A stretch of 64,000 nt of DNA from the NCBI GenBank assembly GCA_040285825.1, contig JAUPSS010000002.1, positions 3,038,001 through 3,102,000 on the forward strand. Reading direction: 5' to 3'. The position numbers and the translations under genes are program-made. This document shows positions 1 through 64,000 of the stretch, piece after piece (the first letter of the stretch is position 1; each line of letters opens with the position of its first letter). The stretch comes from Eukaryota sp. TZLM1-RC. Taxonomy: Eukaryota; Protista; Metamonada: BaSk clade. The notes under the pieces are model-generated. The model made no database searches. It saw only the letters and a program-made list of their open reading frames with translations, and was not told where the DNA came from.

Positions 1-2084
1 GCAGTGAGACTAATTCTGCACTGAGACTAATTTTGTCTCGGCCTTATTTCCTTTGACCACCAGACAAACAACATCTTTATCAATAAAAAACACTCAATCT
101 ATTCTAAAATATAACATTCATCCTCTTCTTCATCCTTCAGCTTAGTAATCTCCTGTTGTGTTATGAAATCTTTGGTTACTTGAATTTCCTCCTCTGAATT
201 ATCGTCGAATCCCTGTACTTCAGTGAAATCATCGTCGTCACTCACATCTTCCCAGATATCTTCCTAACAACCGGGAGGCTTTTCTCCTTTGAAGTTTGCA
301 TTGTATTTGGAAATAATTGCTTGAAGTTGGGGACTCAGATATTTAACACTCCATTCACCAACATCGTCCAAACCCAATCCACAGCGCATCATCGCTACTC
401 TGGCGTAAGAATGCCATTCTCATTCCTCTTGGAGTTGATTTCAGCCACCACTTCCTTGGCTAAGTTCAAAAAGTACCTTTTTCCTGGATTGAGAAGTTTT
501 CCAGATGCACTATACTCATTGTTTTGTATCATCTCTACCTTTTTCCGATCCCATGGCTTTGTCCACGCTCTTTTGATCATTGCAATGATGAATGTATCAC
601 AGGGTTGCACTAAATGAGTTGAGTTTGGGGGCAAAAAGCAAACAGTAGCATGTAAACGTGTCAGAGCATTCTTCACTCTGGCTGTGAGCTTGTGACTTGG
701 AACGTTGTCGCAGAAAAATATTTGCTTTTTGTTTACCATTCTGCAGTTAACTCTTCTTTCTTCTAAATACTCGGCAAATTTTTGAGAAGTCATAAAGTCT
801 TTTTTTGCCGTTCGATAAGCCACTTGAGGATCACTGTCTTGTAGATTGCGGATGGGATAGCTTTCTGACTGATTTTGAAATATAAGAAATGGCACATCAA
901 TACGAGCATTTGGACCGCCAGTGAGCTTCACCACTAATGTCATTCCCTGGGAACCACTGACGACATCAGTGTATCTTACTTCCTCATCATCAATAAATCC
1001 CAATGTCTTATTGTTATCCATATTGATACGGAAATGAGTCTCATCGAAATTGCAAATTTGACTGTGATCAATCCCTCGATCTTGAAACATTCTTGCGACA
1101 TTGCCTAAGTGAAAAGCCACCGCTCTTTCAATTTCTTCCTGTTTAACAGCGCCAACGGAAAGTTTACCTGTTTGAGTACGAGGAACAATATTAAATCGGG
1201 CCATAAATTGTTGAATCCATTTGAACTGAATTCGGTCCATAAGCATCTTACCTGATTTATCTTGAGGATCGATCCATTCTGGTCTAAAAATTGGATGATT
1301 CCCAGTTCTTAAAACGTGTTTAGCGATATCTCCCAGAATACTGGTGTCTATCTTACATCCTATCTTCTTCATCACGAGAAACTCCTCCAGCAGTTCTTTG
1401 TGTACCCATTCTACCCATTCAGCTCTCTTTCTACCTCTTCCGCTCCTGGCTTTTAAAAGAATTTTCTTCACTGTACTGTTTTGTACACGTTCTAGGGACA
1501 ATTTGTCCTTTTCCAACCTCCTATAAAACTGATGGCGTTTTTTCCACCAGTCTGATGCCTTTTGGATGTTGGCGTTTGAAGACGATCTGAAGTGCTCGGG
1601 AAACTGTATGACAGTGGCAGCTTTCAACCCCTTTTCGGTGTTTTGTTCTTGTACCCATCTTTCCATCCACTCAAGAACCACTTTACGAGTTTGTTTGGTG
1701 GAAACTTGTTGAATTCGTCTTTTAGTTCCTGCAGTGGGAGACAACACAGCGTTTTCATCATGGTGTTGTATTTCAGGAAGTGGTAAGACGATAGGAGTGG
1801 AGGTATCTACTTCTGCAGAAGGAAGGAGGTGTAGTGTGAGCCGTGCTAGAGCGTTGAGCCCGTGCAAAAGATTGTACGAGAGGAGAACCCGAGAAAAGAC
1901 CGTTCATTAGATGAATAACAAATGATTGGTACAAAATTTTATAAGTTTTTGAAAAAAGTACTGGAAAAATGTTTATGAAACTCAGGACAAAATTAGTCTC
2001 ACAAAGACGATTTTGAATGGTCATTGGACAAAATTAGTCTCACTCAGACTAATTTGGCGGTGAGACTAATTACTGCCAACAGTG
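1..2084 (-). mobile_element. pogo-family (Tc1/mariner superfamily) DNA transposon; left terminus just outside the window
   Basis: Right end reads ...ACTGCCAACAGTG followed by TA (2085-2086). The window start GCAGT matches the inner part of that terminus. The subterminal motif GAGACTAATT/AATTAGTCTC is repeated at both ends (6-32; ~1991-2071). Encodes a DDE_1 transposase. Confidence 0.85.
265..1867 (-). pseudogene. DDE_1 (pogo-like) transposase, frameshifted near the C-terminus
   Basis: ORF 395-1867 has NFDET, CDNVPSH and LVQPCD motifs. After a 1-nt frameshift near 410 the frame continues ARVAMMRCGLGLDDVGEWSVKYLSPQLQAIISKY. Confidence 0.85.
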
Positions 2085-3009
2085 TAGTTGTTAACTGTTG
2101 GGTTGATGTTGCGAATTTGAAATAGTGAACCCTAGTTGCAAATCACCGAGCTCGGTCAAAAAAGCTTGGCACCCAGTAACTTAGCATTGGTCTAAAATAA
2201 CCTTGATTTACTGTAAAGACTAACAATTGTTTTTCAATTTCTGTTTATAGTTGTATTTTGTTTGAATAAATGTTGATTGTAACTTCTGAATTAATTCTGA
2301 AAATTCGTCAATTAGAACGGATAAGTGTTGCTGATTATGGGTATTCATCAAAGTATATTTTTGAGTCATTACTCCATCTGATTGAGATCAAAACATAACT
2401 TTATAGAAAATGACTAAAATACGTAAGAGAGATGTTCAGGCCAATATAGGCAAAAATAAATGTAACATGATGTGATCAAAAAATCAAAAATCTCCACAAC
2501 GCATTTACTTGTTCAAACTATGTTTGCCTAGAGAACAAGTGATTTATTGAATCTTTCAAATTACTTGTACCTACGTAGTGATTTTGGTCAACCACAGTTC
2601 TTCCAGTCTCGTAATAGCGGTTGAATTGATTGTTTTAGTTTAACTTTGTGAAGAATAAAGATAAGGTTTTAAGACTGATGACACGAAATTGAGGAGTTAA
2701 AGACAAAGCGCGTGTAAATTAAAAAAATGGTAAATTTTCAGGTATTACGTTATGGAATTTTGACAATGTAGTAACAGACAGAAGTTAGTAAAGCTTATGA
2801 ATTCATTTTAAAACCATTGCAGCAGCGAGTTGCGCACCAAAAAGCAAGTACTTACGTTAGTAAAAACTTTTGCACCTAGCCACCAGAACTCAATTTCAAC
2901 AACACGAAGACACTAGAAAAGAAAATGGAAGTGGTGAGGGAGAAATTGAAATTGAATTGAGTGAGACGCGTACCTTTTTCATATTACCTTTTATTAATAT
3001 AATAAGAAC

Positions 3010-3310
3010 CCTTATTTGAAGTTTTCGTTTGTACCTTTTGCCTTCTCGATTTTTGGCAACATTGGACAGTCTGCCTTGAATTTTCTCAATGATTTTGATA
3101 TTTTATGTCGTTTAAGAGGTAAGAATTTTACAGGGAATTTATGGAAGAATCGTATCATTTTTGCTTTGTTTAGAAATGTTCCCAAGTACTTAAATTTAAT
3201 GATGTCAAAGCTGTATAAGGATTCATCAAAAGTTGGCGTGGAGAATTTTGTTTCTTATGTGTTTTAGGTTGATTTGTTTTGTTTTGTTTTTTCGTAATAA
3301 ACAAAATAGT
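3010..3310 (+). mobile_element. 3' fragment of an RLE non-LTR retrotransposon
   Basis: VPFAFSIFGNIG...WKNRIIF matches the C-terminus of the RLE elements at 30820-32181 and 44107-45243. A homologous copy lies on the minus strand at ~19450-19657. Confidence 0.75.
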
Positions 3311-4877
3311 TTCAAATAATTTATAATATATACGGTGCCATAAATGCCAAACGCCTTACGCCTGTGGCATGGTCAAAAATTAATCATGGTATAACACCCG
3401 GCTAAAAACACATTCTAAAAGTCGATTGAAGTGCAAGTCGATTGTCAATAGGATCTTTGGTAGAGCAAATTTCAAGGTTTCTGCACCTTACTCCTTCTTT
3501 TTTTCATTTCTCCTCTACCGCAGAAGAATTTGTTATTCAACATGGAACTACCCATGGTAAAAAATTGAACAATTTGTTTAGAAATCAACTTATATACACT
3601 ATTTCTTGTTGTAGATCTTTTGGTTTGTGCATTTTCACTAGTATGTTTACGTTTGTGTTTTTCAAATGAGACAACTTCCTTTACTCAAAGGTAATATTTA
3701 CTGATGATAATTAAATTATTTGTGTTTTATATCATTCGCATTTCAGCCTTCACAGTTTTATGTTCACCTTTTATAGAAAATAACTTGACTTTGTTGCAAC
3801 GTTCTATTTTTCAAAATTGATAATGACATTTTGAGCATTGAGTTTGAATTAATAATAAGAACCGTCATGGATATTGCGGCAAAATAGTCTTCCAAAAGGC
3901 AACGACCACCATGATGTAACTGATTTTGGTGACTTCAAGTAGTACGAATGGGCTTTTTTAAATAGTTCGAATGTTGTTTCACTCTTGGTGGTGTTAAACA
4001 GCGGTGTTTGACGAAAATTGGGAAATTAGCTATACTATACTACACTTTCTTCCATTAACTCTACAATACTCTAAAATTCATGAGCAACGATGAAAAAAGT
4101 GAAATGTTTCAAATAAGTGGCATCGTCATAATTGAAGATTAGATATAACGAAGTGTATGTTTTTTAATAAATTTTGTCATTGTAACAATCTGTTTCATCA
4201 AATTGATCTATTTGAATAAACTATACAACAAACTGAAAATCCTAAATCTTCGTATCCTAAAACAACCAAACATAATTGACTGGAAGTTTTCCTCTCCTTA
4301 AACAGACCAACATATAACAAAGCAGAAAATAATGAGGGATCAAGACCATCAACAATTTAAATAACTATTCTGTTTTTGTCAAATAACCTTATCAAAAACT
4401 CCGCTTGTACATTGTTTAAGATAGATTTATTCCTGGAACAGACACATTTTACAACTCAATAAAAAACCTTAGCTTATGCTTTTAAAAACTCAACCCCATC
4501 AACTGAATGACGGCAGATTTTCGCTATTCACATGGATATCAATTCATTTGTTATAAAATTCCGTTATCTTATTCAAAATGGAGTTAATGAAACGAAAAGG
4601 GTTTCTAATAACGAAAATACAATTCTGTTATTCCAAATCAAAGAATTGAATGTACGACAACATTTCCTCAAAATTTTTGCTAAATTATTACAACAATTGA
4701 ACCCTTCAGTGCCAATCGTACCAAAAATTGACATGGCAATTGGGAAAATTTCATGTTTCTGCCTCTTGCTCCATTTGGACGTTGTAAAAGGCCTTCGTAC
4801 CTTGATTTCTTGAAATAAAACAGTGTGTGTACACTGCTTTGTACTTTCAACAAATTCATTTAAGAACAAAAAAATAA

Positions 4878-7009
4878 GGGTCAGGGACACACCTACCCAC
4901 TTTTTTGAAAAGTGAAACACAACTACCCACTGCTGAATTTTTTGGTACTTCTGTACCCAATTGTTTTAAAAAAACTTATCCATCCCGATTTGTTTGATGA
5001 TGTAATCAAGTTTGTGTTTCTTAATTACTTGGTACGTTCACCAAACTCATCTCAAACATCAAATAAACCGTTTATGGACATGTTGAGCATACGATAAACC
5101 TCCCTAATCTCTATTGATCTTCAACTAAGTCTTCCAATGCAGAAGATTCTTCCGATTCACTCCAATCTGAATTATCGCTGCTGCCTTCTACACCAAACTG
5201 CTGGCGGACGAGTGTGAGTTCTGGAACTTCACTGTCTGGTATCTCTCCTCCATCTCTTTGTTTCTTCTTTCTCTGCCCTTCTCCAGCTCGGAACCGTTGT
5301 TGACGTGGTCTTCCTCTTTGCTTTACAACTTGTGGTGCTTGAGTTTCTGTCTCTTTTAGTTCATAATTCTCTCTCAAATAATAAAGGTACACTGCACTCA
5401 CTATGTTTTTGTCCATATATTAAAGTGCTGTCACCGCATGAACGCAAGGGTATCCATATTGGTCCCAAAATCCACATGAACAACATTGTTTGCTCAAATC
5501 AACCAACCATGATTTTTCATGCTGTGTAACCTTCAACACTGAACCTTCCCCTCCCCTGGAAATTTTCACAACTTCTAAACTGCGAGCTTCAACAACAGTG
5601 CTCTTTAACTTTGCCCACAATGATTTGCAAACAATGGATGTTGTGTTCATCGCTTCAGTTCTTCTTTCCTCAAATTATTTTGTCAGTTTCAAGTAAATTT
5701 CGTTGATCATACTAACAAGAGGCATATTTCTTGCTCCAAGAAGCCAAGCATTCAAGATTTCAACTACATTGAACGTCAAATGTCCGTAACGGAGTTCTTC
5801 GAAATAACAGGTTGCCCAATGATGTTTTCCAGCCTTTATCAGTTTTTCATACACTGGTTTTGATTGACAACGGATTTCATTCATTATGAGATCAAATTCG
5901 TCAGTTGTTGTAGCTCTAGCTGCACTCCAAATAAATCCTCTGAACCTCGCCCCCATATATTTGGTCAAATGGCGAACACAAAAAGCGTGTTTGGCAGTAA
6001 CAATAACAGTAGCAACCGCATCGCAAAGTCCTTTTTCTCTGTCGGAAACAATGGTGTTAATATCTGAACCATATGCATCACGAAAACGTTGACAAAACCA
6101 GGTCCAGTTGTCTTTGTTTTCGGTCGACACAACTGCAAAGGCCTGTGGAAACAAATGGCCCTCTGCATCAATGGACGTGGATGTCAACAACACTTGTTTA
6201 TGTTTGGTTTTCAAGTGCGTCCCATCCAGAAGAACCATTGAACGACAAAATGCAAATCCCTTGATTGTACCTTGCAGCGCTATGAAGAGTCGTCTAAAGG
6301 TGTCAGTTGTATCCTTTTCAAGATCAATAACACTTCCGGGGTTTCTTTGACTTAAAAGTTCCAAGTAGTGGTCAAGTTTTTTGTAGCTTGATTCTTCAGT
6401 TCCATAAAGACTGGTTTTAATCGTGTTCCGTACCCGCTTAACTGTGTGATTGGGAAGTATAAATCCAGCCGCTGTGTTTAATTGCACTTTCAAATGCTTG
6501 GAGCTGATGGCAGAATGCTTTTGGATTTTTGTACGAATGGATGTCAAAGAGGCAAGGTAATTTGTGAAAGGAGGAAGAATCTTGTAGGAAGAAGTTAAAT
6601 TACCATCACAGGAATGAGCTTTATACCGCTTAACCTCATAAAGAGTTGTTGTAGAAGCGAATTTAGGTCGTTTAACACAGCATTCAAACGTACATCTTTT
6701 ATTTTTGCAACGAGCATAAATTCTTGTATGTTCAGACTTTTTGTAGACACAATAGGCACTGCTCTGGACACAGTCTAGCCGAATCAGTTCCTTTATGATT
6801 TCTATCGAAGTCAGGGAACCGATTTTCAAGAGATAATCGGTGTCGTTATGTTTGAGAGTTATAGTTGATTCAGCGACAACGGAAGAGGTTGTTGTCATGT
6901 CCAATCTGCAAAGAAGTCCTATCAATAACAAAGTGGGTAGATGTGTTTACTTTGTGGTGGGTAGACGTGTTCCACTTTTTGCAAAAATGGGTAGATGTGT
7001 ACTTTTCCC
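4878..7009 (-). mobile_element. Mutator-like element (MULE)
   Basis: Imperfect ~55-bp TIRs (GGGTCAGGGACACACCTACCCAC... vs reverse complement GGGAAAAGTACACATCTACCCAT...). 9-bp TSD AAAAAATAA at 4869-4877 and 7010-7018. The empty site is visible in the paralogous block at ~43900-43925. Confidence 0.95.
5111..6931 (-). pseudogene. MULE transposase with SWIM zinc finger, disrupted
   Basis: LDGTHL, IVSDREKGL and FCVRHL motifs in 5675-6931. SWIM motif CSCGFWDQYGYPCVH in 5420-5650 after a frameshift. AT-hook-like RGRPR in 5111-5416 after a further disruption. Confidence 0.9.
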
Positions 7010-8714
7010 AAAAAATAATAAGTCCAAAAGAGCCATGTAAGGAGAGACAATTCATTGTTTAACGATAGCTGCTCCAGAAACAGAATAGTTAAGGCCAAAA
7101 CAAAATTGACTGAATTGAGAGTCTTTCAAAACCAAATGTTTCTAAACTTTAACACTTCACTAACCACACTCAAAACTGCTGGAACTTAACAATAATGTAA
7201 GAAAACAGTGAAATTCACCGAATTATTACAGGTTGCTTTGTGAAATGGTTTATGGTCATTCCAGGAAGTCTTTGCTTACGAAATTTCAAATCGCATTTTA
7301 AAATGAATTCCTAAAATCTATTGAATGCAGATTATTGATCTTCTTTTAAGATTTCCACTTAATGCCCTCCCTCTTTCGGTATTGAGGTTCTTACTGCTGC
7401 TTACACTTGATCTTTCCTGTCGTTTACTGCACTCAGTAGTCACTAACGTTGGCATCTTTGTTGCTTCTTGATGGATGCCACTCCTTCATTGCGGATCTCC
7501 CCTCATGGACTCTATTTTTAAAGTCTGCTCTACTCCCATCGTCCCGAATTTGCTATTTGGGATGAGATGACTGGATACAGTCCCCGAATCAACTCTCTAC
7601 ACTTCCTTCTGTTGTCATTCGTCCATCAGTGCTCTGAACAATCAAGTATCCTTTTCTGATGAAGATTCTTCACGATCTCTCCTTGTCTGATCCCTCTGTT
7701 ACCTTTGATCTTTGTATGGTGATCAATTTAAAATTGCCGACCTCGACTTGCCTAACACTTGGATCGGCACGTTTTCTCCATCGCTAGGACTCGAATCCTC
7801 AACCAGAGGTTTGTACCTTCTGACAGATACACAGCTAAAATTGAATTTTACTTTTAATTTTATTCAAAATACTGAATTTATCGCTTTACTACTGATTCAT
7901 CAACTTCACCAATGTCAAAACTTTGAGGCCCAGTTGATTCTGATGGTAAAGTTATTAGTGGATGTGCTAATGATGAGCCTCTTATCACCCTTGTTAAATT
8001 TAATGTTGATTTTGGTGATGTTCTTCTTGTTGTTTGTCAATCTCAATCTATTGTTGCTACTGATTCTGTTATTGATTTAGAAACTGTTCTTGTTCGTGAT
8101 TCAACTGCTACTGATAGTCACTTTGAATTAATACATTTAGAGTCTCTACCAAATATCGAGAGTAATTCTCCTTATTTAGAGTCTCTATTCATAAATGCAC
8201 AAACGACTAAGTAATCATCAATCATTCAGTTTTTAACTGTTTGAGGTTGATTACGGTCAAGAGAGATCTGATTATGTGTGTCTGTATAGTCTACATGTTT
8301 TTAGATTTGTGCATGTTTTACTCTCAAATGTAGTTTTCTTTTACCTTTTCTTGAACATCTCTAGATACAGTTTTTATAAAAACTAAAAGAAAACTAAAAG
8401 ATATTGTTGTGAATAAGTGAGTAAAGTTTACCAGACTTCTCACAAAGCTGGTTGTCTTAATAATTTCCACAAACTTCTTCTAACCCATGTATCAGCTGAC
8501 CAGCAAGTAGTCTTATGTAATGGGTTTTACCGTTCCGCTTGATGTGAGAATAGCTACGGAATTGCGGCCTTGTAATCCCCATCAATAGTTCGGGTTACAA
8601 TCATCATCAAATCAGTGATACGTTTAATCTTTCGCTGATGTACTATTTTCAGAAACACTCACTGAGAATCAACGAGTTTAGTTCCGCGAATTCACCTGTA
8701 ACTTTACCTATCTT

Positions 8715-8796
8715 TGATGCCGTAGGTTGGAAAAGTGGGTTAAGATTAAACTGATTTATTTTCTATTCATATCATAAAAGCCTAAGGGCGCCAACA
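8715..8796 (-). repeat. 3' LTR (82 bp)
   Basis: TGTTGGCGCC...CCTACGGCATCA; 4 mismatches versus 15235-15316. Confidence 0.9.
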
Positions 8797-8904
8797 CTGC
8801 TTCTTCCCTATTTCAAAATAAATCAGCTTATATGAATATGAACTAAACTATAAACAAATAACTAACTAACTATAAATAATCTATATATAATCTAAGAATT
8901 AGCG

Positions 8905-9306
8905 TCACTTCCTAATTCTATTACTACTTCTAGGCCTCTTGTAAGATGTAGAGTTATGTGAGGTACTTTTACGTTGACTTGTAGTACGTTTTCCTATTTC
9001 CTTGTTATTCTTACTGAACAACTTATAAGCTTCTGAATGTTTTACTGAATGGAGAGGCTCTTCAGTTGTCTCGCCGCCAAACCATTGAACAGTACAGAAA
9101 CTACCTGAGTCAGAACTATATTCTGAGAGGATTTTCTTTATAACGTGTTTTTCCATATCGCCTGCTGCGACGGCTTTGAGGAACTCTATGTCCTGTGGAT
9201 TTTCAGCGTTATAGATTTTGCAATCTTTCTTAGCAGTCTTTAATTCGGTGCCAGTGGTAAGATTCTTCAATAATAAAGCAGAGTTGGAAGGATGATCTAT
9301 TACCAA
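8905..9306 (-). pseudogene. integrase C-terminal/chromodomain-like fragment
   Basis: VIKKILSE...CTVQWFGGETTEEP resembles a chromodomain. It parallels 58072-58596 (LDAILD...ILWSDGTTTKQP). Confidence 0.6.
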
Positions 9307-9740
9307 AAAGGGTCCGTTCCAAGATCCATGCAGTTTATTATTTTGTTTGGTTTTACGGAGGACATAGTCACCAATTTACAAACTATAAAACGCGAATTAG
9401 GCTCTACTGAAATCGTCTGGGCATTAACTCCATCTTTACCGCTAGAGTCTCCAGTTAACCTGGGTTCCTTGCCGTCAGGATATATAGCTAAGACAATAGG
9501 AGAGCTGAATTTATAATTAGATTCAACTGCATAGCCCATTTCAATCAGTTCGTCAAATATTTTGTTTGCTATTTCCATTTTGCTGGGATTTAACCGTCTA
9601 GTGGGTTTATGTACTATAGCATTCTCATCTCTAAAGGGGATTGTTAGAGGATTACAATCGATTCCTTTTCTGTTTGGAGTTTCACTAAAAACATCGCTGA
9701 AAATTCCTGGTAGACTCGTTAATTTTAATTTATTGTTATC
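9300..9740 (-). pseudogene. N-terminal reverse transcriptase fragment (remainder deleted)
   Basis: KIFDELIEMGYAVES...FSSPIVLA...EPRLTGD resembles the start of gypsy RT. It abuts the integrase tail at ~9300. Confidence 0.7.
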
Positions 9741-9741
9741 A

Positions 9742-10880
9742 TCATCTATTTTTTCTCACTCTAATTAATTGCTCCTCAAGATCACAGGGACTCAATGATT
9801 GGTTATCTAAGTTCCCAATCGAATGTTGAGCGATTCTAGAGTCCAATTCTGATTCTGTATTTGACAAAGTGCGGTGTTCTTTGTCTAATATAATGAAAAG
9901 ACCATGATCCGTCTGAAGCCCAAGTGTTTTTAACATGTCTATCCCTATTAATAATTTGTTCGAACCCGGGATTATGGGAGGAGTATGTCTATAATGTACC
10001 TGGTGCGCAATGCTTCCTACGTTGAACGACAAAATACCATTTGCACTCCCTAGCGATTTACTTGATACGTTATTGGCTGGTAAGAACTCAATTGTATCAT
10101 TTCTATCGATTGACATGTTGCATTTGTTAGCCAAATCTTCTGTTATAACCGAACAAAACGCTGCCGAATCAATAGTCGCAATCATTTTTATATTATTTAT
10201 TAAAATCTCCAATCTTAGAAATGGAGAACGCTGGGATCTGTTGTGGTTCTCACTAACCGTAGAATTTATACCAAAAATACTATTGATATCTGAGCTGGGT
10301 TTGTGGAATTGTAGAGGATTAAGTAAGAATTGTTGAGCTGTTGGGGAGTTGTTGACTGGGTTTCCAAAATCGGCAATTGATTGATTGTGATTGATTGCAT
10401 TGATTTGTTTCCGATTGGGAAAGTTACTTGTGTTTCTGACCCTGTTGCTGAAACGGTCGATCCGTCTGTGAGAGGTCATGCTCGAACTAGCTGACTCGTT
10501 CTCAGAAGGGGATGATGTTAATGATGTTTTTTCTTGTGTATTAATGTAATAAATAGGTCTATACTGACCTCTGCCTTTATGTCCTCTGAAATGGCCACCT
10601 CGGCCCCTACCTCTAAACCTAACTACACGTCTACCTCGGCCACCTCGGCCCCTAACTACACTGCTACTTCTGGCAGGCTGATCAGCCTCGCCGATCTTAA
10701 ATCTTAATTCCTTAGGTACCTTACTCCTGGTACAACGGGGATCTTTATATTCAAAAACCGTGTGGCCAATAGGGTTGTTTCCTTCGGTGACGTTGCAGAA
10801 TGTACAAAACTTAGATTCATCCCGTTCATGTCTTTCTGGGACATATTTGTTTTGGGGAGTTCCTTTGGATCCGCCTCCCG
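9742..10880 (-). pseudogene. gag C-terminus (Zn-knuckle-like, RG-rich) plus retropepsin aspartic protease
   Basis: CTFC-x10-H, RGRGGRGR repeats, protease motifs ATIDSAAFCSVI and LLIGIDML. Confidence 0.8.
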
Positions 10881-10884
10881 ATAT

Positions 10885-12806
10885 CTTTTTATTGAATGAG
10901 CAAAAAACCATTAATCCAAGTCCTCATCAGCTGCACGTGCTCCCTGACTGACTGTTGCATAAGGATGTGACAACATGATAAGTTTGATTGTGTTTTCTGA
11001 CCAGTGAGTTTTGTTATTGAGGAGAAAAAGTTGCTTTTCGAGAGAAAAGGGAGATAACCTGGTTCTCAAACAGCCAACAGTAAGTTTTGCTCGACTGAAG
11101 AGACGTTCAATTTCATTAGAAGTAGGTGGAATGAAAGTCAGATCGATATAACGAGAGGAATTAAGCATTGAAGACGACGAAACTTCTGCAAGTTTTGCAG
11201 AAAGAGGAGAAGCGGGAGATTGGGAGTCTAATGCCCCAACATTGGTCTTCAGAAATTGGACAACAGCTGATCTCTGATTATGAGACAGTCTATCTTCATT
11301 ACCCTCAAGAATTTTCACTATGGCTGCTTCAAATGTGGGAGAGTGTACAATTGAACTAGTAAGGGAGGTGTGTTCTACCATTCCAGGATAATCTTCATGT
11401 AACAAATTGAATGCAGTCCTAGCAGAATATAGTGATACTCCATTACCCTGTAGAAACTTCGTAACGGAGTTAAAATCTTCGTAAGATCTCGCCAATTGTC
11501 TCACCATGGCATTTTCATTTTGGGAAAGAACAAACTGACCAACATCTGGTCCAAAGTTGCCATAAATCCGATTGTCTAGAAACTGCAAGTGCCTTCTGAT
11601 CATTTCGATGGCTGAAGACCACCGAGTTGTATTTCTTTTGAGTGGTCTGAGAGAGGAAATATTCTTCAAGATAATGCTGTTTTTTACATGGCGCAACTCA
11701 GTAAAAAGCTTGTCAAGTTTGCAGAGCACAACCTCTGTATCACTCGAAAATCGTTTGACTTCCAAAGCCATCCTGTGAGAGGCACAGCCGATGAAGGGAA
11801 CAGATAAAATATCAGCAAGTCGATGATTGGTTGGACAGTTGTCACCTACCAAAAAGAAAAGGCAGTCTCTGGTCCTTTCTAAGCCGTCAAGAACCTGGTC
11901 AATTAAAAAGGCAGTTGAATCAGCTCCCAACAAAACTTGGTCTGATCTATTAAATTGGTGGTCTTCATCATAAACCTCATCTGACTCAAAAGGAAACAAC
12001 CCAAGCATTACTAGGTTTTTGAAATTTGGTACGGCAGCAAACACTGCAAAAAACTCTGTCGAAGTAAGATCAAGTCTCCAGCTGTCAACAACAATACCAA
12101 ATTTTTGAGGAAGCTCGGCTTTTAATTTCTGAAAAACTTCGGTGAATGTCAAGTTCAAGTAATGCTTCAAGGTTTTGGCAGAAATTGGTTCAAGAATGCT
12201 GTACCTTCGAGTTGCATCGTTCTCGACAAAAGAGAATGGCCGTCCTTCACTTACTACCCAATCTAACCAACCATACAGAGTTGCAGAGTTGTCAATTTCG
12301 GGCTTCGTTGCAAAATTGCGGATAGAGGGCGTTTCATTTGAATGTTGTAACAAAAAAGGCCACTGTTTATGATGATACTTGACATGAGCCTTGAGATTCT
12401 GATATCCAGTGTTTGGGGTAATCCAAACAACAGCAGGCTGAGAGGTGTCTTCAGAAAGAACGCGTGATTGCAGTACAGATTACAAAGATTGCAGTAGTAA
12501 CCAATCTTTCCTTCCTATCCAGTGGGAGGTTGAGGTTGGGGATTGGCTCTGACAAAGAACTTGTTGGCAAAAGCGGATGGAGATGGTTCTGTCATGAAAA
12601 GGAAAGCAAGAGGAAAATGCTCACAATATATTTGTGATAAATAATAGTATACTCGATTTTATATGAATCAAGTCTGATATTGCAATATAATTGCAATACG
12701 CCAACCTTTACAATAAATATATTGCGCAAATATTGCAATATTTATAGTTAACAATATTTGTAGTAATGCAATATATTGCAATACAATATATTTTTTCCAA
12801 TCCCTG
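10885..12806 (-). mobile_element. hAT transposon nested in gag; 3' terminus deleted
   Basis: TIR CAGGGATTGG at 12797-12806 (minus strand) and ATTGCAATA subterminal repeats at 12678-12785. No matching TIR or TSD at the other end. Confidence 0.85.
10911..12353 (-). CDS. hAT transposase (BED-finger part upstream, frameshifted from the ATG at ~12595)
   Basis: VVDSW, VGDNC, CASH, TRWSS and PPTSNEIERLFS motifs; TGYQNLKAHVKYHH lies in frame upstream. Confidence 0.85.
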   Translation of the reverse strand: MLQHSNETPSIRNFATKPEIDNSATLYGWLDWVVSEGRPFSFVENDATRRYSILEPISAKTLKHYLNLTFTEVFQKLKAELPQKFGIVVDSWRLDLTSTEFFAVFAAVPNFKNLVMLGLFPFESDEVYDEDHQFNRSDQVLLGADSTAFLIDQVLDGLERTRDCLFFLVGDNCPTNHRLADILSVPFIGCASHRMALEVKRFSSDTEVVLCKLDKLFTELRHVKNSIILKNISSLRPLKRNTTRWSSAIEMIRRHLQFLDNRIYGNFGPDVGQFVLSQNENAMVRQLARSYEDFNSVTKFLQGNGVSLYSARTAFNLLHEDYPGMVEHTSLTSSIVHSPTFEAAIVKILEGNEDRLSHNQRSAVVQFLKTNVGALDSQSPASPLSAKLAEVSSSSMLNSSRYIDLTFIPPTSNEIERLFSRAKLTVGCLRTRLSPFSLEKQLFLLNNKTHWSENTIKLIMLSHPYATVSQGARAADEDLD

Positions 12807-15200
12807 GGCCTAATGGAATATCTTCTTCTCTTTCAGCTTGTCTCCTCAGAAGTTCCATGGTGTGCCTATTTCCTGTCGTTTGGCACCAAGCTAAGAAGTG
12901 TCTTCTGGTGGTCGAAGTCCTAATAACGTAGTACCTGTTGAAGGCTCCCAGAGATCTTCTCTTGTCCAATGGCTAGCTACCTCCTTGGTGATGGCAAAAT
13001 TATCAATGTCCAAGAGGAAGTATTCTGCAATGAGGGCGGGTGAGAGGGTTATTAAACCGCTGGTTCCCCTAATTGATGCAAATATAGAATGAACAACCAT
13101 GTGAGTGGTCATTCTCAGGACGTCTCCAAAATCTGCGACGAACCTACCAAATTCGTTGTCAGCATCCATATTGTTGCGGATGTTTCTCCAATTAATGCAA
13201 GGTTTTGCTATGGCGGAACAGGCCTCATGATAAGAGGTAAATTGCATCCTGCGTAGCAGAAATACCATTAGATCTGCATCAGAGAAGTCTGGTCTCAGAA
13301 GTCCTTGACCTTGCCATCTAGTGATGAGATGGGGGTCAACCATGCTTAGTAAGCCAGACGGACAAGTACTGATCATCATACTTCTAAATAAGTCGTAATG
13401 ATGAATTGGAGGTCCCAGACGTTTCGTCAGTTCTGGGTCGATCCTTAAAAGTGGCTGCTTCATGTCCCTATCAATTTCTTCTCTTATGTGAGATGGGAGA
13501 GATGATAAGAGCTCAGGGGTAACCTGGGTCTTTCCTTCACCGAATATCTGGGTTGCTATCAACATAGCGCGAGACCAATCAGATTGACCAGGGGCTTGGA
13601 AGCTTCTATTAGCTATCTTACGCCCGTATTTATCCCATGTTTGGAACCTGAGAAGGAAGGAGACGAGAGACATCTTGTTGAGTGAGTCCTTCTCGGATAG
13701 GTGACGAGCTTTGTATTCAGCTGACCTAGGCCGAGAGTCCACATGTCTCTGAAGACTACTCGTTATACTCATGTCCAATATATTTCTAGAGGCTTGGAGG
13801 TCTTCCCAACGGAGAGGCTCCTCAGAAGTAACTCTTCTATGAGGGGGTTGAGGAGGAGGTGTTTCATCTAGGTCCACTCAACTTGACTTCATCTTCTGAT
13901 GCACTTGTAAGCATAGGTTGGGAGGAACTTGATGGTCCCTGAACCAGGTCTGTTTACTCGTTCTGTCACGTCTACTGTTGGGATGTGGTCAGGGAGTACA
14001 TCGATAGAACAGACTTGTACCGGTTGCTCTTTTTCTGATATTATGGGGGCAATTACTGGAAGTTTAGGTCTCTGGTGGAGCTCTGTTGATTGGTCGCCCG
14101 TGACCATGAATCTGAACTTCTTCTTCCTTGTTGTAAATTCCCCGAAGTGCTGAATAAAGTTATTTGGGCGGCTCCTCAAGTGGATACGCTTGAGCGTTCC
14201 GTAAGTATATTATTTAGGGCGACCGCGTCAAAACAGTCGCTGACGGGTTTCAACTTGCTCGGATTTATGCTGTCTACTTGTTCCATATACTCCCTGAAAC
14301 AAGTAGGAGCCCCGTCCGTTACCTCTGAGTAGTTATGGATGATCTTATCAAAGTACGAGTCCATCCATACCGGCAATTTCGTTTCCAGGATGTCGTCGGT
14401 ATCGGTTCTACTCCTTCGTTCAATGGCTAAGAACCTGATCCTTCTCCCGAATTGATTTAAGTGAATGGCTTCCGAATCAGGTCTTTCTTTGATTGGTTTA
14501 GCCAGGATCAAATGGATTTATTTGTCCATGCCGGTTATCCTAGGACGGCGTTCTGCTCCGCGTCCGTAGGTATCCCTACTCAAGGCGTCCAAAGCATTTA
14601 TTAACTCTTTTCTCTCGCTATGAGGGAATTCGTAGACTCTGTTAGGGTCCCCTTTATGGCCCAGAGTCTGGAATCCCACGTTTCTTCCAGTGTTTGTGAT
14701 TTGTTTTTAGAGAGGAGGGAGCTGCTCGAACAAACAGTAATCCATTGGTTCGAGGTGAGCCTCCGCGTCCTTCATAATTTGTTGACGAAGCTCTTTCTCT
14801 TCGTCGTCTATTTCGTTTAAAACGGATTGAAGTTCTTCGTAATCCTTTAGAACAGACGAAGTTTCTGAACTCGATTCAACATTTGTGTCTCTAGGTGAGG
14901 ACCGGGGTGGTCCCATTCCTGAAACCTTTTCTGGATTGTTGGATTTGGAAGAGGCGGGAGGTGGTTCCGTGCCTGGTTTCATGGGTTTACTTTGAGGAGG
15001 GGCGGAGGGTGGTCTCAAGCCCGAGTCCTTATCTATATACGTCTCTACTACTTCTCCTGATGATGTATGAATGCTAAAAGCGTCCTTGTCGTATTGCTGC
15101 ATGAAAATTTTGAAGGAGTCAGTGTCATGGCTGGGAGAGACTGACATGATATCTGCCAAAGATATCCTCTGTATGAAAGCTGTAAGTTGTGTAAGTGGTA
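12807..15200 (-). pseudogene. fragmented gag region of the LTR element
   Basis: ORF 12891-13877 (LVSFLLRFQTW; MVDPHLI; FSDADLMVFLLRRMQFTSYHE) aligns by eye with the gag at 52457-53212 (VLLFLQQW; LVDPFLL; SSDEVFLDHLRSSTSFSSYEE). It lies inside the LTR pair. Confidence 0.6.
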
Positions 15201-15234
15201 TACTTGGTATTAAACCTAAATGGCCAATAATTAT

Positions 15235-15316
15235 TGATGCCGTAGGTTTGAAAAGTGGGTTAAGATAAAGCTGATTTATTTTCTATTCATATTATAAAAG
15301 CCTAAGGGCGCCAACA
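15235..15316 (-). repeat. 5' LTR (82 bp)
   Basis: Partner of 8715-8796; followed on the minus strand by ATAATTATTGGCC. Confidence 0.9.
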
Positions 15317-17235
15317 TCTTCTGCAAAGATGAAGTCGAAGAGCATACGAGCAAGTTCATTGAAATTACCAGTAGTGGAAAGTTTGACTGGCAACTTTGGT
15401 TTAATATTTTGATCAATAGCTGTAAGATACCAGCAAACCAGGCAGGGTTGGACAAATCAGATTCGTGTGGTAAACTTATCGGTTCAGGCAAAGTTCAAAA
15501 CTCTTCATGTCCATGGATATAGTGAACAAGGTGACGCATCAGTCTCCATGAAGTAGATGTCAATGTGATTACCATTGGAAGAGCTATATATCTTTCGTTC
15601 GTCAATGGTTGGCTCATCAATGGTGTTTTCGGAGTCCAATATAAGTGAATGATTGGTTTTTCCTAACAAGAGCTCACAACGTTTCCGAAAATCTCCTACA
15701 TTCATCAATAACCGATGAATTGTTGAAACACTGACGTCATTGTTTTTTTTTCACCGTAAATGCACAAGTATTTCTCTGAGGCATAAGTCAGGTTTATGTT
15801 TCAATGTTGCTGATAATGAGATTTCGATTACATTCATCCAGTTTGGGGATGGGTTCAAGTAATGGTCTTTAGGTGTACAAGCTTTTCTTGTACCATCTTT
15901 TTTGAACCCTTTATGGCAAATAAATTTGTTAGGCTCAATGAGAGACATTCAAGATCTTGTCAAAACCCAAGCTGAGGCATTTGATAAGCGTTTACATGAA
16001 GAAAGTCTAAACCTAAACTCCTTTCATGCGACAGTTTACCCGAGTTTAAATCAGTTGTAGGAATAGTGTTTGAATATTCTTTGTAGGAAATGTTGACTTA
16101 TTGAGAGGAATCATTGAAGAAATGTGTGTTGGAAGAACAAGAAAGGTATTTGGGCTTCCATGTGTTTATGAAATAGAAACATTAAAGACTATTGGATATG
16201 AATTAGGCTAATCAGAGTTTGAGAGACAGTGGTGGTTAACATATAAATTAGTTTAAACTAATTGGTAAGCAAGGGAAAGTGCACTATAAGTCTTTCCAAC
16301 TCCCGAACGTTGAATTAGATTAAGAATGTAGAATTGATCAGTTTCTTGACTAATTAGAGACATTATTCCGTCAGCAATAGCACGGTGCTCTTAGAGTGCT
16401 CTCAGAGTGGCAGAGTCACTCTGGATCTGTTATGCAAGTCAGAAAGGGTTGCTTCAATGTCATCTTTCTGAATGGATGCACTGGATTCTTGAAAATCAGA
16501 GGACTGTGAATCTGATGGTGAACCATGGGAAGGAGACGAAGATTCAATGCCATGGCCACGTTTGATTGAGAAAGTGTTACCATTAGAGGTATAGGTAAGG
16601 AACATGCCAGAAAAAGAGAAGACGGAGTTGGAGGGAAAATACTGTCTAACTTCATTTTGATAGATGGTGAGGAACTTACAAACTTGCATCAAATGTTATA
16701 CTTTCCAAAGAAAGATCATAGGACAAACGGAATTCCACAAAACGCAAAAGACTGTCATAAAGAGCAGAGGAAACTGTTTGACATTCAACCGACGAAGAAA
16801 CAGTGGAAGACTCTGTGGAAGGTGAATCAGAGCTCTTCATGAGTCAAAGGAAGTTGTTCTGCTTTTGGCTTCTTCAGTAGTGGTATGCTTTCAGCTGATG
16901 AATGTGTTTTACGTAGGGACATCTGGATTGGTTGTAAACATACCTGGGCATGACACCCACCCAGGTATGGTTGTAAATAAGCTTGCTAGAAACAAAACTT
17001 TATGGGCAAATGCCAAATAACTTCAACTATTAATTAAAATAAACTACTACAAGAACCACCCAAGTCTACTGAGTAGTTATCCCCGAACAATTTACTCAAA
17101 ACTGAGTCGAAATATCGAAACATTGATTTAAAGAGAGTAAATGCTAACCTATTCGTCCAGTAAAGTCTGTTGAATTATTTGCCGAAATTTGAACAAAGTT
17201 CCTCAAACTTATTCAATAATTCAATTGCATATAAA

Positions 17236-19126
17236 TAGAGATGCCGAAAACTCCACTTGAGTCTCACTCGAATCGAGTTCACTCGAGTAAACTCCACGTC
17301 ACTCCAAGAATTTTACGAATTGGAGTCGAGTTGGAGTTTCACAAAAACTTGACGAGTGAGTCGAGTTGGAGTGAAACTCGTTTCGGTCCCTTGTTTTATT
17401 TAAGCCAGTTCAACAGACTGAGACTCTGACTAATACAAACAGTTACTTTATAAAAACCTAGAAATGTAAAGCTACACTTCTAAAACAAAACAAAAACTAC
17501 GAGTACAATTCCAAGTTCATTGGATACCAAGATTTTAGATATAGAAGTATTTCAAGGACTTCATCAGAAAGTCGATTCCTTGTTTTGGTGACAGTATTTC
17601 CACCCAACGAGAAACACCGTTCTGATGGAACTGACGATGCCTGAGCTGCAAGAAACCGTCGCGCTAAAGATGAAAGTACAGGATATAAAGTTGAATGGCT
17701 TTTCCACCATTGTAAAGGGTCAGCAGTGATGGATTCCAATGGATTTAGCTCGAAAGAATCAAGTTCGTCGATTGGTTCTTCATTTGCCTCAGCAATATAT
17801 GAAATTGCTACATCGAGAGAGCTTGGGGGGGGGGTATTCTATATCACATATAGGGTTTTCAGAGAGGATAGGTGGATCTTCACCACTGTCTTCAAAGGAA
17901 AGTTTGTATGAAACATAATACGCTTTGAATTGCTCTCTGAATCCCCCATTTCTTAGCTTAAGAGGCATAAGTCGTGTCTTAAAGCGAGGGTCTAACAGTG
18001 TGGCTGCGTAGGTGGTGAAGTTATATAATTGATCATGATAACTGGAATGCTTGGACTTCATCGACGTTACCATATCCAAGACAAATAGTCTGTTTTGATT
18101 GTTTTCAATGTGAACATTGAGTTGTCTTTCAATTTCAGCAAACATGACAACTCCTGGTCCAATTGAGGGACTGGAAGAGGAAACCGTATTGGTGGCATTG
18201 TAGAATACCTTCAGAATGTCACAAAGAGTTCGTACATGAATCAGTTCTTGGGACGAAAGTTGCAAAATTCCTATATCTTCATCCTCACTGTTTGTAAAGA
18301 ACAGATTGATTTCAGAAAGCCTTTTTAGGTAGGTAGACAGCATGAAGTAGGTGCTGTTCCATCGAGTTTTTACATCTCTTCTGATCGAACACATATTTAA
18401 CTCTTTAAAGCAATCACGGTATTCTTGAGTCAGTTGAGTCGATGCAGCTAGTTTCTGAGCAAGCACTCGAATTTTTTGGCAAGTCTGTTCGACATGGACA
18501 AGGCCCGCCTGAACAATAATGTTAATAATATGAGCAAAGCACCTCATTTCCAGGATATGTTCTTTGCCAAGCTGTTGTCTTTCAACATTTACTTTCCTTA
18601 TGGCAGCTTGCATTGTTGGCGCATTGTCTATCGTAATACAATGATGTCGTGCTGTGGCTATATCATTAAACATTCTTGTCAGGCAACGAGCTGTTCTTTC
18701 TTCATTGTGAGGGTGTCCGAATGGACGCATGTCTGTCACAACATTCATCAATTGAAAGTGTGAAGTGATGAAGTGAGCTGTAAGACACATGAAAGGTGTG
18801 TTATTAGGAGAAGTCCAACCATCTGTTGTAAAGCACACGGTGTTGTTCTTAAATAAAAGTGTTGTCAGTGTGGTTTTTCAAGAATAGATACAGCATGAGG
18901 GAGTCGTTCTATATTGTACAAGAGTGTTCCTTTTTTGTTAATGATCATGTAAGGTTGCGGAATAAGAATTCAATGTTGAAGTGGAGTCTATGAGTGACTC
19001 GAGTTGGAGTGGAGTCGAGTTGGAGTCGAGTTCACTCGTGAATTGATTTTTTCCGAGTCGAGTCGAGTTGGAGTTCTGAAATTTTTATGAGTGGACTCGA
19101 GTGAAACTCAAGTTTCGGCATCTCTA
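17236..19126 (-). mobile_element. hAT transposon, internally deleted
   Basis: 14-bp perfect TIR TAGAGATGCCGAAA. 8-bp TSD CATATAAA (17228-17235, 19127-19134). ACTCGA/ACTCCA subterminal repeats. Confidence 0.95.
17497..18838 (-). pseudogene. hAT transposase lacking the N-terminal BED region; frameshift probably at the G-run ~17825-17834
   Basis: TTDGWTS, TIDNA, RCFAHIINI and TRWNST motifs; hATC dimerisation domain WWK...YPVLSSLARRFLAAQASSVPSERCFS. Confidence 0.9.
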
Positions 19127-19282
19127 CATATAAACCAAATATTTTCATAGAACGGCACTGCAAACGGTTGAAATTCAATGTAATTATACCTTTGACAGTT
19201 TAAAGTAATCCCTACCAGATTAATATTTTTGTTATTGGTCTGATAATATTTTCAATATTCAAAAGATATTGCAACATTTACA

Positions 19283-19374
19283 AATCAAAGATTTTGTAGA
19301 GGAAATCTTGGTTTAATGATAGTCGTCCCATTAGTTATGATTTAATTTAATCAAGTGTGCAAATTCAATAAATT
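19283..19374 (+). mobile_element. extremely 5'-truncated copy of the LINE at 29270-32240
   Basis: Near-identical to 32149-32235; flanked by the direct repeat AACATTTACA (19273-19282, 19375-19384). Confidence 0.8.
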
Positions 19375-19449
19375 AACATTTACACCAATTTTTGAGATTT
19401 TTATTTTTATTTTAAAAATTATATAAATAAATAAGTCAATATTTACTCT

Positions 19450-19657
19450 ACGAAGAAACAAAACAAACTAAAACACATCAAACACAAAATTCTCCACGTC
19501 AACTGTTGATGAATCCTTATACAGCTTGGACATCATTAAATTTAAGTAATGAACACTTCTGTATTAAGCAAATATGATACGATTCTTTCATAAATTTCAT
19601 GCAAAATTCTTACCACTTGAACGACATAAATTATCAAAATCATTGAGAAAATTCAAA
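19450..19657 (-). mobile_element. 3' fragment of an RLE non-LTR retrotransposon
   Basis: Reverse-complement homolog of 3077-3290. Confidence 0.75.
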
Positions 19658-20139
19658 TTATATAAAGATTCTTAAGAATGATGAAGCAAGATCAAAAAAC
19701 ATCAATATACAACAAAACAGACATTGCTTTGAAACTGGATGAATAAAACATCGATGAAACATAGATTTCAACAATTCATCACTCGAATCAATATTGTTTT
19801 CACTCAATAAATGTCTCGAGACCATGCAAACTATTTAATATTCAATTAATATTTAAATTAAGGAAAACGACAAAATCCATGCGAATTACGAAAAATACAT
19901 CAAAATCCAGAAATTACTTTTTCTACTACTATTGCACCAATACCCAGAAGCAATCATACAACAATATCACAAGACGACGATAGGTTGGAACAACAATCTC
20001 CCGTTGATCTGGATGCAGGGACATTTTTTACTTCTAAACTGACACTGGAAACAACAGTTTTGCAACATGCATTACAAAAAGCCCGTGGATTTATGTTGGC
20101 CCACAAAAACAACACTGAACGCTGGGAAAACATATGTCA

Positions 20140-21420
20140 GGACCGATCCTGTGGCTTTAACTGATAGCATGTTCTACGACTAACCTCTCTGACGTTTGGA
20201 CTGTGAGTCTCTTTCAGGATCACAATGAATACTGTACTTCGACTTAGACAAACTTCTGATGAAACAAATGTGACAGAAAAGAAAAGTATAGATGTGGAAG
20301 TTGTGGTGCAGAGGCACATAATAGGAGAGCCTGTCCCAAAAACTGTTAGAAGAGTGGATTTGTTAGGGTTAGTGTTTTAAATTGAATGAGTAAAGAGCAT
20401 TATTGATGTGAAACGTCAATTTACGAAAAAAAAATTATGAAGGCAATAAGGAAGTAGACAATGATGATATGGATTATGAGCACTGACAGCAACAACTTAT
20501 GGATTTTGGTCACACCTAGTACTTAGGTCTGCAAATTGTCATGTCACAGCAGGTGCTTCTGGATTATGGATTATGCTTTTTCAGACTAGTGACAAGCTCA
20601 TGAACCTTGGTTTCTTCTGGGAAATACAGTATTCAGCAATGACATTTTTCAAAGCTTTGACAATGCCCTTAACTGTATGAGGGTAAGGCACTAGCAATAT
20701 ATCCAGTTCAGCGGACTCAATAATCCAGGAACAATCATTCGCTTCAATCCAATAAATTGTTATACAAATATAATATAATATAAATAAATGGAAGTTGTGA
20801 TGCAGAAGTCCATAGATCCAGAGTCAAACACACCTTACGTTGATGGTTCTGCAGCACCTTTTGCAGTGTTTTTTAGCTGAACCGTACATTTTCAGCATTT
20901 TGTGTTGCATAGTTTGCCGTGAAGGCCCTTGGAAGCGGCAGATAAGAAACCTAACTATGTCCAAAAAGGACTCTCTGGCGTATGGCTGACCAAAATCTGC
21001 CATCCGTAGAACAAATAAAGAAATAAGATGATCTGTTTGCTCATTGGTATTACTAACTTCCGGAGACTCTATATGTGTTTCAGTAATAAACATTTTTGAA
21101 AGAGTCATCTAGATCATTGGATTTAGACCAGGATTAGACCAACCAAAATGAACCGCATTGACGTGCTTTTTAAAGGAGTGTCAACTAGTCTTGACACTCA
21201 GACTTTTCAAGATTGCATCATTTACGCCGGTTTTCATGCTTTTTGCACAAACAAGACAAATCCTTGCTGAACCGTCTGGTAACAGTCGAAAATGTTGCTC
21301 TTTGGAGGACAATGAAGGTGATGATGGAAAGACAACGGAGATGGTAGAGACATAGAAGTAAAAGTAAAGGATTCTATAAACGTTTTAGATTTCGTGCAAT
21401 TGATTGGCATGTACAAAATC
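20140..21420 (-). pseudogene. highly decayed hAT-like transposase remnant
   Basis: Manual translation gives a BED-like CLVC...FKKHVNAVH, then PSRQTM, then LDLWTS (~20805-20825), with many stops and frameshifts. Confidence 0.55.
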
Positions 21421-21901
21421 AATGATTATATTGAATTAAACTATGTACAAAAATGTTTACCAGAATAGATGAACATTATGAATCTATAAAAAGCAGGGTT
21501 CAGAGGTGGCCTCGTCTCTCAAATACAAAGTTCAGAGGAAGCCTAGAATGATAGTCGAGTTGTGTGGGCTGAAATAGAGGCGAGTTATTGGACACCCCTA
21601 GTCGAAGTAACTATCCACCTATGCCTTGTGTTTCGCAATCCATGCCTCTGGATACACCAATTTAATACTCGTTACTCTTTTAGTTCAGTGATTTTGGTTC
21701 CCTTGGCTCTAACAAAGGTTTCCTTATGATGAAATTGGATAGTATCGCCTCTATCCACAACAAATCTATTTCCCAACAGCAAAACAAATTTGTCACTCTG
21801 TTTTTTGGATGTATATTCTCTACAAGGAAATGCGTTACAGTACCTTTGAACAAACGTCCCTTTTGAAGTTGAAGCTACAATTTGGCAATTTGTCCTCATA
21901 C

Positions 21902-22468
21902 TCATCGCTCACGTGGTTGATGTTTACCCATGTGGAGTCGTTCGTCAGGGTTTGCATCCTTGTGCCAGTATGCAGGTTTTGGAGTAGCTGCCTGGTATTT
22001 TGAACGCAGTGCGTCAAAGTAGCAATTCTCAGGCTCTTCAGCTACAAGATTAACAAATCTCTCCGAACATTGACCCAGTCGAGCCAATAGGTCTAGATTT
22101 TGATCTTGTTGCTGGAGAACTAAGTCATCTTGCGTATATCCTCGCGAACTGCCGAATAAGGATGACCAATGTTTCTTTAGAAATTCCTCCCTGTTCTCAA
22201 TACAAGATGAATCCGTAAAAATACTGGATTCATTTTCGATGGCAGCCCCGAATTCATAATCGCTCAAGTCTCTGATATCATCAGGTGTATTAGCAATAAA
22301 GCTTTCGAAGAAGTCTCTAATTGTGTCGGTGACTCGCTTCGTCGTCTCACGACCACTCGTCGTACCACTCTTAAGACGTGTGGTATTCTGTACCCGTCCA
22401 TTCAATGTTAAAAGGGTCGTTTGAGCGGGAAAACAAGGGGGGGGGGTTATCACCATCCCCTTCTCCAT
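21902..22468 (-). other. unassigned ORF remnant, possibly gag-like
   Basis: 188-aa ORF in TE context with no diagnostic motif. Confidence 0.25.
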
Positions 22469-22974
22469 TCCCAGATTTAGGATCAGGTGTTCCCGTCTGT
22501 GAGGAGGCGACCTTTGAAGAAGATGAATAAACGAGTAAATAATTCAGGAGTAAAGGGCTGTTCTTGTTAGAGGGGAAACTACACTTCCGCGGGGAACCAA
22601 TCACTCTCCTTTACAGAAAGACTGATACTGTTGTCTGATGTATCAAATATTTGAAGGTATTTACCAACCCATTACATTTCTATTAATAACAATAATAACT
22701 GTCAAATCTCATCGTATTACGCTAAAGTATTCAAATTGTTACATATGCATTTAACTAAAAGGTTGCAATATTAAAATGTATGTTGAATTCCACTGTTTTT
22801 CATTGTCAGTCAGTTTTATCATTTTGATTAAAGGCATCTTCATCACGGTAAAAATATTGGATTGCAACACGTCAAATTGTCAAACATTTACGCAGTTTAC
22901 ACATAAATCGCAAAATTGTACATAGTGTTTAGTTTTAGTCTCATTTCTGAATTAAGAGAATATATATAATTGCA

Positions 22975-23740
22975 GATAATTTGAACCACTGCAATGAGAA
23001 TGAGATGTTTTCTATGGCCTTGTTCATTACCAAATGATTTAATTTGTCGCTGCAAGAGTGTTGTTACGCTTTCCCATATTTTAAACTGCAAGTATTTTAT
23101 AACTTATCGCTCAATTGTTCATGACTCAGTTCGTGACCAATTGTATGCCATGTGCAAAAGTTTCAATATAGAGATATTGATTGAACTTTTAGTACGTAAG
23201 CTGTCTTCAGATCAAACTGATGATTCCTTTGGTGAAAGAAGGGCAGATATAGTAGCTCCAGGGATCGATGGTGTTCTCATTGTTGTAGATGTTGTCTCAG
23301 TTGATGTTTGCAAAAATTCTGCTGCTCGTTTAGTGTATTCCGCTGATTTGCCGTTATTTAACGCCGAAAAAAGAAGATAAAAAAATATGAAGAACCTTTG
23401 GCACAATTAGGGAGAGTGTAACATGTGAAATATCAGTTTGTGCCGTTTGCAATTTCTTTTTTTGGCAATATTGGATCTTCAGTGTTGCACTTTTTTGAAA
23501 ATTTCAAAAAGTGTTACTGAATAGGTCTGGTAAAACAATGAACTCCACTTTCTGGTTAAATAGAATTGTTTTTTGCATTTTGAAGTCTATTCCAACAATG
23601 ATTTAAGAGGCATTTTTAGCTATTGGTGTAGAATATGAACGTAATGCTGTGAGTAGGTTTAGTAATAGTGACGCTTGTTTGGAGAATATTGAATTCTAGA
23701 TAGATATTTCTTATTTCAATAAATATTTCAGTTAAAAAAA
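22975..23740 (+). mobile_element. 5'-truncated RLE non-LTR retrotransposon
   Basis: CRCKSVVTLSHILNC zinc knuckle, HDSVRDQL, RRADIV...VVDV and FVPFAISFFGNIG; ends with AATAAA and an A-run. Confidence 0.85.
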
Positions 23741-24449
23741 GACTTATAAATTACTAAATTACATTGTTGAGTTCAACTGATTGACATCAATTCAGAAGAT
23801 TTTTCTCTTTTTTCACGTTAACTTTGTAAATTAGAAGAAATTTATTCAATCTTGTCAAATAATCTAACGCAAAATTGGAAAGTTCACTGCATGTCTCCAT
23901 ATTTTCCGATATGATTTTCTATTAATCACCCAACATGAATAGAAAATATCAAATCATCAACCAATGTTCCACATCCTGACATTATACATCATCTCCATCG
24001 AAACAGTTAATTGCTTGAGATTCTTAAAAACGACCAAGGATAGTGAATCAGAAATTAATATCACCATCCCTTTTACATATACCCTTATGACTTTTCCCTT
24101 AGAAGCACAATGTTGCCAACAATCAAGATTGAAAACTCTTCCAGTCTATTCTTTTACAATTAAACTAAGATCTCCAAGATAACGAAAAGCAGCCTTTATT
24201 AGAAAAACCAAGCAAAGAAAAAAAGGGACACATCTCATTTTGAAAATGAGACTTGTCATTAACAGAGGAAATAACTTTGGCGTATTGGACAATTTTCTAT
24301 ATTTTTCTAGCAGGAAAGGGAAAATGACAACAAAATGAAATAACTGTTCATTATCATACTAATAAAGGTCAATAGACACATTACTTAAACTAATTGAGCT
24401 TCCATTTAAGCCAATAACAAATCTTCTCCTGTCTTATTTTAATAATATT

Positions 24450-25190
24450 TCTTTCTTGAACAAATTACAAATCAATATCTAAATAATCCATCTCTCCCAA
24501 AACAAAATACTTAGATGCAACTTTCTCATAGTGAGAGCCAAAAGAAAGCAAAGCACCAGAAACCATCTTCAACACCCAATTTAAAAGTGGAAAACACAAT
24601 TCTACTTTGCCAAAACAATTTGTTCAAATTTCTATTGGTCCTTTTCTTCACAATCATTCCAAGATCTGCAAAAAAAGCTGAAGCAATTGTAGCAAGTAAA
24701 CCAAATAGAGAAAATACAATGGGATACACATTGTATTTTACATGCAGTTAGCTAGACCGTTTTAACAAAGGTTCACTGTATTTATTGATTTTGACAATGT
24801 GAAAGAAGAAGAATGAATTTCAGAAATAGCAGGCCTTTCATTTGAGATATTACAAAGATCAACAGACGTTACATTTACTAAAATGAAGGTTGCATCTAAT
24901 TCGGGTAATATGACATCACCTCTACTATTCTTAAGAAAATCATCTTCAGTATCAAACATATTTGAACATTGTGGGTTCAAAAACAAATCAATTCTATGAC
25001 ACTTACTCATACAAAATAATTGGTCTCATACAGCATTGTGAACCTTGCTTCTCACGGTGATACATTGTTTACCATCAAACAAGTGAGTAATTTTAATTTT
25101 TGGCTACAATTAAAATAAATTATGAGGTAAATCATAAGGCCAAATAAAGAGAGAGAGTATCATATACAAAGTCCAAGCAGAATCAGTTAA
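24450..25190 (-). mobile_element. decayed 3' fragment of the RLE LINE family seen at 44075-45239
   Basis: MSKCHRIDLFL...RGDVILP and YPIVFSLFG...FWQSRIVFS closely match ORF 44107-45243. Confidence 0.85.
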
Positions 25191-25576
25191 GAGCAGGACT
25201 TGGAAAAATTGAATTATGAATTCAATTATTGCAATTAGCTAACTTCAATTAGTCCAATAAGTTTTGAATGAATTTAACAAATTGTAGTAGGTCAATAAAG
25301 CTTAAGTATATCTATAGCAAAATTTAATAGGGCTTCTTTATTAGGAACAATTAGTTGGACAGTTAATTGCAATTACTGGAGGTTATTCAAGTATCGGTTC
25401 TTTCATCTGTTTAGTCGTAAGTTCATTGTAGTTATTTTATACTTTAGTCTTCATGTGCGAATAAACTAACTATACAAGTGTCTATGGTAAATTGTCTCTA
25501 TCAAAATTGTTGATTTGAGGTAAGCAAGGGCATTTATTTTCAATCTTTACACTTTTGTATCATTTAAAACCATCTA

Positions 25577-26347
25577 ATGTCCAAAGCACTACTTCTCATC
25601 ACTCTGTGTTTCGCATATGTGTATGCCAACACAACCACATTCGGACTTGCATTCCACACCCGCAATGATTACACCAACACTTTCCTACAGATGTCGTCCT
25701 TCCACGCTAACGGGGCTATCTTCAATCCCAACAATTGTCGTCAACTCAAACCCTATGCACCACATTGCATCCATTGGGTTCAACCCTTCTCTAGAACTGT
25801 TGAGTTGGACTTTGGGTACACGTTGAGAAATGCCGATCTTTCTGGTACACTCAACATCTCTACATCAATTGATTATAGAAATGATAAGTTCAATCTCATC
25901 TCCAGCTCACATGGTATTGATACAAACCTTGGATTCGCTCTTTCCACGAATTCCTTCCTATTTGATTGGTATTATGGACTTACCCCACGTCACACCAAGT
26001 CATCACACGTAGTGCCACGTCAGCTGTCAAACTCAGATTTTGAATTTGTGTTTGAACTCAAGGGCAAGGGAGAGCTCAAGCAACTAGATGTTGATAACAT
26101 TGAATCCTCTCTTATTCCAACCTCAGCTCCTTCTTCTTTCAAAGTGGTTCGTGCTGAAAAGGACCATTTTGGTTTTAGTGCCAGGTATTGCTCTGAATCT
26201 AGATGTACTGTGATTTCATTTGACTTAACTGCTGATTTTATAGAAGTTTCCAATAGTGGAGTGCTGGCTGATAGTCACGATATGGAAGTTGACTGTGATT
26301 TAGAAAAGCGAAAAGTTGAAATTAGATTTGCTGTTAATGATGTTTGA
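25577..26347 (+). CDS. hypothetical secreted protein (256 aa)
   Basis: Intact ATG-initiated ORF with a signal-peptide-like N-terminus (MSKALLLITLCFAYVYA) and AATAAA shortly after the stop. Confidence 0.75.
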   Translation: MSKALLLITLCFAYVYANTTTFGLAFHTRNDYTNTFLQMSSFHANGAIFNPNNCRQLKPYAPHCIHWVQPFSRTVELDFGYTLRNADLSGTLNISTSIDYRNDKFNLISSSHGIDTNLGFALSTNSFLFDWYYGLTPRHTKSSHVVPRQLSNSDFEFVFELKGKGELKQLDVDNIESSLIPTSAPSSFKVVRAEKDHFGFSARYCSESRCTVISFDLTADFIEVSNSGVLADSHDMEVDCDLEKRKVEIRFAVNDV

Positions 26348-27224
26348 TTATAGTTTCTGTAAATAAATCAATTATTTTCACTTATTTCAATCTTTTTTTA
26401 AACGTTGTGTTACTATCTGCGTTGAGCACAAAACATTCATAAGAGCTCCTTAAACAATGGTTAATTCATACAGTACTTTATGTTTTGAATACAGATTGAA
26501 CCCATGCTTGTGTGAATTGCCTCTGAGAAAGCTTGCCAGTTCTCCACTGTATGTCAATATCTTGTAAACAATCAGTTCCATCACAAAAACTCGTAGTTGT
26601 AACCAAAAGAGTTGGAACTTGAGAAATTGCTAGTTTGGAAATACATTGAGGTAAATTACCAAAATTTTGTAAAGTTGAATGAATGAATTCTATTTCGTGT
26701 AGGAGTGCACATTCACTATTTTTTCTTAACGCAATGAAAGGATTTCTTTGATAATTTATTGCCGAGTACTACAATTGCAAACCTGATAATAGAGGTTTTC
26801 CCTCATCAACATCGCTAGAAACAGCATCTTAACGAGCATGTGAATCATATTCATTTTATAGGGAGGAGTTTCAGGAATTGTAAATTGAGGACGAAGTAGA
26901 TTAACTCTAATAAGTTGGGTATAAGTTCTGCCCAAATCGCTTATACCTACTGAACCAGTGCCACTGGGGTAATCAAATTGACGTTGTTGTAAGAACAATA
27001 TGTTGAAGAATTTGGACTTTGACTCATTCCGAATTTTTGTCAATTAACGCTAACACATCTTTTATCAATTGCATCTTGTTGTCAAAAACAACATAACATG
27101 TTCAAACAAACCTTTTACGTTCATTTGAATCAAATCCTTTGACTAATCAGACAAGACAAAATTGACTTGACAAGTTGTACAATTCAAAATGCACATTGAA
27201 ACAAGTTAGTTGATCAAAGACCTC

Positions 27225-28697
27225 ATGCCAAAGACTGTCACCATTCCTGAGCCACATTCAGTGAAGGAAAAGCTTTTCAATGATGAATCAACAAGCGATG
27301 TTCAGATCATTTATCGTAATACCACATTCTTGCTCCACAAATGTCTACTTAGCAAGGGATCTCTGTACTTTGCCAAGTGTTTTGCATCCAGTTTCGCTGA
27401 ATCCAACAGTCACATTGTAGACTTTTCTGACAGCCTCAATGTGGACATTGAGTGTTTCACGTTGTTTTTGCAGTACTTTTATGGTGAATCACTCGGTGCC
27501 GTTGACTGTTCAACATTCATCTCTCTTATCCAATTAACAGACTACTTTCACTGCTCCGAACTCGAAAACAGCTTGTTTTGGGTAATTCAAGATCTCAAAG
27601 ATGTTCGATGGATACTGCAGATCTTTGAAGCTTCCACTTATCTTCGTTCCTTCAAATGGTTCTCTGAAGACAATACAGTTGAAGACCATTTCAGAAAAGT
27701 GTTTGAGAATTTTGCACTAGCGCCTCCCCCACAGAACTTATCCGATCCGGTTCCTCTCTTGAAGGATACCTTTGTTTTTGTGAGTGACTATGCATCGTCA
27801 GTAATGAATGACTATCTACTCCAATGTCTTCCCATCTCTTGTACACACTATGGCTGGGAGCCATAAGAGTTACAGGAAGTGCTTGATTTACGTCTATGGC
27901 ATTTTGTTCATCCAACAATGCTCTACAATACAATTGTGGAACCATTAATGAAGATTGAAATATACCATTCTGCTGTTCTGGAATTCAATGCAAGAGTTGT
28001 TGTCACTTTGTTCAAAGCAATGGTCCCACTGCCAGTATTGGTGAATTCCCCTGCCAATTTAAAACCAAAAGTAGCTCCAAGGGTTGGTTATTTTGTCAAA
28101 GGTGACACGGACGTTATTCTGTCCAAATTTGAACCAGTATTCAACGATAAATATACCAATCGTATGTTTCCATCGACCTGGACCCCTATCTATCCTTCTA
28201 CAAGTTATCACGATATAATGGAATTCAACGATATCCTGGTTCTAGAAGTATTTAGCTCGCACAATGCAAACAATGGTTCGCTCCTCAAGGCGTGCAACAC
28301 CACAAAAAAACCAATTGTGTTTTTTTCAAAGTCTTTTCCAACGCATGACTCTTACTTCATGAAAAATACACCAGTGAAAATGATCAACTCAAGAGTACCT
28401 GCCGCTCCGTTCACTCCAACTTCAGATCATCCAATACTTTGTTTTACCAAATTTGCTCGCAACACCAGAAATGCTGATACTCCGCTGTTTAAAGCAAAGA
28501 ATTCGTCAATAGTTGTTGAACACATGGATGAACACAGATTTGGTGATTTAATTGTATATAGACCCGCGATCCGTTCATCAATCACTCTACTCAATAGTTA
28601 TCCTGTCATATTTGTAAATGCCATCCCATTTTTAGCACATGATCCAACATCCCTTCCTAAGATTTTAGCTGGATGTGTGAAGTATCTCCTTAAATAA
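27225..28697 (+). pseudogene. BTB/POZ domain protein with a single in-frame TAA at 27864-27866
   Basis: BTB motif SDVQI...FLLHKCLLSKGSLYFAKCF...FAES...LQYFYG. ORFs 27210-27866 and 27879-28697 share the same frame. Confidence 0.8.
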
Positions 28698-29239
28698 AAT
28701 TCTGCATAAACCTTGTTTTATCTAAATTCTAGCATTTTCTTCAGACACACATCGTCTTGAAGATGACTGTTTCGTAAAACTACACTAATGAATTCTGGAA
28801 AACTAATGAATTCTATTTTACAGTGTGATTATAGGTAGCGTTTGAGACTATTTGAGTAATTACTCTGTTTTTCTGTTTGTCATAAATATCTTATTTACAG
28901 TAATTTTATGAGAAGTAATGACACTTTCTCTTTCAATACAAATAATTGGCAGAACCGCTTCAGTAATATAAACTCATCGAAATTTAGGATTTTCGTAGCC
29001 GATAAGAAGTAGAATCTGTTTTTTCAATAGGAATAGTAAATAGAATTTAATTTTTCAAATAGTGTTAGCGCAAACGCCGTGGTGTCACATAAACAATTTG
29101 ATGGTTTTTCAAAAATTCTTGCTGTGAACAAAGTTTTCCCTTGTTTTTGCAAATCAATTGAGAAATGGCTGCGATCCTTCAAATGGACTATCTGTGATAC
29201 TGTTTAAATGGAAGCTAAAAGAAGTGAATTTCTAGGAGA

Positions 29240-32181
29240 ATGTCTAAATCCACAACTTATTACACAACTAAAAGAAAATTTATTAGAAGAAAAGAGTCTA
29301 AGGTAGAACCAATAAATGATTCTCCACAAGTTGTTGCAAAACCAGTTAACAATCGATTGAAGCACAAAACTTGCAACAATTGTGGTATTTCTTTAAGAAA
29401 AAATGCAAAAGGAAAAACGGCTGATCGATGCTTGAAATGCCGCATAGTTGATAACTATCATCCTCCCATAAAAATACCTCAAGAAATTCATCCGTCAAAA
29501 CGCAATGAAATTGCTTTCGTTTTTAAAAGATTTTTGGATCAACTATGTAAAGGAAAGTATGCTATCAATATTCTTTGGGAATTTTTTGGTTCTTTTTGTT
29601 TTCCTTTTGAACAAAATCTCGTAAATAATTCCGAAGATTTAACTAATATAGCACCGAGAAAACAGTCATCTGAGAAAATAAGTAAAATTTTTGAAGACAA
29701 ATGCTTTGACAACAAATGGTCCACGGTTTTGTCAGCTTTAAGCCCCGGAGTTAAAGCACCCCACAATGAAAATACAATAGATAAACTAAAAATACTTCAT
29801 CCTTATGAAGACCCTATAATGGATCAAAATTTTTACGGAACTTACTGGGAAAATTATCCATTGATGGCATCAGAAGTATTTTCGGTGATAAAAAAGAGAC
29901 CACGCGGTAAGTCTGCCGGACTTTCTGGTATTACTATTGATCATGTAAAAGCCGCAATTATTTCTTCAGAGGATGGTCTTGGTTTATTAACCAAATTTTT
30001 CAACAAAATATTGACTGGTCAACTCAGATATCCAGAAGAATTCAGAAGTTCTCGTTTGACTGCACTTGTCAAAAATTCAAAAATGGATGTTCGACCTATT
30101 GCAGTTTTTGAGAGCTTACAAAATATCTTTTTTGCGTGTTGCTTGAGCAGGTTCAATGAGAAGGCAAAAAAGATTTTATTACCCTTTCAATATGGAATTA
30201 ATACCACTGATGGAATCTCTTCAGCGATATTTGCTACTGATGTATTATTTCGCCAAAATGAATCCAATGTTTGTATGTCATTGGATTTTAGTAATGCTTG
30301 CAATTCACTAAGTCGTCGCAGTATCCATGGTGCTCTATTGCAATATATGCCGGAATTAATACCATATTTTCAATCAACATATTGCACATATTCTAATTTA
30401 CATTTTGGTAATTGCATGTTGAGTTCATCAAGTGGTGCAAAGCAAGGAGATCTGCTAGGACCTCTTTTGTTTTGTTTGGCCATTCATCCTATTTTATTGC
30501 AAATTCAAGAGATGTTTCCTTCACTAAAAATGATTGCATATATGGATGATGTTGTTCTTATTGATGATTTAAATATTGTGAAACAAGCAACTTTATGTTT
30601 TAAAGAATTACTTACCAAAATTGGTCTCCGACTTAATTTACTTAAATGTGTTTTGTTATCGAATTTTCCAGTTTCCACAATAGTTGATGGTATTGAAATT
30701 CAAGCCAAATTATATTCAATTGATGATATTCGTTATTGGGGTTCGTTTTTAGGAAATAATGATGAAATTACCAAAAAATTGTTTGAAAAGTTGAACTCAA
30801 TTTCCGACAAATTGACCGAATGATGAATTTAGATATACAAAAACACATCAAATTTACCATTATAAGACTGTGTTTTAGTTCCAAATTTAATCATATATTT
30901 CGATCTACAAATCCTCTCGTCACTAGACCTTTGGCTCAGAAGTTTAATGAATTACGTGCAAAAGTTTTCTCACAATTACTGGGATGTAAAATGTTCCAAA
31001 ATCCAGACCATGCTTACCTTAGTCCACATTATGGCGGTTTAGGGTGGACGAAGGCTTCTATTCTTACCTCGTGTGCTTTTGTTGGTGGATGCAGAAATGC
31101 AATCTTTGAGTTTTCCGAAAGATTTGCAGATTGGGAAGATTTATTGATGACAACGCAAAGTTCCACTGTTTTTGCATTAAATGAAGAAATTTCAAAAATT
31201 GATGTAGAAAAATGGGGTCGATGTTTTCCCCAATCATTCAATGGCAATATTCCAGAAAATAATGTTTTAAATTTGAAGTACACTGTTCGAACATTACAGA
31301 AACGATTGACTGGAATGTATGAAAAAGATCTTTATGATAATATATGCAGCTCGGCTGTTTTAAATCAAGATCTTCACTCATTGTTATTGGAAAAGGGTGT
31401 TTGTGAAAACAAGGCGTCAGATTCTTCACTTTTTGTAACCATTGTACCACGAAGATTTGGATTGTGTGCCACTAATGAAGCACTTGTAACAAAAATGAGA
31501 TTATATTTGAATATTCCCATTAATCAATTATTATCAAAAGAAAAATGTATTTGTTCGAATTCACCTCAACTCACTTTGCGCCATGCTCTGAATTGCTCTA
31601 AATTGATAACTTATCGTTCTTCATTACATGATGCTGTTAGAGACACTGTTTTCAATATGGCACAAACTGCAAGAATATCGTGTATCAAAGAGCCCCTGCT
31701 GAAGGAAACACTTTTTCTGAATAATTTTGGTTCTGATGATAGAGGTGATATATACTGTGATTGGATTGATAATTCTGAAGCTATTGTTGACTTTGTCTCA
31801 TGTAATGTTGCAAATGATACTTTGGTTCACAGAAGAAAACTTAATCCTGTGACTGCTCTTGATCTTAAAACAAATGAGAAACATAGAAAATATGATAAAG
31901 ATATTGAAGAGGCTAATGCCGATAGAAATACACAGCTGGTTTATATTGCTTTCCCATTTTCGATAAATGGAAGATTATCAGATGATGCAGAAACTTTTTT
32001 GTGTGACTTCCAAAAAATGGTTCAAGAAAAAACAATGAAAAGATTTGATATTTGTTTATGGCGCTCCCGGATTCAATTTTCCATTATTAATAGACTACCT
32101 CGGTTTTTCAATCGAATAAGAGAAGCTTTAGCTAGACAGCAAGCAGATCAAGATTTTGTAGAGGAAATCTTGGTTCAATGA
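29240..32181 (+). pseudogene. RT-RLE polyprotein split by one frameshift at ~30820
   Basis: GKSAGLSG, RPIAV, LDFSNA, QGDLLGPLLF, AYMDD and GGLG; CICS...HALNC, HDAVRD, RGDI...VDF and EKHRKY. Confidence 0.92.
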
Positions 32182-32240
32182 TAGTCGTCCCATTAGTTAT
32201 GAGTTAATTTAATTAAGTGTGCAAATTTAATAAATACAAC
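29270..32240 (+). mobile_element. CRE-like non-LTR retrotransposon (RT + CCHC + restriction-like endonuclease), probably 5'-truncated
   Basis: 12-bp TSD TATTACACAACT (29258-29269, 32241-32252); AATAAA near the 3' end. Confidence 0.9.
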
Positions 32241-32773
32241 TATTACACAACTTCACTTTTTACACAACCCCATAATAGGACATAATTTTGTTGTGTGACA
32301 ATTTTTCTCTTACCTTCTGTTGCACAAAAACTAAGCTGCCGTATGACGTGATCAATAGCAACATGATATTCCTCAAACCTTCAAATTACCTTAGCCTACC
32401 ACTATGAGTTTTACAAAATACATTTCTTTCTACTCTTGTCTACTTACACTCAACGGAGGGTCTTCATTTATAAAACTGATAAATCGTCCAAATAAGGTAG
32501 ACAAAAGAATTAGAACTAGAAGATGACGTAGATAGAACAAAGCCGTGTTGGAAAGCCCAAAGCTTGAGAGTTTGGACAAGATTTTGTTTAGAATAAAAAG
32601 AATAAAGAGGGGGTTTGGTTGTTATAGTCTCAAGCTTGCTCATTGTTGTTAAAGAAAATGTCGTGTTTGAGTATTGTGTAAAAAGTGAAGTTGTGTAATA
32701 AGTTGTGGATTTAGACATTCTCATTTCAAAATACACAAATACACTGTTATCCCAATCATTTCAATGCACTAAA

Positions 32774-33829
32774 ATGACAACAACCTCCACAAGAGCCCCA
32801 CTATCTTCATCCTATTCCGACCAGCTTAGACGACGTAGACTTATCTTCACTGATCCTGCAGCTCGGTCCTTACTGACTGATCGTTCTCAATACATAACCT
32901 TTCTTGAGTCCCAGCTTGATCGAGTCACTAGCTCTTGTCTCACAGTTGATTCTTTCTCTGAACGCCTCAACGACATGGCCAAAACCATAAACTCTTTTGA
33001 TTCCCGTATATCATCTCTCACCCACTCCATCTCAAACCTTCAAGAACAGCGGGAGTCTGATTTATCAGCTAGGGCTTCACTAGAATCTTCTGTCTCCCAC
33101 ATTATGGAGAGACTTTCAGTGCTGGAAACTGACCTCTCCAAAGTAAAGTTGGAAGTTTCCCAGCAGGGAAGCAAGGTGGAGAGAGTACAAGAAAGTCTTG
33201 ACGTTGGACTTAAAGATTTCACAAGAGAAATAAAAGAGAATTATATTGGTAGAGAAGGGTTTGTACAGCTAAAAGGTGACGTGTTACAGGTCAAAAATGA
33301 GACGGAAAAGTTGAGAAAAGATAGCAGTGACACGTGGAGCAGGGTTTCAAAAATTGGCCAAGATGTGAATATTTTGGCTGGAGATCAAAGTGAACTAATC
33401 AATCAAATGTCATCAATGCAATCAACCACGTCTTCTCTCAATCAACACGTGATTAGTCTGCAGAATTCAGTTGAAAATTGGACAGGAATTGACCCAAATA
33501 CCCTTAAAAATGACATAGAATTATTACAATTAAACCTAAATAGTTTAAAGCAAGGTAGTAAAGAATCAATAAGCGCCTTGTTAGGAGACATTGACAATCT
33601 TTCCTCCGTTTGTTTTAAGCATTTGGACGATAACAAGGGTTTAGTTGAGGAATTTGGGGGTTTAAAGAAGCTAATCAATCAGATTAATAAGAAAGTTGCT
33701 TATATAGAAAGTCAGTTTGGATTGAAGATGAATTCAGTTATAACCAAAACAAATGAGTTTTTAGATGAGGTGTTATTAGTAGAGAATAGAATGAATTATT
33801 TGGAAGAATTAGTTAAGGGTGAACGATGA
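32774..33829 (+). CDS. coiled-coil hypothetical protein (351 aa)
   Basis: Intact ORF from the ATG at 32774, long heptad-rich body, AATAAA directly after the stop. Confidence 0.8.
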   Translation: MTTTSTRAPLSSSYSDQLRRRRLIFTDPAARSLLTDRSQYITFLESQLDRVTSSCLTVDSFSERLNDMAKTINSFDSRISSLTHSISNLQEQRESDLSARASLESSVSHIMERLSVLETDLSKVKLEVSQQGSKVERVQESLDVGLKDFTREIKENYIGREGFVQLKGDVLQVKNETEKLRKDSSDTWSRVSKIGQDVNILAGDQSELINQMSSMQSTTSSLNQHVISLQNSVENWTGIDPNTLKNDIELLQLNLNSLKQGSKESISALLGDIDNLSSVCFKHLDDNKGLVEEFGGLKKLINQINKKVAYIESQFGLKMNSVITKTNEFLDEVLLVENRMNYLEELVKGER

Positions 33830-34325
33830 TTTGTATTATAGAATAAATTATATCAAAATTGGATGTTTCAGTGCTTTTGGGTTTGTTCCAGGTAAGCAAT
33901 ACAGTGAAAAAGGTTATTAAATGTTACATCCAACTTTTGGAGGTCATTTTGAGTCATAAGATCATTGTTTATCCTACGAAACAACTCTATTATTCAAAGT
34001 TGTGTTTTTGAATCAGAAATGAATGAGCAAACAAAATTTCAGTGGATTTGATGAACAGTAATATTGTTGACCGTCATTGTTCTTAGTGATACAGAAAATA
34101 AACAACACTCTAAATGTTTCTTTATCAGATTCAAGTACATTACACAGCCAAGAAGCTTGTTGTAGAACATGATAGGAATACAAATAGTTGTTGTTTCAAT
34201 GAAATGTATGAGATTGGATGGATTATTGCTGGTGGGTGCAGATTAAGCTGTTCAATTTTTCTAAGCAAACCTAAATCAAATCGAAAAGTTCACATCGATT
34301 TCCGCCATTTTTACATCTTTACATC

Positions 34326-36240
34326 ATGACCCTTAAAGACTACAAGATCGCAAAAACCATAGGCGCTGGCAGCTTTGGCCAAGTCTATCGAGCTGTCCGT
34401 ATCGCCGATGGCCAAGAAGTCGCTATCAAACAAGTGGACATTAAGAACATGTCGCACAAGGAACGCGAATCCTCTCTGAAAGAAGTGCGCATCCTTGCAG
34501 CCGTATCTCACCCCCATGTCATCCGATATGAATGTGCTTTTATAGAAGACGATAAACTCTTTATTGTCACCGAATTTGCAGCTGGTGGCGATCTACATAA
34601 CCTTATTTCCAAACAATTACAAAAACAACGCCTACTTCATGAAGACATTATCTGGCGCTATGTCATCGAAGCCGTACTAGCTCTCAAACATATGCACAGT
34701 AAGCGTATCATTCATCGTGATTTAAAACCTCAGAATATCCTACTTGACTCACGAGGTCATCTCAAGATTGCAGATCTTGGCTTAGGTTTGCCCTCCTTTT
34801 CTTTTCCTCATCCCAGGTCGTGTCATGTCTGAACAAACCCTCCTAGTTCATACCCGTGTAGGTACACCCTACTATATCTCTCCTGAACTCATCAGAGGAG
34901 ATGGGTATGATGAAATGAGTGATGTTTATGCTCTTGGTGCTGTGTTTTACGAGCTGTGTGCACTCAAACCACCATTCAGAGTTCGTAATAACAACATTAT
35001 AGCCCTCCAAAACAAAATCGTCTCTGATAAACCCGCTGCACTTCACGAATACTATTCTGATGAACTCAAGTTTCTGATTTTCAAAATGCTTGAAAAACAA
35101 CCCTCTGATAGACCTTCTATTAGTCATATTCTTAACTACTCAGAGGTTAAGATTAGAATGAAGGAATTGGAATGGAAGAAGAAGGAAAAACACTGGAAAT
35201 TGCAAATGGAAGAAATGCAAAAAGCTTATCAAGCTGAATTAGAAAAGTTGAAACAGGGTTCATCTATTGATGAAGAAACTCTTCATAAAGCCAAACAATA
35301 CACTCCATTGATCACTGAAAAAAAACGTTTAGAAAGTGAAGTAGCAGAGGTTTTGAAAGACTGTAAGCGTTTGGAAGAAGAAATAGCCACTATCAAGGTA
35401 CAAAGAGTGGAAGGGATAAATTCAACTGAACGTCAACGTATTAAAGAACTTGAAGAAGAACGTGAAATTCTTGCTATGCGTCTTATGGAACTTGAAAATG
35501 AACAGAAACCAGGAACCCCTGTTTATGACGATGACTGCTACCAAGATCGAGTAAATGAACCCCAGAACCCAGGCCTTGTTTCTGTGTTAGATGGTCAACT
35601 CGCAACATGGAAAACAGGAGGTGGAGCACAATTCAAGAAATCTTGTGAAGAAGATTCCGATTCCACATTCGAAGCTACTCCTCCTACCCCTATTAAACGT
35701 AGAAGTGACGAAAGATCCTCTCTATTTGCTGGACAAAACCCTCATGTTGGCTCTGAATCTGATCCCTCTTCTTCATTGTCGTATCATGCTGTTTCTGAAG
35801 GTCAATTAGAACAGTATTCACTCGATTATCTTCGTGTTTGTCGTCCTTTCGAGGCCAAGAAGCTCCCTTCACTGGTATGTGCCTTCAAATGGACACGTAA
35901 GGAAGCAGACTCATGGGACGCTGACCGTCGATGTGTCTTGCTTCAACCTTGTGAAGGTGTTACTTTCCTTTACAAGGTTGATCCTCGTGATTCTGGCAAC
36001 ATTGAATCTATAAAGGTTCGCGAATCTGGATCCAGAAAGTACAAGCAACTAGCAACTCCTTTGGCTTCTAGACTAACATGCACTACTAACGAGTATAGAG
36101 TTTATTCATTCACCATTCCCGCACACGTTTTGTCAACTGAGAGTATGACTCATTTTGTAGTAGATTTTGAGGATAACGAAGCTGTTAGGGAGTTGTTTGT
36201 TTTCCGTGTTTATCCTGAAATTCAAGCTTTTATCAGGTAA
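34326..36240 (+). CDS. NIMA-related (NEK) Ser/Thr kinase with coiled-coil tail; join(34326..34785,34817..36240)
   Basis: GAGSFG, VAIK, HRDLKPQN and GTPYYISPE motifs. Removing the 31-nt GTTTG...CAG intron (34786-34816) restores DLGLGRVMSEQT in frame. Confidence 0.95.
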
Positions 36241-36642
36241 TTTTGTATTCTATTATGTATTTAAATTTTTTGTCATAAATTACTTATTGTAGTTTTTATT
36301 CAGTGTTTGTTCATTTGGAATACAGCACAACACTAAAGTTTAATTTACCTTTGATTTAAATTGAAGGTGTCCACATTTTCAACATTGCTATAATTCAACA
36401 ATAAGTTCAACAAATTATTTAAAATTATTGCAATGTCTCAAAAGAATAATCCATGTTTTTACACTTTCCAATGATTGTTTAATTCAGTAGAAACTATAAC
36501 CATAAATTAAAAAACAGAACAACTTTGACAGAACAGATGAAATCCGAACAACTACAAAAACCAAAATTCCGATGTAAAAACAATCATCATTTTGAAGGAA
36601 AACAGCACAACCTAACAAATTCAAATCACTATTTACAAAACT

Positions 36643-37365
36643 CTAAGCTTTTCTACACACAAAAACTGTATAAAAACTACTATCTTTCCACTCACTTTTA
36701 TCATAGCCTCCATAAACTTCAACTACAAACCCTTCTTCTCTCAACCATTCTTCCACTTGCTCTCTCCTTGTTGGGTAAAGAACAGTGCTGTCAGCATGTA
36801 CACTCTCACCATCTTGTAGAAGTTGTGTTTTAAAGGTCAATGTCCCGTCTTGATTAAATTCATAATTACGATGAAAAATAATTGGTTGTGATTTAAGTTC
36901 CCGTTCTATAGGGGGCAATTCTGTAATTTTTTGGTCTAAGATGCGATTATAATTCAATAAACCAATGATTAGCCTACCATTTGGTCTAAGCAAAAGGTTA
37001 CATGCCTGAATGAACTGCTTCTGGTGCTTATGTTCAGCTTGAACAAGGGTATTGCCAACACATGTGATGAGATCGAAAGCTACCCCAGCAAAGAGCACCC
37101 CTGCCTCCTCCATGCTACCAAGTTTAAGTTTATCGAGGTGGATCTTGAGTCTTCCATATACATGATGAATGAGATCAGAGCTGACTTCGAGACCATATAC
37201 ATCTATGTGAAGCTGTAAAAGAAACTCGAGGAGATTACCAGTTCCAAACCCAATATCAAGAACAGTTGCGTTGTTTGGATGAGTGAATAGATTCCTGATG
37301 AGAGTCTTCAGGTGTTGTGGAACAGGGAAGATGGCAGAGAAGTAGGGGATAAGTTTAGCGTACAT
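36643..37365 (-). CDS. class I SAM-dependent methyltransferase (bacterial-like small-molecule MTase)
   Basis: Motif I VLDIGFGTG, motif II VYGLEVS, FDLITCVGNTL and LLRPNGRLII; intronless; ATG at 37365. Confidence 0.88.
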   Translation of the reverse strand: MYAKLIPYFSAIFPVPQHLKTLIRNLFTHPNNATVLDIGFGTGNLLEFLLQLHIDVYGLEVSSDLIHHVYGRLKIHLDKLKLGSMEEAGVLFAGVAFDLITCVGNTLVQAEHKHQKQFIQACNLLLRPNGRLIIGLLNYNRILDQKITELPPIERELKSQPIIFHRNYEFNQDGTLTFKTQLLQDGESVHADSTVLYPTRREQVEEWLREEGFVVEVYGGYDKSEWKDSSFYTVFVCRKA

Positions 37366-38067
37366 TTGATACTTTGAGTTGAACAATTGTCAAAAACCCA
37401 ACTGGAAGAATCTTTGATCGAGCCTTTTAGCAAAATAGAATTGTATTTTCTATTTTTAATGGAATGCATAGCCTTGTTTCTACCTCGTTGTTATTACTAG
37501 GAAGATTTTATGAAGAATATGCTATAACTAAATTTTCAATGCCAGATGTGGAGTTTGAGGAAATTGATTTTTAGTTTTTAATAATTTCTTTTGAATAAAA
37601 TAAGTAAATAAAAAAAATTAACCAAAATTCCTGAATGTGATCCTTTGTTCATAAAAGCAAAACAAAGCAAAAACAAGTTGAGCTGTAAACTGTCCTGTTC
37701 AGATAGTTGAATTTGAATACGTCGTTCAATTGATGGGATTTTCAGTAGGCAAAGGTATTAGTTCATTCAAATCAATGTATTTTTTGCGGAGTTAAAAAGA
37801 CTTTGGTCCAAAAAATTGTCTCAACCATAAAGTTATATCATAAACACGTTGAGATACAATGATGATTTGTTGAAATTTGAAAAACCAGAGTATCCAAATT
37901 GGAGAAAGCAGTAACGTGATGGAAATGCAGGCAACTCAAATGAACTGCAGATGAAGTTGATCAGAGAACAAGACACTGACATCTTCAAAAATTTCTTCCT
38001 GGAAGAGAATGCAAAAAGATATTTTTAAAATACGTTTTTCCTATATTACTTTTCAGACGAACTAAAT

Positions 38068-40648
38068 ATGTCTGACCGTGGACGTGGAAGAGGTCGTGGC
38101 GGCGATAGAGGCCGTGGACGTGGTGACAGAGGAGGCCGTGGACGTGGCGGCGATAGAGGACGTGGGGGACGTGGACGCGGTGGTGGCCCTGGACAACGTT
38201 TGTTTGATATAATCTCTAACCTTAGCTAAAGATATCGGTGCCGATTTCCTCCGCGGCATTGCCAATAGCCGTTCTGTTGGACAGGGACAGCTCATGTCCA
38301 ATTTCCATCGCATTAACATCTCATCGGAAAAGACTCTCTATGTTTATGCCCCATCCTTCCCTGCTGAAGTTAACCAGGATCGCCCTCGCAGAAGATTGAT
38401 CAGTTCTATGTGGCTCAAAGCTTTCGGTTCTCGTGATGACATCCCTTACGACGACATTGTATTCGATGGCAATCTCATCTATGCGCTTAGAGAAATTCCA
38501 GAATTTGACAACATGGCATATGATGTAAGTTACCAGATTCAAAGACAAGAACACACATGGAATATGGATATTACCCCCATTCGTCAAGTAGCAAACCGAG
38601 ACTGTACCTCCATGGACAACGCCCAAGAATTAGAGCAACTTCATGCCTCACTATTAAAGTTTGCTTTGCGTAATTCCGATTTGTTAGATTTCCGCGGCAA
38701 TTTCTACGACCGTACTCCACGCCAACACCCCCTATCTGGAGATTTCGACATTCTTCCCGGCTGGATTCCTCGTATTCTCTGGAGAGAATGTGGCTGGGTG
38801 TTAGAAGTTAACACTCATAATAAGTGTCTCAGTAAGAAGAATATGTTGACAGAAATCAATGAATTTAGAAATCAATTTAGGGGATCAGAAGAAGAGTTCA
38901 AAAGAGAAGCCTCTGATATGGTTGCTACAGGAAACTTCTGGTTGTCCCATACCAGAAAGTTTGTCTCCTTTGATGGTATCGACTGGGACATGTCTCCTCG
39001 CAATACTTTTGATAAGAATGGCAAGCCTACTTCATTTGCTGCTTACTTTAAGGAAATGTATAAGGTTAATCTTGATCCCAATCAACCAATGGCTTTTATT
39101 AGCCCTCCTGGTCGTGACACCACGTACTTCCCTCTTGAACTCCTACGTAAGGGAGGAAATTTCCCTGCTGAATTACTTGAGATTATTACCCAACTTACTC
39201 AGACTCTCCCTGGGGAAACTGTCCAACGTGTTGAGCAATTTTTTGAGAGCATGAACAAGAAAGTTTCTCGCAACAATCAGCCTCTTTTATCTCCCAATCA
39301 ATTCCTCAAGCGCTGGGGTATTGAGATTCCCACTGATTCAAAGACATCTATGATTGTTTTAAATTCTATGAAGCTTCAAAAATTCAATATTGATATTGGT
39401 TCTGAAAAGCTTACCAATGATCCGCACAGTTTCAAACCTCCTGCACTAAAGAATCTTAGAATCCCCAATCCACAGGTTCCCAGAAGCTGGATCTTTGTTT
39501 ATCATGATGCGTGCTCTCGATATGCTGAAAACATTCTTGAAACTATCAAAAGACAAATGAAAACCTATGTGGGAAAGAATGTTCCCAATCCCATTGTTCT
39601 CAAAGTTCCCGGCAGAAGCAGATTTGAAAAAATCATTGATAATGCATTGAGAGGAAAAGCTCCTCCTTCTTTGATTTTCGCTTGTGCTGTTGATCAAGAT
39701 TCTGGTACTTATGATGGTTTTAAGAATTACTGTTCTCCCAGAGGTATTGTAACTCAGTATATGGCCGCCTCAAAGCTACAAGGGAAGCCAGATATGGTAA
39801 TTGCCAGCAACTTGGTATTCCAAACCCAAGCAAAATTGGGTGCCACTCTCTGGAATGTGGAACTCTCTCCCAAATTATTCGGTCCCAATGGTAGCTTCCC
39901 CACTTTGGTTCTAGGTATGGATGTCTTCCATCAAGCAAAGAAGAACTCTTGTCTTGCTTTGGTTGGTATGTTCGCCCATCAAAACCGCCTTCGGTTTTTC
40001 TCCAAAACTCAAGAGCTCGAACCTCGTCAAGAAATTTCTGATTTCGTTGCTCCCATGGTCCAGGAATGCTTACAATTCTTTGCTCAGAACAAAGCCCCCA
40101 AACCTCAATCTATTATCTTCTACCGTGATGGTGTTGGTGAGCATCAATTTGATCTTGTCCGTAAGCGTGAGCTGGATCCTGTCAAGCAGGTGATTTCTAA
40201 AAACGTTCCTAACACTCCTCTGGTTTTCTGCATTGTCCAAAAGAGAATTAACACCAAGTTCTTTGATCCTAGCTCCCGTGACTTCAATTTAATTCCTGGA
40301 ACTGTCATCAATAACACTGTTACCCGTGACTCAAAGCTATATCCCACTGATTTCTATATTCAATCGCATGAAACAAAGGTAGGAACGTCTACCCCTGTAC
40401 ATATTGATATTTTACACAATGGTTTACCTCCTCAAGCTCAAGTCACTCCCCAGGATATTTGCAATGTCACTTATGCCTTGTCTCATATGTATTACAACCA
40501 GGCTTCTGGTATCAAGGTCCCTTCTGTTTGCCATTATGCCCATTGCCTTGCCATGTTCATTGGTGAACATTCACTTGCTCCTGCAAATGCCCAACGTAAA
40601 CTCATGCCGATTCCTCGTCAATTGTGGGATAAGCTTCATTTCATTTAG
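38068..40648 (+). CDS. piwi: PIWI-clade Argonaute, 850 aa; join(38068..38197,38226..40648)
   Basis: RG/RGG-rich exon 1 joins in frame through the 28-nt intron GTTTG...CTAACCTTAG. PAZ (SFAAYFKEMY, DPNQPM, FPLELL), MID (YDGFK, TQ, KLG) and PIWI domain with GMDVFH, RQEI, YRDGV and YAH; C-terminus DKLHFI. Confidence 0.95.
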
Positions 40649-42730
40649 TTTTTTTATGGGTTTGAAATAAATGCTTCATTTTGTTTGCTTTTTTTGTGTT
40701 TCAATTAATTTGGTTCATCTTTTTACTTTCAATTATTATGGTACAAATGGCGTTTGGTGGTGATTATCACGTAGAGAACTTACTTTTACCGCTACCACGG
40801 AATAATTCCTTATTCAAAAGGAAACCACTCGTGGCAAGCTGTGTTTTTTAAGATTTCCAAAATCTCATATTCATATCAAAAGCTGGATTGATGGATCAAA
40901 AATTGTACTTTAAAGGTTTCTCCTTTAATCAGTTCGTTAAATGGTGGTATTCATTCAAGCACTCCTCAATGTACTCACTAACTGTGGAAGTGTCGAACAA
41001 TAATTACAACTCAGCACTTTGTTTCTCAACATAGTAATGGGTAATCAAATGGTTGAAAAATTCAAAGTAATTGTAACGAATCCAACAGTTAAAGCAAAAT
41101 TTTGGACTTGATTCGTTTTTGAAATCATCACCAAAGTTGGTCAAAATTGACTCATGGTTGCAACAGTACCACACTGTTTATGAATATATTGTGATGAGGG
41201 GTGAATAAAAAACGATGATTTATAGTGGTTATCACAGATAACTTCCATCACTTATCAGAAGACACACAGAAACTACAATTTTATTTCATGAAGATTTACT
41301 GGAAGCATTTTCTAAATACTAAAACAAAAAAAATGATACGTTGATCAAAAACCAGGTACATCAATCTTATGCAAATTCTGTTCAAAAATTCCATTGGCCA
41401 CATAGAATTGATTAGGACAAATTTTGAAAAACTATCCTTCAAACGTAAATCTTGACAAGCTGCCTTGCTGTCTGTTTGAACCGCTTCAGACTTTGCCATC
41501 TGTATTTCATTATTTATTTAATGGAATACGAGAAATATGATGTTGTCCATTTGGGTCATAGACTGCTGATTTTGGCTTATTTTTAAGGATGTTGAACCAA
41601 ACAATGATCAAAATTTTCAACCTATTGCGCTCACACCAGCATGTTTACCTAAAATTCTTACTACTTATTTGTCAAAAAATGCCGTAAATCATATAATTGT
41701 AATTGGTTTGTATGCACACATAATTTACAGTGACAGAAATTTATTAGTTTGAATGAACGAAAAAATATTAATACAAACAAACTAGATTTTCAATAACTAA
41801 TTACGTCATCATACACATCATTTTAAATAGAAAACAGCTACAACCAATTACAGATAGATTTCAACAGTTTACCACACACTTGATTTTGAAACAAAGAACT
41901 AAGTATTGGATGAACTCGTGAACTAGTGACATCAATTTGATTGAAAGGTTGCAACAAGTTGTAGTGAGTGAGATAAACTTGACCTATTTTATTATTCTGT
42001 TTATATGTTGGCTCATAGCCATAATATAGTAGATTCACTGTTATCAAATGATGCAACAATATCAGTAGATCAATTAGGTTCTTGTGCTTTCCCTTCTCTC
42101 AATAATTGCATTTTCCGAATTTCTGATATAAATTTGTTATGCATGCGACCTTCTTTGTATAACCCTTCAGGCGTGAACACTGCATCCTCCAATCAACTGA
42201 TCAATCTTTCACGCATAAAAAGTCAACACCACAGACAACTCTCGCATAAATAGAATTTTGAATGAATTGATGATGAGGCACAATGCATTATCACCAAAAT
42301 TCAAGCTCATCAATCACACCTTTAAATTTCAACCTTCTCATCTTGGAATACCGGAATTTTTGGAATAATGGACTTCGAAGTTATGGTGGGATATTTAAGC
42401 GGTGTGATACTGGTTTCAATTGCACCCCTTTGGTGCCTCATGGAGCAAACCTGCTTTGTGTTTCGGTGCAATAAATTAAATTACTTAACTTTTATCTTTT
42501 TCACTTTTACTTTTCTGGAGTTTTGATGTCAGGGGGATTGATTTGTGTGCTAGTAGATTGTTCTCAAACTGAGTATTTCATTTTCTGTTATGATATGGAG
42601 GCGACAGCATCAACAAATTGATGCTGCAGATGTCAAAACCATAAAGAAAAATTGAAGGTATTTATCTCTGGTTTTCATACAGGACATCACTAGTGAAGTC
42701 TACTCAATGTACTTGACTAATTGTCCACAA

Positions 42731-45700
42731 TAACTTCCTTTACTCAACGGTAATATTTATGGTAATTAGATTATTTGCGTTTTATATCATTCACAGTTCA
42801 TGTTTACCTGCTATAGAAAAATACTTGACTTTGTTGCAACTTTCTATTTTTCAAAATTGATAATGGCATTTGTAGCATTGAGTTTTATTTGTAAATAAGA
42901 ACCGTCACTGAAATTCCAGCAAAATAGTCTCCACAAAGGCAACGGCCACCATGATGTAACTGATTGTGGTGACTTCAAGTAGTACGAATGGGCTTCTCTA
43001 AACAATTCGAATGTTGTTTTACTCATGTTGGTGTTAAACAGCGGTGTTTGACGAAAATTGGGAAATTAGCGATACTACACTATATTTACTTCCATTAGCT
43101 CTACAGTACAAAATTCATGAGGAACGATGAAAGAACTGAAATGTTGCAAATAAGTGGCATCGTCATGATTGAAAGATAGATTTCACAGATTGTGTGTTGT
43201 TTATTAAATTTCGTCATTGAAACAATCTGTTTCATCAAATTGATCTATTTCAATACACTATACAACAAACTTAAAATTCTAAATCTTTGTATCCCCAATC
43301 AACCAAACATAATTGACTGGAAATATTCCTCTCCTAAAACAGACCAACAGATAACAAAGCAGAAAATAATAAGGGATCAAGACCATCAACAATTTAAATA
43401 ACTATTCTGTTCTGTCAAATAACCTTATCAAAAACTCTGCTTGTACATTGTTTAAGATAGATTTATTCCTGGAACAGACACATTTTACAACTCAATGAAA
43501 AACCTTAGCTTATGCTTTTAGCTACTGAAACCCCATCAACTGAATGGCGGGAGATTTTCGCTATTCACATGGATATCAATTCATTTGTTATAAAACTCTG
43601 TAATGTTATTCATAATGGAGTTAATGAAACGCAAAAGGGTTTTCAATAATGAAAATACAATTCTGTTCTTCCAAATCAAGAAATTGAATGTACGGCAACT
43701 TTCCTTGAGAAGTGTTCTTAAATCATCTCAAAAATTGAAACCTTCAGTGCCAATCGTACCAAAAATTGAAATGACAATTGGGAAAATTTCATGTTTCTGC
43801 CTCTTGCTCCATTGAAAGGTTGTAGAAGGGCTTTGTTCTTTGATTTCGTGGAAGAAAACAGTGTATGTACACTGCTTTTTACTTTCAACAAATTCATTTA
43901 AGAACAAAAAAACAATAAGTCCAAAAGAGCCATGTAAGGAGAGACAATTTTTTGTTTAATGATAGTTGCTCCAGAAACAGGATAGTTAAGACCAATACAT
44001 GATTAACTGAATTGAGAGTCTTTCAAAAGTAAATGTTTCTAAACTTTAACACTTCACTAACCACACTCAAAACTTTTTTTTACAAAATTTTAATTTAATT
44101 CAAAACCTATAAATCAACATCTAAAAAATCCATCTCTCGCAGAACTAAAACACTAGATGCAACTCTCTCATAGTGAGATCCAAGAGAAAGCAAAGCATCA
44201 GAAACCATCTTCAAGATCCCCTTAAAAATAGAAAACACAATTCTATTTTGCCAAAACAATCTGTTGAAATTTCTGTTAGTTCTTCTCTTTACAATTATTT
44301 CAAAATCATCCCTAAAACGTAAAGCAGTTGGTGCAAGTGAACCAAAAAGGGAAAATACAAATGGATACAAATTGTATTTTGCATGCTGTAGACTGGCCAA
44401 TTTGGACAAAGGTTCATTGTATTTTTTGAGTTTAAAATTTTCAGCATTTGAAAGGGGATTATGAATTTCAGAATTAACTAGCCTTTCATTTGAGGCATTA
44501 CAAGGATCAACAGACATTACATCCAATAAAATGAAACTTCCATCTAATCCAGGTAATATAACATCACCTCTATTATTCTTATGAAAATCATCTTCAGCAT
44601 CAAACAGATTTGACAACAGAGGTTCCAAGAAGGATTCAATTCTATGGGATTTACACATACAATATAACTGGTCTCTTACAGCATCATGAACCTTGCTTCT
44701 AAAAGTAATAAAATGTTGACAATTTAACAAATGAGTAGTTGTAATTTCTCGAGAACATTTACAAATTAAATAATGAGGTAAATTATCAGGCCAGATAAAG
44801 GAACGAAATCTCATATTCAGAGTCCAAGCAGAATCGGATAAGAGAGTACCATAAACTTGTGGAATTGTTGTTACTAAGGCAGAAGAAGTACTGTCACACA
44901 TATCTTGTAAAAGATTTGCAAAAGCGGGATTCTGTTTCTTGGCCAAGCCAAGTCTAACATCAAAATCCAAGCTTTCAAAAATCTTTGACAATTTTTGTTG
45001 AAGCTTTTTACAGCAAAACTGTAAATTAAAAAGCGATCGGTTTGCAATTTCTTGAGTTGATTGGGGAAAACATTTGGTCCAAATTTGTGGTGGCAATTTT
45101 TCAAGTTCACAAGATAACTCATACAAATAGGGACTGCAATTGGGGACTAACAGATGAGAATCATCAGGAAATCTACGAGAAAATTCATAAATAAAATTTT
45201 TGCCACCACCCAAGAATGCTGATTGACACAAAATAGAAGACACTCAAAACTACTGGAACTTAACAATAATTTAAGACAACAGTGAAATTCACCGAATTAT
45301 TGCAGGTAGCAATGTGAAATGCTTGATGGTCATACCAAAAAGTCTTTGCTTCCTAAATTTCAAGTCACAATTTCAAATGAATTCCTTACAATGGATATAT
45401 GGTTTTCCTTAAATCTGTTGAATGCAGATTATTGAACTTCTCACAAGATTTCCACCTAATGCTCCCCCCTCTTTCGGTATTGAGGTTCTTACTGCTGCTT
45501 ACACTTGATCTTTCCTGTCGTTTACTGCACTCAGTAGTCACTAACGCATCTTTTTTGCTTCTTGATGGATTCCACTCCTTTATTTAGGATCTCCCCTCAT
45601 GGACTCTATTTTCAAAGTCTGCTCTACTCCCATCGTCCCGATTCTGCTTCTCGGGATGAGTTGACTGGGTACAGTCCCCGAATCAACTCTCTACACTTCC

Positions 45701-46417
45701 TTCTGTTGTCATTCGTCCATCAGTGCTCTGAACAATCAAGCATCATTTTCTGCTGAAGATTCTTCACGATCTCTCCTTGTCTGATCCCTCTGTTACCTTT
45801 GATCTTTGCTTGGTGATCAATTTAAAAATGCTGACCTTGACTTGCCTATTATTTGGATCAGTAATTGTTTCTCCATCGCTAGGACTCGAACCCTTGACCA
45901 GAGGTATGTATAATCTGAGAGATACACAGCTTAAATTTATATGAATTTTGTACTTTTGATTTTATTCAAAATACTGAATTTATCGCTTTACTACTGATTC
46001 ATCAACTTCACCAATATCAAAACTTTAGGTACAGTTGATTCTGATGGTAAAGTTATTAGTGGATGTGCTCATGGTGAACCTCTTATTACCCTTGTTAAAT
46101 CTAATGTTGATTTTGATGATGTAGTTGTTGGTTGTCAATCTCATTCTATTGTTGCTACTGATTCTACTATTGATTAAGAAGCTCTTCTTGTTCGTGATTC
46201 AACTGCTACTGATGGTCACTTTGAATTATTACATTTTGAGTCTCTACCAAATATTGAGAGTAATTCTCTTTATTTAGAGTCTCTATTTATAAATACACAA
46301 ACGACTCAGTAATCATCAATCATTCAGTTTTTAACTGTATGAGGTTGGTTGCGGTCAAGAAAGATCTGATTATGTGTGTCTGTATAGTCTACATGTTTTC
46401 AGATTTTTGCATGTTTT
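42731..46417. repeat. copy 2 of the ~2.5-kb duplicated block, interrupted by the LINE at 44075-45239
   Basis: Collinear with 3671-8319; lacks the MULE. Confidence 0.9.
44075..45239 (-). mobile_element. 5'-truncated RLE non-LTR retrotransposon
   Basis: 12-bp TSD ACACTCAAAACT (44063-44074, 45240-45251). The T-run at 44074-44081 is the A-tail. ORF has CKC...HLLNC, HDAVRDQL, RGDVI and LLDV. The empty site is at 7166-7177. Confidence 0.93.
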
Positions 46418-47299
46418 TTTTACAAGTTTCCTCCTAATATCCAGTCAGCGAAATTTTTGGACATTTTTCAAATGATTGATTGATCATTCAAGCAAAATAC
46501 ATAATTTCGACTGAGCAGACACTATATCAGCCTTACTCTATCTTCTGCAGGTCTTTCCGACAGTTTTTTGGTTTCCTTGTCAAGGAGCTCTATAGTTTCT
46601 CTCAGAGTCTCAGAGGTTAAAGGGACTTCTGGTAGCCGAACTATAGTTTTATTGAGGGTTTGTATGGACACACAATTTTCAACGTTGGGGTACATGAACG
46701 ATTTTGATCAGAGGGACTCTACGAAGTCAGTTGGCTCCTTTTCACTATCCTCTTTTGTCAATGTAGCGAGAAACGCTACTCACTGTTTGGATTTGACAGG
46801 AGGATTATTCTGTGGCAGCTTTGCCGTCTTCAAGGTTATATTCGCCGACGAATATTGGTTGGCAGGATGACCCTACGTATGAGTCAGAGCTGGAGTGGGG
46901 TTCTGTCCCCAACCTATTGAAGTGGGAGGGAAACAAGGATCTCTGCTCGTTTGCATTGGAATGCGATGAAGACCGAAACTTGTAGGATTATTATTACATG
47001 TTCGAAGTTTTATATGATGGATGGTTAGGAAGATCTTCCTTCAGAATATGTCTATATACCTCGGACATTTTTTTACCACTTTGGAATGCCGTTGATGATA
47101 TATTGTTGAAGTACCCAGGGAACACATTTTCTACATCTCCCGGAAAAAGCCTTTCTTTTAATAACTCTTTTTTTTGTTGGTTGTCTAGAAGTCTGAACCT
47201 CTGTGTTGTCCTGGTAGTTTTTGTCGAACTTTTCTCTCTCTTCGACCACCAGTCTGAAACTCTGGCAATATTGACCTTATAGCTGACTGGAAAATCCTG

Positions 47300-48676
47300 T
47301 AAAAATGCAATCTGAGATTCATATATTTTGAAAACAAACTTCCTAATAATTTCAAACATAGAAATAGCATAGTGATAACAAAGACATTAAATTATAAAGA
47401 TCCGAGAACAAGTAAACTACCTAGACCAACAGAATCGGATCTTTCTTGGACGTAACCAACTTCAAACAGACAAAAACTGAATTAAAGAAGATTACCCAGT
47501 CGTTTATATTTCAATAAACAAAGACTCTGAATAAGGAAAATTGCTCTCGATATTCCGTAGAGACTTGACACTTTTCTTTTTGGGTCTGATTATGGTTATT
47601 AGTACCCCTACTATTAACCATAATCAGACGCCATGACAGAATAATCAGACGCCCCAAATGTCCCATTACAAATGCTGGTGTTACACAAAAATTATTAATT
47701 ATCAAAGACTCTGAATAAGGAAAATTGCTGTCGATATTCCGTAGAGACTTGACACTTTTCTTTTCGTCTTTTTGGTTTTAATTTTTCTTTCAATTTTTGT
47801 GGGTTGTTAGTACCCGTACTAACAACGCTTATCACACCCCATGACAAACGCGTTCTTATCAAGTCATCAATTGTAGACAAACGGCCAATAAGTGAGGACT
47901 TTGACAATTGACAATTGAGATTTTCGTTTGTTTCAGTTTTTTTTGTTGTTGTTGACTGCGGTCTTATGTTGAGATGATCTCGTTTATATGTAACTCCCTG
48001 TTCTACGTATATTAACCTGACAGGTTGAGATTCAGATCTCATCTCAACGAGTTCTTGGTTAGAGGATGAGGGTTGGTTTTCATGAACCTCTCTGATCACC
48101 GTATAATCTCCACCAGGAGCACTTGTTTCCTCGTATATTCTGTCCAGACCTGGTCTAACCGGTTCTGAAGGAGGTGAACGTTCTCGGGTCCATTGATTTT
48201 ACCAGAGGAGTCTTGTCCATCTTCCTTGACCCCTAGTCACCGAATTCTGTAATCATCTATGTCAAGTGTGGCCTTTTGACCTATAAAATCGAATCTGTCT
48301 GTGCGAGGCTTGGATATGATGGACCTATTTGAAGAATCTAATCGGGATAGCCTTACTCTACGTCTATAAATGAAGAATCAATAGAATTAAGATCAACTAG
48401 GTCAAATTACTAGATATCTTTAGAGCATTCACTACTAATAAATTCAAGCGTACCCGAAATACCTTCTAAAAATGGAATTTGAGAATCATAAATTTTGAAA
48501 ACAAACTTCCTAATAATATCAAAAATAGAAATAGCATAGTGATAATAAACACATTAAATCATATGATCCGAGAACAAGTAAATTACCCTGACAATCGGAT
48601 CTTTCATGATCGTAACCAACATCAAAAAGTCAAAAACTTAATGAATGAAGATTACCCAGTCGTTTATGTAGTGACA
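47300..48676 (-). repeat. cluster of diverged direct repeats, probable LTR remnants
   Basis: 47300-47507 matches 48467-48667, and 47520-47637 matches 47704-47846. The units begin TGTCA on the minus strand. Confidence 0.55.
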
Positions 48677-48829
48677 TAAAAAGCCTGAGCTAAATACGGA
48701 GAATTTCTCTCCATATTTGATAGAGACTTTGACAATTGACATTTTTGTTTTTGTTTTTGTTTTTGTTTCAATTTTTCTTTTTCTTTTTGTGGTTTTTCTG
48801 CTCCACTAGTTTTTGCATTATGTTCAAGA

Positions 48830-49490
48830 AATTCCCAACCGATCATTGCCATCAGGTTTGTTACTTTTTCCAGGTTTAACTAATGCAACTGAATGGGCAG
48901 TACTCAGTTCAAGCGGAGGAGCATAATTCAAATACATTCAATTTTGAAAAAACGGCAAGATCCTCAGAAATTTCTGGAGCATTCTTACATGCAGTATTCA
49001 ACAAATTAAAGGAAATGCCTGAATGACCAGCAGCTTTTCTTTTTGGTAATTTAACAATGGCATTTAATACTTCTGGAGTTGGAAAAGGATTTTCGAGCCA
49101 ATATTGACAAATTGAAGGCTTACTGGGGCAAAAATTTTCAGTTAAAATGAAGGGCTTTCAGTTTTTCAACTGTGTCAAGATTATTATCTGCCAGTTTTCC
49201 CAAAAAATATTTTTTAAACCGCTTCCATATCTACCTCTCAGGAACAATTTTCTTGCTTGAAATGATGAATTAGCTTTTCTTTGTTTTGGTTTGTAATTAA
49301 TTGTCTTCTTATTCTTTTTGGCAAAGAATTTCCAAAATCTAGTAATGTTCCATTTTTTGGTTTCAATTGGGAGGAAAAAGAACGCATTTCCATAGACACT
49401 GGAACAGAACTGGTAGGACTTACTTCTACATGAATTTTAACAGGTGCACGAAGAGAATCACTTGTTTGACAATGAAAACAAAACAAGAGA
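48830..49490 (-). pseudogene. decayed N-terminal RT fragment of a CRE-like LINE
   Basis: VLNAIVKLPKRKAAGHSGISF parallels VIKKRPRGKSAGLSGITI in ORF 29240-30823. Confidence 0.7.
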
Positions 49491-50173
49491 GGGCGAACAT
49501 AATGGTTTAATCAGTATTTCAATTTAATCAATGTAATATCTATTTTTGGGTTTAATTTTCTCTTGTTTCCTTTCAGTTTGTAAACATGGGATCTTGGTAT
49601 TTGTGATTCAAAAGCAAAAAGTGATTCTATCATTTTGATTGATAATTTTGAGCTTAGCTTGACCACTGTTGGCCTGTAAATACATCTATTTCAGTTTCCC
49701 CTTTAATGTTCAAACATTTAGGCAGACTCTCACCTGTTTCTGTATGTTCAGTTGTTGTTTTCTAGATAAATTGTAAAATGTGGTCTTCTTTATCTAGGAC
49801 ATCACTAAGTGCCAGGTTTGACATTGTGAGTAATATTTTTCAATGAGAGGTAAGTGGAAGGCCTACCGCTGCTTTCCTGGTCTAAGTCTTCATTTGACAA
49901 ATTTTCACTAGACACAGCTGACATCAAACAATTTTCGAAGGATTTCTATTTCCTTCTACACATAAGACTTCACAGTATTCGATGTAATCGAAACGCTTCT
50001 GCACAGTAGTATATGAGATCTTGTGATCTGAACGAACTAGTTCACGCAATTGTATCACACTGTTGGTTGTATGTTGAATCAGTATGTGGTTAAACTGTTT
50101 GTTGAGTTGTCTGTTTATTAACATTGTTGTTGTTGAACTCAAATTGAATTAGTAGGTTTCTTTGTATTTCGAC

Positions 50174-50264
50174 TGATGACGTGATACTCATTTATGAATC
50201 AGTTTTATTAATAAACAACAGATTTCTCTCTCTCCTTCGTGTGTTCATCTGCCTAACGGCATCA
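50174..50264 (+). repeat. isolated short LTR (91 bp)
   Basis: TGATGACGTG...TATTAATAAA...CTGCCTAACGGCATCA, homologous to 53302-53399; no TSD seen. Confidence 0.7.
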
Positions 50265-50730
50265 ACATCACTTTATTTTGATGTCAAAGTAATAAATATA
50301 ATTCTTGATTTTATCTCACCTATCTATAATTGGAGTTCTACATCTACGTATTTGTCTTGTGATATTTTCAGACTTGTCATATGAACCATCATGACCCATC
50401 ATAACGATTTGTCCAACTGTTGACGCGACTGTGAAATCCGCCGTGGATAACGGGTCATTTTACGACGTTATTCAGATGGGAAATCGTCAACAAACATCAC
50501 AAATAAAATCACATTTTCAGCATTCCTAAACTTTTTTCCTACAATGAATATATCACCAATAGTACTTGGCATTGGTGAAACAGTTGCTGACATACACTCC
50601 CTTAAACAAGAAGTCTATATCGACTTCCTTCAGAATGACAAGGGCTTGACAGTATCGCAAAAAAAACAAAATCGTTGGGACATAGGTTGTAGTGCTGATA
50701 GATCATACAATTTCTACTGTGTACGTGATA

Positions 50731-52360
50731 CAGTAACCTCTCTATAACTTCTCGGTCTTGGGAACCAACTAAAACCGAGAACTTATAGAAAGCGAGAACT
50801 TATACAATTCCTTGATTACTATCATTAAACCTATTGAGATTACAAGTTTATTCGATATCAATAACTTCAGATGCAATTTCATTCAACTTAGGTGTTAGAA
50901 AGTTCATCAACGGAATTTGTTTCTTCCTCTTTAGTCTAATGGTTTCTAACTCACTCTCTGCTTCATTAAGAGTATACAATGAAGGATGTTTTTGGTCAAA
51001 ATTGTCCATAGCATAAGATTTGATAATCTGTAGCGCATTGTATGCTTCTATTCTGGAAACTTTTGGTCTTGACTCGTCTTCGTTTATGTCATTTTCACAC
51101 AATCCGTCCAGAACACAGTCTCGAACAGTATCCAAGCATTCTTCAACCGAAAGTATACCTTCGGTCGCGATGTCCTCATCTTCAGCCACAATATCATCAA
51201 ATTCCTCAAGATCTACGTTCAAATCTTCTACAAAATTAGTTTCATTGTCGTTAATCTGTCCGGTTTCATTCGAATCTCTATCATGACAGTTCAATAGCCC
51301 AACTTTCCTCCAACAATTGGAAATACATTCTCTGGTCACCATAGACCAACTAGAGGAGATAATGGGGAGAACGTCAACGTTGCCTATACGTTTTTGGGCT
51401 TCGTCCTGTGTGACTCTTTCAGTAACAATAATTGGCAATATTTTTCTTAGAAAAGGTTTTGAATAAAAGCGCTTAAACACTGCAATAATTCCAGAATCGA
51501 GTGGTTGGATGTGTGAAGTGGCATTCTTTAACAAAAACTCAGTCCTCACATTAGACAAATTTTCAGTTAAAATGTGAGATGGGGCATTATCAATGAGCAA
51601 CAGAATTTGTCTTCCATTTGCTCTCATTTTTTCATTCAGTTTCTTACAGTAATCGGTAAAAATTGATGAAGTCATCCAAGCCTTTTTGTTAGCATACCAC
51701 AATAAGTTCAGTGAATTGGCAGTGTTTGGTTTCATACCGCGAGGCTTTTGAGACTTGTTGATGATACCGAGAGGCATTTTCTCTGACCCATCTGCATTTA
51801 CACAAAAAACCAGAGTGATTCTTTGCTTAGAATCTTTAAAACCAGAAACGTATGATTGAGTTGTGTGAGTTTTAACAGACGTGTTTTTTCTTCAAAAAAC
51901 AGCAGCTTCGTCTAAATTCCATATGTCTTCAGATTTGTACTGAGACAATAATGGTTCCAGAGATCTTCGAAAGTCATCAACAGCCAGTTCATCAACAGAA
52001 CCTGCATGTCCGTGAGGAGTAAGAACTTTTATTCCATGTCTCTGTTTGAAAGATTCGAACCAGCCATCACCGTGTTGTAACTGGTCGCTTTTTGGAATAT
52101 CCAGGACTTCATAAAGCTTTTCTGCCTCTGTTAGAATAACATCTTCAGTGATTGTCATGAGAGCTGAGTTTGACTCAACAAACAGTGCAAGAGCAGCATC
52201 AAGGTCAGGGTGTTTTACAGAACGAACTCTCTTTGCAAATGGTCTCAAATTTTTGCCCAGGGCAAGAGCTTGCTCAAGAACTTGTGAACGTCGCTTCAAA
52301 ATCTTTCCAATAGTTGTACGATGGGGTTTTGAGGGCAAGTTGAAAGTCTCTTTAGCCTAG
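50731..52360 (-). mobile_element. Tigger/pogo transposon; 5' end lost at the LTR-element junction
   Basis: TA|CAGTAACCTCTCTATAAC terminus, CGAGAACTTATA subterminal repeats, transposase inside. Confidence 0.85.
50848..52338 (-). pseudogene. Tigger/CENP-B-like DDE_1 transposase with a frameshift at ~51890
   Basis: HTH region (KHPDLDAALALF, WFESFKQRHGI), then IWNLDE, RITLVFCVNADGSEK, LLIDNAPSH and HIQPLDSGII. Confidence 0.92.
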
Positions 52361-52376
52361 GATGCACATTAGGATG

Positions 52377-53399
52377 TTCTATTAATAAACCTCTTTTCTC
52401 TCTTTACTTTTTTGGTATTTCTGCCTAACGGCATCAATAATTATTGGCCCTCATTGCAGATGAAATCTACACACGTACCACATCCGTCCCTTGCTTCTAT
52501 GGAAGTGGATGATGTTCTGTTGTTCCTACAACAGTGGAAGGTGTACTCTTCTATTACACCGAAAAAGGATCTTGTTCCAGCAAGGCTCCTCGTTGACCCC
52601 TTCTTGTTAGAATCATTGGTTCTCACAAGACCTGGGGTCGATTCATCCGATGAGGTGTTTCTGGATCATTTAAGATCCTCCACCTCGTTTTCCTCGTACG
52701 AGGAATTCAACTTGGTGATGTCTGAGTTGAAGGTTGATGTCCGTAAGGGCGACGTCCATGAACGTATGTCCTGCTACCTGAGTCATTTTCTTCAGGCGAA
52801 AAGCAGGGCTTCCGGACTGAAACTGCCTGACTCAGCCTTCATGATCAGATTCGCCAAGGGTATTCTTCCATTAGGACTGCAGAAATCTCTGATTTCTCGA
52901 ATTCGGGACGAGGTATTCCCCGATTTTCCTACATTGGTGAATACCGCAGAGGATGAACTACTTGATTGCACGCGAGTAGCTTCTTGGAACAGGTCTTCAC
53001 AGACTGTTTCTAAAAATACTGACTCTGTGCGTCAAGCTGGTATGAAGTCTCGTTCATCCCATAGGTCTCGCAATTTGACTGACAGGACATGTTTCAAATG
53101 TCATCAGAAATGTCATCTAGCTCGTGATTGCCTCTCAAAAGTTAAGCACGAAGTAAATCATCTACACCACGTGCCTCAGTATCTCACAAATCCCCTATCT
53201 TCATTATGTTAAATGGTTTACGAAACTGTTGAAAGAAAATGGGAAGAAGTAGTGTTGTTGTTACTGATAAACTAACTTGGTAGATAGATGAAGAATATAC
53301 ATGATGACGTGGAACTTGTTCAAGAAAAAGTATTTCTATTAATAAAGTCCTCTTTTTCCTCTCTCTTTACTTCTTTGGTATTTCTATCTAACGGCATCA
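52377..53399 (+). mobile_element. gag-only (pol-deleted) LTR retrotransposon with short LTRs
   Basis: Partial 5' LTR at 52377-52436 and a 98-bp 3' LTR at 53302-53399 (TGATGACGT...ACGGCATCA). The 5' LTR is followed by ATAATTATTGGCC. Confidence 0.8.
52457..53212 (+). CDS. gag with CCHC zinc knuckle
   Basis: CFKCHQKCHLARDC; RFAKGI...LQKSL capsid-like segment. The exact start codon is uncertain. Confidence 0.8.
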   Translation, partial: QMKSTHVPHPSLASMEVDDVLLFLQQWKVYSSITPKKDLVPARLLVDPFLLESLVLTRPGVDSSDEVFLDHLRSSTSFSSYEEFNLVMSELKVDVRKGDVHERMSCYLSHFLQAKSRASGLKLPDSAFMIRFAKGILPLGLQKSLISRIRDEVFPDFPTLVNTAEDELLDCTRVASWNRSSQTVSKNTDSVRQAGMKSRSSHRSRNLTDRTCFKCHQKCHLARDCLSKVKHEVNHLHHVPQYLTNPLSSLC

Positions 53400-53719
53400 C
53401 TTCAAGAAGATGATCAGAAACGTGTTCGTCAATACTCACAAGAGTTGAACGCGATGTTACTACGACGTCGCCTGGGAACTCACGTCACCTCATATTTTTC
53501 ACCTAATTTTAATTGTTTATTCACAATAATGCTAAATAAACTATACCTTAACAAGGTTTATTCAAACTGAAACGTAAATCAAGATAAAGAAACTCACATC
53601 TAGAAAGACATCAAAAACTCAATACTGTAACTCTTGTTCCCCATCTATCATGTGATTAGGGTAAAAGGATTTATCTTTCATTTTACGAAGCAACCGAATA
53701 TTGTTGTGAACAAAAACAA

Positions 53720-54500
53720 AAAAGGTCATTAGCTCACTCATGACTTAACCGATTTCTTTAGTGCTGTGGATAAATCTAAAAGTACCTCAATTGTGCTCCG
53801 CTGCTGACGAAAGCACCACAAGATCAACTAGACGTGTGGCTAACGAACTCAAAAGTGGTAAATTAGTCATTGATCGCCACCAAAATCATAAACTGATTTT
53901 TACCCCTAGTTCTTTGCTACATTTGAATTGGCGCGAATGAATAGGTAAGGCTTCTCTACTGATAAAATGTTGAAATTCCAGCCCAACATCCAATTGTTCA
54001 ATCTCTGGCAACAATTTCTGTAACACTCTATGAAAACCTTGCATCACATCATCTGAAAATCTATCTTGCAAATTTCGTGGATCAAGTGCAAATCAGGCCA
54101 AGTGAAGATCACCTGCTTACCGCTTCCATTTTTTCTTGTAGTAATCTTGAATAGTGGCTCTAAAATCGTTGAGGAACCCTAAATCTTCGTCGTTTTAAAT
54201 CCTACATTTAAATACTTAAATCCTTAACACAAGATTTCTTATTAATCCACACTCGAAGTGAAACGCTGGGACAGAGTTGTCGAGTAGGAGTATATTGTTC
54301 TCAACCCAACACTGCTGAAATCGATGAAGAAGTAGTTCCTTGAACTGATGAGGGTCAACCTCGTTAGGAGAAGAGCAAAACAGTGACAATTGCTCGTAAA
54401 AGGTGTATTTCTGGGCGATTGAATAAAAACACATAAGTAACATCTACGACAGTTGAGGTTGCACCAGCGAACTCCTTCAGTGATAGTGTTTTGTGAGGAC
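53720..54500 (-). pseudogene. decayed hAT transposase C-terminal remnant
   Basis: Manual translation gives WWRSMTNLPLLSSLATRLV...SSAAEHN*GTFRFIHS, an hATC dimerisation-like segment. Confidence 0.65.
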
Positions 54501-55780
54501 TTTTAGAAAAATGAGACAACAAGGATGCTTTGTAAAGACACTATGGGTGTCTGGGGAGAAGTAAAAAGCTTTTTCGGTAGCATTAATTTGGATGTGAACG
54601 AAATGAGAAGTAAGGATCTGGATAAAAAACACAGTATAACAGTGATAGTAATCACATCGTAACTATTTTTTATGGATCAAAACAACAGCGATTATTTAGT
54701 TTATTGTAGGGGAAACTAGGATTACCAATCTTCTTCTCGCAGCTGACCTTGTTTGACCTTTTTCAATACTGCAATACATTCTTTCCTCTTATTGTCATCT
54801 TCGCCAGCTTTTTCTTGAGGACATGTTAGCTTAGGCTAAACGTACTCATCCCGATTTAGAAAATTGACGTGACATCACGTCATCATTAGTTTAATTTTAT
54901 TGTTTGTTTCTTTTAGTTTGATTTTTCTCAACTCTGCCATAAACTTCTCGTGTGTTTCATTTTAACTGTTTATGGAACCCAGTGCACTAAACCCAACAGT
55001 AATTACTGGAAGAACCTACTTGGCTCAGATTACTTTTGGCCCTCCATGAAAGCGGATCTAACAAACCATGTGAAGGAATGCGCCCCCTGCCAGAAGACTG
55101 CCCCGGTTCCTTCAAGCTTCATATCCTCTACCGGCTCTGTGAACTCTGCACACCGCCCCTTTGAGTACCTCAACTGCGACTGCATAGGTCCTCTCCCTCT
55201 CGATGTCACCGGATCCAAATACGTAATCCATTTTGTAGACGCCTTTTCGCAGTTCTGTATCCTCGTACCCTCTCGTGACCTGAAGGCCCAATCCATAGTA
55301 GATGCGCTCCTTGTCCATGTCTATTCTATCTTCGGAGCCCCCAAGGCGATCCACTCGGACAATGGCCCTGAGCTCGCCAATCAGATCTTCTCCTTGTTCT
55401 GTTCCTACTTGAAAATTGAACATTCCCCTTCGATACCCCATTTCCATCAATCTAATGGCCTGGTCGAACGCCAGCACCTTACCTTCTTACAAGCCCTCCG
55501 AAAGCTCTTGTTGGACTTTAGCGACTATGACAACTGGTCCCACTATGTACCTATCTGTCAAATGATCATCAATTCCCAAACCCGCTCCTCTCTACACCAC
55601 CTCTCATTACCAGCTGATTTTCGGTACTGATTGTTCGCCTCGACTGCTCCCACACACCCTGTTGAAGGACCTCGTCTCCATACCACAAGAACCTGATGTT
55701 CCCGAATACCTGCGTCATGCGTCCCAAATTACCAAGCGTTTAACCCAATCCTGGAAATCCAGCTGCTCCCAAGAAGGATC

Positions 55781-58088
55781 CAGCGTGGCACCTTGTTGCT
55801 TTCGCGAATGAAAAAAAACGCACTTTTGAAAAAAATGCATTTTTTTTTGTTGATTTTGAGGACTATTTCTTAAAAGCAAATTCTCATTACTCCAATACCA
55901 CCTAATCTTTCCTTCTCCTCTTCTGTCATGCCTCGCAAACGAGACATCGCTTGGGATTACGTCATAGAACTTTCCTGTGATGACTCTAACCCAGATTGTA
56001 CAATAAATCTTGATTCGACCGAAGTTATTCCTATTGAAAAAAATTATACACACCAATGTGTTTATTGCTCCTTGAAGTACACTCCAGGTTCCGCTACGCG
56101 CATCAAAGACCATATTGTGGAAGTTCCACCAGGAGAGAGAAGCAACATCTCTGTTTGCTTGGTGGCTCCCCGAAAAACAATAATCAAACTTTTAAATACT
56201 CAGCTTGACACACTATCTCCTTCTGCAGAAAAACGGCTATCTTTCATATCTGAAGGTGCTCCTATCAAGAAAAAACCATTAAATACATTGATTTCTAATG
56301 GGAAGTTGAAAGCCGCAAGAACAGCTGTTGGTGATTTTTTCTATGGCTGTGGAATACCATTGCGCATCATTAGAAGTAAGTGGTTCTGGAAAATGATCAA
56401 AGCAATTGCCGCAGCAGGCCCATCTGTCAAAAAAATCGGTTATAATGCTCTACGTACCACCATGCTCGATAACCGTTACAAAGATGCAGTCACAGAAAGA
56501 AAAGCAGCCATTGACAACATTTCTGATATTGGATGCACAGTAATGGCAGACTCGTTCACCTCAGTGTCAAAACATTCATTGACTGGTATCATGGCATCAA
56601 CAGGTAACTCGGTAATACATTTGAAAACAGTCCATAACGATGCCGTGTCACAAAATGGTGACTACCTGAAAGAGGTTTTAGAACATGTAATCAGTGAATT
56701 AAACGGAAAAGTCGTCAACATCGTGACTGACCAAGGTTCTGCTTATGTAAATGCTGGAAACAGGATCCAGTCGGAGAATCCAAGCATCTCTAACAACTTC
56801 TGTGCATGTCATCTGCTTTCGAATTTCTTTAAAGATGTGTACAAACTACCTTTTGTGCGAGACATCATAAGAAGAGCTGTTGAGTTAGTAATGTTCCTCA
56901 ACAACCACCAGTTAATTTATGATGTCTTGAGAAACAATGGTAGTTGCTCATCGTCTACACCAGGGGACACCAGGTTTGCCACCAATTGGATACTTTTGGA
57001 AAGCTTACTTGGTGCGAAAGATAGTATAATAAGTATTTTTGAAGGGGAAAGCTATTCTGAATGGAGAAACCGATTATCAAGTACACTCAGGAACACGGCA
57101 GACCAATGGAGCACAATTGAGCACAATGGAGCACAGCGTTACATGGTATTTCACTTTGGTTGGAGTTTGAAGAAATTTATAAATGTTGCTATTCAGTTTT
57201 GAAGTTGTTTAAACTATTTGATTGTAATACGCCATTGTCCGCAGAAATTCTTTATTTGATAGAAGAGGCTAAAATTGAAATGATTAATTATGATGGGATC
57301 ATTATCACCGACAAGAGGAAGAATCTCATCATTGCATCGTTTGATGACCGAACCAGTCAATTAATAACCGATTTCTACGTTGCTTCTGCGATGCTAAACC
57401 CAAAAAATTATCTTCCTGAAAGACTCAATTTTGCTGAACGGTTATTTGATATAAGTAAGTTTCAAGATTTTGTGTTAAAAATTACCAGTTACGACAGTGA
57501 TAAGGCACTAGATTTACTGCGTCAATTTTCTGTTTGTCAAAGATTCAATAATCACACAAGTTTTGGAAGGCCCTTAGCATTAGCAGGAAGAGAGAAAGAA
57601 AATTTTAATGCTATGATCTGGTGGTAGCAGTTTGGTTATGACGCACCTGAGCTTCAAAAATTGGCATTACAATTGGTGTCCCAATTTGTGTCTGCTTCTG
57701 CAGTTGAGAGATTGTGGAGTCTACATGATTGGATTCATTCTAAGCGTAGAAATAGACTCACTGAAGAGCGTGTAAACAAATTAATAGCAGTGTATGATTT
57801 CCTGGCAAGTTGTCGTCAAGAAGAAGATTCTGAAGAAGACAACAAGACGGAAGATTGTATCGAATTATTGAATGTTTGCTGTCAGCTGTTAGAAGAAGAA
57901 GATTGAGAGTCCTAGTTTCTAAGGCAATGAACTGATCTATTGTTGGTGTTTTAGTTTTACAATAAATTATAGTTACAATGTGTTTATTTGTTACATATAG
58001 TATAGAATTTCATCCAAATTAGAAAATTCATTTGTAAAAAACGCAGCCCTGACGAAAAAAACGCATTTTCGTTGGGGGTGCAACTCTG
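55781..58088 (+). mobile_element. hAT transposon (BED + DUF659 type), full length, disrupted
   Basis: TIR CAGCGTGGCACC vs reverse complement CAGAGTTGCACC. 8-bp TSD GAAGGATC (55773-55780, 58089-58096). AAAAAAACGCA subterminal motif at both ends. Confidence 0.95.
55928..57906 (+). pseudogene. hAT transposase with a frameshift (~57105-57135) and a stop (57625-57627)
   Basis: BED CVYC...IKDH, MADSFT, VTDQGS, CACH, TRF and SASAVERLWSLHDWIHSKRRNRL. Confidence 0.9.
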
Positions 58089-58590
58089 GAAGGATCCTAC
58101 CCCTGACACTCCCAAGTACTCTTCCCAGGTGAATGATCGAGTCTTTGTTCTGCGCAAGAAGCCAGAAAAGCTGCACGGTCATTATGTTGGCCCTTACACC
58201 GTACAGCAGATCATATCCCCTAGTTCCGTTCTTGTTCTATATCCTGTTACCCGCTCTTGTTTGAAGACCTCCGTACATCTCGTTAAGCCCTGCTATTCCT
58301 CTTTGCCGCCTGCTATCCTAGACGCTTATGTTGCTGCAGATTCCGGTGAGACCTTCTTAGATGCAATTCTCGATATCTCAAGCGACACAGCCACCATTTT
58401 GTGGTCTGATGGAACTACCACCAAACAACCGGTCTCCTCCATAAAGAACACCTCCGCTTACTCTCGTTATCTGAAGCTATCCGATCCTCCTGCCCCGAAG
58501 AAACGCAGAAGAAAGAAAGAAAGGCAGTGTTACTCTAACTGGAAGTTTTTGAAGCTCCAATGCGTCTGCCGAACTGCTACCACAAGATCA

Positions 58591-59067
58591 CAGTAATAAA
58601 ATTCTCTTTCTATTTTCCTGCTAATGCTAAGGGCCCTCCGAATTTGGTTCAAAAGCTGTTGAGCAAAATTGCGTTTTTAGGAAGATAAATTTGTGGTTCA
58701 AATCTCGTGTGTACTGAAGATGGACGAAACCATGATGCCCTGTATTCCTGTGAAGGGAAAAACTTATGCTCCAAGATATCAGAAAAAAATCAGTATTCAA
58801 GGATTAGGCGATAAAAGAGTAAATACTGCAAAACTCACGACTGGAAAAGCTGCCGCTACTGTCTTTTGTAGGCTTAGAGCCAATTCAGATAGATATTATT
58901 AGTTTTTAGTTCATTAGTTACAGCATCACGTGATGCCACGTCATCACCAGTTTATCTTGAGAATTACTTTTCTCTGATTATTTTCATTCCTTGTGCAAAA
59001 CCCCTGTACCGTAGTTTCTGTTTATACAAGGATCCATTGATGCTAGCGACCCCCACAGTAATTACTG
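58591..59067 (+). mobile_element. internally deleted pogo-like remnant
   Basis: MDETMMPCIP...TYAP...ISIQGLGDKR is DDE_1-like. Bounded by CAGTAAT...ATTACTG, but without TA flanks. Confidence 0.45.
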
Positions 59068-59236
59068 AAGCCCCTATGAGTAATCCTGGTCGAGTTGTCC
59101 CAATTTTCCAAAGTGCTGACTGCTACTCCTGCAAGGAGTACCTATATCTATCGGAGTATATATATTACTCACTTAGTTGATGAGTTGCGAGACTTTGCCG
59201 TCGGTATGTCTATAACCAGACAGATGTGAGTCTCAT

Positions 59237-59850
59237 TTGACTAATTCCCAGAACTCTAGAAAAAGTTCCCGTAAACCTGCTCCCGAACTCGCTGAAGAAA
59301 GCGAAGTTAGACCTGAAGACATCCAAATTAATCTGCCAGAAGCCTTAGCCGAAGAAGGCCCTGACAACCAAGAAGAGGATGAAGTCCCTCTTCTGTACTC
59401 TGATGACTCTAATGTTCCTGATGAAGAGACTGAACTGTTACGTCTTTTTGGAGCCCAAGACCCTGAAGACCTAGAATCCCTGCTGATTCCTTATATTCCT
59501 AAATGCATTGCCCCAGAAGATTTGGATACATTCCTTGTAATCCACCAGAAGACATTAAAATACTTGCTGTCGAACCTTAGCCGAAGTTCCTGAAATGTGG
59601 TGATGCAGACGAAGTCATCACCAGATATACCAGAGACTTCATGAAGGTTGCTCGCAAAGAGGATTTACAGATTTACCTCCATCGCTGAGATGATATCCCG
59701 ATTGAAAGAATTGCTCCCTGATTACCACCGACCTTACTCCAAGAATGCTTTACTGTTTGAAGGCAGATTGTCTCAAAGGTTTCAGAATGCCCGTGGCCAT
59801 AGAACTCAACCCAGAACCCAGAATGTTCCAAGTAGTAGAACCGCGGAAAG
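59237..59850 (+). pseudogene. gag-like fragments
   Basis: Broken ORFs; RIYRFTSIAEMISRL resembles RRMQFTSYHEACSAI of the gag at 12891-13877. Confidence 0.35.
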
Positions 59851-59880
59851 AAGAAAAAGGTTAAAAAGAAACCTTTTATT

Positions 59881-60730
59881 GATGATCCTGTCCTTAATCA
59901 AAAAATTAGTACCTCTAATCGCCCTCTTATTTGTTCAATTGATATTGAAACCAAGGAAATTGGTACTGAAATAACCAAGAAAAAAGATGTTAATAAAGCT
60001 TTAGACAATTTGCGAGCTCAACAAAAGAAATCACAGTCAGATCGACATCGCCAAATGACTGATGATGAGCATTTGTTAGAACAACAGGTTTTTTTGGAAC
60101 GGCAGGAAATTTTAATGATTTCTATGATTTTGTTTGAAATTGATTATTATATATGGGATACTATTTTTCACTCCTCAAGTATAGATTACGTTGCTAATTT
60201 TGAGGGAACGAGACGAGTATTTTTATGGACCAATGATGACAAACCGGTTTTTAATGTCTCCTTGAATAGATGTAATCATGAAAAAGATCTATTGAAGTCA
60301 TTTGCAGAATTCACTTATGATAAAAAATTGTTGGTTTCTTAGGCCATAATATTTTTAATTTTGATTTACCTGTGTTGGCTGTGCGATTATCACATTTTGG
60401 AATCGCTTTTCCAATTTTGTCCCAAAAGATTGGTCTAAATGAATTATATCTTCACCGACGTTGGAGAGAAGTAATACAGTTTTATGAAAATTTCACTATT
60501 TCGGACACTTTTTTGTTTGCCAGAAAATTCATTAAAATTAGATAGAGCACTTCATTGAACAATTTAGCATACCATTTACTTGCTGAAACAAAACTTAAAC
60601 TTCATGATGAGTTTAAAAATTCATTACCTATTAATAACCTCTATTCAAATAAGGCATTGAGAACACTGGGATCTTATTGTCTTCAAGACAGAATTCTTGT
60701 ATTTAAATTGTTTATTGTATTCCAAAGGGC
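59881..60730 (+). pseudogene. PolB-type DEDDy 3'-5' exonuclease domain, copy 1
   Basis: ExoI ICSIDIET (~59929-59952), EKDLLKSF, ExoII GHNIFNFDLPVL (from 60342), SLNNLAYHLL and ExoIII YCLQD (~60675); carries a frameshift and a stop. Confidence 0.8.
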
Positions 60731-62051
60731 TAAAACAGAAAATCAGTCATGTTCTACAGTAAAGACCTATGTTTCATCTACAGCAAGGTGAAGAGAATTA
60801 CAAGAAGAGTTACTTGTAGCATCTGATGTAATGACTGCTGTGAGACAGCAAACTGTGTTGAGTGTCAAACAATTCCTCTTAACCAAATTCATGAAAGACG
60901 AAGACAAATTTTGACTACAAATTATTTTATCACACAATGATTTGTATGGAAAAATTTTCTTCACAGGTGCATGGGAATTTAATTAGTATACGATAAGCCA
61001 ATACGAACGTTAAGTGAGGATTTCAACAACTTTATTTTTGGGTTGGAAACTGATGATAACAACTCTGAACTTCCTGGGTGTCGTCATTGTGTTATTGAGT
61101 ACACAAATTCTTCATCAGTTTGCCATATGCCTAGACTAGATTATGACCATTTAAATAGATAATTTGAATACATGAGTCAATATGAGATGTGGCCTGCGTT
61201 TGAACTAAATATCAAAAGAAATTATCATTTATATATAAAAAAGTTTATTAATCCTTCAATGTGAAAAAAGATTTGGAAGATCAAATGAAGGAAAATAAGA
61301 CACAATTCCTTCCGGAAAGTTTGGAACATTTGAATTATCTGCAACGCCAAAGATTTCTCAGTAATTTCAGATTTCGTTTAAAAATAATTAAGGATTTGAC
61401 AACCGGCGGGGATCGAAATGAATTAATCAATTACTTGCAAAATTTTAAAATCATTCCGTACTCACCAAGGGAAGAATTTATGAGAATTTCCACTGTGTAA
61501 CAGCTAGTAATATTGTGCCAGAAGCTTGAAGTGGGGACATGTCGGACATTGTTTTAAAAGTTTGAGAATCTATTTTCGGTGATTCTGGAGATGAAGAAGG
61601 AGAAGCTGAATGCATTGATTATTGAAAGTCATCACCAGAGGTATCTGGAGAGAGGGGAGCGAGAGTTAGGACGTGATGTGTCTGAAAACGTTTTTTGATT
61701 AGGGTTCTGTGGAAGAGCGCCAAAAGCTGCTCAGGGTGAAGAAGCAATCACCATGTCAGACATCTCTCAGCAAGATTCTCTTGACACTTCACATTCTTCT
61801 AACATCATGCAGCAAAAGGAGAAAAAAGATGACAATGTAACGAACTCAGATCCCACCTCTTCCTTCAACCTGTTCTTCACAGTGCAGCAGAATTCTTCCT
61901 CACAAACTCCTCAGTCGGGCACAGTCGTCCTGCTTTACAAGAATAAACGGAAGGTCAGAACCTTTATTCCGAACGGAATCGTCGGTCTGATCCACTACCC
62001 CCACTACCCCCAGTACCATTGTAATTTGCTCATTTACTGATCCTATATACA

Positions 62052-62480
62052 GCTCTGAATACGGAATGGTTAGATGAAGCGACTATTTCCAATTATCTTT
62101 CCACTTTGAAATCTTCACACATAGATTTCATCCATTCTGCAACCATTGTCGACTTCCTCAATAACGACGATTTGGCATCAGAGCATATGAAAACAGTATG
62201 TGTTTTATTCCTGTCAATGACAATATACAAGGGAATGGTTGTTCACATTGGAGTTAATTAATCTTTGAAAACTTTAATAATACGAGATATTTTTACTATT
62301 TAGATTCTTAGACTAAATCACTTAATTTTGAAGTTGCAAAATTGATAGTTAATCAGTTTGGTGACTTGGCGCCAATTGTCACTTTAAATAACAAACCACG
62401 ACAAGCTAATGGATATGATTGTGGAGTGTTTGTATGTTGGTACGCTGCTATGGCCAAGCAGGTGTATGAATCCAATGACA
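62052..62480 (+). pseudogene. Ulp1/SENP8(NEDP1)-like cysteine protease (peptidase C48)
   Basis: WLDEATISNYL; FIPVNDN...GCSHWS* (His codon at 62246); FYYLDS*; PRQANGYDCGVFV (Cys codon at 62420). One frameshift and two stops; absent from the ORF track. Confidence 0.85.
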
Positions 62481-62805
62481 CCACTTGGATTTGGTGAATT
62501 TTATAGATTTTTTATATGGATCTGGATTAAACGTGGCTGAATTCAGAATGAATTTAGAAATTTAAGATATTCAACTTTGCACTGATAGTGAAATCAAAGA
62601 AGCTAGTACCAGAAATCATCAGGATTAACTACAATCTGGATCAAGACTAGACAGTCAGCCCAGAAAAACAAAGTCAACAGCAAGATCAACCCCTCCTTCA
62701 AAAATTGTAAGACCAAAACCATTAATTGTTGACTAACAAACATCAAAGGGTAAGCGAAAACGACAACAATAAGCACTGAACAGAGAAATTTGTATTGAGA
62801 ATACA

Positions 62806-63720
62806 ATGTTGAATATTGAGATCAGGAAGATTTTGACAAAAAGACCATTGAAACCGAGTATGGTTGGAACAATTGAGCCAAGTCTTAGCGGCTTCAAGCC
62901 TGATCCATTGATTAAGTTGAAATCAATGACGACAAATCAAAATCTTCCCACTGTTATGTGCTTTGATCTTGAAACCTATCAGGATGGTCATCTTTACCAA
63001 AGACATGATGGCCAATTTCTCCCTCCTGACGAGATTATCAACAAAAGGAGAAAAGAGGGTACAAATCTTTTGAAAAAGAAAACTGATGAGCAAATGGGTG
63101 AGTGGATTTCAGATCAAGAAGTGTTTTTACTTTCGATTGTTATTGGTAAATTTGACATAATTTCTTTTTGGAGAGTAAATATTCACTTATGTTGAGAACG
63201 AGTCCTCAAGTCAGCAGATTACCAGAAATTGCTACGGATATTCAGGCAGAAATTTTCTCTGACGAGAAAACCTTGCTTCGTAAGTTCTTAAACCTTATTG
63301 GTAATAATTAACCACATTGTTTTCTTAGTCACAACCTAATGCAGTTTGATTTACAGGTTTTAAAAAATAGATTAAATTATTTTGATTTGCCATTTCCTAC
63401 TGTTCGAGATGGTACAGCAATTGATGTACTCAATCAACTTTCACCAAGATGGAGAGAAGTTGTCATCAGGGAAAATGGCTTTTTTCTTTAAGATACTTGG
63501 TTTTTTGCCAAAAAATTCATAAAAATACCTTACGGACATGGATAAAGCAATCTGGCATATAGAATGATAAATGAAAAGAAAATCAAACTTCATCAGGAAT
63601 TTTCCCATATTTGACCAATTGATTGCTTAGCTACTTCTCCTCTGAGACAAAATTCAATTCAATATGGGCTTCATGATTGTATCCTTTGTCTGAAACTTTT
63701 CGTGCTGTTTCAAAAAGATA
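62806..63720 (+). pseudogene. PolB-type DEDDy 3'-5' exonuclease domain, copy 2
   Basis: ExoI MCFDLET (Asp codon at 62965), FSDEKTLLRKF, ExoII SHNLMQFDLQVL (~63328), SNLAYRMINEKK and ExoIII YGLHD (~63663); several stops. Confidence 0.8.
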
Positions 63721-64000
63721 AATTCATTTTATCATCTTATAAAACCATTCGAGCAACCGTCAACTCAATGGTTAAACATTCAAATGTGATACTCAAATTG
63801 AGAGAAACTGCTTCAAAATTTCAACAATTGCGAATTCACACCACTTGTTGCTTAAAGCTGTATTTACAGTCCCGATTTGAACGTAATTTAGTACTACCAC
63901 AAATATCTACCAAATTAAATGAATCATTAATGGCCAGAAGTCGTTATTCTTCAGTTGAGTATTATGGGCAAAAAATGGTAAAGCCAAAAAGTGCATTTCC

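Follow-up and report, generated by a model that had tools for sequence, protein, structure and literature searches.

A PolB-type proofreading exonuclease fused to Fanzor1 in mobile elements of metamonads

At its downstream end the window, i.e. the whole stretch of 64,000 nucleotides of metamonad DNA that was analysed, carries two broken copies of what is probably a mobile exonuclease-Fanzor1 gene, whose intact protein would cut the empty site in an RNA-guided manner and trim the 3' tail for homing. The fusion itself, a PolB-type 3'-5' exonuclease joined to a complete Fanzor1, with intact catalytic motifs, many families and a recurring protease, we regard as practically certain. Fanzors are eukaryotic nucleases related to Cas12, which cuts under the guidance of RNA. 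A sequence-only reading of this DNA had placed two exonucleases and a C48 protease on the + strand, and motif positions as well as Pfam and PDB matches bear out all three. It had also called the exonucleases stand-alone and joined them with the protease into a single module: Instead, Fanzor1 follows ExoIII in the same frame in both copies, copy 1 is a truncated piece from another family, and the protease together with copy 2 forms a second element. The region holds two separate elements and not one three-domain module. The proposal of a relic of an undescribed mobile element is supported.

Copy 1 (59842..61446, + strand) lacks both ends of the family-1 exonuclease-Fanzor1 gene to which it belongs, being an internal fragment with four frameshifts and four stops in its reading frame. 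Its intact relative P0223, a whole protein of 1233 aa, is colinear with it over residues 189-716 in five segments of 77-100% identity. At 61446 the match also ends for two read contigs from copies related to copy 1. Exonuclease 1, a PolB-type 3'-5' exonuclease of the DEDDy type, spans 59938..60737 on the + strand with ExoI at 59938 (IDIET), ExoII at 60342 and ExoIII at 60675 (YCLQD). The window pieces of copy 1 gave no Pfam exonuclease match when searched alone; the intact relative was matched with E 7.5e-7. The start of Fanzor1, its N-terminal lobe, follows at 60738..61446 (+) and ends before RuvC. A profile match lies here at 60989-61270 (iE 2e-10), and this part is 77-79% identical to P0092, which continues through the full RuvC.

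Copy 2 reads in the order SENP8-like protease, linker, exonuclease and Fanzor1, from 62043 to past the window end at 64000. Upstream, the family-2 element includes a multicopy segment (61762..61991, +) with 64-67% identity to the N-termini of P0029 and P0023, which was covered by up to five diverged read contigs. The SENP8/NEDP1-like C48 cysteine protease (62043..62470, +) contains one internal frameshift and two stops. The His-Asp-Gln-Cys set noticed earlier was confirmed (His at 62243-62254, Asp at 62294-62308, Gln/Cys at 62399-62425), with Pfam Peptidase_C48 matching at E 8.1e-6 and SENP8 as top PDB match (E 1.2e-5); the identity to the P0074 protease is 45-53%. The linker (62482..62961, +) is one frame with four stops. 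It matches the P0074 linker weakly (24%) and colinearly, and a short match links it to the stretch following the 2A-like motif in P0223 and P0023; the 2A-like motif itself was not found by a motif scan of the window copy in six frames. Exonuclease 2, likewise of the PolB-type 3'-5' DEDDy kind, occupies 62962..63725 (+; ExoI at 62962, ExoII at 63327, ExoIII at 63663) with one frameshift near 63160. It is matched by Pfam DNA_pol_B_exo1 (E 2.6e-8) and is 76-88% identical to family-2 proteins. As had been proposed, the two exonucleases are diverged paralogs, with 35% identity over 189 aa (E 4e-34).

The Fanzor1 start of copy 2 (63726..64000, +) continues in the frame of ExoII and ExoIII and is open to the window end. 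P0023 and its family, 79-88% identical to this piece, run on to RuvC I-III, and its profile position is where unfused Fanzor1 proteins begin. At the last residues of the window, a PolB motif of the kind found ahead of the palm was considered and ruled out, as relatives show Fanzor at that position. A PolB palm is missing after either exonuclease, as had been observed: Fanzor1 stands in its place, and the fused relatives gave no DNA_pol_B match. The Pfam models used for the window scan cover little of Fanzor; on the fused proteins PF26935 is a precomputed Pfam annotation.

In both window copies a single reading frame leads from ExoIII directly into the Fanzor1 N-terminus (from 60738 and from 63726, respectively). 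Since this same-frame junction lies in the window DNA itself, the fusion is not an artefact of gene models. The fused database proteins were predicted automatically from partly decayed copies, and some seem to contain false introns: Relative to P0226, about 10-14 aa are absent from P0223, and ExoI is missing from P0243 and P0023. P0011, which combines a reverse transcriptase with an exonuclease, and P0021 were rejected as parts of the element, looking like gene models across nested insertions. We found at least nine fused families, mostly 25-37% identical, from three skoliomonad (metamonad) assemblies, and all named fusion proteins are skoliomonad. The spacer between exonuclease and Fanzor measures about 3 residues in all nine families examined. 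A profile search returned 149 rows, of which 9 span the junction, 73 cover the exonuclease side only and 67 the Fanzor side only; in 53 of the latter the match starts at the junction (median residue 14). In a quick, unrooted tree of the Fanzor halves, for which the unfused set was taken from the same profile search and Fanzor2 was left out, the nine fused families lie on one side of a branch and the 15 unfused ones on the other (SH-aLRT 100). Most Fanzor1 proteins function without an exonuclease domain, which is therefore not essential. Read contigs, drawn from small shares of two DNA runs of one sample, revealed diverged relatives of both copies and no joints at the element ends; the read search listed no RNA run.

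Residue conservation was counted over 16 representative proteins, each site where it was covered. The ExoI Asp/Glu pair is kept in 11/11 representatives, leaving out one spurious alignment (P0023), the ExoII Asp in 14/14 and the ExoIII Asp in 12/14; in the P0041 family a His replaces the latter, and the ExoIII Tyr is absent from the alignment of two families. On the Fanzor side the RuvC-I Asp (9/9) and a rearranged RuvC-II Glu (6/6) directly ahead of a C4 zinc finger are found in the relatives, outside the window. The third site is Asn in 6/6, such that RuvC-III reads RN, versus RD in the Bao and Jurka pattern. RN matches the triad of GtFz1, where D-E-N is active, and the D606N exchange increases the activity of SpuFz1 (PMC11423790).

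A structure model of the intact family-1 protein P0223, calculated for the protein only and without nucleic acid, reached a pLDDT of 78. Its residues 23-297 correspond to a PolB exonuclease domain (Z 18-19 in the fold comparison). Residues 300-1045 aligned with residues 18-632 of SpuFz1 (Z 24.9, rmsd 3.9, 576 residues aligned), and Foldseek gave E 1e-22 for the Fanzor part. The WED/REC/RuvC/TNB fold of Fanzor1 is present in this model, of which the window holds the N-terminal part only, and the top seven rows of the fold comparison were all Fanzor1, ahead of Fanzor2 and TnpB. Sequence comparison of the fused proteins with SpuFz1 provided E 1e-14 to 1e-22. A model of P0008, built on 8 sequences, was of low quality (pLDDT 53); its matches were PolB exonucleases only. 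Pol delta was the top PDB sequence match for the exonuclease of two intact relatives, in line with the RNA-primed type of PolB suggested before, and archaeal PolBs were among the best named database matches, all of these matches, Pol delta included, being weak.

The link between protease and exonuclease recurs in the relatives. Three database gene models also carry the protease: P0074 and P0243, from another species, show the order of copy 2, P0243 with protease, exonuclease and Fanzor within one gene model, and P0226 has a protease tail upstream. This agrees with the earlier suggestion of a protease-exonuclease polyprotein. Altogether the SENP8-like protease was found in four element lineages; most family models lack it, and a direct search with the window protease among longer proteins returned none in 18 candidates. 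The 2A-like motif GD(V/I)ExNPGP is found in seven families, exact in four and with His at the key Glu in three, always upstream of the exonuclease, and in none of 118 other matches. Having such a motif is not enough for 2A activity. For the protease itself, counter-defence acting on ubiquitin-like tags or sensing pathways is the likeliest role.

The following stepwise mechanism has, taken as a whole, about even chances of being correct. A guide RNA encoded at the 3' end of the element would direct the cut as in other Fanzor1. Cleavage would occur at a distance of some 14-21 nt from the insertion point and leave the TAM side with a single-stranded 3' end from the displaced strand that is mismatched to the donor's element junction. 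SpuFz1 cuts the non-target strand after base 16-17, and its TAM is read by WED/REC (PMC10432273). The exonuclease, which sits almost without linker on Fanzor at its TAM-contacting N-terminus, would digest this tail to leave a 3' end that can prime synthesis; repair would then copy the element in. The 2A-like motif may free the effector from the upstream polypeptide, and the optional protease may strip NEDD8- or SUMO-type tags off proteins of the host or the element, or else cleave the polyprotein. For the td intron, homing efficiency is influenced by T4 DNA polymerase through its 3'-5' exonuclease (PMC2988022). Restorative homing has been demonstrated with TnpB and IscB but not with Fanzor (PMC13565253). 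Somewhat more tentatively, the metamonad elements may encode a single-chain cut-and-trim RNA-guided homing enzyme that combines Fanzor1 with a proofreading domain, 2A and a deneddylase, in some cases with a DEAH helicase. The proofreading domain, captured from a polymerase, would take the 3' tail back as far as the insertion point, 2A would set the enzyme free from a polyprotein, and the deneddylase, likewise captured, would disarm the host or assist it.

The same fusion could instead erode DNA ends until a guided cut becomes irreparable. Conversion would then give way to deletion or destruction, be it of empty sites, competing elements or invading DNA. A tethered exonuclease would attack any freed 3' end. 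Fusions of the TREX2-Cas9 type shift outcomes towards deletions. Engineered 3'-5' exonuclease fusions of this kind are used for higher editing efficiency (PMC13370227). We nevertheless consider end destruction unlikely: Converting the empty allele spreads the element more directly than destroying it, and there is no sign here of guides against foreign DNA.

The guide RNA is transcribed into flanking DNA and would need to be cut back to about 15 nt; that the exonuclease does this trimming at its 3' end appears improbable to us. RNA-trimming enzymes do occur among DEDD exonucleases. Fanzor guides reach into the non-conserved flank (PMC13565253). The domain is, however, closest to the proofreading domains of DNA polymerases, which act on DNA, and unfused Fanzors possess mature guides even in yeast (PMC10432273).

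Exonuclease and protease might also be counter-defence cargo on the Fanzor chain, aimed at host ubiquitin-like tags or sensing and not at the Fanzor cut. This would fit the protease in four element lineages and a Piwi-domain gene that the host genome encodes. The join of about 3 residues, seen in every family examined, together with a 2A-like motif that always lies upstream, suggests instead that exonuclease and Fanzor act as one unit, which makes the cargo reading quite doubtful. Attack on small-RNA defences had been put forward before; because each exonuclease is fused to Fanzor1, processing of DNA ends is the better role.

Stand-alone exonucleases or decayed PolB genes from a Polinton or an endogenous virus, suggested by the PolB-type exonuclease fold and by atlas look-alikes that are viral and cellular PolBs (all scores <0.9), can hardly be credited, given that ExoIII is followed by Fanzor1 both in the window copies and in all longer relatives that were examined, that the fused relatives showed no polymerase palm, capsid, packaging ATPase or integrase, and that all matches listed in viral and metagenomic scans (at least 11 loci) were unfused Fanzor1. 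Neither PolB, Polinton nor virus signal thus backs the endogenous virus that had been considered, and a Polinton with protein-primed PolB and adenain-type protease was rejected, there being no polymerase and the protease being SENP8-like.

A long-kept exonuclease on Fanzor1 that looks catalytically intact suggests that, once the cut is made, the processing of its ends is limiting. The fusion is a natural counterpart to engineered fusions of exonucleases with guided nucleases, in at least nine divergent families with apparently whole copies. 2A-like motifs and SENP8-like proteases join the Fanzor repertoire, and Fanzor1 is now placed in metamonads. If true, the cut-and-trim reading would mean that eukaryotes possess a natural RNA-guided effector made up of several enzymes.

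Compared to Fanzor1 (SpuFz1 8gkh/9ceu-9cez, PpFz1 9cf0, GtFz1 9cer; PMC3627910, PMC10432273, PMC11423790) the fused proteins share the complete fold (SpuFz1 residues 18-632), the RuvC-I D, the RuvC-II E before the zinc finger and the C4 finger, and they are likewise eukaryotic and multicopy; with GtFz1 they have the N of the third RuvC site in common. They differ in having a PolB exonuclease, about 270 aa long and intact in its motifs, at the N-terminus; a 2A-like motif often lies upstream of it, and in some cases a C48 protease as well. The Fanzor literature surveyed, some of it available in part and with Repbase and the extra-domain figure S1B of PMC10530073 outside its coverage, contains no description of a natural Fanzor fused to an exonuclease, a C48 protease or a 2A.

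With the proofreading domains of RNA-primed family B polymerases (Pol delta, alpha, epsilon, archaeal PolB, RB69 gp43) the exonuclease shares the fold and the motifs ExoI/II/III, whereas palm, fingers and thumb are replaced by Fanzor1. Capture of host-type enzymes by a mobile element is common to transposons with a DEDD nuclease or a C48 protease. Ulp1 proteases are carried by MULE, NeSL and Zisupton elements. DEDDh nucleases occur in P and piggyBac transposons (cited in PMC3627910) and a DnaQ-like domain in LTR elements (PMC6338049); in the parts of these papers available none is described as fused to an RNA-guided nuclease, unlike here. Non-LTR retrotransposons (PMC3708506) share GD(V/I)ExNPGP upstream of the main protein; here the motif precedes an exonuclease-Fanzor without reverse transcriptase, and the His at the key Glu in 3/7 families departs from those elements. 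In its proposed role the fusion resembles T4 td intron homing (I-TevI, DexA, gp43 exonuclease; PMC2988022), where an offset cut is likewise combined with a PolB proofreading exonuclease. In T4 a protein-guided nuclease is combined with an exonuclease that is a phage protein of its own, whereas here a single chain carries both, with trimming as the probable role of the exonuclease.

The window is transposon-rich eukaryotic DNA with a GC content of about 36%. Translation bore out the sequence-only reading of exonuclease 1 (59881-60730), a C48 protease (62052-62480) and exonuclease 2 (62806-63720), all on the + strand. The two exonucleases are 35% identical across 189 aa. Copy 2 matches Pfam DNA_pol_B_exo1 (E 2.6e-8) and the protease Pfam Peptidase_C48 (E 8.1e-6), with SENP8 as its best relative of solved structure in the PDB. 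The description of the exonucleases as stand-alone was not sustained: In both copies the window DNA holds ExoII, ExoIII and the start of a Fanzor1 in one common frame, which leads from ExoIII into the Fanzor start.

Copy 1 (59842-61446, +) corresponds at 77-100% identity to residues 189-716 of P0223, a whole database model of 1233 aa comprising a 2A-like motif, the exonuclease and Fanzor1. The match to P0223 is lost upstream of 59842, and copy 1 is cut at 61446, since related copies on two read contigs stop matching the window there. Acidic open frames (59216-59841, +) adjoin copy 1 upstream; they are unrelated to the P0223 N-terminus, have no clear Pfam match and may be gag-like remains where the copy was truncated. 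From at least 61762 onwards, element 2 comprises the protease, a linker in one frame and exonuclease 2, and it enters the Fanzor part at 63726; its relatives (79-88% identical) extend on to RuvC. The roughly 310 bases between the break of copy 1 and the first matched segment of element 2 (61447-61760) may hold the left part of the latter. The aligned segments contain 4 frameshifts and 4 stops for copy 1, and 3 frameshifts and 10 stops for the second element. Both window copies are dead relics; interest rests with the apparently whole relatives.

Searching with copy 2 among longer proteins matched 6 of 532 candidates (76-85% identity), all of them hypothetical and carrying the label Eukaryota sp. 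TZLM1-RC. A polymerase was ruled out as their C-terminal extension. For the database protein P0012 the sole PDB match was GtFz1, at a weak E of 0.014. The extension used as query returned 14 proteins from three assemblies, among them whole proteins of 1194 and 1278 aa with exonuclease and Fanzor domains; P0018, another database protein, matched SpuFz1 at E 1.4e-21. The 90% clusters of these proteins hold 42, 7, 14 and 17 gene models.

A profile of the exonuclease plus Fanzor start, run on 1.84 billion representatives, gave 723 matches at a cut-off of E 0.001. We classified 149 of the best 150 of these 723 (P0019 was left out): 9 cross the junction, 73 match on the exonuclease side only and 67 on the Fanzor side only. 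Among the matches listed, 53 of the 67 begin at the junction, at a median protein residue of 14; ordinary Fanzor1 therefore begins there. Ordinary unfused Fanzor1 genes were also seen at the loci L001-L011 on viral and metagenomic contigs, giant-virus bins included. Seven of the nine junction-spanning proteins from the best 150 of 723 were looked up, and all bear one of three skoliomonad labels; the remaining two, P0070 and P0086, resemble P0007 and P0075. The fusion thus appears restricted to skoliomonads, provisionally so because this is based on the best 150 of 723 matches. We take TZLM1-RC to be likewise a skoliomonad. GEM-RC and TZLM3-RCL are Skoliomonas isolates, i.e. free-living metamonads, and the source text consulted for them does not contain the label TZLM1-RC (10.1101/2023.05.03.539051).

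Sixteen representatives, two of which belong to one family, have mutual identities of mostly 25-37% (range about 21-55%). Among those covering the respective site, the Asp of ExoII is present in 14 of 14 and the Asp/Glu of ExoI in 11 of 11, having dropped P0023, a model of copy 2's family that lacks ExoI and aligns spuriously there. The ExoIII Asp is found in 12 of 14: P0041 has His, and P0153 is probably misaligned. The RuvC sites are likewise retained (D 9/9, E 6/6, N 6/6), N at the third site being the active arrangement in GtFz1 (PMC11423790, in part). In a quick tree with midpoint root, one branch (SH-aLRT 100) sets the Fanzor parts from 9 fused families apart from 15 unfused proteins, which is consistent with, though not proof of, one old fusion event. 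A predicted structure of P0223 (residues 189-1233, built from 41 sequences) reached a pLDDT of 78 and a pTM of 0.70. Its residues 23-297 align with PolB exonuclease domains (Z 18-19, ~200 aligned) and its residues 300-1045 with SpuFz1 18-632 (Z 24.9, rmsd 3.9, 576 aligned), PpFz1 (Z 24.4) and GtFz1 (Z 20.5), leaving a linker of ~3 residues.

The proposed linkage of protease and exonuclease recurs in two models. P0074 has the order 2A-like motif, protease (45-53% identical to the window protease), linker, exonuclease and Fanzor start, colinear with window 62043-63995. P0243 combines 2A with a SENP8-like protease that is intact (E 2.9e-6), part of the exonuclease, which matches Pol delta at E 2.5e-5, and a Fanzor1 (E 1e-22). 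In P0226, from copy 1's family, a protease Gln/Cys tail lies ahead of 2A. The protease is optional, since models of other families, and P0023 of copy 2's own, are without it; most likely it would remove NEDD8- or SUMO-type tags or process the polyprotein. Seven families carry the 2A-like motif, four of them in its exact form and three with His replacing Glu; it is absent from the 118 other matches and from the window copy. Such motifs occur in non-LTR elements and require upstream context for function (PMC3708506, in part). Immediately ahead of the 2A-like motif, several families (P0020, P0042, P0059, P0067, P0023, P0074) have peptide repeats in tandem that probably reflect minisatellite DNA. 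In gene models on different contigs the same DEAH-box helicase (99.8% identity across 453 aa) stands ahead of two distinct exonuclease-Fanzor families (P0066 aa 654-1106; P0229 aa 1-453); P0073 and P0228 have the N-terminus of P0066 without the helicase. There may be a larger element that carries the helicase.

Elsewhere, the window holds an intron-free Piwi/Argonaute gene with PAZ and Piwi domains (38213-40648, +), just downstream of a G-rich repeat (38081-38192) that would encode RGG motifs. Transposases comprise a decayed hAT-like one with DUF659 (55874-57906, +), further hAT-like frames seen by eye (10911-12479, 17789-18877), a pogo/Tigger-like one with DDE_1 and one stop (50848-52356, -) and a second DDE-like frame, again by eye (395-1903, -). 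A non-LTR retrotransposon (29228-32181, +) encodes a reverse transcriptase and an apparent restriction-like endonuclease tail; fragments lie near 22985 and at 24400-25200, 44076-45243 and 48850-49200, and the exonuclease-Fanzor model P0011 has an apparent insertion of a related-family element. Long segments are duplicated at 80-99% identity ~38-39 kb apart (3757-4877 and 42797-43915; 7010-8315 and 43907-46413).

Single-stranded 3' ends are the preferred substrate of proofreading-type exonucleases. In SpuFz1 the TAM is recognised by WED/REC, and the cleavage sites lie behind base 16-17 on the non-target strand and behind base 20-21 on the target strand (PMC10432273, in part). The TAM-side fragment would then end in a displaced 3' tail, mismatched to the donor's element junction, that would have to be removed before copying starts or finishes there. 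That the exonuclease trims this tail is the role we favour, with, in our estimate, an even chance of being right. It might instead render breaks irreparable, which we regard as unlikely; trimming of the guide is decidedly improbable, and a counter-defence role we rate lowest.

No natural exonuclease-Fanzor fusion was found in the open literature, subscription papers and Repbase being outside the scope, nor in the available parts of PMC3627910, PMC10432273, PMC10711439, PMC10530073 and PMC13565253 and the supplements of two of these. Extra domains are frequent in Fanzors (PMC10530073, which refers to its fig. S1B), such that the fusion may have been listed before. For TnpB and IscB, cuts of the kind made by SpuFz1 restore the excised element via gene conversion, not yet demonstrated for Fanzor (PMC13565253, in part), and homing of the td intron is affected by the T4 polymerase exonuclease (PMC2988022, in part). 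The exonuclease-Fanzor1 fusion is real and undescribed within the literature searched, and it is a new variant of Fanzor1, not a new class.
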